A stretch of DNA of 64,000 bases, from contig JARGPU010000007.1 of NCBI GenBank assembly GCA_029210325.1, positions 32,439-96,438 of the forward strand. Reading direction: 5' to 3'. Made by a program: the position numbers and the translations under genes. The DNA is from Alcanivoracaceae bacterium (lineage in GTDB: Bacteria; Pseudomonadota; Gammaproteobacteria; Pseudomonadales; Alcanivoracaceae). Under the pieces are notes generated by a model. It was not told the origin of the DNA. It made no database searches and saw nothing but the letters and a program-made list of their open reading frames with translations. This document shows, piece by piece, positions 1 to 64,000 of this stretch; position 1 is the stretch's first letter, and each line of letters begins with the position of its first letter.

Positions 1-140
1 AGCGACGGCAGTTGACGCGCAGGGGCCGAGCATTGACAAAAAGTGGCACCTTGCCGTCGACGCTGCTGTTTGGCGTTTTTAAATATCTTATAAATCAGTT
101 TGTTACGTTTTCCCTGTCAGGGAGGTGGCTCAGGGTGAGT

Positions 141-156
141 TGGCACAAATAGTGCG
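141..156 (+). promoter_or_regulatory. candidate sigma-54 (RpoN) -24/-12 promoter of pilA
   Basis: TGGCAC-aaata-GTGC gives GG(142-143)-N10-GC(154-155) spacing about 40 nt upstream of the pilA ATG. Pseudomonas-type major pilin genes are RpoN/PilSR dependent. One mismatch to TTGC in the -12 element. Confidence 0.45.
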
Positions 157-193
157 TGATATATGGAAATGCACTCCAGTGGGGTAGACGGCC

Positions 194-622
194 ATGCAGG
201 CGGTACAGAGGGGTTTTACACTGATCGAGCTGATGATCGTGGTGGCGATCATCGGCATACTTGCGGCGGTGGCTATTCCTGCCTATCAGGACTATACCGT
301 CAGGACGCAGGTATCAGAAGCGCTCAATCTGGCGTCGTCGCTGCGCTCGGAAATTGCCGGAACGGTGTTTGCTCAAACCGGCAGTTTCACTGGCGTTTCG
401 TCCGGCGCTTACGGCATCATGACCCCTGCCAGCTATCAAGGTAATTTTGTTGATCAGGTCGAGGTGGCAGATGGTGTCATCAACGTGCGTTTGGGTAATG
501 ACGTCAATCCCGGCGTGCTGGGTGAAATTGTCAGCCTGACGCCGTCTCTTGCCGGGGGGTCGATTACCTGGCAGTGCACCTTTAGTGGTGCGCCACGTTA
601 TGTGCCGAGTAATTGCCGATAG
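194..622 (+). CDS. pilA: type IVa major pilin
   Basis: Class III leader MQAVQRG|[27 protein letters not shown] (prepilin peptidase site G|F, Glu5). C-terminal disulfide loop C-x12-C ([17 protein letters not shown]). 142 aa. Confidence 0.92.
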
Positions 623-654
623 CAACTATGGTTTTAAAAATATAAGGGGTTAGC

Positions 655-1512
655 TTGGCCATCGAGAGCATTTCTGTCGTTATTCCTGCAAAAAATGAGC
701 AGGCATCCATTGGCACTCTGGTGCAGGAAATTCTTCAGCTCGATTGCGTTCAGGAGGTGGTGGTCGTTGATGATGGCTCCACCGACCAGACTGGCGAAGT
801 CGCCCGCTCAGCGGGTGCCCGAGTGGTGCGCCATCAAGTCAGCATGGGCAATGGCGCCGCGATCAAGCGGGGCGCCAGAGAGGCTCTGGCAGACTGGGTT
901 TTATTTATGGATGCGGATGGTCAGCACCAGCCCGCAGAGATTGACCTTTTAGTGCAGGCCGCCGGTGAATCAGACATGGTCGTCGGTGCCCGTGATGCAC
1001 AGGGTCAGGCCAGTATCTGGCGCCGTGGCGCAAATGGCTTCTATAACTGGTTTGCCAGCAAGGTTACGGAATATCCGATCAAGGATTTGACCTCTGGTTT
1101 TCGCCTTGTGCGCCGGGAGAAGTTTGTCAAGTTCCTACATCTTTTGCCAAATGGCTTTTCATATCCGACCACCAGCACCATGGCGTTTTTGAGATCAGGT
1201 TATAATGTCTCTTTTGTGCCGGTTAATGTTTTGAAAAGAGAGGGTAAAAGTCATATCAGGCCGATTAAGGATGGCTTCCGGTTTTTGATCATCATCTTCA
1301 AGATTGCCACCCTCTATGCACCGCTCAAGGTGTTTGTGCCGGTGGCTATTTTTCACTTTGTGCTGGGCTTGATCAGGTACGCTTATACGTTCTCTACTGA
1401 CGGTACATTCACCAATATGTCAGCTTTGCTGATGGTGACCGCAGTGCAGATATTTCTGATCGGCCTGGTTTCCGAGCAGATAACATCGCTTGTCTACGGA
1501 AAAACCGATTAG
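655..1512 (+). CDS. family 2 glycosyltransferase, polyprenol-phosphate sugar transferase type (GtrB/ArnC/DPM1-like)
   Basis: N-terminal ISVVIPAKNE ... VVVVDDGSTDQT ... FMDADGQH GT-A motifs plus two C-terminal TM helices (FRFLIIIFKIATLY..., LLMVTAVQIFLIGLVSEQI) typical of Und-P-sugar synthases. TTG start preceded by AAGGGG. Only 32 nt after pilA, with no hairpin. Confidence 0.8.
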   Translation: MAIESISVVIPAKNEQASIGTLVQEILQLDCVQEVVVVDDGSTDQTGEVARSAGARVVRHQVSMGNGAAIKRGAREALADWVLFMDADGQHQPAEIDLLVQAAGESDMVVGARDAQGQASIWRRGANGFYNWFASKVTEYPIKDLTSGFRLVRREKFVKFLHLLPNGFSYPTTSTMAFLRSGYNVSFVPVNVLKREGKSHIRPIKDGFRFLIIIFKIATLYAPLKVFVPVAIFHFVLGLIRYAYTFSTDGTFTNMSALLMVTAVQIFLIGLVSEQITSLVYGKTD

Positions 1513-1528
1513 GGCCAAGAGAATCCTG

Positions 1529-2614
1529 ATGCCTGACGATCAGCACCTAGAGCTATATCGCGCTGAACACTTCCCCGTTTTTCAGAATAGAATGTTTGCC
1601 ACTGCAGAGCAGGCGGTGGCTTGCACTTCTGGTGATATCGTTCTTGTCCGTGATCAGCGTACAGGGCTGGTTTTTAATCAGGCTTTTAATCCTGACTTGA
1701 TGAAGTATGACTCTGATTATCAGAATGAACAGTCTCTTAGTACTGCCTTTCTTGCCCATTTGGATAATGTTGTATCCGTAATAAAGAGAAATTTCTCTGA
1801 CTCAAACCTGGTGGAGCTAGGTTGCGGCAAGGGCTACTTTCTGGAGCGGCTGCAGTCTTGCGGGTTTGATATTACGGGATTTGATCCAGCCTATGAAGGA
1901 AGCAATCCCCGGATTGAAAAACGAGAGTTTGATGTGGCTTCGGGCCTGTCTGCGCACGGAATCATTCTCCGCCATGTACTTGAGCATATTCCCTCGCCTG
2001 TCGACTTCCTGGAAAGTGTTAAAGAAGCAAATCAGGGCGCCGGAAAAATATATATTGAAGTGCCATGTTTTGACTGGATATGCCAAAGGCGGGCATGGTT
2101 CGATATTTTCTATGAGCATGTAAATTATTTTCGTTTAAAAGATCTGGTGGCCATGTTTGGTCAGGTTTATGAGGCCGGTCATTTATTCTCCGGGCAGTAT
2201 CTTTATGTGGTGGCTGATTTAGGCTCCCTCAAGCAGCCTGTGCGGGAAGAGTCTGATGACTTTGCCTTCCCTGAGGACTTTCTCCGTGGCGTAAGCCAGT
2301 GCTCTGAGATGATTCGTGCCATTGCTGCCAGTGGGGGGCTGTGTGGTGTTTGGGGAGGAGCATCTAAAGGGGTGATATTCGCCCTTCTTATGCAGCGTTG
2401 TGGCGTGGCTGTGGATTGCGTTGTTGACGTTAACCCGATGAAGCAGGGCCGTTATCTGGCATCCACTGGCTTACAGGTTAGCGCTCCAGAGCAGGCTCTT
2501 GAGCGCCTTCCTGCAGGCTCGGTGATTTTCGTTATGAATGGAAACTATGCCGACGAGATTAGTGCCATGACCAAGGGTAAGTATGACCTTGTGGTGGTGG
2601 ATGCCATATCCTGA
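1529..2614 (+). CDS. class I SAM-dependent methyltransferase, sugar C-methyltransferase-like but lacking the N-terminal Zn-ribbon
   Basis: SAM motif I LVELGCGKGYFLERL. C-terminal Rossmann-like part (VWGGASKGVIFALLM ... VVDVNPMKQGRY) resembles the C-terminal domain of TylCIII-type NDP-hexose C-methyltransferases and of the paralogue at 7118-8341. ATG at 1529 preferred over the upstream TTG at 1490. Confidence 0.65.
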   Translation: MPDDQHLELYRAEHFPVFQNRMFATAEQAVACTSGDIVLVRDQRTGLVFNQAFNPDLMKYDSDYQNEQSLSTAFLAHLDNVVSVIKRNFSDSNLVELGCGKGYFLERLQSCGFDITGFDPAYEGSNPRIEKREFDVASGLSAHGIILRHVLEHIPSPVDFLESVKEANQGAGKIYIEVPCFDWICQRRAWFDIFYEHVNYFRLKDLVAMFGQVYEAGHLFSGQYLYVVADLGSLKQPVREESDDFAFPEDFLRGVSQCSEMIRAIAASGGLCGVWGGASKGVIFALLMQRCGVAVDCVVDVNPMKQGRYLASTGLQVSAPEQALERLPAGSVIFVMNGNYADEISAMTKGKYDLVVVDAIS

Positions 2615-2620
2615 TGACTG

Positions 2621-3583
2621 CTACGCTGATCTTCTGTTTCGGATATAGAAGGCGGTGTATGCAGCTGCCCAAGCAATGATATCCCCGACAAAAACCACCG
2701 CCCGGAATGTGGCTATCAGGACGATGAGGCCGCTGATGCTGCCCGCATCCTTAAGCAAAGATGCGGATACTACTTCGGCAACACCGATACCTTGCGGGGC
2801 AAATATGGCCACATATCCGGCGGCCCAGGATATCAGGTAGGCACCCGCCATCTGAGCAAAGGACAATGCATCGTTGATGTCAGGATAGGCTTGCAAGTAA
2901 AGCGTGAAAGAAGTGGCCGCCACGCTCCAGTGAATAACTATCAGTAGTGCAGAAAGCATATATGGCCATATATGAAAATCCTCAGCACTTTCCTTGCTGT
3001 ACAGCCGAAGCATTAATGGTGCTCCGGCCAGTAGCGTTATGACTGCAGCAATAGTCGCCCAGAATACCAGCGCCAGTTCAGGTGCGGTCTGGCCAAACAG
3101 CAGCATGATGCTCCCCAGAAATGATGCCCCGGCCACCAGCATGATGTTTTCCGTAATCAGGTAGCCGGTTACCTGCAATGCGGAGGCTCCCCGTGCCTTG
3201 TAATCTGCACCCTTTGCTACGGTATGCCAGATGCCGCCCGGTAGATACTTTGCTGGCAGGCGCAGGTTATGGATATAGAACGCATCGCGGAACGATGCTC
3301 TGTATCCAAAGGTAGCAAGGCCCGCCTGAGAAAAAGCTGGAGCGATAGCGTGGAGCAAAACCCATACGCAGATGCTGGGCAGAAGGTATGACAAATCTGC
3401 CGAGTTGAATGATGCAACCAGGTGTTCTCGGCTGTTCCATGCGGCGTAGATGATTGCCAGCAGTGCGGCTGGTGTGAACAGCGCCTTGGCCAGACGGATG
3501 GCCTTGCGGCTGCTGGTTATTGTTGGCGGCGTGGTGTTGGAGTGGTCCACTGTCAGGTTCGCGGCGTCAGGTACTTTCCGCAA
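2621..3583 (-). CDS. polytopic membrane protein, UPF0104 / lysyl-PG-synthase-TM (flippase-like) family
   Basis: About 8 predicted TM helices. KYLPGGIWH motif resembles the YLPGNVWH motif I associate with UPF0104 flippase-like proteins. Overlaps the end of the upstream GT2 gene by 31 nt. Confidence 0.5.
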   Translation of the reverse strand: MRKVPDAANLTVDHSNTTPPTITSSRKAIRLAKALFTPAALLAIIYAAWNSREHLVASFNSADLSYLLPSICVWVLLHAIAPAFSQAGLATFGYRASFRDAFYIHNLRLPAKYLPGGIWHTVAKGADYKARGASALQVTGYLITENIMLVAGASFLGSIMLLFGQTAPELALVFWATIAAVITLLAGAPLMLRLYSKESAEDFHIWPYMLSALLIVIHWSVAATSFTLYLQAYPDINDALSFAQMAGAYLISWAAGYVAIFAPQGIGVAEVVSASLLKDAGSISGLIVLIATFRAVVFVGDIIAWAAAYTAFYIRNRRSA

Positions 3584-4473
3584 AAGTACTTCACGGCAAG
3601 ACAGGGAATCAGGGCAATCAGGATCAGTGCTTTAACTGACCTCGGCTGCTGTGACTGGGTTACCGCTCCAATAAGGGACAGGGGCAGTCTCGCCAGTGGC
3701 ATGAGTTTGTCAAAAAAAGAGTGGGTCAGTTTGTAGTCATTATTGTTATAGCGCTGCAGTTTTTGCTTGTATGAGGTTTCTGTCCTGAATTCCCGCCGAT
3801 TCCAGGATGGGCCTTCCGCATGAATGAAGTCCCCCCTTAGGGCTAGTCCGACAAGCAGAATCAAGTCCGTGCCAACAATATCCTTGAGGTTTTCGGGCTG
3901 CAGGTACTCCCTGCGAATAAGTCCCAGAATAGGGTTCATATTGCCCCAGAAAACGGTAAAAAAGCGGGCCACAGGATCAAGTCCGCGGGTGTCGCTCCAG
4001 CCGGTACTTTTCGAATGGCTGTTGCCGTCCCCGTCAATCCACGTTGTGCTGGCGAATGACAGGGACGCATCCGGGTGTAGTTCCAGAGCGGCGACAGTTT
4101 TCTCAAGATAGTCAGTGGACCAGCGATCATGGCCAGCTGCCCACATAAAATACTTGCCGTGGGAGCGTTCCAGAGTATATCGGAAGTTTGCTGCAGCACC
4201 CTGGTTCTGTGCAAAGCGATGGTATGTGATCTGTGGGAATTTACGGCAATACTCCTCACATATTCGCTGGGTATCGTCGGTTGAGCAGTTGTCAGAGATA
4301 AGTATCTCAACGTTTGGATAGCTCTGCGCCGTTATGGCATCAAGTGCTTCGGCAATAAACCGGGCTTCGTTAAAAATTGGCATGCCAATCGACACTAGAG
4401 GTGGTGCACTCGCAGCGCGGCTGGAAGATGCGTCGTGAGCTGGCTGATCTACAGGTGTCGAGGGGCTTCTCAT
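3553..4473 (-). CDS. family 2 glycosyltransferase (soluble type)
   Basis: VSIGMPIFNEARFIAEALDAITAQSYPNVEILISDNCSTDDT GT-A N-terminal signature. No TM helices apart from a short hydrophobic C-terminal segment. Confidence 0.8.
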   Translation of the reverse strand: MRSPSTPVDQPAHDASSSRAASAPPLVSIGMPIFNEARFIAEALDAITAQSYPNVEILISDNCSTDDTQRICEEYCRKFPQITYHRFAQNQGAAANFRYTLERSHGKYFMWAAGHDRWSTDYLEKTVAALELHPDASLSFASTTWIDGDGNSHSKSTGWSDTRGLDPVARFFTVFWGNMNPILGLIRREYLQPENLKDIVGTDLILLVGLALRGDFIHAEGPSWNRREFRTETSYKQKLQRYNNNDYKLTHSFFDKLMPLARLPLSLIGAVTQSQQPRSVKALILIALIPCLAVKYFCGKYLTPRT

Positions 4474-4699
4474 GGCATCTATCGCTGTAAAGCCGGGAAT
4501 TTTCCAGGCGGAAAATTAACCAGGTGGCTTTGGTGTATGACCTCTGAGGCTTTCCCCGGTGGATGGCTCCGAGTGGATGGCCCCGAAATGTTCTCTAGGA
4601 TAAGCTAGGGCTCGCTGTGTGACGTGTCAACCTTGTGGGCCTGAATATTGCAGGCAGGGTAGCGGCAGACAAGATAATAACGAAGCGGGGAGCAAGCAC

Positions 4700-5470
4700 A
4701 TGAAAGCCGTGATTCTGGCAGGCGGTTTGGGTACACGAATATCAGAGGAAACCCATCTCAAGCCCAAGCCGATGATTGAAATCGGTGGAAAGCCAATTCT
4801 CTGGCACATCATGAAATCCTATTCGGCCCATGGAGTGACAGAATTTGTCATTTGTTGCGGCTATAAGGGCTATGTCATCAAGGAATACTTTGCCAATTAC
4901 TTCCTGCATATGTCAGATGTCACCTTCGATATGACCGACAATCAGATGGAGGTGCATCACAAGGAGGTTGAGCCGTGGAGAGTGACTCTGGTTGGCACCG
5001 GCGAGGACTCAATGACAGGCGGCAGGCTGAGACGCGTGCGGGACTATATCAGTGATGATGATGCTTTCTGCTTTACCTATGGAGACGGTCTGAGCGATGT
5101 GGATATTCGTGGCTCCATCGATTTTCATCGTAAGCATGGCAAGCAGGCCACCGTCACCGCAGTACTGCCGCCAGGACGTTATGGTGCGCTGGCCATGCAG
5201 GGCGATCAGGTGACCGGCTTCACCGAGAAGCCACGGGGTGACGGCGGGATGATTAACGGGGGCTTTTTTGTCTTGTCTCCAGCTTGCATCGACTTGATCG
5301 AAGGTGACCATACCAGCTGGGAGTCTGAGCCATTAACCAAGCTGGCGGCCATGGGGGAGCTGATGGCGTTTGAACACCACGGCTTCTGGCAGGCTATGGA
5401 CACTCTGCGCGACAAAAATGTTCTGGAAGATCTTTGGAAATCCGGCAAGGCACCGTGGAAAAAGTGGTAA
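4700..5470 (+). CDS. rfbF: glucose-1-phosphate cytidylyltransferase
   Basis: [64 protein letters not shown] is the canonical RfbF/DdhA N-terminus. ATG at 4700 chosen (the ORF extends upstream to 4619 with non-homologous residues). Confidence 0.9.
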
Positions 5471-6564
5471 TGAATACTGCGGGTGCGGAAAAGCCTCCAT
5501 CGGATTTCTGGCGTGGCCGGAGAGTTTTGTTAACCGGACATACCGGCTTTAAGGGTGGTTGGCTAGCACTGTGGCTGAGCCGTCTTGGGGCTCAGGTAAC
5601 CGGCATTGCACTGGCGCCCGACACTTCGCCGGCGTTATATGATCTGGCTGGGGTTGCTGGTCAGCTCGAAGATAGCCATTTTTGCGATATCCGCGATTAT
5701 GCCAAGCTTGAGACTTTGGTCCGTCAGGCGAACCCGGAGGTGGTGTTTCATCTGGCTGCCCAGCCACTGGTGCGCGCGGGTTATGCAGATCCATTGATCA
5801 CTTTCTCCACCAATGTTCAGGGCACTGCCAATGTTCTCGAAGCGCTGAGGAAAGTAGACAGTGTGAAAGTCTGCGTGGCGGTGACTACGGACAAGGTTTA
5901 CAGAAATATTGAGACTTTCTATCCCTATCGCGAGTCGGATCCCCTTGGCGGGCATGACCCCTATAGTGCCAGCAAGGCCGCTTCAGAGTTGGTGATCAGT
6001 TGCTACCGCGAATCATTTCTGGCGGCGAGGGGTGTGGCGCTTGCGTCGGCCAGAGCGGGCAACGTAATCGGTGGAGGAGACTGGGCAGCGGACCGTCTGT
6101 TGCCGGATGCTGTGCGCGCGTGGGGTAAAGGAGAGCCTCTGGTAATTCGCCGGCCTGACTCTGTTCGGCCATGGCAGCATGTGCTTGAGCCACTGGCCGG
6201 ATACTTGCGTCTGGCGCAGAGCATGTGGAGTCAGCCCTCGCTTGCCGGGGCCTATAACTTTGGCCCTCCGACAGACTCAGCCGCTACCGTCCGGCATGTG
6301 GTGGAGTTTGCCCGCACTGCGTTCGGTGTTGGAGAGGTCAGTTGGGGAGAAGAGAATGCCGGCCCCCATGAGGCGGGGCTACTCACTCTGGATGTTTCAA
6401 AGGCACGCCACGATCTGGCGGTGAGTTCCCTGTGGACTCTTGAGGAATCAGTCAACAGGACAATGAGCTGGTATCGGAGGCTGGCTGAGGGCGGCGATGC
6501 AGCCTCCTTGTGCGTAGATGATATTGTCGATTACGAAAACGCCATGGCGGGATCATCAGGGTGA
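5470..6564 (+). CDS. rfbG: CDP-glucose 4,6-dehydratase
   Basis: FWRGRRVLLTGHTGFKGGWLALWL Rossmann motif and YSASKAASE catalytic YxxxK. TAATG overlap with the rfbF stop. Confidence 0.88.
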   Translation: MNTAGAEKPPSDFWRGRRVLLTGHTGFKGGWLALWLSRLGAQVTGIALAPDTSPALYDLAGVAGQLEDSHFCDIRDYAKLETLVRQANPEVVFHLAAQPLVRAGYADPLITFSTNVQGTANVLEALRKVDSVKVCVAVTTDKVYRNIETFYPYRESDPLGGHDPYSASKAASELVISCYRESFLAARGVALASARAGNVIGGGDWAADRLLPDAVRAWGKGEPLVIRRPDSVRPWQHVLEPLAGYLRLAQSMWSQPSLAGAYNFGPPTDSAATVRHVVEFARTAFGVGEVSWGEENAGPHEAGLLTLDVSKARHDLAVSSLWTLEESVNRTMSWYRRLAEGGDAASLCVDDIVDYENAMAGSSG

Positions 6565-7121
6565 ATCGTTTTATCGTATCGGACACTCCGATTGGCGGAG
6601 TTAAAGTGATTGAGCGAACCCTGATCAGCGATCACCGGGGTGGATTAAGCCGGGTATTTTGTGCCGAAGAACTGGCTGGCGCTGGCTGGGACAAGCCGGT
6701 GATGCAGATCAATCATGCTTATACGAGAAGTGCGGGTGCTATTCGGGGTATGCACTTTCAGCGCGCTCCCCATGCGGAAATGAAGCTGGTGAGTTGCGTG
6801 CGCGGAAGGATTTGGGATGTTGCGGTGGACCTGCGCGCCGATTCCGCCACCTTTATGCAATGGTTCGCTCAAGAGCTATCAGTCAGCAACCGACTGGCCA
6901 TGTTGATTCCGCAGGGAGTTGCCCACGGTTTTCAGGCGATTGAAAGCGACTGTGAGATCCTCTATCTGCACTCTTCCTGCTATCAGCCTGCCGCCGAAGA
7001 TGGCATTAATCCTTTCGATCCTGCGCTAGCTATTAAATGGCCTGTTGAGGTGACTGATATTTCTGAGAAGGACCATAACAGGGCCTTTGTAGATCAATCG
7101 TTTGCGGGAATCATTCTATGA
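6561..7121 (+). CDS. RmlC-fold NDP-4-keto-6-deoxyhexose 3,5- (or 3- / 5-) epimerase
   Basis: Cupin-type dTDP-4-dehydrorhamnose 3,5-epimerase pattern (IRGMHFQ ... KLVSCVRGRIWDVAVDLR ... PQGVAHGF). 4-nt overlaps on both sides. Confidence 0.8.
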   Translation: MNRFIVSDTPIGGVKVIERTLISDHRGGLSRVFCAEELAGAGWDKPVMQINHAYTRSAGAIRGMHFQRAPHAEMKLVSCVRGRIWDVAVDLRADSATFMQWFAQELSVSNRLAMLIPQGVAHGFQAIESDCEILYLHSSCYQPAAEDGINPFDPALAIKWPVEVTDISEKDHNRAFVDQSFAGIIL

Positions 7122-8341
7122 AGTGCCGGCATTGTGGCGCTGTTCTGCAGCATGTCTTTCTGGATCTCGGCTTTGCGCCGCCATCCAATGCTTACCGGTT
7201 GGCCTCTGATCTATCCAGACCAGAGCTGTATTACCCGCTCAGGCTAAAGGTGTGCGAGCAGTGCTGGCTGGTGCAGACGGATGACTTTACCTCGGCAGAT
7301 CAGCTATTCGATTCTGACTATGCGTACTTCTCCAGTACTTCAACAAGCTGGTTGGAACATGCGAAGAATTATGTTGAAGAAATTATTCCAGCCCTTTGTC
7401 TTGATCAGGGTAGCTTTGTTGTGGAAGTAGCATCCAACGACGGCTACTTGCTGAGGAACTTTGTTCGCCATGGCATTCCCTGTCTTGGCGTGGAGCCAAC
7501 GGCCAGCACTGCGGATTATGCTGAGAATGCAGGTGTGCCCGTTGCACGAGAGTTTTTTGGAGAAAAATTTGCTGTAGAAATGGTTGAGAAAAATGGTAAA
7601 GCGGATCTGATTATTGGCAATAATGTGTATGCCCATGTTCCCGATATCAATGACTTTACCCGTGGCTTGGCGGCTGCACTGAAATCAACAGGTACTATTA
7701 CTCTGGAATTTCCTCATTTGCAGAACCTTATTGAGAAAATCCAGTTCGATACGGTCTATCACGAGCACTTTTCCTACCTTTCACTGCATTCTGTTAGCGC
7801 TATATTCAAAGCGGCGGGCTTGCGGATATGGAATGTTGAGCGGATACCCACCCATGGTGGCAGCCTGCGCGTTTATGGCTGCCATCAGGATGATCCCCGT
7901 CAAGACAGAGACACAGTCGGTGCTGTTTTGCAGGGAGAGAAGGAGTTTGGTTTGCTGGACATTGCTGTCTATCAGGGTTTTCAGCAGAGAGTGGAGGCCG
8001 TCAAGGATCGCTTCGTAGAGTTCCTTGTAGACGCCAAGCAGCAGGGTAAGTCAGTGCTGGCCTATGGCGCGGCAGCAAAGGGCTGCACTTTGCTTAACTT
8101 TTCCGGGGTAAAGAAAGATCTTCTGCCGATGGTGGCTGATGCGGCTCCGTCGAAGCAGGGTAAGTTTATCCCTGGATGTCATATTCCGATCGTTTCACCG
8201 GAAGCTTTGGTCGATTTGGCTCCGGATTATCTGATCATATTCCCATGGAATATTGCCGCGGAGATTATCGCCCAGAATCAGTTTCTGGCTGAGCGTGGCA
8301 CTCGTTTTGTCACCTTTATTCCAGAGATGGATATTCGATGA
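7118..8341 (+). CDS. NDP-hexose C-methyltransferase (TylCIII-like), SAM dependent
   Basis: N-terminal Cys4 zinc ribbon (CRHCGAVL ... CEQCWLVQ), central SAM domain (VVEVASNDGYLLRNF), C-terminal domain (AYGAAAKGCTLLNF ... VADAAPSKQGKFIPG). This is the three-part architecture of sugar 3-C-methyltransferases. Confidence 0.75.
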   Translation: MKCRHCGAVLQHVFLDLGFAPPSNAYRLASDLSRPELYYPLRLKVCEQCWLVQTDDFTSADQLFDSDYAYFSSTSTSWLEHAKNYVEEIIPALCLDQGSFVVEVASNDGYLLRNFVRHGIPCLGVEPTASTADYAENAGVPVAREFFGEKFAVEMVEKNGKADLIIGNNVYAHVPDINDFTRGLAAALKSTGTITLEFPHLQNLIEKIQFDTVYHEHFSYLSLHSVSAIFKAAGLRIWNVERIPTHGGSLRVYGCHQDDPRQDRDTVGAVLQGEKEFGLLDIAVYQGFQQRVEAVKDRFVEFLVDAKQQGKSVLAYGAAAKGCTLLNFSGVKKDLLPMVADAAPSKQGKFIPGCHIPIVSPEALVDLAPDYLIIFPWNIAAEIIAQNQFLAERGTRFVTFIPEMDIR

Positions 8342-9165
8342 CAGAGTTAGTACTGGTTACCGGGGGAACAGGCTTCGTCGGCTCGCAGGTAGTCCGCTCC
8401 CTATTGGATTCGGGAGCACGGGTGAGGATGCTGGTCAGGCCGAATAGCTCTGATGTGTTTGCCTCTGGCTCCGGGGTCGAGTCAGTCCGATTCTCTGATG
8501 ACTTGTTTGCCGAGTCGGATGATTGGTGGTCGGAGGTTTTTAGTGAGATCGATACGGTTATTCATCTGGCATGGTATGCGGAGCCCGGCAAATACTTGTC
8601 ATCTGAGCTGAATTTTCACTGTTTGAGTGGCACGCTGCGCATGGCCAAAGGCGCTATCCGAGCGGGTGTCAGGCGGTTTGTCGGCGTTGGTACCTGTTTC
8701 GAGTACGATACGGCAGCGGGGTATCTGTCTGTGGATACGCCTCTTCTGCCGCGCACGCCCTATGCTTCCTGTAAGGCGGCGAGTTATCTGTCACTGTCCA
8801 GCTGGTTTGCTCTGGCGGGGGTAGAGTTTCTCTGGTGTAGATTGTTCTATCTGTATGGTGAGGGCGAAGATTCACGACGCTTTGTGCCTTATCTGAGGGA
8901 CCGGTTGGAGTCCGGGCAGCAGGCGGATCTGACCTCGGGTAATCAGATCAGGGATTACCTTGATGTTGCCGTGGCCGGGAAAATGATTGCAGAGCAGGCG
9001 CTTGCTGGTCAGCAAGGCGCAGTTAACATTTGCTCTGGCGTACCTGTCACGATCAGGCAGCTTGCCGAGCAGATAGCGGAAGAATATGGTCGCGTCGATC
9101 TGCTTAATTTTGGCGCCAGACCGGATAATGAATACGATCCGCCGTGCATTGTCGGTGTGAAATAG
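8338..9165 (+). CDS. NAD(P)-dependent SDR (epimerase/dehydratase family), probable 4-ketoreductase
   Basis: LVTGGTGFVGSQVV Rossmann motif and YASCKAASY catalytic YxxxK. Translationally coupled in the sugar operon. Confidence 0.75.
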   Translation: MTELVLVTGGTGFVGSQVVRSLLDSGARVRMLVRPNSSDVFASGSGVESVRFSDDLFAESDDWWSEVFSEIDTVIHLAWYAEPGKYLSSELNFHCLSGTLRMAKGAIRAGVRRFVGVGTCFEYDTAAGYLSVDTPLLPRTPYASCKAASYLSLSSWFALAGVEFLWCRLFYLYGEGEDSRRFVPYLRDRLESGQQADLTSGNQIRDYLDVAVAGKMIAEQALAGQQGAVNICSGVPVTIRQLAEQIAEEYGRVDLLNFGARPDNEYDPPCIVGVK

Positions 9166-9191
9166 AATAATTCGAATAGGGGAATAAAAGC

Positions 9192-9962
9192 ATGAGCGAT
9201 TTTGGTCAGGAAGCGATAGAGCGCGTTGCGGCATATCCGCAGGAAAAGGCGCTACTGGATTCAGCTGCTCAGTTTCTTCGTGATTCAGTGGGCCCCAAGT
9301 ACTCCTATAACTTTTTCTGGCAGGGGCGGCCGATTATTCAGTATCCGCAGGATATTGTCGCTATGCAGGAGCTGATATGGTCTGTTCAGCCAGATCTGAT
9401 TATCGAAACCGGCATCGCTCATGGCGGCTCGCTTATTTTCAGTGCCTCCATGCTGGCCCTGCTGGATATGTATGACGCTATAGAGTCCGGGAAAACACTG
9501 GATCCGTCCAAGTCGGCCAGAAAAGTGATTGGCGTGGATATTGATATTCGCGCGCATAACCGGGTTGCCGTTGAGCAGCATCCCATGGCATCAAGAATCA
9601 CCATGATCCAGGGGTCCAGCGTGGCCGCAGATGTGGTGGAGCAGGTTAAAGCACTGGCGGCAGGCTACTCCCGAGTTCTTGTTTGCCTGGACAGCAACCA
9701 CACCCATGAGCACGTTCTTGCTGAGCTGGAGGCCTATGCCCCATTGGTAACCAAGGGCAGTTACTGTGTGGTGTTTGATACCCTTATCGAAGATATGCCC
9801 GACGATGCCTACCCGGATCGTCCCTGGGGTCCGGGCAACAATCCGAAGACGGCAGTCTGGGAGTATTTGAAAGGGCATCCGGAGTATGAGATTGACGCCC
9901 ATATACATCAGAAGCTGATGGTTACCGTGGCTCCGGATGGATTTCTCAAGAAGATTGGTTAG
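9192..9962 (+). CDS. CmcI / cephalosporin-hydroxylase family methyltransferase (sugar O-methyltransferase type)
   Basis: QYPQDIVAMQELIWSVQPDLIIETGIAHGGSLIF is the conserved core of the CmcI family, to which rhamnosyl O-methyltransferases belong. Confidence 0.7.
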   Translation: MSDFGQEAIERVAAYPQEKALLDSAAQFLRDSVGPKYSYNFFWQGRPIIQYPQDIVAMQELIWSVQPDLIIETGIAHGGSLIFSASMLALLDMYDAIESGKTLDPSKSARKVIGVDIDIRAHNRVAVEQHPMASRITMIQGSSVAADVVEQVKALAAGYSRVLVCLDSNHTHEHVLAELEAYAPLVTKGSYCVVFDTLIEDMPDDAYPDRPWGPGNNPKTAVWEYLKGHPEYEIDAHIHQKLMVTVAPDGFLKKIG

Positions 9963-10809
9963 TAAGCCGTAACGACAAATCCACCGCCCTGACATGCTTG
10001 GTGATGGCTCCCGACGATACGCAGATCGGGAACTCCAGCGACGGCATGTGCTCCAGGGTGGAGGGTGTTACCGAGCCAGAAATTTCTACGGTAATGCCTG
10101 CCTCATAAGCGGCCAGCGCTTTGTGGCGGTCGTTGATATCAAACTCATCAAGCATGATTTGATCCGGTCGTGCGGCGATCGCTTCTTCAAGCTCGGCCAC
10201 GGTTTCCACTTCGACAATAACTTTTTTGTCTGGCGCTAAAGCGCGTGCCCGTTGGATAGCTGCGGTAATTGAGCCGCATGCAGCAATGTGATTTTCCTTA
10301 ATCAGAAAAGCATCATAAAGACCGATACGGTGGTTCTGGCAGCCGCCGCAGAGCACAGCATATTTTTGTGCGGTACGCAGGCCCGGCAGGGTCTTGCGGG
10401 TGTCCAGAATGGTGATCGGCTGGCTGGAAACGGCATCGGCATAGTGGCGCGCGCTGGTGGCGGTGCCGGACAAGGTCTGGAGAAAGTTAAGTGCCGGACG
10501 TTCGCCGCTAAGAATCTGCCGGCTGTTACCGTTCAGGGTGCAAAGAATATCGTTAGCTTTAACCTGATCGCCATCGGCAAAGTGCCAGTTCAGGGTAACG
10601 TCATCACCCACCTGGCGAAATACTTCATCCACCCAGGCGCGGCCACATAGCACGGCGTTTTCGCGGCTGATAATCGTGGCACTGGCACGGTCATCCGCCG
10701 GAATAAGTTGGGCAGTGATATCACCGCTACCGATATCTTCCTGCAGGGCTGCTCGGACCTGTAGCGGGATATCGTTGATAACGTAATCCGGTAGTTCAGG
10801 CTTTTTCAC
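9946..10809 (-). CDS. nadC: nicotinate-nucleotide diphosphorylase (carboxylating)
   Basis: LDTRKTLPGLRTAQKYAVLCGGCQNHRIGLYDAFLIKENH and VEVETVAELEEA motifs of quinolinate phosphoribosyltransferase. Confidence 0.9.
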   Translation of the reverse strand: MKKPELPDYVINDIPLQVRAALQEDIGSGDITAQLIPADDRASATIISRENAVLCGRAWVDEVFRQVGDDVTLNWHFADGDQVKANDILCTLNGNSRQILSGERPALNFLQTLSGTATSARHYADAVSSQPITILDTRKTLPGLRTAQKYAVLCGGCQNHRIGLYDAFLIKENHIAACGSITAAIQRARALAPDKKVIVEVETVAELEEAIAARPDQIMLDEFDINDRHKALAAYEAGITVEISGSVTPSTLEHMPSLEFPICVSSGAITKHVRAVDLSLRLTNQSS

Positions 10810-12145
10810 GATTAAAAAACTCTTTGGTTAATTTCACGACAAGCGGACTGAGAAGTAACAGAGCAATCAGGTTGGGCAGTGCCATCAGGGCGTTAAGAAC
10901 ATCGGCCACATCCCAGATCAGCGTCAGGCTGCTGGCCGCACCGACTGGCACCATGGCAATCCAGAACAGGCGGAACGGCAATACGGCGCGCTCGCCAAAC
11001 AGGTATTGGGCGCAGCGTTCACCATAAAGGCTCCAGCCGAGCAGGGTGGTAAAGGCAAACACGGCCAGCCCCACTACCACAATGGTTTCCCCCATGGCGC
11101 CGAATGTGGCGCTGAACGCCAGCGCTGACAGTGGTGCGCCACTCTGGCCGGATTCGAAAGCGCCGGTGACGACGATGGCAAGGCCAGTGATGGAGCAGAT
11201 AATGATGGTGTCGATAAAGCTGCCCAACATGGCAATGGAGCCTTGCCGGGCCGGGTGATCGGTGGTCGCCGAGGCATGGGCAATAGGGGTACTGCCGAGG
11301 CCGGCCTCGTTGGAGAAAATACCCCGGGCGATGCCAAAGCGGATGGCGGCCCAGACGGTGGCGCCGGCAAAGCCGCCACCGGCGGCGCTGCCGGTAAAGG
11401 CATCGGACAGACAGCGAGCCAGTGCCGCAGGCAGTTGAGCGGCGTGGTCAATCAATACCACCATGCCACACAGCAGATAGGCCAATGCCATCAGCGGGAC
11501 CAGCGCGGTGGCGACATGGGCAATACGTTTGATGCCGCCCAGAATCACCATGGCCACCAGCACGGCCATCACCAGGCCGGTATAGGTGGTATCAAAGCCA
11601 AAGGTGCTATGCAGACCGTCAGCCACAGAATGCGCCTGCACACCGTTGCCAATACCGAATCCTGCAAACATACCGAACAGAGCGAACAGGAAGGCCAGCC
11701 AGCCGAATTTGGGACCAAGGCCGTTGCGAATGTAGTACATCGGCCCGCCTATATACTGGCCGTGGCTGTCCTGTTGGCGAAAGTGAACCGCCAGTACCGC
11801 TTCACTGTATTTGGTGGCGATGCCGACCAGCGCAATCAGCCACATCCACACCAAAGCCCCAGGTCCGCCCAAAGCGATGGCAGTCGCTACACCGGCAATA
11901 TTGCCGGTGCCCACGGTAGCGGCCATGGCGGTGGCCAGGGCCGCGTAGCCGGCAATGGTGCCGTCCCCGTGGGAGCGACCAAATAGCTGGCGAAAGCCAA
12001 ACCCAAGCCGGCGAATAGGTAGAAAGCCCAGTCGCAGGGTTAGCCAGAGCCCGGTGCCACCAATCAGTAGCAGCATTGCGGGCCCCCAGACCACTGATGA
12101 TATCTGGGATACAAGGTTGGCGAGTGCTTGCTGATCAAAGGTCAT
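10796..12145 (-). CDS. alanine/glycine:cation symporter (AGCS family)
   Basis: GNIAGVATAIALGGPGALVWMW and IFSNEAGLGSTPIAHA motifs. About 11 TM helices. 449 aa. Confidence 0.9.
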   Translation of the reverse strand: MTFDQQALANLVSQISSVVWGPAMLLLIGGTGLWLTLRLGFLPIRRLGFGFRQLFGRSHGDGTIAGYAALATAMAATVGTGNIAGVATAIALGGPGALVWMWLIALVGIATKYSEAVLAVHFRQQDSHGQYIGGPMYYIRNGLGPKFGWLAFLFALFGMFAGFGIGNGVQAHSVADGLHSTFGFDTTYTGLVMAVLVAMVILGGIKRIAHVATALVPLMALAYLLCGMVVLIDHAAQLPAALARCLSDAFTGSAAGGGFAGATVWAAIRFGIARGIFSNEAGLGSTPIAHASATTDHPARQGSIAMLGSFIDTIIICSITGLAIVVTGAFESGQSGAPLSALAFSATFGAMGETIVVVGLAVFAFTTLLGWSLYGERCAQYLFGERAVLPFRLFWIAMVPVGAASSLTLIWDVADVLNALMALPNLIALLLLSPLVVKLTKEFFNREKA

Positions 12146-12354
12146 TGGCGTTCCGTGTCGGCGGTAGCGAAGCGGATTAGCTTAGAGCATGGCGGCTGAC
12201 CGGCAAAGGGCTTGAGGGCTGTTGCCGGCTTGTTAGCCCAGAGAGGAGAGGATTCGACAAGATATAAGCATAAATGATTATTTGAGAACTACCTCATAAT
12301 GCTTACTTCTGGCTGGTGATAGTGTGATCACAATATAACCGCACAGGTGCCCTC

Positions 12355-14631
12355 GTGGACAAAGTGACGACCCTGAAAACTGTTAGCTCGGCCCGCCCGC
12401 CCAAGCCTCTGCCGCGACCGGTAGAAAAGGCCAGCGTGCGTGCCTGTGAGCTATTGGTGGGATATCTGTGCGATATGCTCGATAGCGCAGATGACAAGCT
12501 GTTCGATCTGTCTGACGGCCAGCAAAGTGGCGCACTGGATGCCATGCGCGAGCTGCGTCTGAAGCGTGCCGGTGTTGAGTCCGGTTTCCGTCAGGCGCTG
12601 GAAAATCAGTTTCGCAGCGCTTACCTCGGTGAAGACCGCTCCTCGTCATCGGTGCTGGGTAAACTTGATCTGGACAGTCTGTCTCTGGTGCAGGAAGACC
12701 AGATGGAAGTGGATCTGGCCATTAATACCATGTCGCGCCGGGTGCGCATGATCAGCGAAACCCAGTTGCGGGCCTTTAATCACCGGCTCGAATATTTAAG
12801 TGAGGGCAAGAGGGAGTTCAGTGAGCGTAATAGCCCGCTGGACCCGGCGCAGATTGTTGCCGCTTTTCGCGTTGAGACGGAAAAGCTGGATGTGGATATC
12901 AACACCCGGCTGATCATGTACAAGCTATTTGAACGGCTGGTGCTTAGTGAGTTGGGTTTTGTTATTACCGAAGCCAACCAGACCCTTATCGACAGCGGCA
13001 TCCTGCCAGACATGACGGCGCCACCGATTCGCGCCAGCCGTCAGCCCGGCCAGAGTGTGCCGAAAGTGAAAGCTGGTGAACCTCAGGCTAATCCGATCGA
13101 GTCATTGCTGGGCTCTGCGGGTGGTGGTGCGGCTGCAGACCCGGCAGCCCTTTACGCTATGTTCGGCGAGCTGCTGGATGCGGTGCGGCTGATCTCGGCG
13201 CGCCCGGATGCTGGTCCGGCGCCTTCTAACATGGCGGTAATGCAGGGCGGCGTGGCCTATGTGAATGGCGCGCCGGTTACCAACCCGGGTCATGTTCGTC
13301 AGGTTTCCTCCAACGATCTGGTAGGCATGCTCAACCGCCTGCAGCGAGTGGAAACCTCGCTGGAGGAGCTTGGTCAGGAGAGTCATGACCCGCTGCGCGC
13401 GGAAGATATGGATGTACGAGTCGAGCTATCCAGTCTGCTCGGTGCGGAAGGTGGCGAGGAGGCGGTGCACGCCCTCGATCAGGCAGACGACGCGGTGATC
13501 AATCTGGTGTCGATGCTGTTTGATTTTATTTTCGATGATCAAGCGCTGGCCACTGAGATCAAGGCGCTGATCGGCCGTTTGCAGATTCCGTTCCTGAAGA
13601 CGGCCATTGCTGACAAAAGCTTCTTTAGCAATGAACAACATGCTGCTCGGCAATTTCTTAATACGCTGGCAAAGGCGGGCAGCCAGTGGTCGTCTTCTCA
13701 AGGGGTGTCTGATCCGCTTTATCGGTTGATCCGCGAAAGCGTGTTCAAGGTGTTGAACGACTTTGATCTGGATGCGGGCCTGTTCGAGCGCCTGCGTGCG
13801 GATATCGAAGATGTGATGGATCGGCAGGAGAGCCAGCGCCAGCGCATTGAAGAGCGTCTGCAGGAAGTTGAGCAAGGTAAGGTTCTGGCCGAGCAGACCC
13901 GGCGTATTGTCACCGTAGCCGTGCAGGAACGCATCGGCCAGCGAGCCTTGCCGGCGGTGGCGGGCAGCCTGATTCGTGACGCCTGGCAGCAGGTGCTGTA
14001 TCTGACCTGTTTGCGCGAGGGCAGTGGCAGCGAGCCGTGGAATCGTTATCTGAAAGTGCTTGAGGTGCTGATCTGGAGCGTGCTGCCGAAGAAAGATGAT
14101 GCAGCGCGGGCCAAGCTGGCCGACTTGGCACCGAAGCTGATAGTTAGCCTGCGCAAGGGGCTTGAAGCTATTGGCTATGACGCTAGTGAACAACGCCGCC
14201 GGTTGGATGAACTGGTGGCGCTGCATGCCCAGTTGCTGCAGCCTGTCACCGATAGCGAACTGGCCGGCGAAGTGGTGGTGTTTGAGCCGGAGCCTGAGCC
14301 GCAAGCAGAACAACAGGCGCAGGAAGAACTGCCGATTGATCATCCGACTTTAAAAATGGCCTGTGCCATGAAGTCGGGAACCTGGGTTGATATTGCTAGC
14401 GGCGAAGGCAGCAAGCGCCTGCGGCTGGCGGCCAATGTGCGCCATGGCAGCAAGCTGGTGTTTATCAATGCCCGCGGTATCCGCGAGGCGGAGTATTCCG
14501 GGATGGCGCTGGCGCTGGCGGTAGAGGCCGGTGAAATCCGTATAGTAGACGGCAGCCCGCTGTTTGACCGGGCGCTGGAATCGGTGATCGGAGATCTGCG
14601 CCGCATGCGGCAACAACCCGTTAGTGCCTGA
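12355..14631 (+). CDS. DUF1631-type large cytoplasmic protein
   Basis: 758-aa acidic protein. Occupies the slot between nadC and ampD that, from memory, holds a DUF1631 hypothetical gene in Pseudomonas. No catalytic motif recognised. GTG start. Confidence 0.55.
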   Translation: MDKVTTLKTVSSARPPKPLPRPVEKASVRACELLVGYLCDMLDSADDKLFDLSDGQQSGALDAMRELRLKRAGVESGFRQALENQFRSAYLGEDRSSSSVLGKLDLDSLSLVQEDQMEVDLAINTMSRRVRMISETQLRAFNHRLEYLSEGKREFSERNSPLDPAQIVAAFRVETEKLDVDINTRLIMYKLFERLVLSELGFVITEANQTLIDSGILPDMTAPPIRASRQPGQSVPKVKAGEPQANPIESLLGSAGGGAAADPAALYAMFGELLDAVRLISARPDAGPAPSNMAVMQGGVAYVNGAPVTNPGHVRQVSSNDLVGMLNRLQRVETSLEELGQESHDPLRAEDMDVRVELSSLLGAEGGEEAVHALDQADDAVINLVSMLFDFIFDDQALATEIKALIGRLQIPFLKTAIADKSFFSNEQHAARQFLNTLAKAGSQWSSSQGVSDPLYRLIRESVFKVLNDFDLDAGLFERLRADIEDVMDRQESQRQRIEERLQEVEQGKVLAEQTRRIVTVAVQERIGQRALPAVAGSLIRDAWQQVLYLTCLREGSGSEPWNRYLKVLEVLIWSVLPKKDDAARAKLADLAPKLIVSLRKGLEAIGYDASEQRRRLDELVALHAQLLQPVTDSELAGEVVVFEPEPEPQAEQQAQEELPIDHPTLKMACAMKSGTWVDIASGEGSKRLRLAANVRHGSKLVFINARGIREAEYSGMALALAVEAGEIRIVDGSPLFDRALESVIGDLRRMRQQPVSA

Positions 14632-14718
14632 GCTTTTACTTGGCAGTTAAAGTGTCGATACTGTGGCGACGTTATGTAGGCATATGCTCTAACGTATGCG
14701 CCGCAGGAGGACACGCCG

Positions 14719-15276
14719 TTGCTGACCGTGAAGAACCACTGGGTGATTGAGGCTCGTCACTGTCCGTCGCCCAATTTCAATGAGCGTCCGGACGCCAACG
14801 ACATTTCCCTGATTGTGATCCATAACATCAGTTTGCCGCCGGCGCAGTTTGGCGGCCCGCATATTGATGAGCTGTTCTGCAATTGTCTTGATCCGCACGG
14901 CCACCCCTATTTCGCCGAAATTGCTGCCATGGAAGTGTCATCCCACTTCCTGATTCGTCGTGACGGCGAGCTGGTGCAGTACGTACCTTGTGACCGGCGC
15001 GCCTGGCACGCGGGCAAGTCGCAGTGGCAGGGGCGGGAGAACTGTAACGATTTTTCTATCGGCATTGAGCTGGAAGGCAGTGATCATGAAGCTTACACAA
15101 CTATGCAGTATGCTCGGTTGAACGAGTTGCTCGATGTGCTGCGTCAGCACTACGGGATTCCCCCCCAGGCGCTGGCCGGGCATGATCAGATTGCGCCAGG
15201 CAGAAAAACCGACCCAGGGCCAGCTTTTGAATGGGCCAGAGTGGAAGGGGTGGATATTTCCGGCAAGCTGGCCTGA
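14719..15276 (+). CDS. ampD: 1,6-anhydro-N-acetylmuramyl-L-alanine amidase
   Basis: SPNFNERP ... LIVIHNISLP ... SSHFLIRRDGELVQYV ... RAWHAG ... NDFSIGIELEG ... GHDQIAPGRKTDPGP, amidase_2 Zn-binding pattern. TTG start. Confidence 0.88.
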   Translation: MLTVKNHWVIEARHCPSPNFNERPDANDISLIVIHNISLPPAQFGGPHIDELFCNCLDPHGHPYFAEIAAMEVSSHFLIRRDGELVQYVPCDRRAWHAGKSQWQGRENCNDFSIGIELEGSDHEAYTTMQYARLNELLDVLRQHYGIPPQALAGHDQIAPGRKTDPGPAFEWARVEGVDISGKLA

Positions 15277-15309
15277 CACGCCTGCCGAATAGACAATGCA
15301 CAACGGAGA

Positions 15310-16164
15310 GTGAAACTGATGAAACTTCTGGTGCTGCTGGTGGTACTTGGACTGCGTCGACTGGATGTGGTGTGGCCCGCGTGGCTGGCGGATGGCGGGC
15401 AAATGGAGCGTTTGCAGCAGGCGATTAGCAAGCTGCTGGCAGATAGTACCCCCGACTTACTAGCCTGGACTGTGCGGGTGGCGCTGCCGTCACTGCTGGT
15501 AGCGATTTTGATGCTGGTGCTGCATGACTGGCTCTGGGGGCTGGCAGGCTGGTTGGCCGGTGGGCTGTTGCTGCTGGCATTGCTGGGACCGGAAAGCGAG
15601 TTCCGCCATCTTGATGACATGCTGGTGCGCGGCCGGATGAACGACCCCGATACGCTTGGCAATCTGGCCACGAAGCATTTTGACGCCGAGGGTAAGCCCG
15701 GAGACGACGGCTATTTTGCCGAGTTGATGATGCGCATTCTGCACCGCGACAGCGGCCACCTGTTTGCCACCGTATTCTTTTTGATGGCACTGGGGTACTG
15801 GGCGGCGTTCCTCTACTTGGCCAACCGTTGGCTGATGAGCCGTTCATCTGCGCCAGGACAGCAGGCCGCGCTGACCGTCGATGCAGCCATGTTCTGGCTG
15901 CCGTCGCGGCTGCTGATTCTGGTGATGGCGCTGGCGGGAGATTTCCGTCGGGTGATGGATGCCGTCGATGGCCGCATGTTGCAACTGGAAGACAATCGTC
16001 AGGTTCTGGAAGACGCCACTATTGCTGCGCTGGATCTTGGCGAGGCACCGGATCAGGACGATCTGCCAGCCGGTGTGGATATGCTCGAAGCGCTGCAGTC
16101 CCTGTTGCTGCGCTGTCTTGCCCTGTGGCTGATTCTGGCGGCGATCTGGATCATGCTGGTGTGA
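15310..16164 (+). CDS. ampE: AmpE-like inner-membrane regulatory protein
   Basis: 284-aa membrane protein immediately downstream of ampD, the conserved ampDE arrangement. Start is GTG 15310 or ATG 15319. Confidence 0.7.
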   Translation: MKLMKLLVLLVVLGLRRLDVVWPAWLADGGQMERLQQAISKLLADSTPDLLAWTVRVALPSLLVAILMLVLHDWLWGLAGWLAGGLLLLALLGPESEFRHLDDMLVRGRMNDPDTLGNLATKHFDAEGKPGDDGYFAELMMRILHRDSGHLFATVFFLMALGYWAAFLYLANRWLMSRSSAPGQQAALTVDAAMFWLPSRLLILVMALAGDFRRVMDAVDGRMLQLEDNRQVLEDATIAALDLGEAPDQDDLPAGVDMLEALQSLLLRCLALWLILAAIWIMLV

Positions 16165-16318
16165 CATTTTTTTACACGAACCTGTCCTTGCCGGCCATTA
16201 GTCACGGCGCCATACTCTCCTAGACGGTGTGTTTACCCACGCATCGCTCAGCTCTGCGGCAGGCCGGTGACCCCGGCCCGTTGTTTCACGCGACTCACGC
16301 GACGAAGGACAGATAGCC

Positions 16319-18991
16319 ATGACGCGCAGCTTTTTTGATGATCAGGACCCGGCGGAAACCCGTGAGTGGCTTGATTCACTGAACTCCGTAATTGAACAGG
16401 AAAGCCCGGACAGGGCCGGCTGGTTGATTGATCGACTGTCCGATACCGCCTCCGAGTTGGGTATCTACCGCAAGCATCTATATACCCCTTACCTCAATAC
16501 CATCTCGCCGCAGAGGCAGCAGCCGTTACCCGGTGACATGATGATGGAGCGACGCATCCGCTCACTGGTGCGCTGGAATGCGCTGGCCATGGTGATGCGC
16601 GCCAACATGAACGACGATGAGTTGGGTGGCCATATCGCCACGTTTGCCTCGTCGGCGACGCTCTATGACATCGGCTTTAATCATTTTTTTCGCGCCGCCA
16701 CCGACACCTTTGGCGGTGATCTGATTTATTACCAGGGTCATTCGGCGCCAGGTATCTACGCTCAGGCTTTTCTTGAAGGGCGGCTGACAGAGGACCAGTT
16801 GAATAACTATCGCCGCGAAGTGGATGGTGCCGGCTTGTCCTCCTATCCGCATCCCTGGCTGATGCCGGACTTCTGGCAGTTTCCCACGGTGTCCATGGGC
16901 CTTGGCGCGATTCAGGCGATCTATCAGGCTCACTTCATGAAGTACATGGAACATCAGGAAATGATCCCCGCCCAGCAGCGTAAGGTCTGGGCATTCCTCG
17001 GCGACGGCGAAATGGACGAGCCGGAATCCCTTGGCGCACTGGCTTTGGCCGGGCGAGAAAAGCTGGATAACCTGATTTTTGTGGTGAACTGTAATTTGCA
17101 GCGCCTTGATGGTCCGGTGCGTGGTAACGGCAAGATTATTCAGGAGCTGGAAGGCTTGTTCCGTGGTGCCGGCTGGAATGTCATCAAGGTGATCTGGGGG
17201 CGGCGCTGGGATCAGTTGCTGGCCCGGGATCACAAAGGGTTGTTGCGTCGCCGCATGGAAGAGTGTGTCGACGGTGAATATCAGGCCTACAAGAAAAACG
17301 GCGGTGCCTACACACGGGAACATTTCTTTGGCAAATACCCGGAGCTCAAGGAAATGGTGGCGCATCTCTCGGACGATGAAATCACCGACTTGAACCGTGG
17401 CGGACACGATCCCTACAAGGTCTACGGGGCCTATCATGAAGCAGCCAATAGCACTGGCCGGCCAACGGTGATTCTGGCGAAAACCATCAAGGGTTATGCC
17501 ACTGGTGCGGGCGAGGCAGTGAACAAAGCCCACCAGATGAAAAAGCTGGATATGGAGTCGCTGAAGGACTTCCGCGACCGCTTCAATATGCCGTTTACCG
17601 ATGAACAGCTTGAAGATGTGCCGTTCTATCGGCCGGCGCAAGACAGTCCGGAAATGCGCTACATGCGTGAGCGCCGGGCGGAGCTCGGTGGTGGTGCTTT
17701 ACCCGCGCGTCGCCGCAGCTCTTCAGAAAGGCTGCCAGTACCACCGTTGTCGGCGTTCAAACAATTTATCGAAGATGGCAGCGGTGAGCGGGAAATCTCC
17801 ACCACCATGGCGTTTGTGCGCATGCTGTCGACGCTGATCAAGCAACCGGGTATCGGCGATCGGGTGGTGCCCATCGTGCCGGACGAAGCACGTACTTTCG
17901 GTATGGAAGGCATGTTCCGTCAGCTGGGCATCTATTCTTCAGAAGGGCAGAAATACCAGCCGGAAGATGCCGGTCAGGTGATGTATTACCGGGAAGACAA
18001 GAAGGGCAGGATTCTGGAAGAAGGGATTAACGAGGCAGGCGCCATGTCCGCCTGGATTGCCGCCGGTACCAGCTATTCGGTGCACGACAAGCCGATGATT
18101 CCGTTTTATATCTACTATTCCATGTTTGGCTTCCAGCGTATCGGTGATCTGGCTTGGGCCGCTGGCGACAGTCAGGCCAAGGGCTTTTTGCTGGGCGCTA
18201 CCGCTGGACGTACCACGCTGAACGGTGAAGGTCTGCAGCATCAGGATGGCCATAGTCATTTGCTGGCCAGCACCATTCCGAATTGCATCGGGTATGACCC
18301 GACCTACGCCTACGAGCTGGCGGTAATTCTGCAAGATGGTCTGCGGCGCATGTATGGCGAGCAGGAGAAGGTGTTTTATTACCTTACCCTGATGAACGAA
18401 AACTATGTTCACGGAGTGATGCCCAAGGGGGCCGAGAAAGGCATTTTGCGTGGCATGTATCCGTTGAAAAAGGCGCCTGCAAAAGGCAAGTCGAAACTGC
18501 ATGTGCAGTTACTGGGAAGTGGCACCATCCTGCGTGAGGTAGAAGCGGCGGCGGAAATTTTGCAGCAAGACTTCGCGGTAGCTGCGGATATCTGGAGCGT
18601 AACCAGCTTTACCGAGCTGCGTCGCGAAGGCATGCGGGTGGACCGCGACAACCTGCTGCATGCGGACAAACCGGCCAAGACCTGCTGGGTGCAAGATTGT
18701 CTGAAGGATGCCAAGGGGCCGGTGATTACTGCCACCGACCATATGAAGTTTCAGGGCGATCTGATTCGGCCATGGATCAAGCAGCGCTATGTGGTGCTTG
18801 GCACCGATGGTTTTGGGCGTAGTGATTCGCGTCAGAAATTGCGCCAGTTCTTTGAAGTGGACCGCTATTTTATCGTGCTGGCGGCCTTGAAGGCGCTGGC
18901 AGATGAGGGGCAGATGGACGGCAAGCAGGTTGTCGCTGCGATGAAAAAGTTTGGCATTGATGCCAACAAACCCTACCCGCCGCTGCATTGA
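16319..18991 (+). CDS. aceE: pyruvate dehydrogenase E1 component, homodimeric type
   Basis: 890 aa with ThDP-binding GDGEMDEPESLGAL ... NCNLQRLDG motif. Followed by aceF. Confidence 0.95.
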   Translation: MTRSFFDDQDPAETREWLDSLNSVIEQESPDRAGWLIDRLSDTASELGIYRKHLYTPYLNTISPQRQQPLPGDMMMERRIRSLVRWNALAMVMRANMNDDELGGHIATFASSATLYDIGFNHFFRAATDTFGGDLIYYQGHSAPGIYAQAFLEGRLTEDQLNNYRREVDGAGLSSYPHPWLMPDFWQFPTVSMGLGAIQAIYQAHFMKYMEHQEMIPAQQRKVWAFLGDGEMDEPESLGALALAGREKLDNLIFVVNCNLQRLDGPVRGNGKIIQELEGLFRGAGWNVIKVIWGRRWDQLLARDHKGLLRRRMEECVDGEYQAYKKNGGAYTREHFFGKYPELKEMVAHLSDDEITDLNRGGHDPYKVYGAYHEAANSTGRPTVILAKTIKGYATGAGEAVNKAHQMKKLDMESLKDFRDRFNMPFTDEQLEDVPFYRPAQDSPEMRYMRERRAELGGGALPARRRSSSERLPVPPLSAFKQFIEDGSGEREISTTMAFVRMLSTLIKQPGIGDRVVPIVPDEARTFGMEGMFRQLGIYSSEGQKYQPEDAGQVMYYREDKKGRILEEGINEAGAMSAWIAAGTSYSVHDKPMIPFYIYYSMFGFQRIGDLAWAAGDSQAKGFLLGATAGRTTLNGEGLQHQDGHSHLLASTIPNCIGYDPTYAYELAVILQDGLRRMYGEQEKVFYYLTLMNENYVHGVMPKGAEKGILRGMYPLKKAPAKGKSKLHVQLLGSGTILREVEAAAEILQQDFAVAADIWSVTSFTELRREGMRVDRDNLLHADKPAKTCWVQDCLKDAKGPVITATDHMKFQGDLIRPWIKQRYVVLGTDGFGRSDSRQKLRQFFEVDRYFIVLAALKALADEGQMDGKQVVAAMKKFGIDANKPYPPLH

Positions 18992-19001
18992 GGAGCAAAG
19001 C

Positions 19002-20672
19002 ATGAGCATGGAAACCGTGCGCGTGCCGGATATCGGCAGCGATGATGCAGTGGACGTGATTGAAGTGCCGGTCAAGGCTGGCGACCAGCTCGACCAGGAA
19101 GCCACCATTGTGGTGCTGGAGTCGGATAAAGCTACCGTGGAAGTGCCTCTGCCGAAAGCCGGCAAGGTCAGCAAGGTGCTGGTTAAAACCGGCGACCGGG
19201 TGAAGCAGGGCGATGCGCTGCTGGAACTGGAGTTGGAAGAGGCAGCTGAGGGAGCGGCGCAGGACAAGCCGCAACAGAAACCAGCGGAAAAGCCTGAGTC
19301 TGACCGTCAGCCTGCTGAGGCAGAGAAGGTGCCGGCAGTTGCAGCCCCAGCTAGTCAAGCTACGGGCGCCGACGGTGAGCTTCGGGTTCCTGATCTGGGT
19401 GATATTGATGGCGCCGAGATTATCGAGCTGCTGATCAAGGAAGGTGATCAGGTCAGTGTTGATCAGATTATTGCGGTGCTGGAGTCGGACAAGGCCTCGG
19501 TGGAAATTCCGGCGATGGTCTCCGGTGTGCTGAGCAAACTGTCAGTCAAAGTGGGCGACAAACTGAAGACAGGCGATTTGCTCGGCCTGTTGTCCGGCGT
19601 GTCGGAAACTACAGCGGCGGCACCGGTGGCAGAAGGGCAATCGACCCCGCAGCCGTCCAGCGCACAAACCAGCGCACCAGCCACTGCACAAACTACGCCC
19701 GCTGAGCCCGTGGCAGCGCCACAGTCTGCAGTGAAAATGCCCGAGCTCTCCGTGGCTTCATCCTCGCAGCCGGTGCATGCAGGTCCCGGGGTGCGCAAGC
19801 TGGCCCGTGAGCTGGGTGTAGATTTGGCGCCGATCAAAGGCACAGGGCCACGGCAACGTATTCTTCAGGAAGATGTGCATGCCTGGGTTAAGCAGAAGCT
19901 GGCCCAGTCGCAATCGGAGGCATCGACAGGCGGCGGTGCATTGCCCGCCTTGCCGGAAATCGATTTCAGTCGATTTGGTGACATTGAGCGGGTCGAGCTG
20001 AACAAGCTGCGTAAAGTGGCCGCCACTAATCTGCACCGTAGTTGGCTAACCATTCCCCACGTTACCCAGCACGATGATGCGGACATCACCGAGTTGGAAG
20101 CATTTCGGCAAAGTGAAAATCAGCGCCTGAAAAATGAAGGCGTGAAGCTGACCATGCTCGCCTTTCTGGTACGGGCCTGCGCTGTTGCGCTGCATAAGTT
20201 CCCACGCTTTAACAGTTCGCTGACGGTGGATGGTGAAGCGCTAATCGAGAAGCGCTATGTGCATATCGGTGTGGCGGTAGAAACGGAAAATGGTTTGATG
20301 GTGCCAGTGCTGCGCGATGCAGATAAAAAAGGCATCGTGCAGATCGCCGCGGAAGTGTCCGAGTTGGCCGTCAAGGCGCGTAATCGCAAGCTCACCCCGG
20401 CAGATATGCAGGGTGGGACTTTCAGTATTTCCTCGCTGGGCGGAATTGGTGGAACCGCGTTTACGCCGATCGTGAACTGGCCTGAAGTGGCGATTCTAGG
20501 TGTCAGCAGATCGGAAATGAAACCACGCTGGAATGGCAGCGATTTTGAGCCACGGCTAATGCTGCCATTGTCGCTGTCCTATGATCATCGGGTCATTGAT
20601 GGGGCAGATGCGGCCAGGTTCATAACCTTTGTCAATCAGTTGCTGACGGATATGCGGCGGGCGCTGTTGTAG
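19002..20672 (+). CDS. aceF: dihydrolipoyllysine-residue acetyltransferase (PDH E2), two lipoyl domains
   Basis: Two lipoyl domains (VLESDKATVEVP, VLESDKASVEIP), Ala/Pro linkers, an E1/E3-binding domain (GPGVRKLARELGVDL) and the catalytic DHRVIDGA motif. ATG at 19002 follows the aceE stop. Confidence 0.93.
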   Translation: MSMETVRVPDIGSDDAVDVIEVPVKAGDQLDQEATIVVLESDKATVEVPLPKAGKVSKVLVKTGDRVKQGDALLELELEEAAEGAAQDKPQQKPAEKPESDRQPAEAEKVPAVAAPASQATGADGELRVPDLGDIDGAEIIELLIKEGDQVSVDQIIAVLESDKASVEIPAMVSGVLSKLSVKVGDKLKTGDLLGLLSGVSETTAAAPVAEGQSTPQPSSAQTSAPATAQTTPAEPVAAPQSAVKMPELSVASSSQPVHAGPGVRKLARELGVDLAPIKGTGPRQRILQEDVHAWVKQKLAQSQSEASTGGGALPALPEIDFSRFGDIERVELNKLRKVAATNLHRSWLTIPHVTQHDDADITELEAFRQSENQRLKNEGVKLTMLAFLVRACAVALHKFPRFNSSLTVDGEALIEKRYVHIGVAVETENGLMVPVLRDADKKGIVQIAAEVSELAVKARNRKLTPADMQGGTFSISSLGGIGGTAFTPIVNWPEVAILGVSRSEMKPRWNGSDFEPRLMLPLSLSYDHRVIDGADAARFITFVNQLLTDMRRALL

Positions 20673-20679
20673 CAGAACT

Positions 20680-20708
20680 GCAGGAGCGGCTACGGCGGCC
20701 GCTCCTGC
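20680..20708. terminator. GC-rich hairpin between convergent aceF and the spy-like gene
   Basis: gcaggagcggc-tacggcg-gccgctcctgc, an 11-bp perfect stem. No clear U-tract on either side. Confidence 0.35.
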
Positions 20709-20716
20709 GGTGGAGA

Positions 20717-21061
20717 TTACTGCTTCATTTTCTCGCCGCGCTTTTCCTTCATTTCGCTTTTGCGCTCTTCCCATCTTTCCTTGCGCTGTTCCTGCATGGT
20801 GGCCATCTTGGCGCGCTGCTCTTCGTTCAATACAGCATTGACACGCTCGTGGGTCTTGGTGCGCAGGTTCTCCATTTGCTCGCGGTGCTCGCTAAAGATC
20901 TTGTCCATCTGGGTTTTTTGCTGGGCAGAAAGATCCAGATTCTTTTGCATGCGCTCAAGGGCATGTTCCTGAAAGCGGTCCTGATCCGGCTGGGCGTTGG
21001 CGAATAGCGGAGTGGCGGCCAGCGGCGCGGCAATTAGCAGAGCGAGTAGTGTCTTTTTCAT
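20717..21061 (-). CDS. periplasmic Spy/CpxP-family (LTXXQ) protein
   Basis: Signal peptide MKKTLLALLIAAPLAATPLFANA. Helical, highly charged, with LSAQQ and LNEEQ LTXXQ-like motifs. Downstream of baeSR-like genes. Confidence 0.7.
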   Translation of the reverse strand: MKKTLLALLIAAPLAATPLFANAQPDQDRFQEHALERMQKNLDLSAQQKTQMDKIFSEHREQMENLRTKTHERVNAVLNEEQRAKMATMQEQRKERWEERKSEMKEKRGEKMKQ

Positions 21062-21153
21062 GGTGTGTCTCCCGAATGATTGTGTCTGTCTACCCAGACA
21101 TCATGGCGACAGAATGTGCAACGAATACGCAAGCACCGGGCAGGGATAACGGA

Positions 21154-21837
21154 TTATTCTGCTGTTTCCGGGCTGAGGCTGCCAAGCCGGTAGCCGGCGC
21201 CGTAGACTGAGTCGATAAACGGGATGCCGGGAAAGCGCTCGGCCAGTTTCTGGCGCAACTTCTTTACATGGCTGTCGATGGTGCGGTCGCTGACGATGCG
21301 GTGGTCGTCGTAGATCCGATCCATCAGTTGCTGACGTGAACGGATATAGCCCGGATGGTCGGCCAGTGCTTGCATCAGGGCAAACTCCACAGCGGTCAGG
21401 GAAAGCGTCTGTCCGGCCAGGCTGATAATCAGGCGATCCGCATCCAGCTGCAGGCCGCGCTCATCGTTGGCAGGCTGCTGCAGGCGACGCAGGATTACCT
21501 TGATGCGGGCAATGACTTCGCGGGGGCTGAAGGGCTTGCAGATATAGTCATCGGCGCCCAGTTCGAGGCCGAGCAGGCGGTCCAGTTCGTCCACTTTAGC
21601 GCTGATAATCAGAATCGGTACGTTGCTGAAGCGGCGCATTTCCTTGCATACCTCCAGCCCGTCGCCATCTGGCAGCATCAGGTCGAGCAGTACCACATCA
21701 GCGCCCTGATCGCGCAAGTGTTGCAGGCCTGCGGTGCCGCGCGGACAAACAGTTGGCGCAAAGCCGGCGTGGCGGCAATAGTCCGCTAGCAGGCTGGCCA
21801 GTTTGTCTTCATCTTCGATAATCAGTACCCGGATCAT
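21154..21837 (-). CDS. baeR: OmpR-family response regulator, BaeR-like
   Basis: Receiver domain (LLDLMLPDGDG, ISAKVDELDRLLGLELGADDYICKPFSPREVIARIKVILRR) closely parallels E. coli BaeR as I recall it. Winged-helix C-terminus. Confidence 0.75.
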   Translation of the reverse strand: MIRVLIIEDEDKLASLLADYCRHAGFAPTVCPRGTAGLQHLRDQGADVVLLDLMLPDGDGLEVCKEMRRFSNVPILIISAKVDELDRLLGLELGADDYICKPFSPREVIARIKVILRRLQQPANDERGLQLDADRLIISLAGQTLSLTAVEFALMQALADHPGYIRSRQQLMDRIYDDHRIVSDRTIDSHVKKLRQKLAERFPGIPFIDSVYGAGYRLGSLSPETAE

Positions 21838-23156
21838 GGGGATTTTCTCAGGTTGACGGTGATTTGCAGGCCGCCCAGGGGCGATGCGCTTGCGCTAATG
21901 TTGCCGCCATGGGCCTCGGCGATGCGCCGGCACAGGGCCAGACCAAGACCGGCGCCTCCCAGTTCCCGGTTGCGCGAACTCTCGACCCGGAACAGGCGCT
22001 CGAACAGCCTGTCGTGATTCTGCTCAGCAACGCCGGGCGCACTGTCGGCCAGAGTCAGTCGTGCCCCCTGAGTGGTTCTTTCCAGGACCACCTGAATCTG
22101 GCCGCCGCGGTCGGTGTACTTGATGCTGTTGTCGAGCAGGTTATCGATCAGTTGGCGCAGACGGGTGGCATCGCCTTCAATCATCAGCGGCTGTGAGTCT
22201 GCTTGCAGGGAAAGCTCCAGCGCATGATCAGCAAGGCGTCCGCTCATGGCCTGCAGGGCGTCTTCCAGTAGTGCTTTCAGGTCGAGGAGGACAAACCGGT
22301 AGCGCAGCGCACCGGCATCCGCCAGAGCGAGATCATGCAGGTCATCAAGCAGGTGCCTGAGGTGCAACACCTCCTGATGCAGCGACGCCAGACGCTGTGG
22401 GTCTGCGGCGCGGATTCCGTCAACCAGCGCCTCCAGCTCGCCCTGTAGCACCGCCACCGGGGTGCGCAGTTCATGGGAAATATCTGCCAGCCAACGCTCT
22501 CGGGCGGTGCTGGATGCGGCCAGCGAGTGGGCCAGCCGGTTCATACTGCGGATCAGGTCACCCAGCTCGTCGTCGCGCTGCTCTGGCAGGCGGGCCTGAT
22601 ACTCACCATCACTAAGCCGTCGCGCCAGTGCTGCGCTTTGCTCGATGGGCCTTAGCAATTGGCGTGACAGCAACCAGGTGCCGATCAGTGCCAGCAGCAG
22701 GGCAGGCAGGATAATGCGGATCAGAGTTTCTATCTGACTGTCGCGGAAATTGCGCGCCAGTCGGTCGCGGTGGCGGCTGGCACTGGGTACACCAACCCAA
22801 CCGACCACCTCAGCGAAGACTTCAATCGGGTATAGCACCAGTTCATCTTCTGGCAACTGAGGGCCGAACACAGGCATGCCCTCGGCATCCAGCAGGACCA
22901 GATTATCCGGCAGCTGATTGCGACCATCTTCTTCTGCCCAGATCAGCAGGCGCAGGCCAATGCCGTCAAAATCGCCCCGCTCGCTGTAGTAACCGGACAG
23001 ATCAGTGGCAATCTCTTTCAGTAATGACTGGCGGCGCTCATTGAGAAAACGGTCCAGGCCATGCTCAAAGCCGAACTGGAATAGTCCGGCCATGGTCAGC
23101 ACCAGCACAACACTGACGGACAGCAGGGTAACGAAGACACGGGTTCGCAGACGCAT
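21834..23156 (-). CDS. baeS: sensor histidine kinase, BaeS-like
   Basis: Two TM helices, HAMP, H-box WLADISHELRTPVAVLQGELEALVDGIR, N/G boxes (DNSIKYT, GGAGLGLALC). Kinase-before-regulator order as in baeSR. Confidence 0.75.
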   Translation of the reverse strand: MRLRTRVFVTLLSVSVVLVLTMAGLFQFGFEHGLDRFLNERRQSLLKEIATDLSGYYSERGDFDGIGLRLLIWAEEDGRNQLPDNLVLLDAEGMPVFGPQLPEDELVLYPIEVFAEVVGWVGVPSASRHRDRLARNFRDSQIETLIRIILPALLLALIGTWLLSRQLLRPIEQSAALARRLSDGEYQARLPEQRDDELGDLIRSMNRLAHSLAASSTARERWLADISHELRTPVAVLQGELEALVDGIRAADPQRLASLHQEVLHLRHLLDDLHDLALADAGALRYRFVLLDLKALLEDALQAMSGRLADHALELSLQADSQPLMIEGDATRLRQLIDNLLDNSIKYTDRGGQIQVVLERTTQGARLTLADSAPGVAEQNHDRLFERLFRVESSRNRELGGAGLGLALCRRIAEAHGGNISASASPLGGLQITVNLRKSP

Positions 23157-23250
23157 AGGGAGATGACATAGCTTCGATGTCTTGTATGCTAGCTGGATTC
23201 TGGTCTGATAGGGCAGCTTGCACAGTTTTTCCTTGATAGGGAGGAGCGTT

Positions 23251-23991
23251 ATGGCGCCAAGGGTTAAAGCATTCCTGCTTCATTTGGCAATCAGTGTGGC
23301 GATCATTGCAGCAGTGCTGACGCTGGTGTTTGTGTTCTGGTATCCGGCTCCGTTTTTTGATTACGAAGGTGCCTGGGGGCCAATGCGAATACTGATTTCA
23401 GTGGACCTGATCCTTGGTCCGTTGCTGACGCTACTGGTTTTCAAACCGGGCAAGCGCGGGTTGTGGCTGGATATGGCCTTCATATTTTTGCTGCAGATTA
23501 GTGCGCTTTTGTATGGTGCTTACGCGCTCTGGTCTCAGCGCCCGTTAGTGATGGCTTTTGCGGTAGATGGTTTTTATGTGGTCAACCCAAAAGACCTGGC
23601 TGAGCGGGAGCTGCCGGACTGGCTGATGGGGGAGCGTTCCTGGCAGGGACCGGCACCGGTGTTTGCCGAACTTGTCGATGATCCGGACTATCTCCTGAAA
23701 GTTATGTTAGACGGTGCCCCGGATATTCAGGCGTTGCCGAACCAGTACCGCAGGCTGGAGGAGAGGGTGCAGCTCATGGCGCCCCGGGCCTACGATCTGC
23801 AGGCACTGGCGGCACAGCACCCCGCAGTGGCGGAGGCCATAGCCGGGCTGGACCCCGGTCTGTTGGCCGAGACTATGGCGCTGCCGGTATATGGAATGCT
23901 GAAGACTGGCACGGTGCTGGCAGACCGGGAAACCGGGATGCCCCGGCATTATCTGGATTTGGACCTGCCCGCGCTGCTGCCGGAGCAGTAA
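23251..23991 (+). CDS. type IV pilin accessory protein-like (TfpY/TfpZ/FimB family)
   Basis: N-terminal pattern KAFLLHLAISVAIIAAVLTLVFVFWYPAPFF ... VDLILGPLLTLLVFKPGKRGLWLDM ... LLQISALLYGAY matches my recollection of the TfpZ/FimB accessory family. ATG at 23251 with a GGGAGG RBS. Confidence 0.5.
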   Translation: MAPRVKAFLLHLAISVAIIAAVLTLVFVFWYPAPFFDYEGAWGPMRILISVDLILGPLLTLLVFKPGKRGLWLDMAFIFLLQISALLYGAYALWSQRPLVMAFAVDGFYVVNPKDLAERELPDWLMGERSWQGPAPVFAELVDDPDYLLKVMLDGAPDIQALPNQYRRLEERVQLMAPRAYDLQALAAQHPAVAEAIAGLDPGLLAETMALPVYGMLKTGTVLADRETGMPRHYLDLDLPALLPEQ

Positions 23992-23992
23992 T

Positions 23993-24018
23993 AAAAAAAA
24001 CGGCGCCCAGAGGGCGCC
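23993..24018 (-). terminator. intrinsic terminator oriented for the minus strand
   Basis: A8 (23993-24000) + ggcgccc-aga-gggcgcc (24002-24018). On the minus strand this reads as a stem-loop followed by U8. On the plus strand there is no U-tract. Confidence 0.4.
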
Positions 24019-24176
24019 GGTAAATACTTTGCTCGGGAGAGCTTCACGGAGATGAACTCCATACCCGGCCGAAGCCGAAGTGCACAAGTGTACATAATGG
24101 AGTCACTGTGACATTCGCCGCTGAGACCGATGGGCGGTTTTTTCGGCCAACCTGACCTGAGCGGGTTGATCCGGGT

Positions 24177-24812
24177 ATGCTTGCCCTCCAATCACCCACC
24201 GGATTCGTTATGCACACTGCCGATCCCGCTCTGCGCTGGCATGTTTTTGCCCTGGCCGCCCTGATGCTGGTGCTTGGTCTGTTCCATGAGGCGCTCAACC
24301 CATGGCTGGAATACCAGCGCAGCGAGGTAGCCAATGGCCAGCTATGGCGGCTGGTCACCGGCCATCTGGTGCATATGAATCTGTGGCACATGGGCATGAA
24401 TATGACCGGCTTCCTGCTCTGCTGGCTGTTCTTCCCTGATCTGCTAACCCGGCGTCGGCTATGGTTATGGTTGGGTCTGTCGATCCCGCTGGTGAGTGCC
24501 GGCTTCTGGTTTCTGGACCCTCAGCTACAGGGCTATGTGGGGTTTTCCGGGGTACTGCATGGTTTGTTGGTGATGTGCTTGCTGACCGGCCTGTCCGGTC
24601 ATCCCAAGTTGCATGGCCTGACGTTGCTGGTGGTGATCGGCCGGCTGATCTGGGAGCAGACGCCGGGGTATAACGTGAATTATCTGGTCGATACCATTGG
24701 CGGCTCGGTGTACGTCAATGCGCACCTGTATGGCTCGTTAGTGGGGGCAGTGCTCGGGGGGATTTTCTGGTGGCAGGAAAAAAAACGAAAGATGGTCGAA
24801 GCTGGGGAGTAG
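24177..24812 (+). CDS. rrtA: rhombosortase (rhomboid-family intramembrane serine protease)
   Basis: GQLWRLVTGHLVHMNLWHMGMNM (rhomboid H-x4-H-x3-N) and GFSGVLHG (catalytic Ser followed by His, the rhombosortase-type arrangement). About 6 TM helices. 211 aa. Confidence 0.75.
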   Translation: MLALQSPTGFVMHTADPALRWHVFALAALMLVLGLFHEALNPWLEYQRSEVANGQLWRLVTGHLVHMNLWHMGMNMTGFLLCWLFFPDLLTRRRLWLWLGLSIPLVSAGFWFLDPQLQGYVGFSGVLHGLLVMCLLTGLSGHPKLHGLTLLVVIGRLIWEQTPGYNVNYLVDTIGGSVYVNAHLYGSLVGAVLGGIFWWQEKKRKMVEAGE

Positions 24813-26479
24813 CCCTGTTTGGCCTGCCATTTCTATTGGCGGGGCTGGCGGTACTGGTGGTCAGCCCACTGGATACCTTGCGGCTGCATTTTGTCAGTGG
24901 CAGCTGGGCGCAGGTACCGGCCACGCTGAATAACATTGATGTGATCAGTTCGCGGGGCTCGGACTCCACCACTTACCGAATTGCCGGCAGTTATTCCTAT
25001 ACCTTCGCCGGCAGCCATCACCAGAGCAGTCGCATCAGTTACGACACCGGCAGTGACAATATTGGCAACGATCACTACGACATTGTGTCGCGGATAAAAA
25101 GTCGTCAGCAGCGCGGCACCTTGACTGCCTGGGTTAATCCGGCGCAGCCCAATGAGTCGTTTCTGGTACGTGAACTACGCTGGAAGAAAGTTTTATTCAG
25201 TAGTGTTTTTGGCCTTGTTTTTGCCGGCATCGGTGCCTTTGTTATGGTGTCCGGGCTGCGCAAATCCAGTTCGCATGCTGTGGTAATAAACGGGGTGACG
25301 ATGGCTGCACCGGTGTATTCCAGTGAAAAGAATAGCTACTGGATATGGTGGGTGTTTGGCTCCCTGTTCCTGTTAATGCCGTTGCCGGCATTGATCGATT
25401 TACCGGCGGAGCTGGGCAAGGAAAACTACCTGATTCTGCTGGTACTGCTTTTCCCTCTGGTGGGAGGTTGGTTGATCTGGCTGGGTATTCGTACTTTTCG
25501 TAGCTGGCGTCACTACGGTCCGCTACCGGTGCAGATGGATCCAGCCCCGGGGCAGATCGGGGGCGATGTCGGTGGCACTATTGAACTGCGTGAACCATGG
25601 CGTATGGAAAACCCCTACCGACTGACGCTGCAGTGCCTGCGCTCCAAAGTGACCGGCAGCGGCAAGAATCGTAGCCGTAGTGAGTCGCTGGTATGGCAGC
25701 AGGAGCTGGTGCCATTTGCCGAGGCCAGCGCCGCCGGCACCCTGCTGCAGTTTGTCTTTACCCCGCCGGAGCATTTGCCGGAAAGCGAGGCGGTCAGCAA
25801 TGACTACCACCTGTGGCGCTTGTTGCTGTGCGGGCCAGGCAAGCCGATCAAACTGGAGCGAACCTATAACTTGCCAGTGGCAAAAGGAACGGTTCGTTCG
25901 CGGGTGGACATTCCCACCCGGCATATTGAGCAGCAAAGTACTCAGGCCAGAATTCGCGCGCTGGAAGCTGCCGATAGTCAGATCCAGTTGACCCAGCTGG
26001 GTGACGGGATGCGCCTGCATTCACCGTTTGGCTTGCATCTGGGGATGAAGGTGACGCTGTTGGTGGCCGGTATTGTGTTTGCCGCAGCGGCTGCTTTTTT
26101 GACCCATACCGCCATGCAGGAGGGCGGCATGCTCTGGTTTATGGCGCTGGTGTTCTCCCTGTTCGGTTACCCGATGATGTTGGGCGGCCTGTTTACGGTG
26201 GGCCGCTCGCTGACCACTGAGATTCGTGCCGGGCAAATACGCACCGTGCGCCGCTGGTTTGGCATACCGCTATGGCGTCGCCAGATGGAGCTGTTGCGGG
26301 CCGACCAGTTGAAGCTGGCGCAAGGGGTAAAGAGCAACAATGGTCGCCGTCATACTGAGTACCTGCATCTGGTGGCAGAGGATCAGGGCCGCAAGATACG
26401 CCTGGCGGAGGATATCAGCGGCCGGGAGGCAGCTGAGGCGCTACGCGACAGCTTGATACGCCTGCTGGGGCTGCACTGA
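24770..26479 (+). CDS. DUF3592-like multi-module membrane protein
   Basis: The N-terminal TM / beta-rich ~130 aa / TM unit (WGVALFGLPFLLAGLAVLVV ... VFGLVFAGIGAFVMV) is the DUF3592 layout. Two further TM pairs and soluble modules follow. GTG start lies 43 nt inside rrtA. Confidence 0.5.
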   Translation: MAGKKTKDGRSWGVALFGLPFLLAGLAVLVVSPLDTLRLHFVSGSWAQVPATLNNIDVISSRGSDSTTYRIAGSYSYTFAGSHHQSSRISYDTGSDNIGNDHYDIVSRIKSRQQRGTLTAWVNPAQPNESFLVRELRWKKVLFSSVFGLVFAGIGAFVMVSGLRKSSSHAVVINGVTMAAPVYSSEKNSYWIWWVFGSLFLLMPLPALIDLPAELGKENYLILLVLLFPLVGGWLIWLGIRTFRSWRHYGPLPVQMDPAPGQIGGDVGGTIELREPWRMENPYRLTLQCLRSKVTGSGKNRSRSESLVWQQELVPFAEASAAGTLLQFVFTPPEHLPESEAVSNDYHLWRLLLCGPGKPIKLERTYNLPVAKGTVRSRVDIPTRHIEQQSTQARIRALEAADSQIQLTQLGDGMRLHSPFGLHLGMKVTLLVAGIVFAAAAAFLTHTAMQEGGMLWFMALVFSLFGYPMMLGGLFTVGRSLTTEIRAGQIRTVRRWFGIPLWRRQMELLRADQLKLAQGVKSNNGRRHTEYLHLVAEDQGRKIRLAEDISGREAAEALRDSLIRLLGLH

Positions 26480-26541
26480 TTCTGCTAGACTTGGCCGATT
26501 AGCTGGCGGCCACGGGGCCACCGCAGTATTCCGGAGAACCC

Positions 26542-28089
26542 ATGAGCAAAGATCGCCTGATCATTTTTGATACCACCCTGCGCGACGGCGAGCAGAGCCC
26601 CGGCGCAACCATGGATCGTGACGAGAAACTGCGCATTGCCTGGGCGCTTGAGCGCCTCAAGGTGGATGTCATTGAGGCCGGTTTTGCCATCGCCAGTCAG
26701 GGTGACTTCGAGTCGGTCAAGGCGATTGCCGAAACCATCAAGGACTCCACCGTGTGTTCGCTGGCGCGGGCCAAGGACGCCGACATCGACCGTGCTGGCG
26801 AAGCCCTGAAAAATGCCGCCAGTGGTCGCATCCATACCTTTATTGCCACCAGCCCGATCCATATGCAGCACAAGCTGCGCATGCAGCCAGACGATGTGGT
26901 GGAAGCGGCGGTAAAGGCGGTGAAATATGCCCGCAATCTGTGTGGCGATGTGGAGTTTTCCTGCGAAGATGCGGGCCGTTCAGAGATCGACTTCCTGTGT
27001 CGCATTATCGAAAAGGTGATCGACGCCGGTGCCCGCACCATCAATATTCCTGACACCGTTGGCTACGCCATTCCAGAACAATTCGGCCACACCATTAGCC
27101 AGCTGATTGAGCGCATTCCCAACAGTCACAAGGCGGTGTTTTCCGTGCATTGCCATAATGATCTTGGTTTGGCCGTGGCCAACTCACTGGCAGCGGTACT
27201 TAACGGTGCCCGGCAGGTGGAGTGCACCATCAATGGTTTGGGCGAGCGTGCCGGTAATGCCTCGCTGGAAGAAGTTGTCATGGCGGTGCGCACCCGCGGC
27301 GATCTATTCCCGGTGGAAACCCGTATCGATACCACGGGTATCGTCCCGGCGTCGCGACTGGTGTCCACCATTACCGGTTTTCCGGTGCAGCCAAACAAGG
27401 CCATTGTCGGTGCCAATGCCTTCGCCCATGAATCCGGCATCCACCAGGATGGCGTGCTCAAACACCGCGAAACCTACGAAATCATGCGCGCCGAAGATGT
27501 GGGCTGGAACACCAATCGGATGGTACTGGGCAAGCACTCCGGTCGTGCCGCGTTTCGCGCCCGACTGGAAGAGCTTGGTATCAGCTTCGATACCAACGAA
27601 GCACTTAACGATACCTTTCAGCGCTTCAAGGATCTGGCCGATAAAAAGCACGAAGTGTTTGATGAGGATTTGCAGGCGCTGGTCAGTGATGTGAAAAAAG
27701 CGGCGGAAGACGAGCGCTATAAACTGGTGTTGTTGGACGTCGCCTCAAAGACCGGTGAAACGCCGGAAGCACGAGTGGTGCTAAATGTGGATGGCCGCGA
27801 AGTGGAAGCCAGCTGCGAAGGGGCGGGCCCGGTGGATGCCGCCTTCCGCGCCATTGAGCAAATTGCGCAAAGCGACTCCATGTTGCAGCTGTACTCGGTC
27901 AATGCCATTACCTCCGGCACTGACAGTCAGGGTGAAGTCACCGTACGGTTGGAGCGCGGCGGACGCATCGTTAACGGGCATGGCGCCGACACGGACATTA
28001 TTACCGCCTCGGCGAAAGCCTACCTGGATGCCTTGAACCATATTGCGGCGGGCGTGCCACGGGCCCACCCGCAGGCAGCGGATGTCTGA
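26542..28089 (+). CDS. leuA: 2-isopropylmalate synthase
   Basis: [14 protein letters not shown] and [16 protein letters not shown] motifs, plus the C-terminal LeuA dimerisation/regulatory domain. Confidence 0.95.
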
Positions 28090-28092
28090 TTA

Positions 28093-28827
28093 ATGGACGA
28101 GCGCCTGCGTCAGCGATATCTCAAGCAGATGGGCTTTACTCCCTGGGTGGCGGCGGTGCCGTTGCCGGGGGCGGCACCTTCGCCGCTGCTCGACATGGAG
28201 CCGCTGCCGGAGGTCAAGCCGCTGCCTGATATGGATCAGGAATCGCCAGCCGCGCAGCAGGGCATGCCTGAGCAGGTGGCAGCGCTACTGAAAACCGACG
28301 ACAAAGCCAAGCTGGCCGAGCCGCCGGTTCAGGCTTCTGCTGCTAACACTACCCCCGCTATTAGCCAGCCCGCTGCTGCGCCTTCGCTGATGTTTACCCT
28401 GCAAGTCCATCGTGGCGCCCAGATACATCTGTGGGCCGAGCAACAGCAAGCTGATGCCCCGGGTCTTAACCGGGAAGAGCTGCAGCAGCTGGCGGCCCTG
28501 CTGAAACTGTTTGGTGGCACGGTGGCCAGTGATGCGAAGCGGTTCTTCTGTGCCCCCACCGCAGGCAAGCCGATGACCGCCGAGACTGTTCGGCCCATGT
28601 TTGATGCTTTCTTGAAAGGTCTGCTTGGTCGTCAGGGTGAAATAAAACTGCTGCTATGCGCCCGGGAAGAAACGGTGCAGGCGCTATTTAATAGTCCCCG
28701 TTACGAGCCAGTGGTGCGTGGCCAGATCACCCTGTTGCCCGTCAGCAGCCTGACAGAAATGCTGGCCGATCCGGCAGCCCATAAAGTGCCCAGCTGGAAG
28801 GCAATGCAAACCCACGGCTTTGTATGA
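28093..28827 (+). CDS. holD: possible long-form DNA polymerase III psi subunit (HolD-like)
   Basis: The N-terminus RQRYLKQMGFTPWV resembles E. coli psi (RRDWQLQQLGITQW). It sits directly upstream of rimI with a 4-nt overlap, as holD does in E. coli. A Pro/Ala-rich insert makes it longer, as reported for pseudomonad psi (from memory). Confidence 0.4.
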   Translation: MDERLRQRYLKQMGFTPWVAAVPLPGAAPSPLLDMEPLPEVKPLPDMDQESPAAQQGMPEQVAALLKTDDKAKLAEPPVQASAANTTPAISQPAAAPSLMFTLQVHRGAQIHLWAEQQQADAPGLNREELQQLAALLKLFGGTVASDAKRFFCAPTAGKPMTAETVRPMFDAFLKGLLGRQGEIKLLLCAREETVQALFNSPRYEPVVRGQITLLPVSSLTEMLADPAAHKVPSWKAMQTHGFV

Positions 28828-29288
28828 CCGCTCTGCACGCCGGCTTTCAACTGCGCAGTATGGGTGAGGATGACTTGCCCGCAGTGGTGGCCATCGAAGA
28901 TGCCACCCAGCCCACCCCCTGGACCGAGCAGGTGTTCCGGGACTGTTTTAACTCCCACTATGACTGCCGGGTAATTGCGCGCGATGGCGACATTGCCGGC
29001 TTTGCCGTGCTGTCCTCGGTGTTGGATGAAGTACACCTTTTGAATATCGCCGTAGCCCCGGCCATGCAACGCCGCGGGCTGGCCTGGGCGGCGCTGCGGG
29101 AACTTATTGCCGATTATCAGCAGCGCAGCATGGGGTATATCTATCTGGAAGTGCGCGCCAGCAATCAGGGTGCCCGGCAGCTGTACCAGCGGCTTGGTTT
29201 TCAGCTTAACGGTGAGCGAAAAAACTATTACCGCACCACGGATGGCCGAGAAAATGCCATCCTCATGAGCCTTGCATTGCAGCAGTGA
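28824..29288 (+). CDS. rimI: ribosomal-protein-alanine N-acetyltransferase
   Basis: GNAT fold motif A (IAVAPAMQRRGLAWAALRELI). RimI size and holD-rimI-prfC neighbourhood. Confidence 0.85.
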   Translation: MTALHAGFQLRSMGEDDLPAVVAIEDATQPTPWTEQVFRDCFNSHYDCRVIARDGDIAGFAVLSSVLDEVHLLNIAVAPAMQRRGLAWAALRELIADYQQRSMGYIYLEVRASNQGARQLYQRLGFQLNGERKNYYRTTDGRENAILMSLALQQ

Positions 29289-29430
29289 TGTTCAGGCAGT
29301 CTGGATGCGGTTTTGTCAGGCGCCGGGCAGGGATTTCAGTGGTGGCCGGCATGATGATAGCGCGCGCCTACATCCGCTGAGGTGATCCTGTATACTGCCG
29401 CCCTTTATTGCCGACCCCCTTTTGAGTGCC

Positions 29431-31008
<1,578 letters not shown>

Positions 31009-31018
31009 AGCGACAACA

Positions 31019-31668
31019 TCAGCCCGGCCTGTCCACCGGGCTGATTACTCCCAGCCCACCCCGATTCATGACATGCAGATAGCGCTGTGTGGTGCTGACA
31101 TCAGCGTGGCCAAGCAGCTCCTGCACCGTGCGGATATCGTAGCCGGCCTCCAGAAGGCGAGTGGCGAACGAGTGGCGGAAAGTATGTGGGCCACACAGCT
31201 TCTTGATGCCGCACTCCACCGCAGCGCCTCGGATACCCGTAGCCCACAGCCATACATAATTTCCGCCATCAGCCGGTACGGATCATGAAGTTGCTCGAAG
31301 ATAGCTCTGGCTTCAGCATCTGTGAACACAACAGGCACACGTGGTCGCCGCTTAGCCGGGCGGAATGACAGATCAGGAAAATCTACCCGGAGGAACTTCC
31401 TGTAGAAGCAGTTCAGCGCGTTCAAGGCTACCTTTTGAGTGCCAACACTGCAGAAGCGATCCACAGAAAGGTGGGTCAGAAACGCCTCAATCTCAGGTGT
31501 GCTCATCTCCTTCGGGTGGCGAAGCTTATGGAAGCGGATATAGGCCACTAGCCAGTGAAGATAGGTCTGCTCGGTCTTGTAGCGATAATTATTCTGGCGC
31601 AGCCAAAGACGGAACTGATCCGTCAGTCGAGTGGGCTGGGGTTTGACGGGTACGGGGATATCGTCCAT
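31019..31668 (-). pseudogene. intI: integron integrase remnant (internal deletion plus frame change)
   Basis: The N-terminal ~150 aa (YRYKTEQTYLHWLVAYIRFHKLRHPKEM ... [11 protein letters not shown]) and the C-terminal 66 aa ([42 protein letters not shown], box II with catalytic Tyr) lie in different frames, joined near 31215. The roughly 110-120 aa that lie between these blocks in intact IntI, including the IntI-specific insertion, are missing. Confidence 0.8.
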
Positions 31669-31985
31669 CGGGGCTCTCCTGTTGAGGAACCCCAGAAGAG
31701 TGCTGCTAATTCCAGGCTGGGAACAACGGCCACCGACTTATTGCTCTGTAAGAGCTTGGCTCCTCATATAACTTACTGAATTATATTGGGTTATGGATGG
31801 CGCGCCGCCGAGGCTCCGTGGAATCCGGCCATAGCGCCCAGGCCTCCGGCCGGATTCCACCGTGTAAGACATTGGCTATATCGGTGTAATACCTTGATCG
31901 GGTTAAAATTCACACTTGGTGATAAGTAGGTCGCCCCAGAATTATGTCGCAGTCGAGCTATATCGACGCTTCGAATGAATAAACT

Positions 31986-31992
31986 GTTAGGC
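31986..31992 (+). other. GTTAGGC core recombination site (attI/first-cassette junction)
   Basis: Exact GTTRRRY core, located divergently ~320 nt from the intI start and immediately before the first cassette ORF. Confidence 0.45.
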
Positions 31993-31998
31993 ATCTCA

Positions 31999-32331
31999 AT
32001 GAACCTAGATGAGCTAGTAAACTCTGTACCTGAAAACGATTTGAGAGAGAATCTCTCGCGCTGGGTCGAAGAGTGGAAGCAAGATGGCAAAGATATTGGG
32101 GCGCTTGCTAGTCTAATTGGTAAATGGCATGGAAATGTTTGGTTCCAAGAAACGGATGCTTCAAACAAGTTTCACACTGAATTCCAAAATTTTAAAAGTG
32201 CCGCAATAGACAGTATTGGCGGCTTAACATTAAACGAACGGTTGTACTGGTTTGGGCTTTTTGAGGCATGGGAAAGCGGCAATGAAACTACACAAAATCG
32301 GTTGCGTAGCAAACTCCGTGCAAATGCCTAA
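31999..32331 (+). CDS. integron cassette ORF 1, unknown function
   Basis: AT-rich ORF between the GTTAGGC core and an attC-like site. Start is ATG 31999 (inside the cassette) or 31975 (spanning the junction). No family recognised. Confidence 0.4.
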   Translation: MNLDELVNSVPENDLRENLSRWVEEWKQDGKDIGALASLIGKWHGNVWFQETDASNKFHTEFQNFKSAAIDSIGGLTLNERLYWFGLFEAWESGNETTQNRLRSKLRANA

Positions 32332-32406
32332 CAAGGCGCTGTTGTCGCAGCCTTCGGCTGCTGGGACGGCCTGCTGCGCAGTCCGCCTCAAAGCTTGGCG
32401 TTATGT
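32326..32406 (+). other. attC-like site 1
   Basis: Begins GCCTAAC-AAGGCG and ends GGCGTTATGT (RYYYAAC ... GTTRRRY-like ends, one mismatch). Internal hairpin gcagcc-ttcg-ggctgc. About 81 nt. Confidence 0.45.
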
Positions 32407-32425
32407 TTCTTAGACGGAGAAGCCA

Positions 32426-32833
32426 ATGGAATTGGCAGGTCTAATTATATCGGTTATTGCAAACGCCTTTCTTTTCTACCAATGGCGTGATGCCAAGAAC
32501 ACGACCGTCCTTGAGATGCAGAAGGACGTTCTAGACATGATCATGTCGATACGCAGTACAGCCTACGCAAATTTCGTTGCATTGACCTACTTCCTCGAGG
32601 GTTTCGGTGAGAAGCTTGAACCACAGAAGCAAGAGAAGCTTTCGGGCACTGCAAAGAAGATGCAGGAGTACTGCGGGATTGTTGACGAGATGTATGACGA
32701 GATAAAAAATGATCCGAAGCCCAACCGCGAGGACTTAATGGAGCAAAGAGCTAGAGTCTCGAAGCTTATCTCGGAGGCCCAGGACGTTAAACTAATCATC
32801 GATGAGGCGCGGCGCCATCATGAGAGGACATAA
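32426..32833 (+). CDS. integron cassette ORF 2, N-terminal TM helix plus charged helical domain, unknown function
   Basis: MELAGLIISVIANAFLFYQW TM helix followed by a Lys/Glu-rich helical region. Bounded by attC-like sites. Confidence 0.45.
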   Translation: MELAGLIISVIANAFLFYQWRDAKNTTVLEMQKDVLDMIMSIRSTAYANFVALTYFLEGFGEKLEPQKQEKLSGTAKKMQEYCGIVDEMYDEIKNDPKPNREDLMEQRARVSKLISEAQDVKLIIDEARRHHERT

Positions 32834-32906
32834 CAAGGCAAAGCAGGCAGGGACTGTAGTTCCCCCGATTTAGTGGACACCTTCTCCTAACCGAGGAGGT
32901 GTAGAA

Positions 32907-33281
32907 ATGCCGAAGTACAACAATCCGAGAAAGACCTGGCGGTACGCGGACGAGTTCAAGATCCGTGCTGTCGAGATGAGCTATCAGGAAGGGATTCAGA
33001 TCCAGCAGGTTGCCGAGGGACTGGGCATTCACCCCTTTATGCTGTCGCGCTGGCGCAAAGAGTATCGGGACGGCAAGATCAGGTCTGACGGCCGCACGCG
33101 TGTGTCAGTTATGAAGAATCCCAAAACCCCCAGTGATGCCGAACTGAGCCAGATGGCCCGGCTGAAGCGGGAGAACGAACGCCTCAAAAAGGAGAACGAT
33201 CTCCTAAAAAAGTGGCAACGGTATCTGGCGGATCAACATCAGAGCGATTTGGATTCATCCAAGTCCACGGACGAGAACTAG
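32907..33281 (+). CDS. IS3 transposase OrfA (HTH)
   Basis: HTH region (IQQVAEGLGIHPFMLSRWRKEY) and leucine-zipper-like C-terminus (LKRENERLKKENDLLKK). Confidence 0.85.
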   Translation: MPKYNNPRKTWRYADEFKIRAVEMSYQEGIQIQQVAEGLGIHPFMLSRWRKEYRDGKIRSDGRTRVSVMKNPKTPSDAELSQMARLKRENERLKKENDLLKKWQRYLADQHQSDLDSSKSTDEN

Positions 33282-34099
33282 GCGTCAGATACCTATGTAC
33301 ATGGCTCGGGGTTTCCCGGAGTGGCTACTATGCGTGGCTAAAGCGCCCCGCGAGCGCGAGAGCGCTTGAAGATCGCTGGCTGTCCCGGCGTATTGATCGG
33401 GCTCATCAGAAAAGCGATGGGCGCTACGGCAGCCCCCGGGTGCATAAAGTATTGGCCCGGCAAGGTATCCGGGTCGGCGAGAAACGTGTGGAGCGTATTA
33501 TGCGGGATGCAGGCCTGGTGGGTCGGGCGGCAACGCTGTACCGGAGGATTCCCGGCCTGGAGAAGTTCTTTGCCCGCCATCAGAACCTGAGGGTGGATGC
33601 CGGTCCTCCGACGGCAGTGGATCAACAGTGGGTCGCGGACCTGACCTATATCAGGGTCGCCAGAGAGTGGCGCTATCTGGCCACGGTAATGGATGTGTAC
33701 TCGAGAAAGATCGTGGGTTGGTCTCTGGGCAAGAACAAGACAGCAGAGCTGACGTTGCGCGCCCTGAAGCAGGCATTAAAGGTCAGGGTGCCGAAGTCCG
33801 GCATGATCTTCCATTCAGATCGCGGCTCCGAGTATGGCGCATACATACTGCAGAATGAGCTTGAGCGTCACGGCATTCGTTGTAGTATGAATCGACCCGG
33901 CCGTTGCACTGACAATGGACACATGGAGTCATTCTTCCACAGCCTGAAGGCGGAGCTAATCCACGGAGAGGAGTTTAGAAATGAAACGGAGCTACGATTG
34001 GCACTATCCGGATACATCAACCAATTTTACAACCGAAGCAGGCTGCACTCGGCGTTGGGCTATCTGAGCCCGATGGAATTCGAGAGAATGGCTTCGTGA
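33212..34099 (+). CDS. IS3 transposase OrfB (DDE), expressed as OrfAB by -1 frameshift
   Basis: DDE triad context WVADLTY ... FHSDRGSEY ... TDNGHMESF. The frame is -1 relative to orfA from the A6G site. Confidence 0.85.
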   Translation: MATVSGGSTSERFGFIQVHGRELGVRYLCTWLGVSRSGYYAWLKRPASARALEDRWLSRRIDRAHQKSDGRYGSPRVHKVLARQGIRVGEKRVERIMRDAGLVGRAATLYRRIPGLEKFFARHQNLRVDAGPPTAVDQQWVADLTYIRVAREWRYLATVMDVYSRKIVGWSLGKNKTAELTLRALKQALKVRVPKSGMIFHSDRGSEYGAYILQNELERHGIRCSMNRPGRCTDNGHMESFFHSLKAELIHGEEFRNETELRLALSGYINQFYNRSRLHSALGYLSPMEFERMAS

Positions 34100-34305
34100 A
34101 ATGAAGCGTGTCCATTTTATCGGGGGAAGATCACCCTTCGGGCCCGGACGCACTTAGTGTGCCGCCGTGCAGGTCGTTATGTTTCTAGCAACTATCTCGA
34201 TCGCATCTCGTTCAAGGTATTAGTTTTTCTAGATGAGATCATATTGGGCTAGATATCAAATATGCTGTTTAAAGAGTATTCGAAAAGTAAAAACGGGGAT
34301 TCAGC

Positions 34306-34437
34306 ATGGACACAGCGTTACTTGGTGGAGTTGTAGCTGTCGGCATCGCCATATTGGTTGTGGTTATTTCTTCAAGTTCTAGAAAGAAGTCACATTATCA
34401 GCCAGATAAGAACCACGACAGTGAAGCCGAAACATAA
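34306..34437 (+). CDS. possible cassette ORF 3, 43-aa single-TM peptide
   Basis: MDTALLGGVVAVGIAILVVVISSSSRKKSHYQPDKNHDSEAET read directly from the sequence (too short for the ORF track). Lies between attC-like sites 2 and 3. Confidence 0.25.
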   Translation: MDTALLGGVVAVGIAILVVVISSSSRKKSHYQPDKNHDSEAET

Positions 34438-34497
34438 CGAGCAGCTCAATCAAGGACAAACTGCTGTGCAGTTTGCCCGTTAACAAGGGCGTTAAGT
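34432..34497 (+). other. attC-like site 3 (last in array)
   Basis: Starts ACATAACGAGC and ends GGCGTTAAGT (GTTAAGT fits GTTRRRY). About 66 nt. Ends 54 nt before the stop of the convergent GMC oxidoreductase gene. Confidence 0.4.
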
Positions 34498-34550
34498 CCC
34501 CCAGCCTTTTTCCATTCTGGTAGAGCGCCGCCAATAGCGGTGTAATTTTT

Positions 34551-36107
34551 TTATGCCCCCAGCGCGGCCTTGATATGGTCAGCAGCACGATAACTAAAGG
34601 CCATAATCGTCAAGCTCGGGTCCAGCGCGCTGCTGGTTGGGAAAACGGAACTATCGGAAACAAACAAGTTGGCGTAGCCATGCACCTTGTGCGTGTAGTC
34701 CACAACGCTGTTCTGGTCGTCGACTCCCATTCTGCAGCCACCACCAGGGTGGGGTGATGCCAGGAACAAACCGCCTGAAGTAAATGTTATATCATCCAGT
34801 TTTTTGATGTCGGCCATGCTTGCAAGACGAATGCCCTGAAGGCCCGCGACAATTATTTCTTTCGCGCCTGCGGAAAACTGTACTTCAGCCTGTTTTGACA
34901 AGGCACTTTTCATGACTTTCTGTGTTTTCGGCCCGTACTCATAATGAACAACACGATTGCCGTTGCCATCGATTCTGATTTCCCCCAATTCATCGGGAAG
35001 GTCATCCAGCCAGCTAACGGTGCCACCCAGGTGAGGTAGTTTCTCCATGATCTGCGCATGATCATCACTGAATCCGGGCAGTGAGGCCGCTAGCGCGCCG
35101 GGATGCATTTGGTTGGCCATTATGAGAAAGCCGCCCTCCGTATAGCTGCCATTTCTGTAGCGCCGCTCTACAAATTCATCGACGCAATAAGCAGCCGGGA
35201 TGTTTCTCCAAAGGGTGATGGGCCTATCGTAAATACCATGAACAACGGTGGATGGGTTCATCGAGAAATATTTCCCTAATGCAGGTAATTTTTCCTGCAA
35301 ACCTTGCTTCATCAGGAAGTAGGAACTGTTAAATCCGCCGGCGGCGACTACAAAATGCTTGGCCTTAACGGTCAGTTCAATATTGCTTGGACGATTAGTT
35401 CTTCGATCTATCATTTGCACTTGCAATGATTCAGCCTGGTTTCCCTTAAACTCCAGCCTGCCAGCCTTCGCATCCGCAATGACTCTGGCGCCTTGTTTAA
35501 TGGCTGTCGGGATATGGGTCACCATTTGACTTTGCTTGGCATCGTAAAGGCAGCCCTGCATGCAATGGCCAGATTTGACACAGTGCTTTCGCGCTTGCGG
35601 CACATGATGTCCATGCCAGCCAATCGTCTGCGAGGCAGATCTGAGTAGCTGGTTCATGGTATTAAAGTACTCTTCGGTGGCCGGGTGGATATTGAGATCT
35701 CTTTCAATCGCCGAAAACGCTGGCTCCAGATCCTTCAGTTGATGGCCAGAAACGCCATATTCCAGCTCCCATTCATCAAGCTTGAATTGTGGTGTGCGAT
35801 AACTGTCCGCCCAGTAATGCACAGAGGCGCCACCCAAATTCTGCCCGTAGGCGAGGATGTTTCCATTGTCATGACTGGTAGAAAGGTTTCGTTCGGCAGT
35901 AATCTTTCCTGCCATGTTTAATTCGTTCTGATCCATGTCTCTGGCAGGGTAGTAGCCACCCTGCTCAAGCAGAATGACATCGATACCAAAGTCGGTGAGT
36001 CGTTTTGCCAGCGTGGCCCCGCCACAGCCAGAGCCAATAATACAGACCTGGGTGTGTAAGGTTTGGCTCTCTGGAAAGTCTGTGTATTCTAGAATGCCGT
36101 CTCTCAT
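34551..36107 (-). CDS. GMC-family FAD-dependent oxidoreductase
   Basis: VCIIGSGCGGATLAKRL FAD-binding GxGxxG and C-terminal GMC region (GGCRMG ... NLFVSDSSVFPTSS). 518 aa. Confidence 0.85.
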   Translation of the reverse strand: MRDGILEYTDFPESQTLHTQVCIIGSGCGGATLAKRLTDFGIDVILLEQGGYYPARDMDQNELNMAGKITAERNLSTSHDNGNILAYGQNLGGASVHYWADSYRTPQFKLDEWELEYGVSGHQLKDLEPAFSAIERDLNIHPATEEYFNTMNQLLRSASQTIGWHGHHVPQARKHCVKSGHCMQGCLYDAKQSQMVTHIPTAIKQGARVIADAKAGRLEFKGNQAESLQVQMIDRRTNRPSNIELTVKAKHFVVAAGGFNSSYFLMKQGLQEKLPALGKYFSMNPSTVVHGIYDRPITLWRNIPAAYCVDEFVERRYRNGSYTEGGFLIMANQMHPGALAASLPGFSDDHAQIMEKLPHLGGTVSWLDDLPDELGEIRIDGNGNRVVHYEYGPKTQKVMKSALSKQAEVQFSAGAKEIIVAGLQGIRLASMADIKKLDDITFTSGGLFLASPHPGGGCRMGVDDQNSVVDYTHKVHGYANLFVSDSSVFPTSSALDPSLTIMAFSYRAADHIKAALGA

Positions 36108-36691
36108 GCGCTTTTACCCTTTACTTTTTCGGCATAATATCGCCGCTGCTCGCTCATCAATGGTGTCATTTTGGAAAATGAGCCGTCGTAACCAATATCT
36201 TGCCAACTTGTTTCCAGCCCATAGTAGATATACATGGGAAGTGACCGGCAGTTATGGATAACGGCTCTCACGATGTCATTGCGGGTGTTTTTAGTAGTGG
36301 ATAAGAACTGCTGTCTTTCACTGAGCCCAAGCGTGCTGAATCGGGAAAACTCGCCGAGTACGGTGGGCAGGAATTCAAGGACATCCAGGGCCAAGCAGAA
36401 GTCTTCTCGTATTTTTTTATCAACGAAATAAAGCTCTTCATCGATCCTCGCCATAACCTGAAGATGTAACGGCTCATCGGCAGCCTTTGCCTGTGGCAAA
36501 ATCGCCTGAATCATGGCCAGCAGGGTTTCGGCATTACTCTTCTTGAGAACCAGAAGCCTTCCATGTTTGCCGGCGTCATAAACTTCCGACCGGCCACCAA
36601 CAAACACAAACGTGGCAGCGGACCCAAGCGCCACAGCGCCCAATGCTGCAAGTTTCAACAGCGTGCGCCTTGGTAGGGGTTGTAACTGCAT
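36104..36691 (-). CDS. Tat-signal small subunit (gluconate 2-dehydrogenase subunit-3-like) partner of the GMC oxidoreductase
   Basis: Twin-arginine-type leader (LPRRTLLKLAALGAVALGSA). 4-nt overlap with the GMC gene. This pairing is typical of membrane-associated flavoprotein dehydrogenases. Confidence 0.6.
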   Translation of the reverse strand: MQLQPLPRRTLLKLAALGAVALGSAATFVFVGGRSEVYDAGKHGRLLVLKKSNAETLLAMIQAILPQAKAADEPLHLQVMARIDEELYFVDKKIREDFCLALDVLEFLPTVLGEFSRFSTLGLSERQQFLSTTKNTRNDIVRAVIHNCRSLPMYIYYGLETSWQDIGYDGSFSKMTPLMSEQRRYYAEKVKGKSA

Positions 36692-37372
36692 GGTCTGATT
36701 CTCACCTGTAGTTGAGTTATGGCTTTCATATTACGCGTACGCGTACGAAAAGGTCAATAGAATAGCCTATGTCCCTGATTCTATGAGATATTTTCATAAA
36801 AGTGGGGCGCAAACATGTGGGGCCAGGTCTTTCATGTTTCGCGAAGGGCCGTGATGGCACGCCTTTCAGAGGTAGGGCGGACATGGCCGTGATCGCTCGG
36901 AGTACCATATTTACGTTGGAAAGACCGGGGGTAATCGAAAGAGTTGCAATCCCGTCATTTCCAGAGCAGGAAATCACTTCTCGTACAACGATATTCACTC
37001 CCAGATTAGAAACAAGCTAAAGCATTGGCCTCCAGAGTACGCTTAGGAATACCTATATATTAATTTTGACCAGTATTCTGATGATGAGCAGGAGCGCTTA
37101 GCTAGAGTTGAGGTGATCAACGAGATGGAGCGTGTAGTAAATGTAGCGATACAGAAGGCCTTTCCCGATGCGAAAGAGGGCTGTCTTCTCAACCCATTCA
37201 AAGGTAATGGATACGTTAAGTATCGGAAAAGGTTAGACGTGAAGGCCTCAGAATTAGCGCGCTCATTGCTCCATAAAACAGTCTGGATATGCCACTCTTT
37301 TTGAAATTCATTGCTGTGATCTGTAGGGTAAGAAAGCCTTGGTTTCAAATTTAGTAGACTGGTTTTCTTTCT

Positions 37373-38806
37373 ATGCATTTTTATCGCGATAAAGTTCCTG
37401 ATCCACCAAGGGGGCTAGCAAGGCTGCGCTGGTATGGGCCGGGGTTGTTGTGGATGTTATCGGCGGTGGGCACCGGCTCTATTCTATTTACGCCTCGGGT
37501 TGCGTCTCAATATCAGTATGAATTGTTGTGGCTACTGTTGGTGGTGGTTTTTTTTATGTGGGTCATGATTCGTGAAATGGCTCGCTTTTCTATTGTCTCC
37601 GGTCTCACCATGCTGGAGGGGATGTACAGTCTTAAAGGGCCACGGGGTTGGGCGGTGTGGACTATTTTTATTCCGCAGTTATTTGCGGCGGCGGTCGGTA
37701 TTGCGGGTTTATCCGCTGTGGTAGGTAGTGCGTTAGCCACTTTTTTGCCGGGAAGCACGACTCTCTATGCGTTGTTGGTGTTATGTGCCTGTACCGTCTT
37801 TACCGTGGGCGGTAGCTATATGCGCATCGAATTATTCAGCCGCTTTATGGCGCTGATTTTGATGGCGGTAACGGTCGTGTCGGCGCTGTTGATTGCGCCG
37901 GAGAGTAAGCCAATCCTGCAGGGGTTGGCGTTTAGTTGGCCCGAAGAGTCGGAGCTGTACATCATCATGCCCTGGGTGGGGACCATATTGGCCGGATCTA
38001 TGGGCATTGTCTGGTTTGGCTACTGGACGGCGAGCCGGGGTTATGGCGGCGGCCTGGTGGGCAGGGAGCGCGATGATGAGTTACCTGAACAGCTTCGCGA
38101 TGAACAAAATAAGTCTGCCACTCAATCCAAGAAGGGCGAATTAAAACATTACCGTATTTCCGAGTGGATCAGGGTAATGACCGGGGCTGCCACTGTGGGC
38201 GTTGTGGGTGGTTTGCTGGTTATCTTTTCTTTTATGGTGCTTGGCAGTGAACTGTTGGCGCCGCGCGGTATTTTGCCGGAAGGCACCGATGTGGCCGTTG
38301 ACCTGACGCGCATGTTGTCCGAGTTGTGGGGCGCTTGGGGCAAAATATTAATGCTCGCCGCTATCATCATCGCTATTGGCGGCAGCATTCTTGCCAATCA
38401 GGATGGCTGGGGACGCAGCTTTGCCGATATGAGTTTGATTTTGGCCAGAGGAAAGCGTCACGCCAAACAGCGTGGCTGGTTTGTGGAGAGTATCGACTGG
38501 CTGGAAAGCAAAACCGGGCTTGCAATATATAATCGGACTGGACTGAAGCGTTTGTATATCTTGCTCGTAACCTTTCTTCTGCCTGTGATCATCGTGTTGT
38601 TATTTCGGAACCCAGTTCAAGTTATGTCGGCTTCCGGCATTATCGCTGCCACTCACACGCCGTTCATTGTCGTCACGGCTTTGATTGTCAACCGCACACG
38701 ACTGCCAAAGCGTTTACGGCCTGGCGTATTCAGTACTTCGATGATGTTGCTGTCCGGGATTTTTTACCTGGGCTTTGCCTGGCTGTACTGTCTACGGTTT
38801 TTCTAA
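37373..38806 (+). CDS. NRAMP-family divalent metal transporter-like protein
   Basis: About 11 TM helices. N-terminal GPGLLWMLSAVGTGSILFTP resembles the NRAMP GPG...D-P-G-N region, but the DPGN motif itself is not conserved. Confidence 0.65.
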   Translation: MHFYRDKVPDPPRGLARLRWYGPGLLWMLSAVGTGSILFTPRVASQYQYELLWLLLVVVFFMWVMIREMARFSIVSGLTMLEGMYSLKGPRGWAVWTIFIPQLFAAAVGIAGLSAVVGSALATFLPGSTTLYALLVLCACTVFTVGGSYMRIELFSRFMALILMAVTVVSALLIAPESKPILQGLAFSWPEESELYIIMPWVGTILAGSMGIVWFGYWTASRGYGGGLVGRERDDELPEQLRDEQNKSATQSKKGELKHYRISEWIRVMTGAATVGVVGGLLVIFSFMVLGSELLAPRGILPEGTDVAVDLTRMLSELWGAWGKILMLAAIIIAIGGSILANQDGWGRSFADMSLILARGKRHAKQRGWFVESIDWLESKTGLAIYNRTGLKRLYILLVTFLLPVIIVLLFRNPVQVMSASGIIAATHTPFIVVTALIVNRTRLPKRLRPGVFSTSMMLLSGIFYLGFAWLYCLRFF

Positions 38807-38837
38807 ATACATAATTTCCAGCGCTTCCTGGCCACGG

Positions 38838-39917
38838 TTATGGGTGTGTATTCAAGACAGAGCGTGGACCGGTTTCTTGCTCTTGGCCCGCAAGACGATA
38901 CTGATCGGGAGGCATGCCGCACCAGCGTTTGAATGCCCGGCGAAAGTTGGCGCTATCGTGGTAGTTTAGCAGCGTTGCGATGGCGTCCACTGACAGCTGC
39001 CCGTCGCGCAGATAGCTCTTGGCCTGACCCGCCAGAAGTTCATCACGAATCTGGCGAAAGCCTACTCCTTCTTCCTTGAGCCGCCGCGCCAGGGTGCGTT
39101 TGCTGACAAACAGTGCCGCCGCTGCATCTTCCTCGGTTAGTGTGCCGGTCGGGTGCGAGAGCATCATGGTTTCGATTTGCCGGCGGTAGCTGTGCTGCGC
39201 GCCACGCAGGTTAGCCAGGGCAGCCTCACATTGTCTGCGCGCCAGTGCGTAGCTTTCGTGGTTGGCGGATACATTGGCTATTCGGCACAACTCCATCGGC
39301 ACGCGCACAACAATGTCATCGTTGCAGAACGTGACGCTGCCGGGGATGTGCTCCGCATAGCCTGCATTTGCGCCGGGATCTGCGTGGGCAAAATGGGTCT
39401 GCACTTCAACGGCGGGTCGGCCAATAATGAACTCGGCGCAGGAAAAGAAAACCATCGCGCAGATTTCAGCCATAAATCGGCTCACCTCAGGGCGCATCTC
39501 AACGTCAAAGGAGCAGCTTATGACAAGCTCGTCATCGCTTTGTTTGAGGCTCAGCTGGACGAAACTGACGCGCGTCGGCAAGAAGGCCTGAATCGCCTGG
39601 ACGGCGGCCAGAAGGTTTGGGCTGCTACTGGCCAGATAGCCCATCGGGCCATGTGCGGGGGGCGTCAGCCGTTTCCCAAGCCGCAAGCCAAACCCCTCGT
39701 CCTGGGACAGGCGCAGTGCATTCTCAATCACCTGAATTTGTTGTTCCGTGCTGAGTCGGGTTGCTTCATCCAGCAGTTGCTCAACGGTGAGCTGTGTCTC
39801 CGACAGGAGGTCGGGCAAGTCACGGGCGTGCATGCCCAATTCCTGGGCGATCAGGCGCGTGTAGCTAGCGGGAATGCTGGTCAGCACGGGGGAATCCGCG
39901 CGTGTCAGTTGGCTCAT
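38838..39917 (-). CDS. AraC-family transcriptional regulator (N-terminal AraC-binding-like domain)
   Basis: C-terminal double HTH (LFVSKRTLARRLKEEG ... LLNYHDSANFRRAFKRWCGMPPDQYR). Divergent from the fdx-CYP153 operon. Confidence 0.85.
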   Translation of the reverse strand: MSQLTRADSPVLTSIPASYTRLIAQELGMHARDLPDLLSETQLTVEQLLDEATRLSTEQQIQVIENALRLSQDEGFGLRLGKRLTPPAHGPMGYLASSSPNLLAAVQAIQAFLPTRVSFVQLSLKQSDDELVISCSFDVEMRPEVSRFMAEICAMVFFSCAEFIIGRPAVEVQTHFAHADPGANAGYAEHIPGSVTFCNDDIVVRVPMELCRIANVSANHESYALARRQCEAALANLRGAQHSYRRQIETMMLSHPTGTLTEEDAAAALFVSKRTLARRLKEEGVGFRQIRDELLAGQAKSYLRDGQLSVDAIATLLNYHDSANFRRAFKRWCGMPPDQYRLAGQEQETGPRSVLNTHP

Positions 39918-40080
39918 TATTATATTGCCTTTCGTCGAACCATTCGGGGATTGTCTTGAAATGACCCCCTTGTGTCAATTGCCGACCTGTTGAGCCTTCC
40001 CAGTAAAGGGCAATCATGACAAGCATGAACATGGCCTATGGGTGGCTGATCCTCAGCCATCAACAGACTCGGAGGGTTTT

Positions 40081-40401
40081 ATGGGACGCATGACTTTTAT
40101 CGAACACGACGGCACCCGGCATGAAGTGGAAATCGAGGCGGACAAGTCGTTAATGCAGCACGCAGCCGACAATATGGTGCCCGGTATCGATGCGGACTGC
40201 GGTGGTGAATGCGCCTGTGGCACCTGCCATGTGATCGTTGACCATCAATGGTTTGCCAAGACCGGCGCGATCAACGGCAACGAGAAGCAGATGCTGGAGA
40301 TGACCCCGGAGGGTGCTCCCACATCTCGTCTGGCCTGCCAGATAGAGGTCACCGATGCCCTGGATGGGCTGGTGGTCCATCTGCCCGAATTCCAGATGTA
40401 A
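40081..40401 (+). CDS. [2Fe-2S] ferredoxin, putidaredoxin/adrenodoxin type
   Basis: C-x5-C-x2-C ... C pattern (CGGECACGTCHV ... LACQ). GGAGGG RBS before ATG 40081. Confidence 0.9.
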   Translation: MGRMTFIEHDGTRHEVEIEADKSLMQHAADNMVPGIDADCGGECACGTCHVIVDHQWFAKTGAINGNEKQMLEMTPEGAPTSRLACQIEVTDALDGLVVHLPEFQM

Positions 40402-40413
40402 GGGAGAGACACT

Positions 40414-41802
40414 ATGAGTATTTCAACCCTGGCGATGAATTTAAGTGCCCGTGTGGTGCCGATGCAATGGCAGATCAAAGCGGCGCATCTGGCACAAAAA
40501 ACGCTGGATAGAATCGGCCTGGCTGCGAAGATCCCTGAGTTTGTGGAGTCACCCTTGCCGGATGTGTCCACCTTGGCGATTGAAGATATTGATGTCAGCA
40601 ATCCCTTTCTCTGGCGTCAGGGGTTGTGGGGTTCCTATTTTAAGCGGCTGCGCGACGAGCAGCCCGTGCACTTCCAGAAGAACAGCCCCTTCGGGCCTTT
40701 TTGGTCGGTCACCCGTTTCGACGATATTCTTTTTGTCGACAAGCACCACGAGCTGTTCTCGGCCGAACCAATCATCACTTTGGGTGATCAGCCCGCTGGC
40801 CTGGCGATTGAAACCTTTATCGCCATGGATCCGCCCAAGCACGATAAACAACGTCAGGCGGTTCAAAATGTGGTTGCGCCCAAGAACCTCAAGGAAATGG
40901 AAAGCCTGATTCGACAGCGTACTCAGGAGGTGCTGGATAACTTACCGGTGGACCAGCCATTCGATTGGGTGAGCAGTGTATCCATAGAGTTGACGGCGCG
41001 CATGCTGGCCACATTGCTCGATTTCCCCTACGAGCAGCGGCGCAAGCTGGTGTACTGGTCCGATGTGGCTGCGGCCAGCCCGGAAACCACCGGAGGGCAG
41101 GTGGAGCGTGATGAGTTCTTTCCGGTTGTTGCTGAGGTGGCGCAAGCGTTTTCTCAGCTGTGGCGTGACAAGGCAGCCCGCCAGAATGCTGGAGAAGAGC
41201 CCGGGTTCGACATTATCAGCCTGATGCTGAATAACGAGGACACCAAGGATCTGATCCATCGGCCGATGGAGTTTCTCGGCAATCTGGCATTGCTGATCGT
41301 TGGTGGTAACGATACCACTCGCAACTCTATGACCGGCGGCGTGCTGGCGCTGAACAAGTTCCCGCAGGAATTCGACAAGCTGAAATCGAATCCTGCCCTT
41401 ATTCCGAACATGGTGTCCGAAATTATTCGCTGGCAGACACCGCTGGCTTATATGCGCCGAGTTGCCAAAGTGGATGTGGAGCTAAATGGTGCAACCATCC
41501 GCAAGGGCGACAAAGTGGTGATGTGGTATGCCTCTGGTAATCGCGACGAGCGCGCGATCGATAACCCGGACGATTTCATTATTGATCGCAAAGGCGCGCG
41601 TAATCACCTGTCTTTCGGTTTTGGCGTGCACCGTTGCATGGGTAACCGTCTGGCCGAGATGCAGCTGAGAATTCTGTGGGAAGAGCTGCTGGAGCGATTT
41701 GACCGTATCGAAGTTCAGGGCGAACCAGAATACGTTCAGTCGAACTTCGTCCGCGGTTATACCAGCATGATGGTCAAAGTGAGCAACAAAAACCGGAGCT
41801 GA
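40414..41802 (+). CDS. cytochrome P450, CYP153 family alkane terminal hydroxylase
   Basis: Heme loop FGFGVHRCMGNRLAE and I-helix LLIVGGNDTTRNS. N-terminal region IEDIDVSNPFLWRQGLWGSYFKRLRDEQPVHFQ is typical of CYP153A. Confidence 0.92.
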   Translation: MSISTLAMNLSARVVPMQWQIKAAHLAQKTLDRIGLAAKIPEFVESPLPDVSTLAIEDIDVSNPFLWRQGLWGSYFKRLRDEQPVHFQKNSPFGPFWSVTRFDDILFVDKHHELFSAEPIITLGDQPAGLAIETFIAMDPPKHDKQRQAVQNVVAPKNLKEMESLIRQRTQEVLDNLPVDQPFDWVSSVSIELTARMLATLLDFPYEQRRKLVYWSDVAAASPETTGGQVERDEFFPVVAEVAQAFSQLWRDKAARQNAGEEPGFDIISLMLNNEDTKDLIHRPMEFLGNLALLIVGGNDTTRNSMTGGVLALNKFPQEFDKLKSNPALIPNMVSEIIRWQTPLAYMRRVAKVDVELNGATIRKGDKVVMWYASGNRDERAIDNPDDFIIDRKGARNHLSFGFGVHRCMGNRLAEMQLRILWEELLERFDRIEVQGEPEYVQSNFVRGYTSMMVKVSNKNRS

Positions 41803-41805
41803 GCC

Positions 41806-43068
41806 ATGAGTCATTCACCGTCCCAGCCCGGCGAGAATCAGGTATGCGTGATCATCGGGGCCAGTCATGCGGCGGCCCAGCTCGCCACCAGTCTGCGCCA
41901 GCAAGGCTGGAGCGGGTCCATTCGCATGATTGGCGACGAAGGTGGGCTGCCTTACCAGCGGCCACCATTGTCGAAGGCGTTTCTTTGCGGAGAAAAGGGT
42001 GCCGACAGCCTGATAATTCGACCCAGTGCTTTCTATGAAAAGCATCAGATCGAATTCATCCCGGGTAGAGTGACTGCGATTGATCGGGCGGCCAAGACGC
42101 TGACTCTGGCGGATGGCAGTGAGCAGCACTATGACAAGCTGGCGCTGTGTACCGGCACCAGAGTCATCCGCTTGCCGATTAAGGGCGCAAGCCTTGCCGG
42201 TGTGCACTATCTGCGTACTCTGGCGGACGTTGAAGGCATTCGCCGGGAGCTGCCGGATACCCGTCGTGTGGTCATCATCGGCGGCGGCTATATCGGTCTG
42301 GAAACCGCCGCGTCATTGCGTAAGCAGGGTATTGATGTGGTCGTGCTGGAAATGGCCGAACGGGTATTACAGCGGGTCACTGCGCCGCAAGTTTCCGCCT
42401 TCTATCAACGTATGCACAGCGAAGCCGGCGTAATCATTGAGACCAGCACCATGGTGGCAGCGTTTGACGGTGAGCAACGAGTTGAGCGAGTGCTATGTGC
42501 CGATGGACGTTCTTATGCGGCGGACATGGTGATTGTCGGGATTGGCGTTAGGCCGAATAGTGAGCTTGCCGAAGCTGCCGGGCTTGAGATAGACAACGGC
42601 ATCGTCGTTGATGAGTATTGCCAAACACAGGACCCCGACATCGTTGCAGCCGGCGATTGTGCCAATCAATGGGACCCAGGCTCCGCCCAGCGGCGGCGGC
42701 TGGAATCCGTACCTAACGCGGTGGAGCAGGCGAAAACCGCTGCTGCCACCTTGTGCGGGGAAAAGATCCCGCAGATCAGCTTGCCCTGGTTCTGGTCCGA
42801 TCAATATGACCTTAAACTGCAGATGGCTGGTTTGAATCAGGGCTACGATCAGGTGGTGATTCGCGGTACCGCCGATTCGGGTAGCAGCTTTGCTGCGTTC
42901 TACTTCCAGCAGGGGCAGCTGATCGCCGCTGATTGTGTTAATCGTGCTCCTGAATTTATGCTGGCGAAAAAGTTGCTTGGCCAAAAACAAACTTTCGATC
43001 TAACCCAGCTTGCCGACGAAGCCATTCCAGTTAAACAACTGATGGCGGAGTTGACGGCTTCAGCCTGA
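41806..43068 (+). CDS. FAD-dependent ferredoxin--NAD(P)+ reductase (putidaredoxin reductase-like)
   Basis: VCVIIGASHAAAQLA and VVIIGGGYIGLETAA dinucleotide-binding motifs. 420 aa. Last gene of the P450 operon. Confidence 0.88.
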   Translation: MSHSPSQPGENQVCVIIGASHAAAQLATSLRQQGWSGSIRMIGDEGGLPYQRPPLSKAFLCGEKGADSLIIRPSAFYEKHQIEFIPGRVTAIDRAAKTLTLADGSEQHYDKLALCTGTRVIRLPIKGASLAGVHYLRTLADVEGIRRELPDTRRVVIIGGGYIGLETAASLRKQGIDVVVLEMAERVLQRVTAPQVSAFYQRMHSEAGVIIETSTMVAAFDGEQRVERVLCADGRSYAADMVIVGIGVRPNSELAEAAGLEIDNGIVVDEYCQTQDPDIVAAGDCANQWDPGSAQRRRLESVPNAVEQAKTAAATLCGEKIPQISLPWFWSDQYDLKLQMAGLNQGYDQVVIRGTADSGSSFAAFYFQQGQLIAADCVNRAPEFMLAKKLLGQKQTFDLTQLADEAIPVKQLMAELTASA

Positions 43069-43307
43069 AAGGCTGGGGTGGTGACATGTCAACAAACAGG
43101 AGGGAGTCAGCGAATAGATTGATGTCCTCCAGTCTCAGACCCGGTTTTCGCCTTCCGGCAATGATGCCGCATGCTCGCGACTTCTGCCGCTTTTACTATT
43201 ACAAGCTAATCGAGTCATATTTGGGCATATGCTTTGACAGTAATGCCATTCTCAGGGAGACTTGCTGACTACTGTCTGGCAATTCGCACCTAAATCTTGG
43301 GAATGCT

Positions 43308-43766
43308 TTGAAAGAAACTCCTGAAGTAAAATCAGGGACGTCGACGGTTTCGTCCCAGCGTGATGGATTGTCAGCAGAGTCTCCTCAGGGGGAGCACAAG
43401 GCGGGGCTGATATATTTTATCGTCCCTCTGATGCTGCTGTTCTCTAGCGCCATTATGGCGACTGCCTGGCTTGGCCATTTGCGCTTTAAGGAAGATCTGA
43501 CTTTCTTGATGGCGACGCTTTTTGCCTGGCTGCTGGTGCTTCCGGAGTATGCGCTTAACATCCTTGCGCTGCGTCTTGGTTATCGAAAGTTCACCGGCGG
43601 GCAGATGGGGGCGTTCAGGCTGTGCACCGGTGTTGTCGCCATTGCCTTTGTTTCTCATTATATGTTGGGTGAGGAGCTGACCATTCAGAAGTTGCTAGGC
43701 TTTGGGGTTATGGCTTTTTCAATGATCCTGATATCAAGCTCCAGTAGCAAAGCGATGGATCAATAG
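43308..43766 (+). CDS. DUF486 (DMT-superfamily half-size) membrane protein with N-terminal extension
   Basis: The core PLMLLFSSAIMATAWLGHLRFK ... VLPEYALNI is paralogous to the next gene. TTG start, so the N-terminus is uncertain. Confidence 0.55.
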   Translation: MKETPEVKSGTSTVSSQRDGLSAESPQGEHKAGLIYFIVPLMLLFSSAIMATAWLGHLRFKEDLTFLMATLFAWLLVLPEYALNILALRLGYRKFTGGQMGAFRLCTGVVAIAFVSHYMLGEELTIQKLLGFGVMAFSMILISSSSSKAMDQ

Positions 43767-43769
43767 CCA

Positions 43770-44102
43770 ATGGTATTCTACGCCGTCCCACTAATGCTGT
43801 TTGCTTCTAGTCTGTTGATGGCGTTTGCATGGCTGGGGCATATCCGTTTCCGCCACAAGGGGTTTTTCTTCGCTCTTTGCGTGAGCTGGTTTATCGTGTT
43901 ACCTGAATACCTGCTTAATATTTCGGCGATTCGCTGGGGCGTTGGCAGTTATCAGCCAAGCGAAATGGCTGCTATGAACCTGAGTTCGGGGGTTGTCTGC
44001 GTTGCTATCGTGGCCAAGGTATTTCTGGGTGAGCATCTTAATCGCCGCCAGATCGCCGGGTTTTTCTTGATGGGGCTTGGCGTATTTATGGTTGTGCTCT
44101 AA
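43770..44102 (+). CDS. DUF486 (DMT-superfamily half-size) membrane protein
   Basis: 110 aa with 4 TM helices. AFAWLGHIRFRHK ... VLPEYLLNISA is the DUF486 pattern. Confidence 0.65.
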   Translation: MVFYAVPLMLFASSLLMAFAWLGHIRFRHKGFFFALCVSWFIVLPEYLLNISAIRWGVGSYQPSEMAAMNLSSGVVCVAIVAKVFLGEHLNRRQIAGFFLMGLGVFMVVL

Positions 44103-44158
44103 GGTTTTGGTAGTGAATTCGGAATCCCTTTCGGGTTAACTATTTAGATTTCTTCAAT

Positions 44159-44190
44159 AAAAAAGGCGACACCGGAGTGTCGCCTTTTTT
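44159..44190. terminator. bidirectional intrinsic terminator
   Basis: A6-ggcgacac-cgga-gtgtcgcc-T6, lying between the convergent DUF486 gene and GlyGly-CTERM paralogue A. Confidence 0.75.
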
Positions 44191-44207
44191 ATTTTTCTTG
44201 CCTGAAG

Positions 44208-45640
44208 CTAGCGCCGCATTAGCGTGCCATGCGACGGCGCAGCATCACTGCGCCTAGCATCAACATGAGCACGGCCGGTGCGGTGCTACCGCCGCTGCTG
44301 CCGCCACCAGTGGACACCTTGCCCATGACGATCTTGCTGCCTGCGCCATCATCGGCCGCATAGACTCTGGGCCAGAATAGCTTGCCATCGTCCGCCATGG
44401 CAGCGGGGTAGGCCTTGTTCCAGCCATTGAAGCTCACCGCATTACTGGTCAAGACATTAGAGTCACTCGCTTTGCCCGAACTGCTGACGGATACATGGCT
44501 CATGCCACCACGCATGCCGTGGAACACTTGCACGGTGTTGTTGCTTGCCATGAAGGCCTGTGCATATTTGAACGGGCCAAGCTCGGAATCATCAACGACT
44601 TTGATTGCCGTCATGTCCGCAGCACTGCCGTCTTGATCATCAAGGGAGGGATCCAGCTTGGCGTAGAACAAGGTGCCTCCACTAGCGCTGACCGTGTTAT
44701 AGACATCCCAAATCGGGGCATTGCGCTTGTCGGCCCAGACCACAGCCACCTTGTCCTTGCTATCCGCCATGATGCTGTAATGCGCTGCATGCGGGGCATC
44801 GCCCACATCTGACTCCGAACCCTGATCCGTTGACAGGTTAGTGGTGATCACGTTGGTAGCGTCAATCAGCACGCTGCCATCGGTGCCATCCAGCATGCCG
44901 TAGGAAACCGTGCAAAGATTACCGGTAGTACTGTTGCAATCCTGAAACACAATATGGACATTGCCGTCGCTATCTAAGGCAATAGGGTTGGTGCCATGAC
45001 CGTTGTGATTTGCATCGGTAAACGGCCTCACCGGTGCAATAACTTCCGTCAACGTAGAGTCATATTTGGTAAACAGGCCATCGTGGCTCCAGACGTAAAC
45101 ATTGTCGGCATCATCCAACTCGATAAACGGATGCTTGAAGTCCGGTCCAGCATCGACTTCCGCCTCTTCCGTGATGGAGGCTAGAACCGGCGAAGTGCCG
45201 TCCTGCGGAGCAAGGGAGGGATCGAGCTTGATCAGATACAAGCTGCCCGCTTGGTTGTCGGTATTACGGTAGTCCCTAAAGCCCCAAGACACGTACACCT
45301 TGTCGTCCGATCCCACCTCGATATCTGCAGTGGTGACAGAGTCACCGGCAGCGTCAGTGGTCAGTTTGACCTCATCGATCAGCACGGTGCCATTCTTTGA
45401 GACCATCATGTAGCCGACGTTGGCATCTGTATCCCCCCGCATTTGTTCTTCCGCACTCCCGATGCGGTAGACGATGTGATAGTTGCCAGCCGAGTCTTTA
45501 TCGACGCGGGGACGATCCCGCGCAAACGCGGTGTCTGCGGAAATTTCCGTGTATGCCAGCTCTGCCGCGGATACTGGCAATGCGGACAGTGACATGATTG
45601 CAGCGGCGAGGCTTGAAGCCAGCAGCCCTGCACTACTTTT
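44208..45640. repeat. dispersed direct repeat, copy A (pairs with 47000-48430)
   Basis: 44208-45432 appears identical to 47000-48234 (offset 2792). The two copies then differ by a 3-nt C-run indel and scattered substitutions. Weaker homology extends 3' through the terminator. Confidence 0.85.
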
Positions 45641-45658
45641 GGTTGATGTTGTTGTCAT
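44219..45658 (-). CDS. secreted repeat protein with GlyGly-CTERM-like sorting tail, paralogue A
   Basis: Signal peptide ...AAIMSLSALPVSA|AELAY. C-terminus STGGGSSGGSTAPAVLMLMLGAVMLRRRMAR (Gly-Gly, TM helix, Arg cluster). ATG 45658 with an AAAGGGGA RBS. No known catalytic domain recognised. Confidence 0.7.
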   Translation of the reverse strand: MTTTSTKSSAGLLASSLAAAIMSLSALPVSAAELAYTEISADTAFARDRPRVDKDSAGNYHIVYRIGSAEEQMRGDTDANVGYMMVSKNGTVLIDEVKLTTDAAGDSVTTADIEVGSDDKVYVSWGFRDYRNTDNQAGSLYLIKLDPSLAPQDGTSPVLASITEEAEVDAGPDFKHPFIELDDADNVYVWSHDGLFTKYDSTLTEVIAPVRPFTDANHNGHGTNPIALDSDGNVHIVFQDCNSTTGNLCTVSYGMLDGTDGSVLIDATNVITTNLSTDQGSESDVGDAPHAAHYSIMADSKDKVAVVWADKRNAPIWDVYNTVSASGGTLFYAKLDPSLDDQDGSAADMTAIKVVDDSELGPFKYAQAFMASNNTVQVFHGMRGGMSHVSVSSSGKASDSNVLTSNAVSFNGWNKAYPAAMADDGKLFWPRVYAADDGAGSKIVMGKVSTGGGSSGGSTAPAVLMLMLGAVMLRRRMAR

Positions 45659-45841
45659 GGTTTTCCCCTTTGAATTGATCCCAATAACGGTGTTCCACTT
45701 AACCCTGTGAAAACGGACATCAACAGCAAAAGGCCAGATGGCTCTACGGGGCATGGGCGCTACTTCAGAGTAATAGAATCGGGTCTTTTTACAACCCCAA
45801 GCATGGTTTGGAGCTACCTAACTGTAGCTATGAGCCTCGGC

Positions 45842-46333
45842 CTATTGCTCAGGGGCAGGGTCCATCTGCTTAAGCATGCTGGGCTTCCAACTCTTGTCCT
45901 CAGCCCCCCCGGGGATGGCTCGACCGCCTCGACGCGTGTTTTGCTGTTGCTGCAAGATACGCTGCTGCCTGGCATCCTGCTCCGCCAAGGATGCCGGGTC
46001 CATGTTGCCGTCCGGCAAAACGTCAATGCTTGCAAGATGATCATTGCCTTCGCCGTCACGCCGCCAGCCGAGGACAATATTCAGGCCTTCCTGGCGGGCT
46101 ATCTGATCCATTGCCCGCTGCAGGGGCATATTTTTAATGGATATGGATACCAAGCGCTCCACGTTTGAATCTACCTTGATGGTGGCGCCTGTCTGCTGGG
46201 CAACATCGGTCAGTACAGTGGTCAGGGACTGCTGCGCTACTTCTATTGCCACGCTGTCGCCGTTAACTGTCACCTGCGCATGGGCGACAGAAGCCGTTAG
46301 CAGCATGGCAGACAAAATCAGGGGTAATTTCAT
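45842..46333 (-). CDS. periplasmic STN-domain protein
   Basis: Signal peptide MKLPLILSAMLLTASVAHA|Q. SLTTVLTDVAQQTGATIKVDSNVERLVSISIKNMPLQRAMDQIARQEGL fits the secretin/TonB short N-terminal (STN) domain pattern. Gln/Arg-rich tail. Confidence 0.5.
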   Translation of the reverse strand: MKLPLILSAMLLTASVAHAQVTVNGDSVAIEVAQQSLTTVLTDVAQQTGATIKVDSNVERLVSISIKNMPLQRAMDQIARQEGLNIVLGWRRDGEGNDHLASIDVLPDGNMDPASLAEQDARQQRILQQQQNTRRGGRAIPGGAEDKSWKPSMLKQMDPAPEQ

Positions 46334-46362
46334 TTATTGCTCCAACTATATAGCCGTGGCCA

Positions 46363-46890
46363 TTACTCCGCTTGCTCAGAGGAGCTGAAGCGAATCTCCT
46401 GGATTTCCCGGGTAACGGTGATGTAAGCACCGCCCTGCTGCCTGACCAGCTTGATCAAGCCTTTGCCGGTCAGTACCGCCAAGCCGGGCTGCTCTGCCAG
46501 CTGGGCTTGATCCAGTGCAAGCTCAGGGCCGGTGCAAGGCACGAGGGTCACCGTATCGGCGTTATACTGCGCCATCATGCCGGTCAGGTCTGTGGCCGGA
46601 CGAGGGTTCTCGCCCAAGTCGATATCGTGACTTTCAAACCCCTTGAAGAACTCCTTCGGTGGGAAGTACTCCACACCCTGTCCTGTCACCGGCACCACGT
46701 TCAAGTGCGAGCCGCACTTTCCCAACTCCAGACCCGGCCATACCCGATCATCACTGAATTTTTGTCCCTGCTTGCCGCCATCACCAGAATGGGCCTCGGC
46801 GGCAGGTGTGTCAGTCTCGGCTGGATCCGAGCATGCTGTCAGCAGCCAGGCTGATAGCAGCAGCGCTAATAGTTGAAGTGGGCGACGCAT
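46363..46890 (-). CDS. lipoprotein, unknown function
   Basis: Lipobox LLTAC after MRRPLQLLALLLSAW (start ATG 46890). Three further Cys in the mature part. No family recognised. Confidence 0.6.
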   Translation of the reverse strand: MRRPLQLLALLLSAWLLTACSDPAETDTPAAEAHSGDGGKQGQKFSDDRVWPGLELGKCGSHLNVVPVTGQGVEYFPPKEFFKGFESHDIDLGENPRPATDLTGMMAQYNADTVTLVPCTGPELALDQAQLAEQPGLAVLTGKGLIKLVRQQGGAYITVTREIQEIRFSSSEQAE

Positions 46891-46945
46891 ACATACTTCC
46901 CTGATTAAGATAGAAAAGGTGCCTGCCATGCAGACTACCTGATAT

Positions 46946-46977
46946 AAAAAAAGGCGACACCAAAGTGTCGCCTTTTT
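46946..46977. terminator. intrinsic terminator downstream of paralogue B
   Basis: A7-ggcgacac-caaa-gtgtcgcc-T5. Same stem as the terminator at 44165-44184 but a different loop. Confidence 0.75.
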
Positions 46978-46999
46978 ACTTACTTCACCTTGCTTGAAA

Positions 47000-48430
47000 C
47001 TAGCGCCGCATTAGCGTGCCATGCGACGGCGCAGCATCACTGCGCCTAGCATCAACATGAGCACGGCCGGTGCGGTGCTACCGCCGCTGCTGCCGCCACC
47101 AGTGGACACCTTGCCCATGACGATCTTGCTGCCTGCGCCATCATCGGCCGCATAGACTCTGGGCCAGAATAGCTTGCCATCGTCCGCCATGGCAGCGGGG
47201 TAGGCCTTGTTCCAGCCATTGAAGCTCACCGCATTACTGGTCAAGACATTAGAGTCACTCGCTTTGCCCGAACTGCTGACGGATACATGGCTCATGCCAC
47301 CACGCATGCCGTGGAACACTTGCACGGTGTTGTTGCTTGCCATGAAGGCCTGTGCATATTTGAACGGGCCAAGCTCGGAATCATCAACGACTTTGATTGC
47401 CGTCATGTCCGCAGCACTGCCGTCTTGATCATCAAGGGAGGGATCCAGCTTGGCGTAGAACAAGGTGCCTCCACTAGCGCTGACCGTGTTATAGACATCC
47501 CAAATCGGGGCATTGCGCTTGTCGGCCCAGACCACAGCCACCTTGTCCTTGCTATCCGCCATGATGCTGTAATGCGCTGCATGCGGGGCATCGCCCACAT
47601 CTGACTCCGAACCCTGATCCGTTGACAGGTTAGTGGTGATCACGTTGGTAGCGTCAATCAGCACGCTGCCATCGGTGCCATCCAGCATGCCGTAGGAAAC
47701 CGTGCAAAGATTACCGGTAGTACTGTTGCAATCCTGAAACACAATATGGACATTGCCGTCGCTATCTAAGGCAATAGGGTTGGTGCCATGACCGTTGTGA
47801 TTTGCATCGGTAAACGGCCTCACCGGTGCAATAACTTCCGTCAACGTAGAGTCATATTTGGTAAACAGGCCATCGTGGCTCCAGACGTAAACATTGTCGG
47901 CATCATCCAACTCGATAAACGGATGCTTGAAGTCCGGTCCAGCATCGACTTCCGCCTCTTCCGTGATGGAGGCTAGAACCGGCGAAGTGCCGTCCTGCGG
48001 AGCAAGGGAGGGATCGAGCTTGATCAGATACAAGCTGCCCGCTTGGTTGTCGGTATTACGGTAGTCCCTAAAGCCCCAAGACACGTACACCTTGTCGTCC
48101 GATCCCACCTCGATATCTGCAGTGGTGACAGAGTCACCGGCAGCGTCAGTGGTCAGTTTGACCTCATCGATCAGCACGGTGCCATTCTTTGAGACCATCA
48201 TGTAGCCGACGTTGGCATCTGTATCCCGCATTTGTTCTTCCGCACTCCCGATGCGGTAGACGATGTGATAGTTGCCATCCGAGTCTTTATCGACGCGGGG
48301 GCGATCCCGCGCGAACGCGGTGTCTGCGGAAATTTCGGTGTATGCCAACTCCGCCGCGGATACCGGCAGTGCAGACAGTGACATGATCGCAGCAGCCAGA
48401 CTGGCTAGTAGCGGTCCTGCACTACGCTTG
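47000..48430. repeat. dispersed direct repeat, copy B
   Basis: See copy A. Confidence 0.85.
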
Positions 48431-48447
48431 ATGATAGAGTTCCCCAT
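47011..48447 (-). CDS. secreted repeat protein with GlyGly-CTERM-like sorting tail, paralogue B
   Basis: Identical to paralogue A from residue ~75 to the C-terminus. It differs in the signal-peptide N-region (MGNSIIKRSAGPLL), one Gly deletion and one Ala/Asp change. ATG 48447 with a GGAAGGAGAAGG RBS. Confidence 0.7.
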   Translation of the reverse strand: MGNSIIKRSAGPLLASLAAAIMSLSALPVSAAELAYTEISADTAFARDRPRVDKDSDGNYHIVYRIGSAEEQMRDTDANVGYMMVSKNGTVLIDEVKLTTDAAGDSVTTADIEVGSDDKVYVSWGFRDYRNTDNQAGSLYLIKLDPSLAPQDGTSPVLASITEEAEVDAGPDFKHPFIELDDADNVYVWSHDGLFTKYDSTLTEVIAPVRPFTDANHNGHGTNPIALDSDGNVHIVFQDCNSTTGNLCTVSYGMLDGTDGSVLIDATNVITTNLSTDQGSESDVGDAPHAAHYSIMADSKDKVAVVWADKRNAPIWDVYNTVSASGGTLFYAKLDPSLDDQDGSAADMTAIKVVDDSELGPFKYAQAFMASNNTVQVFHGMRGGMSHVSVSSSGKASDSNVLTSNAVSFNGWNKAYPAAMADDGKLFWPRVYAADDGAGSKIVMGKVSTGGGSSGGSTAPAVLMLMLGAVMLRRRMAR

Positions 48448-48757
48448 ATCCTTCTCCTTCCTTATAACCCCAGATAATTTCACCCTGACGCACCGTGAAA
48501 CGAACACTGATCGCATTCCTTTGCCGGATTAGAGGGGATGAGCCTGATAACACCTTAGCCTGATAGGCAGATTTTGCAAGCACGCGTGCTGTATAGACGC
48601 CTTCTAATGAGAGTGATTTTTGTTTGTAAGCTTTTGGCGAGTTGTGCGCTCTCCGCAATGGTAAACAATCAGTACCTGTGGTTTTTGTTTGTGCTATTTT
48701 CTCTTAGCGCCCATATTTAGCCGCAATAAACACCCAGCGTGGACCTTGAGGACACTA

Positions 48758-49993
48758 ATGACGGCCGGTAATAACCGCAGCACTCTTGCCAAGGTCTACT
48801 ATCTTCTCGGCTTGGCCATAAGCCTGTTCCTGATCGCCGAGCCCATGCTGCTGGTGGGGCTATTTCTGCTGCAGCTGTCTATGTGGTTTCGTTTTAAGCT
48901 GCCCGTGTCGGGGGTGGCTCACATTGCGCGTAAATTACGACTGTTTTTCCTGATTATTTTTATTACCTACATGCTCACTGGTAGCGGTGAGGGCACCGAT
49001 CACTGGCTGGAAGTCCCGGTCAGCTGGCTGCCGGACCTTAGCCTGAGTGGGGCGACTCTGGCCCTGTTGATGTGCCTGCGAGTGATGACCCTGGTGCTGG
49101 CGAGCACCTGGCTTCAGCAAACATCCCCTCCCAGAGCCTTGGTCGTCGGATTACGGCACCTGCGTATTCCAGAGAGTGTTGCCTTGACCGTGGACGCGAC
49201 GCTGGCTCTGCTTGGCGGTCAGGACAGAGGTGGTCAAGGCCATGGCAAGGGCGGCGGCAAGGGCCGGGGTAAAGGGGATGGTGAGGGGCGTGGCGACGGC
49301 GGTATAAGCTGGGCTGACATCCGTGCCGGCCGTCTGGCTGCTGTGGATGAGCTGCTGCAGGGCAAGTTTCGCCAAAGCAGGAGGTGGCTGGCGGAGCGCT
49401 ACCCTGAGCTGTCGCGCGAACGTCTTCATGATCTGACGGTGATTCTGGGCGTCAGCCTCACCGTGATGGGGCTCAAGGTACTGCAAATTCTGCCTGGGGT
49501 GCCAATCGCATCCGGGCACAAGAACATGCTGATTGTGCCGCTGCTATTGTTCGCAGCCAAAGCGACTTATATGCGCTTTGGCGCCTTGGCTGCCGGCACC
49601 ACCACCGGCATAGTTTCTTTTCTGATGGGGTATGGCAAGTTCGGCATTCTGGAAATCGCCCATTTCGCCGTGCCTGGCTTGCTTGCAGATATGCTGATGC
49701 CTGTTGCGCGGGCCACCAGTCGTGGCGGCAAGTTGCTGCAGTTTGCGTTAATTGGTGCTGCTATCGGTGCCGGCCGTTTTGCCGCCAACTTGCTCGTTAT
49801 TGTGCTTGCCGGCGCCCCACAGTTAGCTTTTGTGCTGTTTTTGCCGATGTTGGCTTCACAGCTTCTGTTCGGCACTTTAAGCTGCTTCGTCAGTGTGCTG
49901 CTGGTAAATCGCAATTTCACTGATGCACCCGAAGATCATCCAGACACGCGGCCACTGGCCGCTGGTAACAGTCGCAAGTCAGAAGAGTCATAA
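48758..49993 (+). CDS. two-module polytopic membrane protein (CbiQ/EcfT-like N-half, Gly/Lys/Arg-rich linker, unknown C-half)
   Basis: The N-half TM pattern and LVVGLRHLRIPESVALTVDATLALL loosely resemble ECF T-components. Linker is GGQDRGGQGHGKGGGKGRGKGDGEGRGDGG. The C-half has ~5-6 TM helices. 17 nt upstream of the mosA-like gene. Confidence 0.5.
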   Translation: MTAGNNRSTLAKVYYLLGLAISLFLIAEPMLLVGLFLLQLSMWFRFKLPVSGVAHIARKLRLFFLIIFITYMLTGSGEGTDHWLEVPVSWLPDLSLSGATLALLMCLRVMTLVLASTWLQQTSPPRALVVGLRHLRIPESVALTVDATLALLGGQDRGGQGHGKGGGKGRGKGDGEGRGDGGISWADIRAGRLAAVDELLQGKFRQSRRWLAERYPELSRERLHDLTVILGVSLTVMGLKVLQILPGVPIASGHKNMLIVPLLLFAAKATYMRFGALAAGTTTGIVSFLMGYGKFGILEIAHFAVPGLLADMLMPVARATSRGGKLLQFALIGAAIGAGRFAANLLVIVLAGAPQLAFVLFLPMLASQLLFGTLSCFVSVLLVNRNFTDAPEDHPDTRPLAAGNSRKSEES

Positions 49994-50010
49994 TCCAGAG
50001 GGAATAAAAG

Positions 50011-50850
50011 ATGTCAGAACTGGTGAAGGGGGACGGAAGGACCCATATTTCTAGCGGACTAATGAGAGAAAGTCTTGTTAGTCGGCGCCTTCTCAAGGAG
50101 ACCGACTCCGCTTCCGTGAAGAGCATGGTTCCCGATGTGAACATGATCTGTGTTGGCGGGCGTAGCATTATGGACCGTGGCGCCGAAGCCATTATGCCGC
50201 TTGTAGATGCTATCGCTAAACTGAATAGCAACTATCGTATGGTTATTGGTGTCGGTGGTGGCGCCCGCGCCCGACACACTTACTCTATCGGTATTGATCT
50301 GGGTCTGCCGATTGGTGGTTTAGCCCGTATCGTCGGCGGGGTTGAAGAGAACAATCGCGACATTCTGCAATTTCTGCTGGCACCTCATGGCGGTATTACC
50401 TTCGTTAAGGATCACTTTCAGGATCTGCAGCTGTTTCTCAAGAACGGCATGATTCCAGTGTGCATTGGCCAGCCGCCATACCATTTCTGGGAGCCGCCGT
50501 CGTTAGAAGCAGGCCAGCTGCCGGATAACGGCCCGGATACCGGACTGTTCCTGATGGCAGAAGTAATGGGTGCAATGAGCGTCATTTATGTCAAGGACGT
50601 TGATGGCATCTATACCGAAGATCCGCAGAAGAATCCCAACGCTGAGCTGATCCGTGAGATCACCGCAAAAGAGTTGCTGGAAATGGATTTGCCCGACATG
50701 CCGATCGAGCGTGAACTGCTGCGCACTCTGGAAAATGCCAGAACGGTTCACCAGATTCAGGTGATTAACGGCCTCAAAATAGACAATCTGGAACGGGCAT
50801 TGAATGGTGAGCTGGTCGGCACCATCGTCAAGTCCAGCCGCGCGAAGTGA
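50011..50850 (+). CDS. mosA: molybdenum storage protein alpha-like subunit (amino-acid-kinase fold)
   Basis: ICVGGRSIMDRGAEAIMPLVDAI ... GVGGGARARHTYSIGIDLGLP ... PPYHFWEPP ... VDGIYTEDP ... VQVINGL ... GELVGTIV parallels A. vinelandii MosA as I recall it ([48 protein letters not shown]). Confidence 0.7.
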   Translation: MSELVKGDGRTHISSGLMRESLVSRRLLKETDSASVKSMVPDVNMICVGGRSIMDRGAEAIMPLVDAIAKLNSNYRMVIGVGGGARARHTYSIGIDLGLPIGGLARIVGGVEENNRDILQFLLAPHGGITFVKDHFQDLQLFLKNGMIPVCIGQPPYHFWEPPSLEAGQLPDNGPDTGLFLMAEVMGAMSVIYVKDVDGIYTEDPQKNPNAELIREITAKELLEMDLPDMPIERELLRTLENARTVHQIQVINGLKIDNLERALNGELVGTIVKSSRAK

Positions 50851-50869
50851 TCTAGGGAGCAGTAATAAA

Positions 50870-51694
50870 ATGAAAAAAGACGGAAAAATCTGGATCGACG
50901 GCATGGATAATGCCCTGTCCGACCAATCTCTTTCTGGTCACGCTATCCGTGAACAGCTGGCCTCTCGCGATACGGTCACGGTGCTGCCGGATGTATGGGT
51001 CATCAAAATCGGCGGTCAAAGCATTATGGATCGTGGCCGCGCGGCGGTATACCCGATTCTTGAGGAGCTGGTTGCGGCAAAAAAGAATGGTGTGAACTTT
51101 ATTCTCGCCGCCGGTGGTGGTACCCGTGCTCGTCATGTTTATTCCCTTGGCCTGGATCTGAATATGCCTACCGGTATGTTGGCGCGTCTCGGTGCCAGTG
51201 TGCCGGTGCAAAACGCACGCATGCTGCAGATTCTCACCGCCAAGCACGGCGGCATCATGTGCTATCCGGAAGAGCTCGAGAAGCTGCCGTTCTTCCTCAA
51301 TGCTGGCTGCCTGCCGATCACCTCCGGCATGCCGCCGAATGAGTTTTGGGAGAAGTCACAGGCAGAGGGGTTGATTCCCGCTAACCGTACTGATGCGGGC
51401 GTTTACCTGATGGCCGAGTTCCTTGGTGCCAAGGGCGTGCTCTATATCAAGGATGAAGACGGACTGTACACCGATGATCCGAAGAAGAACCCGGATGCTG
51501 AGTTCATTCCTGAAACCACCGCCTCAGAGCTGCTCAATAATGGTCAGGACGACCTGATTGTGGAGCGCGTTGTACTGGAGTACATGATGCGTGGTGATCA
51601 CATCAAGAAACTGCAAATCGTCAACGGATTGAAGCAAGGACAAATCACTGCAGCCCTTAACGGCGAAGACGTGGGCACCATTATCCGCGCCTGA
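50870..51694 (+). CDS. mosB: molybdenum storage protein beta-like subunit (amino-acid-kinase fold)
   Basis: VIKIGGQSIMDRGRAAVYPILEELVAAKKN ... GGGTRARHVYSLGLDLNMPTGMLARLGASV ... NRTDAGVYLMAEFLGAK ... IKDEDGLYTDDPKKNPDAEFIPE ... LQIVNGL ... GEDVGTII closely parallels A. vinelandii MosB as I recall it. Confidence 0.78.
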   Translation: MKKDGKIWIDGMDNALSDQSLSGHAIREQLASRDTVTVLPDVWVIKIGGQSIMDRGRAAVYPILEELVAAKKNGVNFILAAGGGTRARHVYSLGLDLNMPTGMLARLGASVPVQNARMLQILTAKHGGIMCYPEELEKLPFFLNAGCLPITSGMPPNEFWEKSQAEGLIPANRTDAGVYLMAEFLGAKGVLYIKDEDGLYTDDPKKNPDAEFIPETTASELLNNGQDDLIVERVVLEYMMRGDHIKKLQIVNGLKQGQITAALNGEDVGTIIRA

Positions 51695-51726
51695 GTGCTT
51701 TGCTCAGCTGGCTGCGTCGGAGCGGA

Positions 51727-52266
51727 CTAATCTTGGCTCCGACGTTGGCCGCCTTGCTTTAATGCCACTTGGCTGACATTGCGCATCAAGGTTTGCTCCA
51801 TCCCATCTGAAAGCTCGATCAACTTAAACGCACCGCGGCGGTTAGCGCCAATAAAGAACTGTCTGGTGTCCTGCTGCACTTTATCTACTGGGAAACGAGC
51901 TACGTCGCCCTCGCAAGTGATCACTTCGACCACAGTAATATCCGGGGCCATGCCTGCCAGTACGAGCAAGTTCACTCCTTGGGTGCTGGCGCGATGACCG
52001 GCATCAAGCGGCTGTACTTCGGGCATGTCCTCAAATGCTTGTATTTGTTTTTGCCATAGCAACTGCTGCCCGGCGTACAGCGAAAGAGAGTCGCTACAGT
52101 CAGCCTGTGGCTCGCCTTTGTGCGCGGCATCTTCTTGTTTCGGGTTGGATTGCTGTGCAGGCGTCTGAGCTGGCTTGATGGGGCTAACGCTGTTCCCGGC
52201 TAGCCAGATATAAACGCCAGCGGCAACCAGCACTGCGCCCAGCAATACCGCTAATTTAGTTTTCAT
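51727..52266 (-). CDS. membrane-anchored/periplasmic hypothetical protein, last gene of the mod operon
   Basis: N-terminal anchor MKTKLAVLLGAVLVAAGVYIWLA. 31 nt downstream of modC on the same strand. No family recognised. Confidence 0.45.
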   Translation of the reverse strand: MKTKLAVLLGAVLVAAGVYIWLAGNSVSPIKPAQTPAQQSNPKQEDAAHKGEPQADCSDSLSLYAGQQLLWQKQIQAFEDMPEVQPLDAGHRASTQGVNLLVLAGMAPDITVVEVITCEGDVARFPVDKVQQDTRQFFIGANRRGAFKLIELSDGMEQTLMRNVSQVALKQGGQRRSQD

Positions 52267-52297
52267 TTCATACCCCTATGTGTCACGCCTGTATATG

Positions 52298-53416
52298 TCA
52301 TGCTTCTGCATTGGCGTTATCGATAGCCGTCTGCTCGGCGGAATTCTTTACCGCTACACTTTTTATCTGGGCAAATAGAGATTGCCCCTGGATCAGGTTT
52401 AGAGCCTCTGCTGACTTCAATGTTACGCGGGCCATTAGCTTTGCCTCACCCACGCGCAGCTGGACCAGTACATATCCACCAGCTTCGGCCTGTCGGCTCT
52501 CCACTACCGCTGGCAGAATATTCAGAATGCTGCTCGAGCGCGGACGCTCCCGGCACAAACTCACGTCACTCGCCATGATGCGTAAACGCAGGGGGCAACT
52601 GTGATCACCGTGACGGCCCGGGACAACCACTTCTCCACCAGCAAACTGTAGTCTGGACAGCTGATAATGTGGGTCATAATCAAGCACGCGAACATCCAGT
52701 ACGGTGCTAGCTTCGCCACCACCCAGTATGGGTAGATCGGTACGCATCAGCATGTCGTGTAGCCTGCCTTGACCGAGCACTCGACCAGACTGCATCACCA
52801 CCAAGTGATCACATAGGCGTGTCATTTCATCCAGACTGTGGCTGACATACAGCATTGGCACTTGGAGATTGGCGTGCAAGCGGTCGAGGAATGGCATGAT
52901 TTCTTGCTTGCGCGCGGCGTCGAGATTGGCAAGCGGCTCGTCCATCAATACCAAAGCCGGGTAGCGCAACAGCGCGCGGGCAATCGACGCTCGCTGTTGC
53001 TCGCCGCCGGAAAGTTGGGCTGGCTTCCGGTCAAGCAAATGACCGATGCCCAGCATGTCAATAATCTGCTCCGGCGAGCTTAGCTCTGGCAAAGGCGCAG
53101 AGCGACGGCGACCGTAATTGAGATTACGGGCGACTGTCATGTGTGGGAACAATCGCGCATCCTGAAATACATAGCCCACAGGCCGTTGCCAAGGCGACAC
53201 GAAATTCTCTGAGTCCTGCCATAGTTGGCCATTAAATCCGACGCTTCCACGGGCGTCACGTTCGAGTCCAGCAATACAGCGAAGCAGGGTGGTTTTGCCG
53301 CAGCCGGAGGCACCAAAGATTCCGGTGACACCATGGGAAGGCACCTTGATGTCGACATCCAGAGTAAAGTCTGGACGACTGAGCGCGGCCGTTACATGTC
53401 CGGCATCAGTGTTCAT
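52298..53416 (-). CDS. modC: molybdate ABC transporter ATP-binding protein with C-terminal TOBE/Mop domain
   Basis: Walker A GASGCGKTT, signature LSGGEQQRASIARAL, Walker B LVLMDEP. C-terminal TOBE domain (ILNILPAVVES ... LMARVTLKS ... LFAQIKSVAV). The ATG at 53416 overlaps the modB stop. Confidence 0.88.
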   Translation of the reverse strand: MNTDAGHVTAALSRPDFTLDVDIKVPSHGVTGIFGASGCGKTTLLRCIAGLERDARGSVGFNGQLWQDSENFVSPWQRPVGYVFQDARLFPHMTVARNLNYGRRRSAPLPELSSPEQIIDMLGIGHLLDRKPAQLSGGEQQRASIARALLRYPALVLMDEPLANLDAARKQEIMPFLDRLHANLQVPMLYVSHSLDEMTRLCDHLVVMQSGRVLGQGRLHDMLMRTDLPILGGGEASTVLDVRVLDYDPHYQLSRLQFAGGEVVVPGRHGDHSCPLRLRIMASDVSLCRERPRSSSILNILPAVVESRQAEAGGYVLVQLRVGEAKLMARVTLKSAEALNLIQGQSLFAQIKSVAVKNSAEQTAIDNANAEA

Positions 53417-54104
53417 GGCGTAACCTGCCATTGATGAAATAGAGCGCAAACATGCAGGTGAAACTGAACGCCAACAGCAGGCCAGACAAGACGTGCGCCT
53501 GCGCATACTCCAGTGCTTCAACATGGTCGTAAATGGCAATGGAAATTACCCGGGTTTGCCCGGGAATATTGCCGCCAACCATTAGCACGACGCCAAATTC
53601 GCCTAGCGTATGGGCAAAGCCCATGATGGCTGCGGTCAGAAAGCCGCGGGTGCTGAGTGGCAGAATTACCGTAAAAAAAACGTCCAGAGGCCGAGCGCCA
53701 AGTGTTTCAGCTGCTTCAACGAAGCCGCGACCAATACTCTCGAAGGCGTTCTGCAGCGGCTGAATAACGAACGGCATGCTGTAGAGAATCGAAGCAATTA
53801 CCAGGCCACCAAAACTGAACGTCAGTGTGCTTTCGGTCAGCTTCACCCAATAGCTGCCTACCAAACCATTAGGCCCGAGCAGAATCAGCAGATAGAAACC
53901 GAGCACCGTAGGAGGTAGCACTATGGGAAGGGCCACCATGGCTTCAATAACTGTTTTTGCGTGAGATCGGGTGCGAGATAGCCAGAATGCCAGCGGTGTG
54001 CCAAACAGGATAAGGATCGCCGTGCTGATAAGGCCAAGCTTGACCGAGAGCCAAAGAGGGCCGAGGCCAGGCATATTTGCAGTCCAAGCGTTGAAAAGCT
54101 CCAT
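53406..54104 (-). CDS. modB: molybdate ABC transporter permease
   Basis: CysTW-type permease with EAA loop (VEAAETLGARPLDVFFTVILPL). 232 aa. Confidence 0.9.
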   Translation of the reverse strand: MELFNAWTANMPGLGPLWLSVKLGLISTAILILFGTPLAFWLSRTRSHAKTVIEAMVALPIVLPPTVLGFYLLILLGPNGLVGSYWVKLTESTLTFSFGGLVIASILYSMPFVIQPLQNAFESIGRGFVEAAETLGARPLDVFFTVILPLSTRGFLTAAIMGFAHTLGEFGVVLMVGGNIPGQTRVISIAIYDHVEALEYAQAHVLSGLLLAFSFTCMFALYFINGRLRHEH

Positions 54105-54107
54105 TAT

Positions 54108-54866
54108 TTATTCAAGGCCATATCCGTGAGCTAATATAATGGCTTGTGCTTTCTCGCCGGCAAGAAATTCCATAAATGCCTTGGCGGCTGGATTATTTGC
54201 CGACCTCTTCAATAGCACCACCTGCTGTTCTATTTTGCTATGCAGTGCCTGCGGCACCTGCCAATGGCATGTGCCCTCAGGAATATTTGGCAAATTCAGC
54301 TGTGCTGCTGCAATCAGACCCATGCTGGCGCTGCCGCTGGCGACAAAATGAAGCGCCTGAGAGATGGATTCACCGGTTACGATGCTCTCGGTCAGCTGGT
54401 TCTTGTCGAGCCCGATACTGGCAAGAACTTCCTCCGCAGCGACACCGTAAGGCGCGGCTTTTGGATTGGCGATGGCCAGTTTGGCAAAATTTTTCGCTTT
54501 CAGCTCCGCCTCACAGTCCTTGCCTTGGTAGCGCTCATCAACCGACCAGAGAACCAGTCTGCCGGTGGCATAGGTACGGCGGGATTCAGGTACCACCAGT
54601 CCGTTTGACTCAAGCAGCGCAGGCCGCTCAATGTCTGCGGAAAGAAAGATGTCAAAGGGTGCACCATGACTGATCTGGGCAAATAACTTACCGCTTGAGG
54701 AAACGCTAAAGAGAACTTGATGCCCGGCTTCCTGCTCAAATGCTTCTGCGATCTCTCGCGCCGCTTGAGTGAAGTTACTGGCAACGGCCACCGTGACTTG
54801 TGTGGCTGCCGTTGCTGCCTGTGCCACAAGCAGCAGAGCGCCCACAAGCCAGCTGGATCTGGTCAT
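54108..54866 (-). CDS. modA: molybdate ABC transporter periplasmic binding protein
   Basis: Signal peptide followed by VAVASNFTQAAREIAEAFEQE ... FSVSSSGKLFAQISHGAPFDIFLSAD, the typical ModA N-lobe. Confidence 0.88.
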   Translation of the reverse strand: MTRSSWLVGALLLVAQAATAATQVTVAVASNFTQAAREIAEAFEQEAGHQVLFSVSSSGKLFAQISHGAPFDIFLSADIERPALLESNGLVVPESRRTYATGRLVLWSVDERYQGKDCEAELKAKNFAKLAIANPKAAPYGVAAEEVLASIGLDKNQLTESIVTGESISQALHFVASGSASMGLIAAAQLNLPNIPEGTCHWQVPQALHSKIEQQVVLLKRSANNPAAKAFMEFLAGEKAQAIILAHGYGLE

Positions 54867-55078
54867 TCCCTGTCCTCAAAAAACCGTCTAGATGGGCTAC
54901 TATCGCGAAAATGGTTCAGTGGCACAAGGCAGGCCTCAGGTGGTCGTATAGCCCGTCATCTACGCTTCCTCCCGTGCTAACCCTGACCTGTGACAATTCG
55001 CTCCCCCTCTGTTGAACTAGAGTAGTCTCATATTCAGGGTTGCTCGCTCGCCCATCAGTTACAGACGTTGAGGTCGAA

Positions 55079-56023
55079 ATGGAGTTTAAGGACTACTACG
55101 CATTGCTTGGTGTGGAGCCAGAGGCCGATGAGGCCACCATCAAGACGGCATATCGTCGCCTGGCCCGCAAATATCACCCGGACATCAGTCAGGAGAAAGA
55201 CGCCGAGGCCAGGTTCAAAGAGGTAGCGGAAGCCTGGCAGGTGCTGAAGGACCCGGACAAGCGCGCCGATTACGACCAATTGCGCGCCATGCGCAGCCAG
55301 CAGGGCGGGCGTGGCCCGTTCGAGGCACCTCCTGGCTGGCAGCCATCCGATGGTGGCGGCTTTGATCCCTCTGATGCGGGGTTCTCGGATTTTTTTGAGT
55401 CCCTGTTTTCTGGTGCCCGTCAGGGCGGTCGGGGTGGATCAGCGTCAGGGCGGCGCGGGCGGGATGTGGAAATAGATCTGCCGGTATTTCTTGAGGATAC
55501 GGTTAGTTCTGAAACCAAGCCGATTTCTTTCCGATTGCCTGAATACAACCAGTATGGCGAGCTGATTGGCGAAGCCACGAAGAGCCTCAACGTAAAGATT
55601 CCCGCAGGCGTTACCGACGGTGAGCGCATTCGCCTTAAGGGGCAGGGCACTGCAGGTGTTGGCGATATGCCAGCGGGGGATGTTTATTTACGCATTCGCC
55701 TTGTGCCCCATCCGCTGTTCGACGTTGAGGGACATAACCTGATTGTTACCGTGCCGCTGGCGCCATGGGAGGCGGCACTGGGCACCAAGGTCGAAGTGCC
55801 AACGCTAACCACGCCGATCAATTTGAGCATTCCCGCCCATAGCCAGAATGGCAAGAAGCTACGTATTGCTGGCAAGGGCTTGCCCAGCAAGGCGGGGCAG
55901 GGCGATTTGTTTGTGCTGTTGAAGGTGGTGATGCCGCCGGCGACCAGCGATGACATCAATCAGTTGTGGGAGCAGCTTGCCGAGAAGGCCAGCTTTGATC
56001 CCCGTGCACAATGGAGTCGATAG
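55079..56023 (+). CDS. cbpA: curved-DNA-binding protein, DnaJ homologue
   Basis: J-domain [32 protein letters not shown] and DnaJ C-terminal domains, but no Zn-finger region. Followed by cbpM. Confidence 0.88.
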
Positions 56024-56025
56024 TG

Positions 56026-56328
56026 ATGGTCTCCGAAGTGAAAGTGACAGTTTGTAGCACTGAGCTCTATCAGCTGGCGGCGATTTCGGATCAGGATTTA
56101 GCCGAGCTGGTTGGTCATGGCATTGCCCAGCCACACGACCAGCAGGCTGTCGAATGGCAGTTTGATGAAGCAGCGGTGGCACAGATAACTCGTGCCGTTC
56201 GTCTGCGCAGGGAGCTGCAGGTAGATTGGGCCGGGATTGCGTTGGCGCTGGAGCTGCTCAATGAACTGGAAGGCTTGCGCCGGGAAAATGACGCGCTGCG
56301 GCGACGACTGGAGCGGCTCGAAGAGTAG
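56026..56328 (+). CDS. cbpM: chaperone modulatory protein CbpM
   Basis: AVRLRRELQVDWAGIALALELLNELEGLRRENDALRRRLERL parallels E. coli CbpM ([24 protein letters not shown]...LKQENRLLRQRL). Start is ATG 56026 (or 56011). Confidence 0.75.
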   Translation: MVSEVKVTVCSTELYQLAAISDQDLAELVGHGIAQPHDQQAVEWQFDEAAVAQITRAVRLRRELQVDWAGIALALELLNELEGLRRENDALRRRLERLEE

Positions 56329-56431
56329 ACGGTAGCAACGGCGGTCTAGCCGCCTGTGCAATCTGATGTATTGTTATGGCCTCACTGCACAGATTAAGGT
56401 GCATCCCGGTTTGATGTTCTGGTTGGATTCC

Positions 56432-58249
56432 ATGCGCCGCTGCCTGCTGCTGCTTTGTGTCGTAATATTTTCAGGGTTGATGGCCTCGACGGGTGTTGCC
56501 CGGGAGATGGACTTCACGCGCTTGTCGGCTGGCGAAGTTGCTTTTACCGGGCACCGCTCCGAGGCGCCATCGGTACAGCTCAGCTGGCAGCCGGTCAGTC
56601 TGCCATTTTCCGCTGCTCCTGAGCAGACACGGGGCCAATTCTGGTTCCGGCTTGATCTCGACGGGGTGCCCGAACAGCATCGTAGTGCCCTGTATATCCA
56701 GCACCATGTTTTTGATATTGAGTTGTTCCTGAACGGCACGCGTCTGGGCGGCACCACCCGCGCCGATGGGCTTGAGTCTACCGGCTGGAACCAGCCTTAC
56801 TTTCAGCGGATTGCGGCCCCTCTGTGGCGAGATAGCGGCAACCAGTTGCTGATTAGTGTTCGCGCTGGCGAGCCCAATGCAATGCTGTCTCCACTTATCT
56901 TCGCTGATGAAGCGGCTCTGGCTGAGGTGCATCGCGCCAAGACGTTCCAGCAAGTGACCATCGCCGAATGGAGTGTGATTGCCTGCCTGATTATGGGTGG
57001 GTTTACCTTTTTTGTCTGGCTGCAGCGCCGGGATGACAGTTTGTATCTGCACTTTGCCTTGCTGTGTTTGAGCTGGTCTGTGGTGATGTTCTATCTGGCG
57101 TCTTCGTTTTCGCCACTACCCCATGGCACCTGGCTGCGCTTTTCCTACTACTGTGTGGATCTGGCGGGCTTTTTCCTGTTTATGTTCCTGTACCACCTGA
57201 TGCAGCTGAATGCGCCGTGGCCAAGACGCCTGGCCATACTGGCGGTGATCGGCTCCGGGGTGGCCCTGTTCAGTATGGACATCCGTCACCATGCATTGGT
57301 GATTACTGTGGTCCACGGGGTGCATTTGGCTCTGGTGCTTTATCTGTTGGCTATCGGCGCAGTGCGGGCGCTGCGCAGTCATGTTCGAGGCATTCTCTGG
57401 TTTATGCCGGGTTTTCTGCTGATAGCTGTTTTGGTGGGCCACGATATCAATGCCTTCTGGTCGGCGGCCCAGGTGCCCGGCGGGCTGCCCGAAGGCACCT
57501 TGATGCAGTATGGCTTTGGTGTATTGCTGGTGCTGATATTTGCCTACCTTATCCGCACATTTGTTAAAGCGCTGGATGAAAGCGAGCACCTTAATACCCA
57601 ACTCGAGGCCAGAGTGCGTGATGTGTCGGCATCACTGGAGCGCAGTTACGCCGAGAACCGGGCGCTGGAGTTGCACGCCACGGCGCAACAGGAGCGACAG
57701 AATATCTATCGGGACCTGCATGATGATGTGGGCGCCAAGCTGGTATCCATTGTTCATGCGGATGTCAGCCAGCGGCAAACCGAGTTGGCCCGTGAGGCGC
57801 TGATGTCCTTGCGAGAGGCGGTGTCACAGAGCCGTTATGAGTATCGCCAGTTGCTGCCGTTGATGACCACGATGGTGGCGGAGATGGAGGTCAGGCTGGT
57901 GGGGGCGGATATGGCATTTCGGTGCGATGGCGTTGACACACTGCCGGATCAGGATATTGATCCGGCCATTGGCTATCAGCTGAGCAGGATTCTGCGCGAG
58001 GTCACCAGCAACATTATCAAGCATGTTGGCCATGGGTTGGTGAAGCTCGACTGCGTTATGGAGCAGGGCAAGCTAAGGCTGACGGTTACCGATGACGGTC
58101 CCGGCATGCCGGATCAGTCAGAGTGGCGCGGTGCCGGGCTGGGCAATATTCGCTACCGCGCGGCAGAGATCGGGGCGCAAGTCAGCTGGCAGGGCAGGCT
58201 GCCCAATGGCACCCTCTTCCATTTATCCCTTGCCTTGCCTGAAGGTTGA
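56432..58249 (+). CDS. 7TMR-DISM-type sensor histidine kinase (HisKA_3 class)
   Basis: Signal peptide, periplasmic beta-rich domain, seven TM helices, H-box IYRDLHDDVGAKL (HisKA_3) and an HATPase G-box (GAGLGNIRYRA). No response regulator is adjacent. Confidence 0.72.
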   Translation: MRRCLLLLCVVIFSGLMASTGVAREMDFTRLSAGEVAFTGHRSEAPSVQLSWQPVSLPFSAAPEQTRGQFWFRLDLDGVPEQHRSALYIQHHVFDIELFLNGTRLGGTTRADGLESTGWNQPYFQRIAAPLWRDSGNQLLISVRAGEPNAMLSPLIFADEAALAEVHRAKTFQQVTIAEWSVIACLIMGGFTFFVWLQRRDDSLYLHFALLCLSWSVVMFYLASSFSPLPHGTWLRFSYYCVDLAGFFLFMFLYHLMQLNAPWPRRLAILAVIGSGVALFSMDIRHHALVITVVHGVHLALVLYLLAIGAVRALRSHVRGILWFMPGFLLIAVLVGHDINAFWSAAQVPGGLPEGTLMQYGFGVLLVLIFAYLIRTFVKALDESEHLNTQLEARVRDVSASLERSYAENRALELHATAQQERQNIYRDLHDDVGAKLVSIVHADVSQRQTELAREALMSLREAVSQSRYEYRQLLPLMTTMVAEMEVRLVGADMAFRCDGVDTLPDQDIDPAIGYQLSRILREVTSNIIKHVGHGLVKLDCVMEQGKLRLTVTDDGPGMPDQSEWRGAGLGNIRYRAAEIGAQVSWQGRLPNGTLFHLSLALPEG

Positions 58250-58752
58250 AGTCTGTGGCTGTTTTTATTGGTCTGTATAACCCGAAAAGCCCGACAAATG
58301 TTGGTGCTGTTATGCGTGCCGCAGGCTGCTATCAGGCGGATCGGGTTTGCTACACGGGGGGCAGGTTTGAGCGAGCGGCCCAGTATCAAACGGATACCAA
58401 GCAAGTCACCGACCGGATTGAGCTGCAGCGGGTGGATAGCCTGCATGAGCAATTACCCGATGGCATGAAAGTGGTGTGTGTGGAGTTTGCTGAAGGGGCG
58501 ACGCCGCTTCCCGGCTTTGTTCATCCTGAGAGTGCCATGTACATATTTGGCCCGGAGGATGGTTCGGTTTCGCAGGACATTGTTGATGCTGCTGACGAGG
58601 TGGTTTTTGTGCCCACCACGGGATGTATGAACCTGGCGGCAGCAGTCAATGTGGTGCTGTATGACAGGCTCTCCAAGCTGCCATTGAATGGCCACAGTGA
58701 CGACCTTGTAAAGGACAATCGGGATACTAACAACCGTTTGAAGATTCGTTGA
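58246..58752 (+). CDS. SpoU/TrmH-family RNA 2'-O-methyltransferase-like protein
   Basis: NPKSPTNVGAVMRAAGC and IFGPEDGSV ... MNLAAAVNVVLYD are SPOUT motifs 1-3. TTG start overlaps the kinase stop. Confidence 0.65.
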   Translation: MKSVAVFIGLYNPKSPTNVGAVMRAAGCYQADRVCYTGGRFERAAQYQTDTKQVTDRIELQRVDSLHEQLPDGMKVVCVEFAEGATPLPGFVHPESAMYIFGPEDGSVSQDIVDAADEVVFVPTTGCMNLAAAVNVVLYDRLSKLPLNGHSDDLVKDNRDTNNRLKIR

Positions 58753-58774
58753 TTTTTTGCCCAGGAGGGCGGCC

Positions 58775-59137
58775 ATGACCAGCCCGAAAGCGGGGTTTAA
58801 TCCGGACTATAGCGACGATGCACCGACCCTTGAGCAACTTAATGCACTGACGGGTGATGCACTGCTTGAGTTCGGCGCGGCCTGGTGTGGTCACTGTCAG
58901 GCGGCGGCTCCGGCGGTGCAGCAGGCATTGGCTGATCACCCCCAGTTACCCCATATCAAGGTGGCCGATGGCAAGGGCAGACCCTTGGGTCGGGCCTTTC
59001 GAGTCAAACTGTGGCCAACCCTGATTCTGCTGCGAGATGGCCAGGAAGTGGCGCGTCTGGTACGGCCGTCGGGGGCTGATCAGGTGGCTAAGCTAGTTTG
59101 CCAGCAATCTGACGGAGATCAACAAAAGTCCTGCTAA
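58775..59137 (+). CDS. thioredoxin-fold protein
   Basis: WCGHC active site in LLEFGAAWCGHCQAAAP. cis-Pro context LWPTLILL. AGGAGGG RBS. Confidence 0.75.
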   Translation: MTSPKAGFNPDYSDDAPTLEQLNALTGDALLEFGAAWCGHCQAAAPAVQQALADHPQLPHIKVADGKGRPLGRAFRVKLWPTLILLRDGQEVARLVRPSGADQVAKLVCQQSDGDQQKSC

Positions 59138-59322
59138 ATCATTCTGTTATCAAGCAGGCAGGGTGCTTTATCCAATTCTTCATGAAGAAGTGGTAGATTA
59201 GCGGTCTAATAGAAAAGCCTCACACGGGAAAGGTGTTGTCTGGCAGTCCTGACCAAAAGTCGAGGGTGTCCTGCAGACAAACCAGATAGCCGAACTTTAA
59301 CCAGTCGCATTCGAGGAACGAA

Positions 59323-61563
59323 ATGAGCACTGAAACACGCAAGATCGTGTATACACAGACCGACGAAGCCCCCGCCCTTGCTACTTATTCCTTTCTCCCC
59401 ATCGTTAATGCCTTTACCTGCCCCGCCGGGATCGCTGTAGAACCCATCGATATTTCCCTGTCGGCACGCATTCTGTCCCTGTTTCCGGAGTACCTGCCGG
59501 AGGACAAGCGAGTTCCTGACAATCTGGCAGCTTTGGGTCAACTAACTCTTAAGCCGGAAGCCAATATCATCAAGCTGCCTAACGTCAGTGCTTCCATTCC
59601 GCAGTTGAAGAATGCCATTACCGAACTGCAGTCGCAGGGCTATCCGCTGCCGGATTACCCGGATGAGCCTGCCAATGAGGAAGAAGAGGCAATTCAGACA
59701 CGTTATGGCAAGGCTCTGGGAAGCTCTGTTAACCCGGTAATTCGCGAGGGTAACTCGGATCGTCGGGCATCTACTGCGGTAAAGAATTTTGCCAGAAAAC
59801 ATCCCCATTCCATGGGCAAGTGGAGTCAGGCTTCGCGTACCCATGTGGCGCATATGCGGCAGGGGGATTTCTATCATGGTGAGCTGTCGCGGACCATGGA
59901 GCAGGATGATGTACTGCGTATCCAGTTGCTGAGCAAAGATGGCCGTACCATCGTTTTGAAGGAAAAGACCCCGGTGCTGGAAGGCGAGGTGGTCGATGCC
60001 ATGTTTATGAGCGTTAAGGCGCTGCGCAAGTTTCTGGAGGAAGAAATCGACGGCGCCCGTAATGCGGGCCTGCTGTTCTCGCTGCATGTTAAAGCGACCA
60101 TGATGAAGGTGTCTCACCCGATCGTTTTTGGCCATGCGGTCACCGTGTACTTCAAGGAAGTGTTCGAAAAACATCAGGCCCTGTTTGAGGAGATTGGTGT
60201 TAATCCGAAGAATGGCCTGAGCAATCTTTACCAGAAGATTTCTTCGTTGCCTTATTCGGTACGGGCGGAAATAGAGGAAGATATTCGTGACTGCTATGCA
60301 CATCGCCCGGAAATGGCGATGGTGGATTCGGATCGCGGTATTTCCAACTTGCATGTGCCAAGTGATGTGATTGTTGATGCGTCAATGCCGGCAATGATCC
60401 GCGCTGGCGGCAAGATGTGGGGCACCGATGGCAAGCTTAAGGACACCAAGGCGGTGATTCCGGAAAGCACCTACGCGACCATCTATCAGGAAGTCATCAA
60501 CTTCTGCAAACACCACGATGCTTTTGATCCGCGCACCATGGGCACGGTGCCAAACGTTGGTTTGATGGCGCAGCAGGCGGAAGAGTACGGCTCCCACGAC
60601 AAGACCTTTGAGCTGCCGGAAGATGGCGTTGCTCAGGTGGTTAATCAGGCCGGTGAGGTGCTGTTCAGCCAGAATGTGGAGAAGGGCGATATCTGGCGTA
60701 TGTGCCAGACCAAGGATGCGCCGATCCGTGACTGGGTGCGTTTGGCGGTGCAGCGAGCTCGTCTTAGCGGCATGCCAGCGGTGTTCTGGCTTGATTCAGA
60801 GCGGGCCCATGATGCGCAGATGATCAAGAAGGTGGAGCGCTACCTGAAGGATCATGACACTGAAGGTCTGGATATCAGCATTATGGCGCTGGATCAGGCC
60901 ATCCGTCACACCATGGAGCGGTTGATCCGTGGCAAAGACACGATCTCGGTAACCGGTAACGTACTGCGTGATTATCTGACGGATCTGTTTCCGATTCTGG
61001 AGCTGGGTACCAGCGCCAAGATGTTGTCGATTGTGCCGTTGCTAGCTGGTGGTGGCCTGTTTGAAACCGGCGCAGGCGGCTCGGCTCCCAAGCATGTGCA
61101 GCAGTTTGTTGAGGAAAATCATCTGCGCTGGGATTCCCTGGGCGAGTTTCTGGCAATGATGGTGTCGTTAGAGGATCTGGGTGAAAAGACGGGCAACAAC
61201 AAGTCCTCGATTCTGGCTAAGGCTCTGGATCAGGCCACCGCAGTATTCCTTGATCAGGACAAGTCGCCATCACGAAAAACCGGCGAGCTGGATAATCGGG
61301 GAAGCCATTTCTATCTTGCCCTGTACTGGGCACAGGCACTGGCAGCGCAAGATGAAGATGCGGATCTGAAGGCGCGCTTTGCCAAGCTGGCCAAGGAGCT
61401 GGCGGATAACGAAGAGGTGGTGTTGAAGGAGTTGCAGGAGGTGCAGGGTCAGCCGGTAGATATGGGTGGTTACTATCACCCGGATGTGGCCAAAGTGACT
61501 GCCGCCATGCGACCCAGCAAGACGCTCAACCGGATTATTGATTCGTTCTGCCAGAAAGGCTGA
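59323..61563 (+). CDS. idh: NADP-dependent isocitrate dehydrogenase, monomeric type
   Basis: 746 aa. The N-terminus [22 protein letters not shown] is characteristic of monomeric IDH. Confidence 0.93.
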
Positions 61564-61605
61564 AAGTCCTGCGGCTGATGGGATTTTTACTCAGTGAGGT
61601 TTGAC

Positions 61606-61989
61606 ATGTACTACGTTGTCGAAACAAAAAAATCCTTCGAGCAGGCTGCTGAGGACCTGAATGCGGCAGTAATCCGGCATAAATTCGGGGTGCTGTATGT
61701 CCATGACATCGGCGCCACCTTGCGTAGCAAGGGCGTTGAGTTTGCCGAGCAGTGCAAAGTGTTCGAAGTGTGCAATCCGGTTCAGGCGGCGAAAGTCATG
61801 TCTGCGGATATGCGTTTGAATATGGCGCTGCCCTGTCGCATTTCCGTTTACACGGAGCAAGGTAAAACCATGATTGGCATGATCCGGCCCAAGCAAATGC
61901 TGGCGGGTTTGTCGCAGGATCCGGCGTTGGCTCAGGTGGCGGGTGAGGTGGAAGACATCACCATGCAAATGGTGGACGAGGCCAAGTAA
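61606..61989 (+). CDS. DUF302 domain protein
   Basis: Size and pattern (SFEQAAEDLNAAVIRHKFGVLYVHDIGATL ... CKVFEVCNP ... LPCRISVY) match DUF302. Start is ATG 61606 or GTG 61594. Confidence 0.65.
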   Translation: MYYVVETKKSFEQAAEDLNAAVIRHKFGVLYVHDIGATLRSKGVEFAEQCKVFEVCNPVQAAKVMSADMRLNMALPCRISVYTEQGKTMIGMIRPKQMLAGLSQDPALAQVAGEVEDITMQMVDEAK

Positions 61990-62022
61990 CCGGTGCATTC
62001 AGCAGCCGGGAAAATTATCAGG

Positions 62023-62586
62023 ATGAGCTCTTGTCCCTCTCCGGGTGCGGTACTGAGCCTGGAGTACGGTGTTCATGCCTCTTCCTTTGGTGATGTGCTG
62101 GTGGCGATGACCGATCGTGGGGTTTGTCGACTGGATTTTGTCGACGCTCTGTGTGGCGATTTTTCACAGGAAAAATCAGTGTCTTTTTTGCAGTCGCTTT
62201 GGCCGCAGGCGCAGTTGCGGAAAAATCCGGCGCGCACTCGGGCGGTGATCTCTTCCCTGTTTGCAGGTAGTACCGACCGTCAGCCAGAGTCAGTGCATAT
62301 TGCCGGAACAGATTTTCAGCTCGATATCTGGCAGGCGTTGCTGCAGATTCCAGCCGGGCAATGCATCAGTTATTCACAGTTGGCCTTGGCCAGTGGTCAT
62401 GCCGGCGCAGCCAGAGCCGTTGGTAGTGCGGTGGCCAGCAATCCGGTGGCGTTGCTGATTCCCTGTCATCGAGTAATCCGCCAGGATGGCAAGCCCGGTG
62501 GGTATCGCTGGGGCGTCGATAGAAAGCAGGCCTTACTGGCGGCAGAGTCCCCTTTATTGCTGTCAGAGCGCCAGCGCAGCCACTAG
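62023..62586 (+). CDS. ogt: methylated-DNA--protein-cysteine methyltransferase
   Basis: Active-site IPCHRVI preceded by SYSQLALASGHAGAARAVGSAVASNP. The start is uncertain (GTG 61993 or ATG 62023). Confidence 0.85.
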   Translation: MSSCPSPGAVLSLEYGVHASSFGDVLVAMTDRGVCRLDFVDALCGDFSQEKSVSFLQSLWPQAQLRKNPARTRAVISSLFAGSTDRQPESVHIAGTDFQLDIWQALLQIPAGQCISYSQLALASGHAGAARAVGSAVASNPVALLIPCHRVIRQDGKPGGYRWGVDRKQALLAAESPLLLSERQRSH

Positions 62587-63870
62587 CCCGCCGCCCAGCG
62601 ACAGCATCATCGGCACCGCAACCCGCAGGGCCAGGGCACGGGTGCCGATGACCACCGCCATAAACGATTTGACCAGACTGTTGACCGCCGCAGCGACTAC
62701 GATCGCCAGTGTGGCGGTGTTCAGATCGAGGCCAGTCGTGGTCATGCGGGTTAGCGATAGAGTGATTGCATCCACATCGGCGACACCGGAAGCGGCCGCC
62801 AGCAGGTACAGGCCCTGATCTCCCATCACTTCCTGCATCCAGGAGGCTAATAGCATGACGCCGCCCAGCAGCAGGCCAAACGAAACCGCAGAAGAAAGGT
62901 CCAGCGGGTTCTGCTTCATTTCCGGACTGTCAACGGACTGCACGCGGTGCCGCTGCCAGATGGCCAGAGCCGGCAAGTAGAGCGCCAGTGTCATCACCAG
63001 CATTGGCACGATCAGGCTGTTGAACAAGGCGGGTGATAGCAGCGCGCAGTAGATCAGGATGCGTGGAAACATGGTGCCGCAGGCCAGCAGGATGCCGCTG
63101 GCTAACAAAGGGCTGAGTGCTGTTGCGTCACGGGACTGGCGAGCGAACTGCAGGGTCAGCGCTGTGGACGAGCTGAGGCCGGCGAACAGGCTGGTGAACA
63201 GGATGCCCTTGCTGGCTCCCCAGCCGCGCATGGCGAAGTAGCCAACGAAGGAGATCGAGGCAATCAGCACCACCATCCACCAGATCTCGAACGGGTTGAT
63301 GGCCTGATAGGGCCCCATGCCCTCATTGGGCAGCAGCGGCAGCACCACCACGGAGATCAGTAGTAACTTGAAGCCGGCGTCCAGCTCATGGGCCTGCAGT
63401 TTGTTGAGCAGGCCATGAATTTCCCGCTTGTTGTCCAGAATGATGACCGTCACCACCGCAGCGGCGGCAGCCAATACCAGCTCGCCGGCCACGGCCATGG
63501 CGCCAAAGCAAAAGGTTAATAGCAAGCTGACCAGGCCGGTAATACTCAGGTCACCGGTTCGCTGGCTGTGCACGTGATAGGCGGACAGACTGATGGCGGT
63601 CAGCGCCAGCAGCAGCGCGGGCCATGCCCAGCTGCCGATCAGGTTCGACAGCAGTACCGCCAGGCCGCCCAGCAGGCCGACCAGTGAGTGAGTGCGGATG
63701 CCGGCAATGCGTTGGCCAGATTGTTTTTCTCTCGCTTCCCAGCCTCTCTCGACACCGATCAGCATGCCGATAAGCAGGGCAGAGACGAGCCGCAGTGCAG
63801 TCTGGTTGGTGCTTATGAACTGGTTGGCAAGTTCATCCATTGCGGTGTTCCTCGTTACAGCAAAGTCCAT
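62563..63870 (-). CDS. MgtC/SapB-family plus DUF4010 membrane protein
   Basis: N-terminal MgtC-like LVSALLIGMLIGVERGW ... GIRTHSLVGLLG followed by many TM helices. 435 aa. Confidence 0.65.
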   Translation of the reverse strand: MDFAVTRNTAMDELANQFISTNQTALRLVSALLIGMLIGVERGWEAREKQSGQRIAGIRTHSLVGLLGGLAVLLSNLIGSWAWPALLLALTAISLSAYHVHSQRTGDLSITGLVSLLLTFCFGAMAVAGELVLAAAAAVVTVIILDNKREIHGLLNKLQAHELDAGFKLLLISVVVLPLLPNEGMGPYQAINPFEIWWMVVLIASISFVGYFAMRGWGASKGILFTSLFAGLSSSTALTLQFARQSRDATALSPLLASGILLACGTMFPRILIYCALLSPALFNSLIVPMLVMTLALYLPALAIWQRHRVQSVDSPEMKQNPLDLSSAVSFGLLLGGVMLLASWMQEVMGDQGLYLLAAASGVADVDAITLSLTRMTTTGLDLNTATLAIVVAAAVNSLVKSFMAVVIGTRALALRVAVPMMLSLGGGLVAALAL

Positions 63871-64000
63871 GCTGCGCGAATGGTTGGGTGTATGGCAACT
63901 CTGTGGGCAATACGGATGTCAGTGTAGGGGTGTTTAGGTATATTGATTTAGCTGTCTAATCAGGGAGGAAGTGAGATCGACATTACAATGAGGGCTTCTC

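Follow-up and report, generated by a model that had tools for sequence, protein, structure and literature searches.

We favour, with moderate confidence, the reading that the genes at positions 655-9962 of the analysed stretch of DNA (64,000 nucleotides, hereafter the window) form the variable, exchangeable glycan cassette of a TfpW-type pilin O-glycosylation locus. The preliminary description counted eleven genes in the pilA-nadC gap. There are ten, and calling genes independently on the identical contig L001 yields the same ten. This contig coincides with the window over the shared part and reaches 2883 nt further upstream. The order of the locus is coaE-pilD-pilC-pilB (minus strand), pilA1, a GT-C/TPR gene, pilA2, the ten-gene cassette and nadC (minus strand). 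The source sequence is a metagenome-assembled genome (MAG). No tRNA gene was found in the whole 64,000-nt window.

The first bases of the window (1..15, plus strand) are the last four codons and the stop codon of the GT-C/TPR gene, as seen from contig L001. The full gene (L001:943-2898) lies between two pilin genes and encodes a protein of 651 amino acids (P0001). The structures closest to a model of its N-terminal 408 residues (pLDDT 80, pTM 0.85) are STT3, ALG6, GPI mannosyltransferase I and PglB (TM 0.41-0.51); non-GT-C enzymes score at most 0.19 against the same model. Residues D37 and D38 in the first loop are invariant, and the C-terminal part is formed by TPR. Judged by the model, the protein is a GT-C glycosyltransferase. 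The same GT-C and TPR features have been described for TfpW (bioRxiv 10.1101/2020.04.19.049825), and the likeness to the Pseudomonas aeruginosa protein is one of described features. Thus the earlier statement that a GT-C enzyme, and with it the final transferase, is absent holds only inside the window, as a TfpW-like gene is situated directly upstream. Both this statement and the view of the acceptor as unknown are due to the position at which the window starts.

The pilin gene of the window, pilA2 (194..622, plus strand; Pfam N_methyl and Pilin), encodes a type IV major-pilin-type protein of 142 amino acids and is the second of two paralogues flanking the GT-C gene. The first, pilA1 (L001:443-871), is 51% identical to it. 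There are 15 serine and threonine residues in the globular part of pilA2 (82 residues) and 22 in that of pilA1. Sigma-54 promoters have GG-N10-GC spacing, and we take the motif TGGCAC-N5-GTGC, read from the sequence upstream of pilA2 (141..155, plus strand), to fit it as a candidate -24/-12 element.

The synteny survey covered 80 genome loci with the GT-C gene. In 45 of 73 loci its immediate upstream neighbour is a pilin gene, in 40 of 72 a GT2 gene similar to ORF1, the first gene of the cassette, follows within 2.5 kb, and 30 of 69 have both. The order pilin, GT-C, GT2 is kept in many lineages of the Gammaproteobacteria and in some of the Betaproteobacteria. Because the pilin adjoins the GT-C gene and the ORF1-like GT2 follows it, gene order makes the pilin the best-supported acceptor. 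The cassettes that follow this module vary; they comprise Leloir glycosyltransferases, modifying enzymes and a single candidate flippase of the Wzx-like or MprF-like kind, with an ABC exporter instead in one locus. The scanned cassette genes gave no match to the phosphoglycosyl-transferase families of Pfam.

We consider it quite unlikely that the island owes its place beside pilA only to an insertion hot spot at the pilA-nadC junction and serves a glycoconjugate other than the pilin, for example a capsule, the LPS core, a side branch of the O-antigen or a different surface protein. In the metagenomes, the 80 nearest copies of the sugar cassette all lack pilin, GT-C and ORF1-like genes in their vicinity. 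L092, for instance, is of polysaccharide type, L167 is a Wzm/Wzt cluster for O-antigen, and L154 and L166 have flagellin or Maf-like surroundings, so the sugar could serve another glycoconjugate here as well. The CDP-sugar cassette is a widespread mobile module, seldom linked to pilins. The layout of GT2, flippase and GT-C is also that of the LPS-modifying Gtr and Arn systems. However, the conserved pilin-GT-C-GT2 order speaks for the pilin, as do the lack of a terminator downstream of pilA2 and the absence from the cassette, by Pfam scan, of Wzy, Wzz, ABC-transporter and initiating phosphoglycosyl-transferase genes. Moreover, in Arenimonas oryziterrae the genes pilin, pilin, GT-C are directly followed by rfbF-rfbG-rmlC-C-MT-SDR-ORF2-like MT-CmcI. 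This lineage is unrelated and has the arrangement independently; no ORF1-like GT2 was found within the 10 kb examined.

The exchangeability of the cassette emerges from the comparison of the pilA-nadC interval in relatives, which the preliminary description had proposed. In a sister MAG (L002), the site between pilA2 and nadC is occupied by another cassette, of five genes, and the flanking genes are 80% (GT-C), 85% (pilA2) and 82% (nadC) identical to those of the studied locus. The cultured Alcanivorax sp. 1008 has the same island, each of the ten genes being 86-99.6% identical in amino-acid sequence, and the ENA contig L165 contains six sugar-pathway genes at 76-97%. On the right, the variable site is bounded by the conserved nadC (9946..10809, minus strand), 96% identical to its orthologue in Alcanivorax sp. 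1008, on which the QRPTase_N and QRPTase_C domains were read. It is convergent with the last gene of the island and overlaps it.

The 32-nt gap between pilA2 and ORF1 (623-654) had been described as free of hairpins. Indeed, it contains no terminator-like site, nor does it form a stable hairpin (MFE z-score +1.2), and pilA2, ORF1 and ORF2 look co-transcribed. The coupling claimed for many genes stands at four junctions, rfbF/rfbG (TAATG), rfbG/rmlC (GTGA), rmlC/C-MT (ATGA) and C-MT/SDR (ATGA), but ORF1/ORF2 and ORF4/ORF3 are separated by short gaps of 16 and 2 nt, respectively. By the gene coordinates, an intergenic region at 4474..4699 separates the divergent ORF4-ORF3 (minus strand) and rfbF-to-CmcI (plus strand) operons. 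The island shows signs of being functional and co-expressed, as it is intact in Alcanivorax sp. 1008 and lacks a terminator or hairpin after pilA2. It is thus very improbable that the island is a functionless relic of horizontal transfer, whether decaying or silent. The slightly lower G+C content (52.5% versus 55.9% in the remaining window) would agree with such an origin, but all ten frames are intact, four junctions are coupled, and the genes have been kept in Alcanivorax sp. 1008 and L165 at the identities given above.

The sugar pathway is encoded on the plus strand. The products of rfbF (4700..5470; glucose-1-phosphate cytidylyltransferase) and rfbG (5470..6564; CDP-glucose 4,6-dehydratase) score 472 bits against TIGR02623 and 466 bits against TIGR02622, above the NCBIfam equivalog cut-offs of 300 and 278. 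Enzymes of these two families together produce CDP-4-keto-6-deoxy-D-glucose by established chemistry, and the same intermediate would be formed here. Next is an RmlC-fold epimerase of 4-keto-6-deoxy sugars, acting at C3, C5 or both (6561..7121; PF00908, E 1.3e-55; RmlC family in PDB, E 4e-31; TIGR01221, 144.8 bits, slightly under the cut-off of 155.75). ORF8 (7118..8341) is a sugar 3-C-methyltransferase of the TylCIII / TcaB9 / KijD1 type with Methyltransf_13 (the zinc domain), Methyltransf_23 and Methyltransf_14. It matches over its full length the solved structures of KijD1, TcaB9 and D-mycarose 3-C-methyltransferase (5t6b, E 6.6e-78; 3ndi, E 1e-72; 4rv9, E 8e-69). The extended SDR (8338..9165; Epimerase family, E 5.8e-31; motifs GGTGFVGS and YASCK) is presumed to be a 4-ketoreductase from its position in the pathway. 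ORF10 (9192..9962) belongs to the CmcI / rhamnosyl-O-methyltransferase family (PF04989, RMNT_CmcI, E 1.1e-99, 333 bits); a PDB sequence search with it gave no match. The epimerase, ORF8 and the SDR would convert the intermediate to a CDP-3-C-methyl-6-deoxyhexose. Since RfbF and RfbG exceed their cut-offs and ORF8 and ORF10 have such matches, the CDP-linked, C- and O-methylated 6-deoxyhexose of the preliminary description is a fair prediction. Its functional labels for the remaining genes likewise agree with the domain and structure searches.

ORF2 (1529..2614, plus strand; mechanical ORF start at 1490) is a SAM methyltransferase distantly related to the sugar C-methyltransferases. It has Methyltransf_23 (E 1.5e-20) and a partial Methyltransf_14, matches 4rv9 over residues 77-359 (E 2e-11) and lacks the N-terminal zinc domain. 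It is the third methyltransferase of the cassette and the second of TylCIII-like type. Its orthologues (33-57% identity) are located between the SDR and CmcI genes in Arenimonas (L072) and eight metagenome cassettes. The vinelose-like product of the preliminary description is plausible, but it may bear more methyl groups than vinelose, as the third methyltransferase suggests additional methylation. Vinelose, which that description connects with Azotobacter, is not mentioned in the literature searched. The CmcI-type enzyme and ORF2 could attach the additional methyl groups to the nucleotide sugar or, alternatively, once the sugar has been transferred.

There are two candidate users of the CDP-sugar. 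ORF4 (3553..4473, minus strand) is a Leloir-type GT2 of the GT-A fold (Glycos_transf_2, E 5.6e-27), with TuaG, EpsE and WcaA as the nearest NCBIfam families. ORF1 (655..1512, plus strand) is a polyprenyl-phosphate GT2 of the GtrB / ArnC / Dol-P-Man synthase / AglJ type (Glycos_transf_2, E 6.5e-28; top NCBIfam match AglJ, E 2e-39). Its full-length alignment with DPMS (5mlz), ArnC (9hwj, residues 3-276) and GtrB (5ekp, residues 5-276) bears out its earlier assignment as a GtrB/ArnC-type GT2 with C-terminal membrane helices. ORF4-like genes (23-41% identity) occur near the sugar cassette, often just after CmcI, in 16 of 80 metagenome loci, and ORF1-like genes in none, which makes ORF4 the likelier user. 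Orthologues of ORF1 (49-64% identity) are found at about 47 other GT-C loci, none of which has CDP-sugar genes within the flanking DNA examined. Therefore ORF1 more likely loads a common hexose. It is no outlier among its orthologues (54.6% against a mean pairwise identity of 59%), and the sugar donors of GtrB-type enzymes are described as UDP-sugars (PMC11127046). All this opposes the unlikely scheme, the model of the preliminary description extended by the upstream GT-C enzyme, in which ORF1 takes the finished CDP-sugar to form an undecaprenyl phosphate (Und-P)-linked methylated 6-deoxyhexose, ORF3 flips it, the GT-C enzyme decorates the pilin with single sugars or with polymers of them, and ORF4 has a side role. 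On the other hand, GtrABC, ArnT and TfpW (polyprenyl-P-Araf) use lipid-phosphate monosaccharides as this scheme requires, pilA2 and ORF1 seem to share a transcript with ORF2, which elsewhere belongs to the sugar pathway, and ORF1 was swapped with the cassette, being only 57% identical to its sister-MAG counterpart compared with 80-85% for the flanking genes. So ORF1 moves together with the cassette and might differ in specificity between loci.

In the favoured pilin O-glycosylation route, the lipid-linked glycan would be assembled as follows. Firstly, ORF1 would transfer a common hexose from a nucleotide sugar to undecaprenyl phosphate at the cytoplasmic face. Secondly, ORF4 would add the methylated deoxyhexose from CDP to this lipid-linked primer. 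Thirdly, the glycan would be flipped by ORF3 (2621..3550, minus strand), a multi-pass membrane protein of the LPG_synthase_TM (MprF flippase-domain) superfamily. Its full-length match to PF03706 (22 bits) is below the cut-off of 33.4, but 13 of 16 family members from GT-C loci match this domain (best E 2e-20). The family occurs in 17 to 19 GT-C loci, never alongside a Wzx-like gene (Fisher p 0.034), and ORF3 is thus a candidate flippase. Finally, in the periplasm, the GT-C/TPR enzyme would attach the glycan to serine or threonine of one pilin or of both. Periplasmic transfer via a lipid-phosphate carrier had been anticipated and seems a fair prediction. By exchanging cassettes, relatives would come to differ in their pilus surfaces, for instance as a defence against pilus-specific phages.

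It speaks against this route that most characterised GT-C enzymes of bacteria take single sugars from lipid-phosphate donors. The transfer of an Und-P-linked oligosaccharide by a GT-C enzyme, as proposed here, can be argued by likeness to the archaeal Dol-P pathways.

The pilin gene of the window, pilA2 (194-622), is preceded by a gene lying almost wholly outside the window. A Logan contig identical to the window reaches 2883 nt further upstream, and window bases 1-15 are the final codons of a 651-aa gene situated there between pilA2 and an upstream paralogue, pilA1 (51% identical to pilA2). In the identical public contig (L001), pilA1 occupies positions 443-871 and the 651-aa gene positions 943-2898, that is, immediately 3' of a major pilin gene; beyond pilA1, pilB, pilC, pilD and coaE are encoded on the opposite strand. 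The preliminary description left both the final transferase and the acceptor open. This is an artefact of the window start, as the gene of a candidate GT-C glycosyltransferase stands just upstream, between two pilin genes.

Searches with the 651-aa protein gave no match to a Pfam glycosyltransferase or GT-C family (E up to 1), to NCBIfam or to PDB sequences; below threshold, its Pfam matches are DUF6684, TPR_14 and TM_PetC only, and Pfam and NCBIfam contain no model for its membrane domain. Among 26 aligned homologues no Pfam GT-C family is matched (E up to 0.1) except for one stray GtrII and one DUF6056 match, and PDB sequence and profile searches return nothing, or TPR matches only. The homologues number in the thousands, are about 640 aa long and bear the source labels 'TPR repeat protein' or 'protein O-mannosyl-transferase', the latter being a JGI label on several of them. 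In an alignment of 27 homologues the motif FxFDD of the first loop (D37, D38; FLFDDEPN in the 651-aa protein) is invariant, and so are GRP, KEN, EHRxY and the pattern Y280-X6-P287. The last of these is the first half of the TfpW motif YX6PFX7P (periplasmic loop 4); the following F-X7-P is not conserved.

The AlphaFold models are of high confidence (pLDDT 87 over the full length and 80 for residues 1-408, pTM 0.85-0.86) and place D37 and D38 in the loop after the first helix. A Foldseek search with the full-length model retrieved TPR proteins only. With residues 1-408, the top matches were STT3/Stt3, ALG6, GPI mannosyltransferase I and PglB at TM 0.41-0.51, all others being at or below 0.19, and the E-values were weak (0.018 at best). 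Residues ~405-640 match TPR proteins in both structure and profile searches, and most of the 27 homologues have matches to TPR families of Pfam, TPR_14 being the most frequent (19/27). Because the modelled residues 1-408 match GT-C folds and the C-terminal part matches TPR proteins, the protein is, as modelled, a GT-C glycosyltransferase with a periplasmic TPR domain.

The GT-C alignment was scanned against species-representative genomes, which yielded 80 loci, and the proteins of the window were compared with them. In 45 of 73 loci a pilin gene with the same orientation directly precedes the GT-C gene. A gene for a GT2 with 49-64% identity to the product of ORF1 (the first gene downstream of pilA2) occurs within 2.5 kb 3' of the GT-C gene in 40 of 72, and the two features occur together in 30 of 69. 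The loci come from Acinetobacter, Pseudomonas, Phytopseudomonas, Marinobacter, Alcanivorax, Microbulbifer, Marinicella and Moraxella, and further from Methylococcaceae, Lysobacterales and some Betaproteobacteria. A plasmid search for an annotated copy of the GT-C gene gave no match.

Two or three tandem GT-C/TPR paralogues behind one pilin gene were observed in eight loci (L057, positions 9936-15212, L024, L033, L042, L054, L055, L069 and L078), with three copies in the Moraxellaceae metagenome-assembled genome (MAG) L057. Such paralogues may differ in the sugar that they add or in the pilin that they serve. In nine other loci (L003, L004, L005, L020, L025, L034, L041, L047 and L062) no pilin gene adjoins the GT-C gene. 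By their titles, seven of these are Woeseiaceae, L005 is a Gammaproteobacteria MAG and L034 a Chromatiales MAG. In this group a pilin pair is located about 5 kb from the GT-C gene on the opposite strand, with pilB/C/D-like genes in between, and there is no ORF1-like GT2 near the GT-C gene.

Two sources, a mechanical list of ORFs and a separate gene call for the identical public contig, agree on the layout of the interval between pilA2 and nadC. Both give ten genes in 655-9962, not the eleven of the preliminary description. ORF1 (655-1512) encodes a GT2. The product of ORF2 (1529-2614) contains Methyltransf_23 and a partial C-methyltransferase C-domain. ORF3 (2621-3550) and ORF4 (3553-4473), both on the minus strand, encode a membrane protein and another GT2. 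They are followed by rfbF (4700-5470; TIGR02623, 472 bits against a cut-off of 300), rfbG (5470-6564; TIGR02622, 466 bits against 278), ORF7 encoding an RmlC-fold epimerase (6561-7121), ORF8 encoding a three-domain C-methyltransferase (7118-8341), the SDR gene ORF9 (8338-9165) and ORF10 (9192-9962), encoding an RMNT_CmcI methyltransferase (333 bits). The nadC gene (9946-10809) is convergent with the end of the cassette. Domain and profile searches for each ORF show that the functions initially assigned from the sequence were largely right. So was the observation that no hairpin follows the pilin gene, as the 32-nt gap 3' of its stop codon has no terminator-like site and folds more weakly than shuffled sequence (z +1.2). 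The suggested translational coupling is also borne out by TAATG, GTGA, ATGA and ATGA overlaps linking rfbF through the SDR gene. The G+C content is 52.5% in the island versus 55.9% in the remainder of the window.

Several other features of the region are worth recording. A sequence upstream of pilA2 (TGGCAC-N5-GTGC, 141-155; 39 nt 5' of the start codon) agrees well with the GG-N10-GC spacing of sigma-54 elements; with this candidate element, pilA2 would have its own promoter, apart from pilA1 and the GT-C gene. Beyond nadC, the region up to 20672 (9946-20672) encodes a Na/Ala symporter, a DUF1631 protein, an Amidase_2 (AmpD-like) protein, an unannotated gene product and pyruvate dehydrogenase E1. 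This flank corresponds to the pilA-nadC-ampD neighbourhood of P. aeruginosa except for the tRNA gene present there; ARAGORN finds none in the whole window. Long antisense ORFs within the symporter and DUF1631 genes (11243-11986 on the plus strand and 13426-14343 on the minus strand) are probably artefacts of high G+C and not genes.

RfbF and RfbG exceed the NCBIfam equivalog cut-offs, and CDP activation and 4,6-dehydration are well supported as predictions. The later steps (epimerisation, 3-C-methylation, 4-reduction and O-methylation) are predicted from the families to which the enzymes belong. ORF7 matches RmlC-family epimerases. ORF8 matches PF08421 (the zinc-binding N-domain), PF13489 (the SAM domain) and PF08484 (the C-methyltransferase domain at the C-terminus), and aligns end to end with KijD1, TcaB9 and D-mycarose 3-C-methyltransferase in PDB (E 7e-78 to 8e-69). 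It thus has the full three-domain architecture of the TylCIII/TcaB9/KijD1 type. The solved enzymes of this type act on dTDP-sugars of antibiotic pathways, whereas here the nucleotide would be CDP. ORF2 is a distant relative of the ORF8-type C-methyltransferases and has no zinc domain.

A metagenome scan with ORF8 gave 80 loci with 57-65% identity. Many of these contigs are truncated; rmlC was detected in 73, rfbG in 60 and rfbF in 50 of the 80, CmcI follows in 39 and the SDR gene in 28. The conserved order rfbF-rfbG-rmlC-C-methyltransferase suggests that ORF8 acts on C3 of a (CDP-)4-keto-6-deoxyhexose. An ORF2-like methyltransferase gene occurs in eight of the 80 loci, each time between the SDR and CmcI genes, and as ORF2 is part of the pathway in other genomes, the predicted sugar may carry a third methyl group. 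Neither a pilin gene nor a GT-C or ORF1-like GT2 gene was seen in any of the 80 loci, many of them on truncated contigs.

The gene set fits a 6-deoxy-3-C-methyl-O-methylhexose such as vinelose as the predicted product. Vinelose is 6-deoxy-3-C-methyl-2-O-methyl-L-talose, from Azotobacter vinelandii. The enzymes needed for it, namely those for CDP activation, epimerisation, C-methylation, reduction and O-methylation, are all represented among the predicted ones, the third methyltransferase (ORF2) being extra here. The literature search found no mention of vinelose, and for CDP-linked 6-deoxy-3-C-methyl sugars it returned only a paper on Coxiella virenose. Azotobacter is absent among the matches listed in the ORF8 protein search.

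The contexts of the sugar cassette vary, which indicates a common, portable module. In one locus (L092) it is situated inside a polysaccharide-type cluster. In Arenimonas oryziterrae two pilin genes and a GT-C gene are directly followed by rfbF, rfbG, rmlC, the C-methyltransferase gene, the SDR gene, an ORF2-like methyltransferase gene, CmcI and a Wzx-like gene. Joining of the cassette to a pilin locus is rare, but it has occurred at least twice, in the island of the window and in A. oryziterrae.

Three further cassettes have other neighbours. In the locus L154 (2141-14967) the full cassette precedes a gene whose 1298-aa product contains two GT2 domains, and three flagellin genes in tandem (218 aa each) come next, which suggests that flagellins of another organism are glycosylated with this sugar. 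In Shewanella aestuarii (L166; CP050313.1:1083519-1104742) the cassette is found among genes for GT2s, a methyltransferase, and sulfotransferase-like and MptE-like (Maf-type) proteins, and adjoins a phage-type integrase gene; its SDR is split into 45-aa and 234-aa pieces in the gene call. This may be a flagellin-glycosylation or mobile island. In Sulfurimicrobium lacus (L167; AP022853.1:3736908-3758131) a DegT aminotransferase and a hexapeptide acetyltransferase take the place of the SDR, and the cassette is embedded in a Wzm/Wzt (Wzt_C) O-antigen cluster beside NeuB-type nonulosonic acid genes. The predicted product of this variant is a 4-acetamido-3-C-methyl sugar.

The DNA behind the pilin/GT-C/GT2 core differs from genome to genome. 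Comparison of the pilA-nadC interval in relatives, as proposed in the preliminary description, revealed a different cassette in a sister MAG and the same island in Alcanivorax sp. 1008. The sister MAG is 80% identical to the window in GT-C, 85% in pilA2 and 82% in nadC, and at the same pilA2-nadC site it has genes for GT4, GT2a and two methyltransferases and a Wzx-like gene. Two Alcanivorax genomes carry, before nadC, genes for GT4/GT2, a sulfotransferase or UDP-glucose dehydrogenase, a methyltransferase and a Wzx-like protein. The cassette of Pseudomonas sp. P818 encodes an aminotransferase, an ATP-grasp enzyme, a methyltransferase, Wzx, GT2, GT4 and UDP-glucose dehydrogenase, and that of Acinetobacter sp. 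SFB encodes an ABC exporter (L077:12776-14482), a methyltransferase and GT4. No Pfam match to an initiating phosphoglycosyl-transferase was found among the cassette genes scanned.

Flippase candidates of three types occur across the GT-C loci: Wzx-like, MprF/LPG_synthase_TM-like and, in Acinetobacter sp. SFB, an ABC exporter. Iterated profile searches detected a Wzx-like gene in 11 loci and one resembling ORF3 in 17 to 19, with no locus containing both (one-sided Fisher p 0.034). ORF3 itself scores 22 bits against PF03706 (LPG_synthase_TM), below the cut-off of 33.4, and covers positions 10-295 of the 302-position profile; 13 of 16 aligned members of its family match PF03706 (best E 2e-20). 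No ORF of the locus matches the GtrA family, the candidate flippase being LPG_synthase_TM-like instead.

The island is conserved in Alcanivorax sp. 1008 (GCA_020667895.1), which surfaced in the ORF8 protein search. The whole locus is present gene for gene with 86-99.6% amino-acid identity, in the order pilA1, GT-C, pilA2, the ten genes and nadC. The right half of the island and the CmcI-nadC junction are also found on another contig, from ENA. This conservation implies that the island is maintained by selection. A decaying insertion was considered and rejected because a second genome preserves the island intact. Alcanivorax sp. 1008, apparently a cultured strain, has the exact island and could serve for experimental work.

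ORF1 aligns over its full length with GtrB (5ekp, residues 5-276) and ArnC (9hwj, residues 3-276), and its N-terminal catalytic domain (residues 5-171) aligns with Dol-P-Man synthase (5mlz, E 1e-13). It consists of a GT-A domain followed by C-terminal membrane helices, with conserved DDGS and DADGQH motifs. Its best NCBIfam match is AglJ, an archaeal Dol-P hexosyltransferase (E 2e-39), every NCBIfam equivalog score being far below the cut-off. Judging from these similarities, ORF1 is a polyprenyl-phosphate glycosyltransferase. The other ORF1-bearing loci contain no CDP-sugar pathway within the locus DNA compared, and an ORF4-like GT2 gene is the usual companion of the sugar cassette (16 of 80 metagenome loci). 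For these reasons the favoured assignment makes ORF1 a putative general primer and ORF4 the putative transferase for the methylated deoxyhexose. The opposite assignment, with ORF1 using the CDP-sugar directly, is possible and ranks second. One argument for it is that the ORF1 proteins of the window and the sister MAG share only 57% identity, which shows that ORF1 moves with the cassette. However, its orthologues have a mean pairwise identity of 59% across orders, and ORF1, with a mean of 54.6%, is the third most divergent of 47 but no outlier among proteins from loci showing no CDP pathway, and it has kept the catalytic motifs.

With ORF1 as the primer, the simplest reading of the locus is that the GT2 would prime undecaprenyl phosphate, Leloir glycosyltransferases would lengthen the lipid-linked sugar, one of several flippase types would export the lipid-linked glycan, and the GT-C protein would move it onto the pilin. 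One possibility, which we put forward as doubtful rather than probable, is that pilA, the TfpW-like GT-C gene and the GtrB-like GT2 gene form the core of a widespread, undescribed class of pilin glycosylation. In this class oligosaccharides would be built on undecaprenyl monophosphate, as a bacterial counterpart of AglJ and DPM1/TMTC, the flippases (Wzx-like, MprF-like, ABC-type) would be interchangeable, and whole cassettes would be swapped between the pilin genes and nadC, the one seen here delivering a branched, multiply methylated deoxyhexose of the vinelose type.

To our knowledge, only two well-studied enzyme types are encoded beside pilA, TfpO/PglL and TfpW with arabinofuranose. If the proposal is true, a far wider system centres on TfpW-like enzymes, with members in Acinetobacter, Pseudomonas, Alcanivorax, Marinobacter, Moraxella, methanotrophs and other bacteria, and exchangeable cassettes supply its glycans. 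An old orphan CDP-sugar of the vinelose type would then gain a gene cluster and an acceptor, and there would be a testable route to a rare branched methylated sugar and three candidate flippase types for Und-P-linked glycans. Pilin glycosylation shields type IV pili from pilus-specific phages and alters recognition of the pilus surface (bioRxiv 10.1101/150227; PMC11841053).

The literature search found no paper describing this arrangement, and known systems resemble it in part. The GT-C family is found here in Acinetobacter and Cellvibrionaceae, and Teredinibacter belongs to the latter. Homologues of TfpW have been noted 3' of pilA in Acinetobacter, Teredinibacter, Azotobacter and Kingella (bioRxiv 10.1101/2020.04.19.049825). 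An Acinetobacter member of the GT-C family, used as query, matched many Acinetobacter species; A. venetianus, which has a TfpW homologue in that preprint, is absent among the 120 matches listed. By its described features, the GT-C protein can be likened to TfpW of P. aeruginosa group IV (Pa5196/PA7; AAM52060.1), encoded in pilA-tfpW-tfpX with the D-Araf genes PsPA7_6246-6249 (bioRxiv 10.1101/2020.04.19.049825). Both are large GT-C enzymes encoded directly 3' of pilA; their first periplasmic loop contains a DD motif, their C-terminal domain consists of TPR repeats, and in both systems the donor is made in the cytoplasm and linked to a lipid phosphate (here predicted). In contrast to the TfpW system, there is no TfpX and no PRPP-derived arabinofuranose pathway (DprE1/E2, polyprenyl-phosphoribose synthase); no gene of the locus was assigned to the DPPR synthase or DprE1/DprE2 families. 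In place of the D-Araf genes the locus has a GtrB-type GT2, Leloir glycosyltransferases, a nucleotide-sugar pathway and a dedicated flippase candidate. Of the TfpW motif, only the YX6P half (Y280, P287) is conserved in the GT-C family.

Pilin O-glycosylation enzymes of the TfpO/PglL type (P. aeruginosa 1244, Neisseria, Acinetobacter) are likewise encoded beside pilA, with strain-variable glycans. They have a Wzy_C domain and use Und-PP-linked O-antigen-type units, whereas neither Wzy_C nor an initiating phosphoglycosyl-transferase was found in any ORF of the locus.

The eukaryotic O-mannosyltransferases TMTC1-4, which act with DPM1, are GT-C enzymes with a C-terminal TPR domain. The two-part architecture, with a GT2 synthase of a lipid-phosphate sugar and a GT-C with TPR, is the same, but the donor sugar and the acceptor differ, and no Pfam GT-C family is matched here. 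In Haloferax volcanii, N-glycosylation proceeds on dolichol monophosphate and involves AglJ, further glycosyltransferases, a Wzx-like flippase and AglB. The scheme proposed here is similar, with a lipid monophosphate primed with a hexose, Leloir extension, flipping and GT-C transfer. The Haloferax system differs in being archaeal and N-linked, with a transferase of the STT3/AglB type, whereas the glycan would here be attached to Ser/Thr of a bacterial pilin by a GT-C that bears TPR repeats.

Finally, like this locus, the phage GtrA/GtrB/GtrC and the ArnC/ArnE-F/ArnT systems combine a GT2 synthase of the polyprenyl-phosphate type with a flippase and with a GT-C acting outside the cytoplasm. Unlike in these systems, the likely acceptor is a protein, the pilin, and not LPS, and GtrA or ArnE/F are replaced by an MprF-like candidate here and by Wzx-like or ABC-type ones in the sister cassettes. 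The additional Leloir glycosyltransferases suggest that the lipid carries an oligosaccharide rather than a single sugar. By analogy, the system would work like TfpW-type pilin glycosylation and like the three-component Gtr and Arn systems.

Follow-up and report, generated by a model that had tools for sequence, protein, structure and literature searches.

The window, the whole 64,000-nt stretch of DNA analysed here, carries twin genes for a predicted beta-propeller protein with a GlyGly-CTERM-like tail, and genes for a small lipoprotein and a stand-alone STN protein lie between the two copies. This propeller/lipoprotein/STN set recurs in unrelated bacteria and is likely an uncharacterised surface-display module rather than a known enzyme system. 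The account favoured below, judged somewhat likelier to be right than wrong, is that of a propeller sorted by rhombosortase, tethered to a membrane and accompanied by two dedicated envelope partners.

Organization of the Locus

The four genes of the locus are as follows.

44219-45658, minus strand: copy A, propeller gene (479 aa), on the DMT/CYP153 side; body overwritten by copy-B-type sequence
45842-46333, minus strand: secreted stand-alone N0/STN-fold protein (163 aa), with a signal peptide, an N0-like domain (about residues 20-107), a long helix and a conserved GRAIPGGAEDKSW motif
46363-46890, minus strand: small lipoprotein (175 aa) of an orphan family, with lipobox L-T-A-C and two invariant cysteines (C59, C119)
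47011-48447, minus strand: copy B, propeller gene (478 aa), on the molybdenum-island side; donor type in gene conversion

An earlier reading of the letters alone (hereafter the sequence-only reading) had described two minus-strand coding sequences of these lengths, an STN protein and a lipoprotein between them, and a C-terminus common to both propeller proteins, and all of this was reproduced. Both copies have good ribosome-binding sites (AAAGGGGAAAACC-ATG and AAGGAAGGAGAAGGAT-ATG). Each of the two proteins consists of a signal peptide, a propeller of about seven blades, a Gly/Ser linker and the GlyGly-CTERM-like tail. Both proteins terminate in STGGGSSGGSTAPAVLMLMLGAVMLRRRMAR, and no other open reading frame in the window has such a tail.

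Two Small Envelope Proteins Travel with the Propeller

The STN protein matches Myxococcus PilQ at residues 474-538, the PilQ N0 domain, in profile comparison (E 1.5e-4), and its best fold match is the N0 domain of Neisseria PilQ (E 4.7e-4), followed by others that include GspD N0 and BfpG. The STN/N0 nature assigned to it earlier is thus recovered both by profile and by fold; its score against Pfam STN (PF07660) is 25.7, below the gathering cutoff of 28.4. The lipobox of the lipoprotein is kept in all five of the lipoprotein genes translated. Both small proteins are predicted to be periplasmic or located at the outer membrane. The role of secretin adaptor that the sequence-only reading had suggested for the STN protein is putative.

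In each Alcanivoracaceae locus examined, the propeller gene occurs together with the lipoprotein and STN genes. The order propeller(s), lipoprotein, STN is found in the window, L001-L004 and L013, while L007 and L008 (the latter on the same contig as L002) add STN matches. The co-conservation on which the sequence-only reading had depended therefore holds in this family, and it extends to distant bacteria. One or both helpers also have homologues flanking the propeller gene in three distant high-GC metagenome loci: L012 has the propeller, then an STN-like gene, then a small protein (hhalign probability 98.6%, E 7e-16), L015 has the propeller followed by an STN-like gene, and L014 has the small protein followed by the propeller. 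The STN-like proteins of these distant loci show weak homology (hhalign probability 48%, E 2e-4). The small protein of L012 has an ordinary signal peptide and no lipobox, which indicates that lipid anchoring of the lipoprotein partner is not universal. Of the distant loci, three are clearly positive, one is possible on gene sizes only and one is negative, a census that is anecdotal since the contigs are short. Because homologues of the helpers travel with the propeller in distantly related bacteria, the two genes between the copies are predicted to be its dedicated partners.

A precedent for such partners is provided by BfpG, TcpQ, CofC and LngC, the N0-like partners of lipoprotein secretins in type IVb pili (PDB 9u5s; PMC12531336). 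Like the STN protein, these are small proteins with a signal peptide and a single N0-like domain, encoded by genes adjoining a lipoprotein gene, and the stand-alone N0-like proteins BfpG and TcpQ bind a segment of the lipoprotein by beta-strand augmentation (PMC12531336). BfpG is the third-best fold match of the STN protein (25% identity over 85 aligned columns, TMt 0.59), a likeness at the level of the fold rather than established sequence homology. Unlike in the pilus systems, the lipoprotein is small (about 155 aa) and without a secretin domain, the module includes no pilus genes, and the N0 protein additionally carries a beta-hairpin, a long helix and a tail, GGAEDKSW, that is conserved. 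The N0/STN domains of secretins (PilQ, GspD/XcpQ), TonB-dependent transducers and FecR-type anti-sigma factors (PF07660) have the common beta-alpha-beta-beta-alpha-beta core, whereas the STN protein is free-standing and not the N-terminus of a secretin or receptor. A secreted protein encoded beside its own private envelope helper also has a parallel among the type II substrates of Acinetobacter, in which LipA and CpaA reportedly have the dedicated helpers LipB and CpaB. LipB and CpaB are inner-membrane-anchored chaperones and are unrelated in sequence or fold to the N0 protein or this lipoprotein.

The Tail, Rhombosortase, and a Proposed Tethering Model

Two further features bear on the sorting of the propeller.

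44222-44314, minus strand: 31-aa tripartite tail of copy A (STGGGSSGG / STAPAVLMLMLGAVML / RRRMAR)
24177-24812, plus strand: rhombosortase, the presumed processing enzyme (TIGR03902)

The closest known system is that of GlyGly-CTERM and rhombosortase (TIGR03501 and TIGR03902), represented by VesB, VesA, VesC and Xds of Vibrio cholerae and ExeM of Shewanella. Its Sec signal peptide, folded passenger, unstructured Gly/Ser linker and C-terminal Gly-Gly motif, hydrophobic helix and Arg cluster are all found in the window protein, a rhombosortase is encoded in the same genome, and some members of the propeller family pass TIGR03501. The differences lie in the passenger, an uncharacterised beta-propeller instead of a protease or nuclease, in a tail (GG-STAPA...) just under the cutoff, with processing, lipidation and the type II route being putative, and in the two co-conserved small envelope proteins that come with the propeller gene. 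To our knowledge, GlyGly-CTERM substrates have not been reported with a pair of this kind.

The sequence-only reading had called the tail GlyGly-CTERM and had named a score below threshold as evidence to the contrary. Against the TIGR03501 cutoff of 15.5 bits, the window tail does fall short, at 10.3 bits in context and 14.6 bits in isolation, and a scan of the full-length protein reported no match. However, the model is passed by P0005, a 72%-identical orthologue (17.1 bits), and by the distant relatives P0087 (15.6 bits) and P0111 (22.4 bits), and homology to P0111 (31% identity, E 1e-36) extends to the residue before the poly-Gly. Sub-threshold tails were accepted on exactly these grounds by Haft and Varghese (2011; PMC3237569), so that the window tail falls within their curation rule; the same study lists three GlyGly-CTERM proteins in a relative, Alcanivorax borkumensis SK2 (PMC3237569). 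The isolated window tail also scores 17.5 bits against the MYXO-CTERM-type model TIGR03382, above its cutoff of 15.85, which indicates that short tail models discriminate little.

The rhombosortase had been identified correctly, with 152.8 bits against a TIGR03902 cutoff of 84. Its proposed membership in one dedicated module with the four genes fails, since it lies 20 kb from the propeller locus among housekeeping genes (its neighbours are pyruvate dehydrogenase, a two-component system, leuA and prfC) and thus outside any dedicated module. A rhombosortase normally serves many substrates.

A profile search found the propeller domain in 8,423 representative proteins. Among the best 147 of these, a regex count gave at least 56 tails of a transmembrane segment plus basic residues (16 with poly-Gly), 8 T9SS-like tails and 16 TSP3-like ends, and one relative with the propeller domain, P0026, carries Pfam Por_Secre_tail. 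The T9SS tails, TSP3 repeats and other surface-sorting signals of these relatives point to an extracellular module.

By analogy with V. cholerae VesB, whose sorting is the known rhombosortase mechanism (PMC6219818; PMC13393428), Sec would export the propeller and the tail helix would hold it in the inner membrane. Rhombosortase would then cut within the Gly-Gly motif and a lipid moiety would be added to the new C-terminus, such that the propeller would stay membrane-tethered, probably to be moved to the cell surface afterward. A tail and a rhombosortase suffice only for membrane association, and crossing of the outer membrane needs a second signal (Roberts et al., 2026; PMC13393428). Outer-membrane translocation, for which the tail alone is insufficient, could be the step aided by the helpers, most plausibly as a periplasmic complex that is tethered to the outer membrane through the lipoprotein and escorts, docks or assembles the propeller.

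The tail could instead be an ordinary C-terminal membrane anchor, its cleavage giving only inner-membrane association, in which case the propeller would be periplasmic together with the N0 protein and lipoprotein and never displayed on the surface. This reading is unlikely. In its favour, the window protein is below the TIGR03501 cutoff, both partners have predicted periplasmic or outer-membrane locations, tail and rhombosortase suffice for no more than membrane association (PMC13393428), and no secretion genes were seen close to the locus, type II genes being absent from the whole 64-kb window. It sits poorly with the orthologous and related tails that pass the GlyGly-CTERM model, with the presence of a rhombosortase, and with the T9SS tails, TSP3 repeats and surface-sorting signals of the relatives.

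The Propeller Domain

The AF2 model of the propeller protein (pLDDT 76.9, pTM 0.79) is all-beta with about 26 strands, and its top Foldseek matches in the PDB are all propellers, at TM-scores of about 0.5 (CylK, Dfer_1899, PL24 ulvan lyase, pseudaminidase and the lectin CV39L). The N-terminal half aligns with the C-terminal half at 31% identity over 143 aa (E 6e-10). The modelled fold is a beta-propeller of about seven blades in which a three-blade unit is duplicated internally, in agreement with the two-fold motif series and the repeated, propeller-like beta-sheet fold suggested previously. Structure prediction and the fold search thus provided a fold class and no specific known relative. The blade motif is P-x-I-A-[LV]-D-x-x-G-N-x-H, with invariant His and Asp residues.

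No curated family covering the propeller, lipoprotein or STN protein was found, and family searches gave no family-level match for the window propeller. The sequence-only reading, which recognised no family, was right about the window protein itself, but the domain belongs to a large uncharacterised superfamily (the roughly 8,400 representatives above). This has distant ties to NCBIfam NF053835, the "PDIAV motif-containing lipoprotein", and to Pfam PF15892 (BNR_4), whose blade motif is of the same kind, P-D-I-A-V/L-D-x-x-G-N-x-H. NF053835 (best E 8e-12) and BNR_4 are matched weakly by relatives of the window protein, in most cases below the curated cutoffs; P0063 scores 28.7 where the cutoff is 27.3, with no single stretch passing. 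The window protein matches neither, and the lipid anchor of NF053835 is N-terminal, in contrast to the C-terminal tail of the propeller. Since neither family has a known function, the link gives no mechanism.

These comparisons also raise the prospect that the propeller acts enzymatically after secretion, for instance as a polysaccharide lyase or a sialidase-like hydrolase with exopolymer or algal glycans as substrate, and that the small proteins are an inhibitor/immunity pair or regulators rather than export helpers. PL24 ulvan lyases, pseudaminidase and sialidases are among the Foldseek matches, the BNR_4 matches of relatives lie in the same direction, and the blade motifs contain invariant His and Asp residues. 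However, the TM-scores are accompanied by only 8-14% identity and are equalled by lectins and WD40 scaffolds, the Asp-box (SxDxGxTW) is absent from the protein, no sequence relative was found in the PDB and no family-level match elsewhere, and each repeat has the invariant residues once, which is the behaviour of structural blade motifs. An enzymatic role is accordingly rated quite unlikely.

Neighboring Genes and Expression

Three intergenic features flank the genes.

44159-44189, minus strand: bidirectional intrinsic-terminator hairpin after copy A, stem GGCGACAC/GTGTCGCC, with an A-run and a T-run on its flanks
46947-46977, minus strand: terminator hairpin that follows copy B and lies 57 nt before the start codon of the lipoprotein gene, with the copy A stem and a different loop
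48448-48688, minus strand: upstream region of copy B, common to the divergent CbiQ-like gene

As noted earlier, the terminator stems are identical and the loops differ, being CGGA after copy A and CAAA after copy B on the plus strand. That each propeller gene is followed at once by a terminator suggests that the propeller is highly expressed and that the helper genes receive a lower level of read-through transcription. The copy B upstream region features TTGCAA-N16-TAAGGT (TTGCAAAA at 48579) and TGGGGTTA (48471), elements that are kept in five genomes.

A molybdenum island comprising modABC, an unknown gene of 180-190 aa, two molybdenum-storage-protein homologues and the CbiQ-like membrane protein adjoins the propeller genes in the window, L001, L002 and L003. 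In L004, where the contig stops short, the CbiQ-like gene at least is present, and L011, from the genome of a 41%-identical homologue, is rearranged, yet its propeller gene directly follows modC. Together with the divergent intergenic region common to copy B and the CbiQ-like gene, this could tie the module to molybdenum, for example to molybdate or tungstate capture or handling at the envelope. Such a role is improbable, given that the Alcanivoracaceae loci are close relatives in which synteny is expected anyway, that the distant, module-bearing L012 and L015 have unrelated upstream genes, that no ModE-type operator was seen in the conserved copy B upstream region, and that no metal-binding motif was recognised.

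Gene Conversion between the Copies

The bodies of the two copies form an exact repeat.

44208-45432, no strand: gene-conversion tract, recipient side
47000-48224, no strand: gene-conversion tract, donor side

Over these 1,225 nt (offset 2792) there are 0 differences, and a perfect 1.2-kb repeat cannot have arisen by chance. The repeat ends at a C-run, C6 at 45433-45438 in copy A and C3 at 48225-48227 in copy B, which gives copy A one extra Gly. The sequence-only reading had described both the perfect repeat and the one-Gly indel, with copy B coordinates that were 10 nt too high (47000-48234 for the repeat and 48235-48237 for the run). Its Ala/Asp change (DSAGNYH in copy A, DSDGNYH in copy B) and the substitutions toward the gene 5′ ends were reproduced; the latter amount to about 10% until roughly 45640/48430, beyond which the sequences are unrelated.

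Gene conversion was assessed in 100-nt windows against the DMT-side and Mo-side genes of Alcanivorax sp. 1008. For copy A, identity to the DMT-side gene is 81-94% across the upstream region, the first ~130 nt and the 3′ flank, where identity to the Mo-side gene is just 54-85%. For copy B, the flanks resemble the Mo-side gene, at 78-91% identity. In contrast, the bodies of both copies are 81-100% identical to the Mo-side gene and only 48-88% identical to the DMT-side gene. Copy-B-type sequence therefore converted the body of copy A once this lineage had separated from Alcanivorax sp. 1008, each copy keeping its own flanks, and this accounts for the perfect identity. With flanks that are positional orthologues and bodies that are both of copy B type, the preference voiced earlier for gene conversion over a fresh duplication is upheld.

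The repeat borders are also seen in the raw reads. A Logan assembly of run SRR23604821 contains a 1,571-nt contig equal to window positions 45459-47029, each end of which lies exactly 30 nt (k=31) past the outermost copy-distinguishing base (45489 and 46999). An assembly or polishing artefact is thus highly improbable, even for a metagenome-assembled genome in which exact repeats exceeding read length are hard to assemble, since this independent k-mer assembly gives a unique middle segment with ends at k-1 past the distinguishing sites, as a true exact repeat would, and the flanks, besides being diverged, have their orthologues in a cultured relative.

Paralogues of the propeller family are 76-98% identical within a genome as opposed to 56-72% between genomes, the exception being the two window copies, whose closest relative is the Mo-side copy of sp. 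1008 at 89-91% identity. The family has undergone repeated duplication and homogenisation in other genomes as well, a pattern common for abundant surface proteins.

C-Terminal Tail and Rhombosortase

The locus encodes a GlyGly-CTERM-type substrate of an uncharacterised propeller superfamily and, alongside it, an N0-domain protein of its own and a small partner. Two propeller genes, copy A and copy B, enclose the genes for the two partners, and a rhombosortase is encoded in the same window. The twin coding sequences and the terminators with the same stems and different loops, both described in the sequence-only reading, were reproduced.

44159-44189 and 46947-46977: hairpins with A-run, stem and T-run; stems identical, loops differ
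44219-45658, minus strand: propeller gene copy A, 479 aa (ORF listing and direct alignment)
45842-46333, minus strand: N0/STN protein
46363-46890, minus strand: small lipoprotein
47011-48447, minus strand: propeller gene copy B, 478 aa (ORF listing and direct alignment)
24177-24812, plus strand: rhombosortase, TIGR03902 152.8 bits (cutoff 84), with a Pfam Rhomboid match

As first read, both copies share one C-terminal tail, STGGGSSGGSTAPAVLMLMLGAVMLRRRMAR. It is arranged at the extreme C-terminus as STGGGSSGG / STAPAVLMLMLGAVML / RRRMAR, that is, a Gly/Ser motif, a hydrophobic helix and a basic cluster, and this tripartite layout is kept across 21 close homologues. The full-length propeller protein gave no match to the GlyGly-CTERM model TIGR03501 (cutoff 15.5 bits), and isolated tails scored 10.3-10.4 bits (31-40 aa) and 14.6 bits (24 aa), all under that cutoff. 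The authors of the model report that it misses some true examples, and accept sub-threshold tails that are C-terminal and tripartite and whose family homology extends into a trusted instance (Haft and Varghese, 2011; PMC3237569). Among the relatives, the tails of P0005 (a 72%-identical orthologue) and P0087 score 17.1 and 15.6 bits, and that of P0111 scores 22.4 bits when isolated and 15.8 bits within the full protein. The window protein aligns with P0111 at 31% identity (E 1e-36), and the alignment ends at VMGKVS, directly before the poly-Gly. Because homology to these three proteins brings the propellers under the curators' rule, they are treated as probable rhombosortase substrates, and processing of the propeller by this enzyme is likely. 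The GlyGly-CTERM assignment of the sequence-only reading thus stands in layout, C-terminal position and homology into trusted instances, but not in the tail's own TIGR03501 score. A score under threshold, which that reading had named as counting against the assignment, is literally what was found, in tails of the kind that the curators' rule accepts.

The MYXO-CTERM domain (TIGR03901 / TIGR03382) was considered as well: two models of this type score on the isolated tail, with 17.5 bits for TIGR03382, which reflects only the common layout. MYXO-CTERM is defined by an invariant Cys in the signature motif ahead of the helix (PMC11980579). Cys is absent from the tail of both copies and of all close homologues, and MYXO-CTERM is ruled out because this defining residue is lacking.

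The identification of the rhombosortase is confirmed by its model score and Rhomboid domain. Its proposed membership of a dedicated module fails: the enzyme lies 20 kb from the propellers in a housekeeping neighbourhood (a TfpZ-like gene, a DUF3592 protein, pyruvate dehydrogenase genes, a two-component system, leuA and prfC), no other tailed ORF adjoins it, and a dedicated enzyme-substrate pair is rejected. Just upstream of the rhombosortase is a TfpX/TfpZ-like type IV pilin accessory gene (23218-23991; 168 bits, cutoff 200). The 569-aa DUF3592 protein (24770-26479) overlaps the rhombosortase 3′ end by 43 nt, and the two genes may be co-transcribed.

The N0/STN Protein and its Small Partner

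The STN-domain protein seen in the first reading has 163 aa, a signal peptide and an N0/STN-type domain. Its match to Pfam STN PF07660 (25.7 bits, E 9.8e-6, residues 57-86) is under the gathering cutoff of 28.4; the identical protein P0027 carries PF07660 in the collection's precomputed table. Searched against the PDB, the family profile finds the N0 domain of Myxococcus PilQ (E 1.5e-4). The AF2 model (core pLDDT 80-87) has the beta-alpha-beta-beta-alpha-beta N0 fold, for which Foldseek returns PilQ N0 (E 4.7e-4), followed by the N0 domains of GspD (GspC-GspD complex), XcpQ and EscC, and by BfpG. In secretins and TonB-dependent receptors the N0 domain forms the N-terminus of a larger protein, whereas here it is free-standing, and no secretin or barrel domain occurs in the N0/STN protein or anywhere in the module. 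BfpG and TcpQ are known stand-alone N0-like proteins; of the two, BfpG attaches by beta-strand augmentation to a stretch of the lipoprotein secretin BfpB (PMC12531336). Their genes stand in type IVb pilus operons, next to that of a lipoprotein secretin, whereas the lipoprotein adjacent here has 175 aa and no secretin domain, and no pilus genes are found at 44000-48700. After the N0 domain and a Gln/Arg-rich helix, residues 134-148 form an almost invariant R-x-G-R-A-I-P-G-G-A-E-D-K-S-W, which sits in a low-confidence region of the model and is without known counterpart.

The Cys-containing lipoprotein noted between the copies is borne out by a lipobox in all five translated genes (the window and loci L001-L004 from related genomes), which also share two invariant cysteines. 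It has no Pfam or NCBIfam family, and its profile gave no credible match against the PDB. A word-indexed homologue search found only the protein itself, a limit of the word index, and relatives were obtained by translating fetched loci. In locus L012, the homologue at 2641-3069 has an Ala-rich ordinary signal peptide, a poly-Gly/Gln stretch and no lipobox, so lipid anchoring of the small partner is lineage-specific.

In all the related loci looked at (the window, L001-L004 and L013) the propeller gene or genes come with both helper genes, which agrees with the co-conservation proposed earlier. L007 and L008 add STN matches, L008 and L002 being one contig. The related loci differ in copy number and gene order, and one of them has a single propeller gene. 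The distant loci are a small sample from high-GC (66-69%) metagenome bacteria. In L012 the propeller is followed by an STN-like protein (BLAST E 2e-4) and then the small lipoprotein homologue (hhalign 98.6%, E 7e-16), in L015 by an STN-like protein (hhalign E 1.9e-4), and in L014 it is preceded by the C-terminus of a small-protein homologue. The genes that come after the 947-aa relative P0042, known from their sizes only, encode 179 and 154 aa; at L016, where the relative has a different kind of tail, the partners are absent. That the neighbourhood is kept between bacteria so far apart speaks for three genes working as one functional unit. Pattern matching underestimates its spread compared with direct look-ups: an STN-profile genome scan found only three species, all Alcanivoracaceae, and a small-protein-profile metagenome scan found one locus. 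No curated library describes the propeller superfamily, the private N0-domain protein or the small partner.

A Proposed Route to the Surface

To our knowledge, sorting by rhombosortase has been worked out for no more than a few enzymes of Vibrio, Shewanella and Acinetobacter. This locus adds a new passenger family, from a large uncharacterised superfamily, with two private envelope proteins, one of which has the N0 fold, a docking element of secretion machines. The propeller protein combines a Sec-type N-terminus, the propeller passenger, a flexible Gly/Ser linker and the GlyGly-CTERM-type tail, in a genome that encodes a rhombosortase. In the mechanism proposed here, rhombosortase would cut and lipid-tether the propeller, which would then probably be displayed on the surface, while the N0 protein and the small (lipo)protein would come together in the periplasm as a complex for its escort, docking or assembly. 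A terminator hairpin stands directly after each propeller gene, that of copy B ending 57 nt before the lipoprotein start codon, and would allow high propeller expression with lower helper expression. This overall picture of processing, tethering, probable surface display and a helper complex is held with moderate confidence, and the specific role given to the N0 protein and its partner is tentative.

Gly-Gly cleavage, lipid modification and type II-dependent surface localisation are known only from experiments on VesB (PMC6219818). A tail and a rhombosortase suffice only for membrane association, and outer-membrane translocation requires a second signal (PMC13393428). A complex that is purely periplasmic and anchored in the inner membrane would stop at such association; we consider it unlikely here, and the C-termini of propeller relatives bear on the question. 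These comprise poly-Gly plus helix plus Arg, other helices with a basic cluster, T9SS tails, TSP3 repeats and an OmpA barrel, and such varied sorting signals mark the propeller domain as an extracellular or surface module. Surface display could be carried further, to a doubtful reading: an undescribed, widespread three-component system in which a private N0-domain adaptor and its partner would give a rhombosortase-processed, lipid-tethered propeller its outer-membrane passage or assembly. If true, that system would supply the "second signal" missing from the GlyGly-CTERM tail, and its adaptor may plug into a secretin or GspC as a secretin's own N0 does. If the helpers mediate export or surface assembly, they would offer a simple genetic handle on the outer-membrane translocation of lipid-tethered products. 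The locus is a good experimental lead on the route of rhombosortase substrates to the surface, and contradicts no current understanding.

Fold and Relatives of the Propeller

The propeller protein has no Pfam or NCBIfam match. A word-indexed search found only 26 relatives, of which the 21 close and named ones are all Alcanivoracaceae; a full profile search found 8,423 representative proteins with a limit of E<=1e-3, and 287 remain when it is set to E<=1e-30. The domain occurs in proteins ranging from stand-alone forms of ~450 aa to giants of 2,000-6,000 aa with several domain copies. The locus marks thousands of unannotated proteins as sharing one recognisable extracellular domain.

The internal two-fold motif series noted in the first reading holds up statistically (31% identity over 143 aa, E 6e-10). 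The propeller-like beta fold suggested with it is matched by an all-beta AlphaFold2 model (pLDDT 76.9, pTM 0.79, ~26 strands), for which Foldseek returns propellers only, at TM ~0.5 and 8-14% identity (CylK, Dfer_1899, PL24 ulvan lyases, a pseudaminidase, sialidases, a lectin and WD40). From the secondary-structure string, we infer about seven four-stranded blades, as two three-blade repeats and a closing blade. The fold class predicted by the model is clear, and Foldseek singles out no specific family or activity. A blade motif, P-x-I-A-L-D-S-x-G-N-x-H-I-V, recurs and is of the same type as that of the NCBIfam "PDIAV motif-containing lipoprotein." Relatives match this family and Pfam BNR_4 weakly, mostly under curated cutoffs; both families are uncharacterised and have this type of blade motif in common with the window propeller. 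For BNR_4 the scores are 23.2 bits (P0041), 22.7 bits (P0053) and 28.7 bits (P0063) against a cutoff of 27.3, with no single stretch passing. A literature search on "PDIAV" found nothing relevant, and the propeller profile found no real relative in the PDB, only spurious polyubiquitin matches in which weak repeats are summed.

A sialidase/BNR propeller is not borne out: the blades carry D-[SA]-x-G-N-x-H-[IV]-V instead of an Asp-box (S-x-D-x-G-x-T-W), and Pfam gives no match. In the comparison with PL24/PL25 ulvan lyases, Foldseek gives TM 0.46-0.49 and 12-14% identity to LOR107. That the propeller is an enzyme, with small partners unrelated to it, is improbable. A tblastn search of the propeller against PLSDB plasmids gave zero matches, and therefore the module is not plasmid-borne in that collection.

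Genomic Neighbourhood

The module lies between a divergently transcribed molybdenum island (48689-54866), on the copy-B side, and a P450 gene set on the copy-A side.

48689-49993: CbiQ/EcfT-like membrane protein, 434 aa, with a Gly/Lys/Arg-rich loop
50011-50850 and 50804-51694: two proteins homologous to subunits of the Azotobacter molybdenum storage protein (MoSto; on its biology, PMC6448029), with E 1e-51 and 3.5e-70 to PDB 2ogx chains
within 48689-54866: a gene of unknown type, 179 aa, and modC, modB and modA (mod genes on the minus strand)
40414-41802: cytochrome P450
41806-43068: ferredoxin-reductase-type flavoprotein
within 40414-44102: two half-size DMT_6 (DUF486) transporter genes

The island adjoins the module in the window, L001, L002 and L003, and L004 shows the CbiQ-like gene before its contig ends. 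This adjacency may be inherited synteny, but is noted as a lead. A functional tie between the propeller module and the molybdenum genes, which so persistent a neighbourhood might bring to mind, is very unlikely, and no molybdate-regulator operator was seen in the conserved upstream region. In several genomes a CbiQ-like gene closely precedes the storage-protein genes in the same orientation. In locus L011 (GCA_033720895.1, JAWWBS010000033.1, 2155-9186), from a distant gammaproteobacterial genome, a 41%-identical propeller directly follows modABC, and the opposite strand just upstream carries the storage-protein pair and a 419-aa membrane protein; the linked genes are those of the window, in a different order.

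Upstream of the Mo-side propeller copy, alignment of five genomes (window 48471 and 48579, minus strand; L001-L004) yielded TTGCAA-N16-TAAnnT, an invariant TGGGGTTA and a ~100-nt leader. The invariant element stands ~20 nt before an AAGGAGA ribosome-binding site. These shared elements suggest a promoter kept across the five genomes and a 5′ leader that may be regulatory. The region upstream of copy A differs from this conserved one, and a simple sigma-70 scan of 44000-48800 found no promoter.

The other flank varies, with a CYP153-type P450, ferredoxin reductase and DMT_6 in the window and in the cultured relative Alcanivorax sp. 1008, and other genes elsewhere. The Alcanivoracaceae are a lineage known for hydrocarbon degradation, and the set at 40414-44102 is presumably a CYP153 alkane hydroxylase cluster typical of Alcanivorax. 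Genes for a ferredoxin and an AraC regulator come ahead of this set in sp. 1008.

Gene Conversion Between the Propeller Copies

Direct alignment shows copies A and B to be identical over 1,225 nt (44208-45432 and 47000-48224); the perfect tract reported earlier is real, but its copy-B coordinates (48234 and 48235-48237) were 10 nt too high. The first mismatch past the tract is a run of six C in copy A (45433-45438) against three in copy B (48225-48227), by which copy A gains one Gly. Beyond this indel the copies differ by ~10% substitutions, among them the Ala/Asp change also noticed at the outset, and their similarity peters out within the signal-peptide codons and promoters. An artefactual repeat is very unlikely: one contig of the Logan assembly for run SRR23604821, 1,571 nt long, reproduces 45459-47029 without a difference and ends exactly 30 nt (k=31) past the distinguishing bases 45489 and 46999, as k-mer graph branching at a true exact repeat predicts.

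Alcanivorax sp. 1008 has the order propeller, lipoprotein, STN, propeller, bounded by the molybdenum island and the DMT_6/CYP153 genes, and the propeller pairs of both genomes were aligned with their flanks. In copy A, identity to the DMT-side gene of sp. 1008 is 81-94% across the upstream region, the first ~130 coding nt and the 3′ flank; for the flanks of copy B, identity to the Mo-side gene is 78-91%. The bodies of both copies are 81-100% identical to the Mo-side gene versus 48-88% to the DMT-side gene. The duplication is therefore older than the species split. After that split, copy-B-type sequence overwrote the body of copy A, and the original preference for gene conversion over a fresh duplication is upheld. 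The locus thus offers a clear-cut case, with a known direction, of gene conversion among the surface-protein paralogues of a marine bacterium.

Elsewhere, genomes carry one to three propeller copies. Three are found in L002 (8315-13097; 83-90% identical to each other) and three in L003 (6193-11434; 76-89%), which points to recurrent duplication or concerted evolution. Copies from different genomes are 56-72% identical, less alike than those within a genome, and hence duplication and homogenisation recur in the family. The first two propeller copies of L002 are each followed by a hairpin of the same sequence.

Follow-up and report, generated by a model that had tools for sequence, protein, structure and literature searches.

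A MoSto-family kinase-fold pair encoded beside modABC together with an ECF-like membrane protein

A three-gene operon of an Alcanivoracaceae bacterium is part of a widespread sister lineage of MoSto, in which two kinase-fold proteins (here KinA and KinB) are tied, sometimes by gene fusion, to a membrane protein of ECF transporter modules. We infer that the trio is, on balance, probably a membrane-docked, ATP-driven machine for the storage or transfer of molybdenum or tungsten oxyanions. MoSto itself is a cage of composition (alpha-beta)3 in which polyoxometalate clusters are stored as ATP is hydrolysed, and the literature presents it as a soluble protein almost unique to Azotobacter; no tie of MoSto-like storage to a membrane protein was found in the literature searched.

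Operon layout and the kinase-fold pair

The window (the whole stretch analyzed, 64,000 nucleotides; GCA_029210325.1 JARGPU010000007.1:32439-96438) carries the three genes on the plus strand, separated by spacers of 17 and 19 nt that contain the ribosome-binding sites GAGGGA (membrane gene to KinA) and AGGGAG (KinA to KinB), respectively. The end of KinB lies 32 nt from a convergent orf179-modC-modB-modA operon.

48758-49993, plus strand: gene 1, membrane protein (ATG to TAA, 411 aa)
50011-50850, plus strand: gene 2, KinA (279 aa), MoSto-family subunit with an alpha-like role
50870-51694, plus strand: gene 3, KinB (ATG start, 274 aa), MoSto beta-like subunit
51727-52266, minus strand: orf179, last gene of the convergent operon, with an N-terminal hydrophobic anchor or signal
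52298-53416, minus strand: modC, molybdate ABC transporter ATPase (TIGR02142, 425 bits, cut-off 285)
53406-54104, minus strand: modB, molybdate ABC transporter permease (TIGR02141, 238 bits, cut-off 183)
54108-54866, minus strand: modA, periplasmic molybdate-binding protein (TIGR01256, 208 bits, cut-off 62.5)

The four sequence observations of the first-pass annotation are confirmed: among them, the tight three-gene operon was verified at its spacers, as was the convergence on modABC, with modA, modB and modC all exceeding their NCBIfam equivalog cut-offs. The start of the membrane gene is backed by a 411-aa homologue from Alcanivorax sp. 1008 (coverage 100%) and that of KinB by a 274-aa homologue (identity 99%). 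For modC, which carries Pfam ABC_tran and TOBE, the listed ORF extends to 53539, but the probable start is the ATG at 53416, and a 368-aa match is present in locus L006. No Pfam or NCBIfam match was obtained for orf179, which is confined to two Alcanivoracaceae loci, plus a weak match in L002, and stands outside the conserved core.

KinA and KinB both match Pfam AA_kinase (PF00696; E = 2e-22 and 6e-24, respectively), the fold and family that they have in common with the UMP kinase PyrH, from which MoSto is thought to have derived. Among solved structures, those of Azotobacter vinelandii MoSto (MosA/MosB; PDB 2OGX, 4F6T, 6GU5) are by far the closest: KinB scores 240 bits against MoSto beta (E = 3e-70) and 167 bits against alpha, and KinA 179 bits (E = 1e-51) and 165 bits, compared with 33-39 bits (E = 1e-8; best 36-39) for the UMP kinases in the PDB. 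Neither protein reaches the NCBIfam UMP-kinase equivalog cut-off, the E. coli PyrH outgroup falls outside both clades in the tree, and, unlike PyrH (~23% identity), KinA and KinB make up a heteromeric pair. These comparisons place both proteins in the MoSto family, where the first-pass annotation had put them, and not among the UMP kinases or other amino-acid kinases.

The same annotation held that the motifs of the pair follow MosA and MosB almost block by block, which stands for family membership but probably not for orthology. As in MoSto, the two paralogous kinase-fold genes are adjacent, here and in all 88 related loci with complete sequence. However, identities to the canonical subunits are only 37-45% (mean ~45% for KinB with MosB and 37.5% for KinA with MosA), whereas canonical MosB proteins from different diazotrophs share ~90% identity, and the gene order is reversed, with the beta-like gene second here and first in 3/3 canonical loci. 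Neighbour-joining recovered monophyletic KinA (bootstrap 98%) and KinB (100%) clades, with 54% for KinA joined to KinB, 32% for beta joined to KinB and 0% (0/100) for alpha joined to KinA. As judged from sequence, KinA is not a demonstrable MosA orthologue, and KinA and KinB appear as a lineage of their own within the MoSto family.

Residue comparisons (MoSto numbering checked against 2ogx_A) differ between the two subunits. As in MoSto beta, KinB has the equivalents of Lys42, Met149, Arg168 and Asp170 (K46, M154, R173 and D175 in the window), and these, together with the Gly-rich GGGTRARH loop (beta pattern GxGxGTRARH), are 100% kept in 80 KinB relatives. A mechanism reportedly set out by Bruenle and colleagues in PNAS in 2019 ties MoSto beta residues (Met149 and others) to the pumping of molybdate into the cage. 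KinB is predicted to be the ATP-hydrolysing subunit. KinA, in contrast to MoSto alpha, has lost the kinase Lys (alpha Lys45), which is S, G or A in relatives and Cys47 in the window, but it has a conserved alpha-like N-terminal arm (GDGRTHISSGLMRESL); it reads as a catalytically degenerate MoSto subunit.

The cluster ligands are divided in KinA. Glu129 and His156 of MosA alpha bind the Mo8 cluster, and the histidine that binds the threefold-axis cluster is, we assume, His140. The literature names Glu129 and His156 as cluster ligands and gives those of the threefold-axis cluster as three symmetry-related histidines (PMC4504029). The His156 equivalent is H in 100% of the KinA clade, whereas the equivalents of Glu129 (Q/I/V; Val132 in the window) and His140 (Y/F/W; Phe142 in the window) are not kept, so the chemistry of the cage may differ or be absent. 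Conservation of the ATP-binding and cluster-pocket residues, which had been singled out earlier as a check, holds in full for the ATP site of KinB (100%) but fails for the kinase Lys and two of the three cluster ligands of KinA.

A two-module membrane protein

The membrane protein has 10 predicted transmembrane helices and cytoplasmic termini, with 22 K+R in its inside loops vs 1 in its outside loops, and its AF2 model has a pLDDT of 84 and a pTM of 0.82. Almost all of its 94 homologues are full-length (360-457 aa). The three-part architecture described by the first-pass annotation is borne out over the 411 residues, and topology prediction gives the C-half six transmembrane helices.

48758-49213, plus strand: N-half (residues 1-152), truncated EcfT/CbiQ-like module
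49214-49309, plus strand: linker (residues 153-184), cytoplasmic, Gly/Lys/Arg-rich and disordered: GGQDRGGQGHGKGGGKGRGKGDGEGRGDGGIS
49310-49924, plus strand: C-half (residues 185-389), amphipathic helix followed by a six-helix bundle, predicted S-component-like fold

Four transmembrane helices and two short cytoplasmic helices make up the N-half. Pfam CbiQ aligns to residues 12-145 of the window protein (profile 13-142 of 216) with 24.2 bits vs a cut-off of 25, and 47/49 homologues match it (best E = 8e-13); the family profile (positions 8-153) aligns to L. brevis EcfT (4hzu_T, 4huq_T; residues 20-160 of 266) with E = 1e-4. The homology is confined to the N-terminal two-thirds of the CbiQ/EcfT family: the alignment stops at VDATLAL, opposite VDTLAMM (EcfT residue 160), and in the family alignment the Ala-Arg-Gly coupling motifs are absent from the EcfT-like half, with the Gly/Lys/Arg linker taking the place of the motif region. 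The linker (pLDDT <50 in AF2) is present in 49/49 homologues at 23-52 residues, with mean contents of 40% Gly, 21% basic and 8% acidic residues. An 'IRxG' sequence following it (Arg189, at least 90% conserved) is a possible remnant of an Ala-Arg-Gly motif.

The C-half is the most conserved portion of the protein, and most of its invariant polar residues (H254, K255, N256, K294, E299, D311, R340, N344 and Q368) would, on the predicted topology, sit in the outer half of the membrane. Pfam gave no family for it in the 49 members, even with the E limit relaxed to 1. When its AF2 model (pLDDT 86) was compared with the PDB using Foldseek, the top 8 matches were all S-components (ThiT, PanT, RibU, FolT; probability 0.97-1.00), with TM scores (by target) of 0.50-0.62, RMSD values of 4.5-6.3 Å and weak E values of 0.1-0.5. 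On the strength of this model, an ECF S-component-like fold can be assigned, outside the known S-component sequence families; a search of 1.84 billion representative proteins yielded 196 relatives of the C-half, nearly all of them with the two-module architecture. An AxxxA motif in helix 1 of S-components contacts EcfT (PMC11109136), and at this position helix 1 of the C-half has what may be a related small-xxx-small pattern (G231 and T235 in the window; A24/G15/S5/T3 at position 231 and A29/T17/V3 at position 235 in 49 homologues).

The protein therefore resembles ECF transporters in an N-half homologous to EcfT and a C-half of predicted six-helix S-component fold, but differs from them in joining the T and S modules in one chain, in an EcfT part that gives way to a basic Gly-rich loop before the Ala-Arg-Gly motifs, and in its conserved partners, which are kinase-fold proteins. 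EcfA/EcfA' genes were found neither in the operon nor in the loci inspected, where ModC is the sole recurrent ABC ATPase nearby.

Conservation of the trio and its modABC neighbourhood

A scan of GTDB species returned at least 542 KinB relatives across the whole MoSto family. Among the best 80 of these, which were examined, the membrane gene lies directly upstream in 16/16 close and 35/56 distant assessable loci. Six loci retrieved from the membrane-protein side (Verrucomicrobiae, Mariprofundaceae, an alphaproteobacterium on two contigs, Methylococcales and one unassigned metagenome contig) all begin with the membrane gene, after which come the two kinase genes. Fusion of the membrane protein to KinA occurs in three loci (L050, L052, L090): in two Eremiobacterota fusions, a 661-aa ORF joins it straight onto the DGRTHISS arm of KinA, and the third is a 732-aa metagenome protein followed by a second kinase gene. 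A possible fusion of ModC with the membrane protein is encoded on one metagenome contig of 2.6 kb. The co-conservation of membrane gene and kinases on which the first-pass annotation had hung its reading is thus upheld in both search directions as well as by the fusions to KinA, and recurrence in dozens of genomes of many phyla signifies that the adjacency of the trio is not due to chance.

The lineage with the membrane gene extends over Proteobacteria, Myxococcota, Planctomycetota, Nitrospirota, Verrucomicrobiota, Eremiobacterota and Acidobacteriota, and most of its hosts are not known to fix nitrogen. A Kofleriaceae subclade has the kinase pair and no membrane gene within 7 kb, and the three canonical diazotroph mosBA loci examined, unlike the locus described here, have neither a dedicated membrane gene nor modABC; the kinases can thus work without the membrane protein.

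A molybdate link is common to MoSto and the trio, here through modABC, which is the only recurrent neighbour in the loci inspected. In 21/80 loci, a modA matching TIGR01256 is found no more than 7 kb away, in divergent, convergent or co-directional orientation, and the neighbouring modA exceeded the TIGR01256 cut-off in 10/10 distant loci tested. None of the 21 modA-linked loci is known to be without the membrane gene (L082 is cut off upstream and not judgeable). The trio would share its element with ModABC and the ModE/Mop-type molbindins, and modABC is adjacent here and in about one-quarter of related loci. Unlike the trio, ModABC belongs to the classical type I ABC importers, and the two have no homology bar the one possible ModC fusion (single contig).

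Possible functions of the trio

In the storage or transfer machine that we favor, KinA and KinB would alternate in a hetero-oligomer resembling (alpha-beta)3 MoSto. KinB would be the ATP-using 'molybdate kinase/pump' subunit, and KinA, itself non-catalytic, would cover the KinB site with its N-terminal arm. In the membrane protein, a single chain would combine a scaffold half resembling EcfT with a substrate-binding half resembling an S-component, and its C-terminus and basic Gly-rich loop would dock the KinA/KinB complex on the cytoplasmic side of the membrane. The S-like half would most likely move the oxyanion, presumably molybdate and possibly tungstate, between a periplasm-facing pocket and the KinB site, and uptake, often by the adjacent ModABC, would be coupled directly to ATP-driven sequestration in a cage that may store polyoxometalate clusters. 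The interpretation given in the first-pass annotation is supported as to the family of the kinases and their co-conservation with the membrane gene; the membrane protein may, as proposed there, be a channel or partner feeding a storage cage. The machine reading builds on the MoSto kinship of the pair, the beta-type catalytic residues of KinB, the two-way co-conservation and the fusions, the near-confinement of the C-half to this architecture, the transporter-like halves and the modABC linkage. Against it, ModABC already supplies uptake, which leaves no obvious need for a second translocation path; the lack of the Ala-Arg-Gly coupling region in the EcfT-like half is also an observation on that side, as are the loss of Glu129 and His140 in KinA, the low bootstraps for joining KinA and KinB to canonical alpha and beta, the weak E values of the S-component matches, and the Kofleriaceae and canonical loci in which the kinases occur without the membrane gene. 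A bolder reading, which we put forward only tentatively, makes the trio a hitherto unrecognised class of ATP-driven membrane machine, an ECF-type translocator of fused T and S modules in which the ABC ATPases have been swapped for a MoSto-type kinase-fold oligomer, so that periplasmic molybdate or tungstate would be handed to the KinB site and pumped into or through the docked cage.

Storage may instead play no part, the trio being a new primary transporter in which the KinA/KinB ATPase drives an ECF-type translocator to import or export the oxyanion. Such a transporter would suit the presence of both ECF membrane modules in an operon without EcfA genes, the missing coupling-helix Arg motifs for binding ABC ATPases, the three loci in which the membrane protein continues at its C-terminus into KinA (as is often seen with transporter domains) and the loss of the cluster ligands Glu129 and His140. 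We consider it rather unlikely, however, as KinB retains Met149 and other residues linked to molybdate pumping into the MoSto cage, His156 is 100% conserved in KinA, the high-affinity ModABC that is often adjacent would make a second importer redundant, and one subclade retains the kinases without the membrane gene. The opposite simplification, that a degenerate ECF relic merely tethers the storage complex beside ModBC or gates its loading and release without any translocation, draws on the truncated EcfT-like half with no coupling motifs, on the suitability of a disordered basic linker as a tether and on the closeness to an ABC importer suggested by the ModC fusion. But that fusion is known from one 2.6-kb contig, and the strongest conservation is in charged and polar residues inside the S-like bundle, typical of a binding site or pathway, making a pure anchor or regulator quite unlikely.

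Vitamins and cofactor precursors are the ligands of known S-components (PMC11109136), and amino-acid-kinase-fold enzymes, families to which weak hits were obtained here, phosphorylate small molecules; together these could describe transport and trapping of an organic micronutrient, imported by the S-like half and phosphorylated by KinA/KinB, with the likeness to MoSto reflecting shared UMP-kinase ancestry. This is improbable: the MoSto scores of both proteins exceed those for any kinase of known organic substrate by 130-200 bits, the MoSto-specific Met149 is invariant in KinB, modABC is the sole recurrent neighbour and KinA is without the catalytic Lys. Finally, the closest homologue of the membrane protein is labelled 'ECF transporter transmembrane component T' by NCBI, as expected if an ordinary cobalt/ECF T component simply stood beside a MoSto-like pair. 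The NCBIfam ECF_T_CbiQ score is 35 bits vs a cut-off of 111.8, the operon has no CbiM, CbiN, CbiO or EcfA genes, and the trio is kept across many phyla and joined in gene fusions; we give this reading almost no credence, as the co-occurrence and the fusions all but rule out chance neighbourhood.

The assignments made here correct a systematic misannotation, in which members of the trio are recorded as 'ECF transporter T component' and 'uridine kinase' or 'hypothetical protein'. If the three proteins work as one complex, the storage or transfer machine would offer a testable route for loading a metal-oxyanion cage at the membrane, extend ECF-type architecture beyond ABC motors, and suggest that molybdenum or tungsten buffering is common where nitrate reductase, formate dehydrogenase and other enzymes, not nitrogenase, need the metal. 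The more tentative translocator with a kinase-fold motor, if real, would give the first case of a transporter powered by an amino-acid-kinase-fold ATPase and would supply the missing link in how the storage cage is fed.

Operon layout and genomic surroundings

The locus consists of three plus-strand genes, as follows.

48758–49993, plus strand: ORF for the membrane protein (411 aa)
50011–50850, plus strand: ORF for KinA, a kinase-fold protein (279 aa)
50870–51694, plus strand: ORF for KinB, a paralogue of KinA (274 aa)

Gaps of 17 and 19 nt separate the genes, and a purine-rich ribosome-binding site lies in each. The start codons of the trio match those of full-length homologues in Alcanivorax sp. 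1008 (96–99% identity), so the window derives from a near relative of this strain. The stop codons of KinB and of a convergent orf179-modC-modB-modA operon are 32 nt apart, and in that operon ModA, ModB and ModC alike pass their NCBIfam equivalog cut-offs. The operon is present in the sequence as the first-pass annotation described it: three tight plus-strand genes, a membrane protein followed by kinase-fold paralogues, and the 32-nt convergence. An Rfam scan of the whole window gave zero matches (neither a Moco riboswitch nor any other known RNA element), and in a promoter/terminator scan of 48.4–52.4 kb promoter-like sites were no commoner than in shuffles, with neither the 5′ region nor the 32 nt between the convergent operons holding a convincing one.

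The product of orf179 (51727–52266, minus strand), fourth in the modABC operon, is a protein with an N-terminal hydrophobic segment that falls in no known family; its conservation is confined to the two Alcanivoracaceae loci (88% and 47%), apart from a weak match (24%) in one Mariprofundaceae locus. As called mechanically, the modC ORF (52298–53539, minus strand) has 413 aa, begins with TTG and shares 134 nt with modB; as the family match begins at residue 56 and homologues are ~368 aa long, the start is probably ATG 53416 or ATG 53431. A DnaJ/CbpA-like gene and a small downstream gene adjoin modA (55040–56328, plus strand), and a DnaJ-like gene likewise lies near modABC in a Verrucomicrobiae locus (L001, 917–1870), a coincidence in two loci that may be chance.

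The ~27 kb annotated around the locus hold a P450 and its reductase, an AraC regulator, and Nramp-like, DnaJ-like, histidine kinase, isocitrate dehydrogenase and MgtC genes; no Mo enzyme or Moco gene was found in this span. Two near-identical genes (44219–45754, 511 aa, and 47011–48516, 501 aa; both minus strand, repeat spacing 2792 nt) enclose two small genes (45842–46333 and 46363–46929), and a Pfam scan of one copy (47011–48516) returned no family. In both proteins the C-terminus is made up of a Gly/Ser-rich stretch, then a hydrophobic helix and a final RRR, and in its sequence it resembles a GlyGly-CTERM-type sorting signal. Within 32000–43100, the GC content falls to 0.49–0.53 at 32–38 kb, compared with ~0.57–0.59 upstream. 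The same stretch carries the Nramp-like gene (37373–38806) and, after it, genes for the AraC regulator, the cytochrome P450 and a ferredoxin-reductase-type flavoprotein (38838–43068), a cluster that fits an alkane-oxidising Alcanivorax.

The kinase-fold pair and the molybdenum storage protein

KinA and KinB are both members of Pfam AA_kinase. When compared with the PDB, KinB scores 240 bits (E = 3e-70) against the beta subunit (MosB) of the Azotobacter vinelandii molybdenum storage protein (MoSto), 167 bits against the alpha subunit (MosA) and 39 bits against the best UMP kinase; the corresponding values for KinA are 179, 165 and 36 bits. No kinase of known organic substrate comes near its NCBIfam cut-off with either protein, and together these results place the pair in the MoSto family, confirming the proposal that they are MoSto-like rather than UMP kinases (165–240 against 36–39 bits). 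An identity as ordinary UMP, aspartate or isopentenyl-phosphate kinases is excluded, all such matches being far under their cut-offs.

The first-pass annotation went further, recalling a block-by-block match to MosA and MosB; family membership stands, but canonical identity does not. With A. vinelandii MosB as the query, a tight clade (~90% identical) was recovered from Azotobacter-like, Rhodopseudomonas, Methylomonas, Azospirillum, Magnetospirillum and Methylosinus genomes, hosts known as diazotrophs, whereas MosB and the KinB of the window share 47% identity. In a neighbor-joining tree of 166 subunits, rooted on E. coli PyrH (its sequence checked against PDB 2bne), the relatives of KinA and of KinB form separate clades with bootstraps of 98% and 100%, respectively. 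The relation between the four clades is ambiguous (KinA+KinB 54%, beta+KinB 32%, alpha+KinA 0%), and so is the assignment of KinA to alpha and KinB to beta. Gene order differs too: in canonical MoSto loci (n = 3) the beta gene precedes alpha, whereas the beta-like KinB is second here.

In MoSto, Glu129 and His156 bind the Mo8 cluster covalently, and the cluster on the threefold axis is held by three symmetry-related histidines (PMC4504029). The equivalents of these and of the ATP-site residues are compared below.

Equivalents of MoSto residues in the two clades (A. vinelandii numbering set from PDB alignments; frequencies over 80 relatives per subunit)
Kinase Lys (beta 42, alpha 45, PyrH 15), family-wide catalytic: KinB clade K 100%; KinA clade S/G/A (Cys47 in the window)
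Beta Met149, gate: KinB clade M 100%; KinA clade V/Q/I
Beta Arg168, ATP/molybdate site: KinB clade R 100%; KinA clade G 93%
Alpha His156, Mo8 ligand: KinB clade G/E/H; KinA clade H 100%
Alpha Glu129, Mo8 ligand: KinB clade L/Y/M; KinA clade Q/I/V
Alpha His140, threefold-axis ligand: KinB clade Y/F/I; KinA clade Y/F/W

We take the three symmetry-related histidines to be His140. Met149 is reportedly a gate, past which molybdate is pushed after a kinase-like attack on ATP, and the alpha arm of MoSto is said to shut over the beta ATP site. The N-terminal arm of KinA is strongly conserved (R-T-H-I-x-S-x-L-M-R-E-S-L) and resembles that alpha arm (K-H-V-I-S-P-L-A-R-Q-T-L). The residue roles used here are in part those reportedly described by Bruenle et al., PNAS 2019.

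The ATP and cluster residues of MoSto are conserved in part: KinB retains the Lys, Met149 and Arg168 equivalents and KinA retains His156, but Glu129, His140 and the KinA lysine are replaced. That Glu129 and His140 are gone speaks for a different cage chemistry, while the invariance of Met149 and His156 argues that the pump-into-cage logic is kept. Judged by its residues, the pair is of MoSto type with an intact beta-like site; the picture is of KinB as a putative, fully equipped beta-like engine and of KinA as a probably non-catalytic, alpha-like partner, with a cluster-binding chemistry that would be unlike that of MosA.

A membrane protein with two ECF-like modules

Nearly all of the 94 homologues of the membrane protein are full-length (360–457 aa), which makes the two-module architecture the rule. 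The AlphaFold2 model of the whole protein (pLDDT 84, pTM 0.82) begins with four TM helices and two short helices in the cytoplasm, continues through a disordered segment (153–184) and an amphipathic helix, and closes with six further TM helices. The count of Lys and Arg residues (22 predicted inside, 1 outside) indicates an N-in, C-in topology with a cytoplasmic linker.

The CbiQ/EcfT-like character noted earlier for the N-half (residues 1–152) is borne out: Pfam CbiQ matches 47 of 49 family members, and the family profile matches L. brevis EcfT (E = 1e-4) in an alignment that ends at EcfT residue 160 of 266. On these matches the N-half is an EcfT homologue, which differs from EcfT in stopping just short of where the Ala-Arg-Gly coupling motifs lie. 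Every homologue has, in place of the coupling region, the Gly/Lys/Arg-rich linker of the first description, a loop of 23–52 residues (mean 40% Gly, 21% basic).

Conservation is highest in the C-half (residues 185–389), where H254-K255-N256, K294, E299, D311, R340, N344 and Q368 are invariant. This half had been described as an unassigned region of 5–6 TM helices; six are predicted, and no Pfam family was found, whether the window sequence was searched by itself (E up to 10) or all 49 homologues were, but an S-component-like predicted fold can now be added. Although Foldseek with the whole protein gave only weak, mixed matches (EcfT and RibU among unrelated membrane proteins), the eight best PDB matches of the C-half alone (model pLDDT 86) are all ECF S-components (ThiT, PanT, RibU, FolT), with probabilities of 0.97–1.00 and TM-scores of 0.50–0.62, albeit for a predicted structure and with weak E-values of only 0.1–0.5. 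Helix 1 of the C-half carries a small-xxx-small motif, a possible counterpart of the AxxxA with which S-components contact EcfT at the same position (PMC11109136). By the predicted topology, the outer half of the bundle, the substrate-binding region of S-components, would hold the majority of the invariant residues that are basic or polar. Searched with HMMER against all 1.84 billion representative proteins, the C-half returned only 196 relatives, nearly all matching in the C-terminal half of a ~400-aa protein. The membrane protein is a dedicated one that combines both ECF membrane modules without the ECF ATPases; a cobalt ECF system is ruled out, there being no CbiMNO or EcfA genes in the operon.

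Co-conservation, fusions and a possible mechanism

Profiling shows the membrane gene to be co-conserved with the kinase pair from both directions. Its distant homologues (in Verrucomicrobiae, Mariprofundaceae, an alphaproteobacterium and Methylococcales) all lie directly upstream of two AA_kinase genes. Conversely, a scan with KinB as the query, in which a single genome stood for each GTDB species, gave at least 542 confirmed relatives among at least 599 pattern matches, and we examined the best 80, which are those nearest to the KinB of the window and not an unbiased sample. Among those of the 80 with enough upstream sequence, the membrane gene is immediately upstream in 16/16 loci at KinB identities of at least 61% and in 35/56 in the 53–61% tier. 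The loci without it, mostly from Kofleriaceae, group in the tree as a nested subclade, and their lack of the gene looks like secondary loss or relocation. Pairs with neither the membrane gene within 7 kb nor modABC occur in L023, L025–L033, L036, L037, L041 and L044, and further such loci are L045, L048, L069, L073, L076 and L083; the six ORFs flanking the pair in L023 match no Pfam family. The canonical mosBA loci, sampled at three, have neither the membrane gene nor modABC nearby.

The tie to the molybdate importer is recurrent, with modA within 7 kb in 21 of the 80 best-matching loci, in divergent, convergent or co-directional arrangement, and TIGR01256 confirming modA in 10/10 tested loci from distant phyla. 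Not one of these 21 loci is known to be without the membrane gene, although L082, truncated on its upstream side, allows no judgement. In two Eremiobacterota genomes the membrane protein runs straight into the KinA arm within a single ORF of 661–676 aa, and a metagenome contig holds a third fusion; in each, the cytoplasmic C-terminus of the membrane protein is fused to KinA.

L050, 5005–6990: membrane protein-KinA fusion, Eremiobacterota/Vulcanimicrobiaceae; separate KinB gene next
L052, 4954–6981: membrane protein-KinA fusion, Eremiobacterota/Vulcanimicrobiaceae; separate KinB gene next
L090, 2524–4722: membrane protein-KinA fusion (732 aa), metagenome contig; second kinase gene (KinB) next

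We suggest that KinA and KinB would assemble into a ring like that of MoSto, docked to the membrane protein, whose S-like half may bind molybdate or tungstate and pass the oxyanion to the KinB site, and that this hand-over would couple ATP-driven sequestration to the membrane. A true transporter, with the kinase fold as its motor and no storage, would share the KinB site and the ECF-like modules; storage and transport are hard to tell apart on this evidence, although the invariant Met149 counts against a transporter, which we consider unlikely. Somewhat less probable again is a membrane protein that acts as a passive anchor or regulator, a role that the disordered basic linker would suit and that the invariant polar residues of the C-half count against. 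A vitamin-type transport-and-phosphorylate system appears very improbable.

Separately, one metagenomic protein, P0432 (855 aa, L089, 1–2656), has ModC (ABC_tran and TOBE) fused to CbiQ-like and S-like halves; it is from one 2.6-kb contig only, where a frameshift or assembly artefact is possible, and if real it would be a physical link between the membrane protein and the molybdate ABC importer.

On its cytoplasmic side the trio would work in the manner of MoSto, and its membrane part resembles an ECF transporter, yet it departs from the defining features of MoSto in its alpha-type ligands and KinA lysine, and from those of ECF transporters in its EcfT coupling motifs and EcfA partners. Its genes are named in databases as 'ECF transporter T component', 'uridine kinase' and 'hypothetical protein', and many KinB relatives bear the JGI label 'molybdenum storage protein'. 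A 2019 study described MoSto as without homologues, and a survey of the S-component fold mentions neither T-S fusions nor molybdenum (PMC11109136). In line with the earlier remark that no storage-membrane link had been described, the literature searched, in which subscription journals are sparse, contained no paper linking MoSto to ECF-type (ECF, CbiQ, S-component) or other membrane proteins. There is a real chance that the trio represents a new class of membrane machine.
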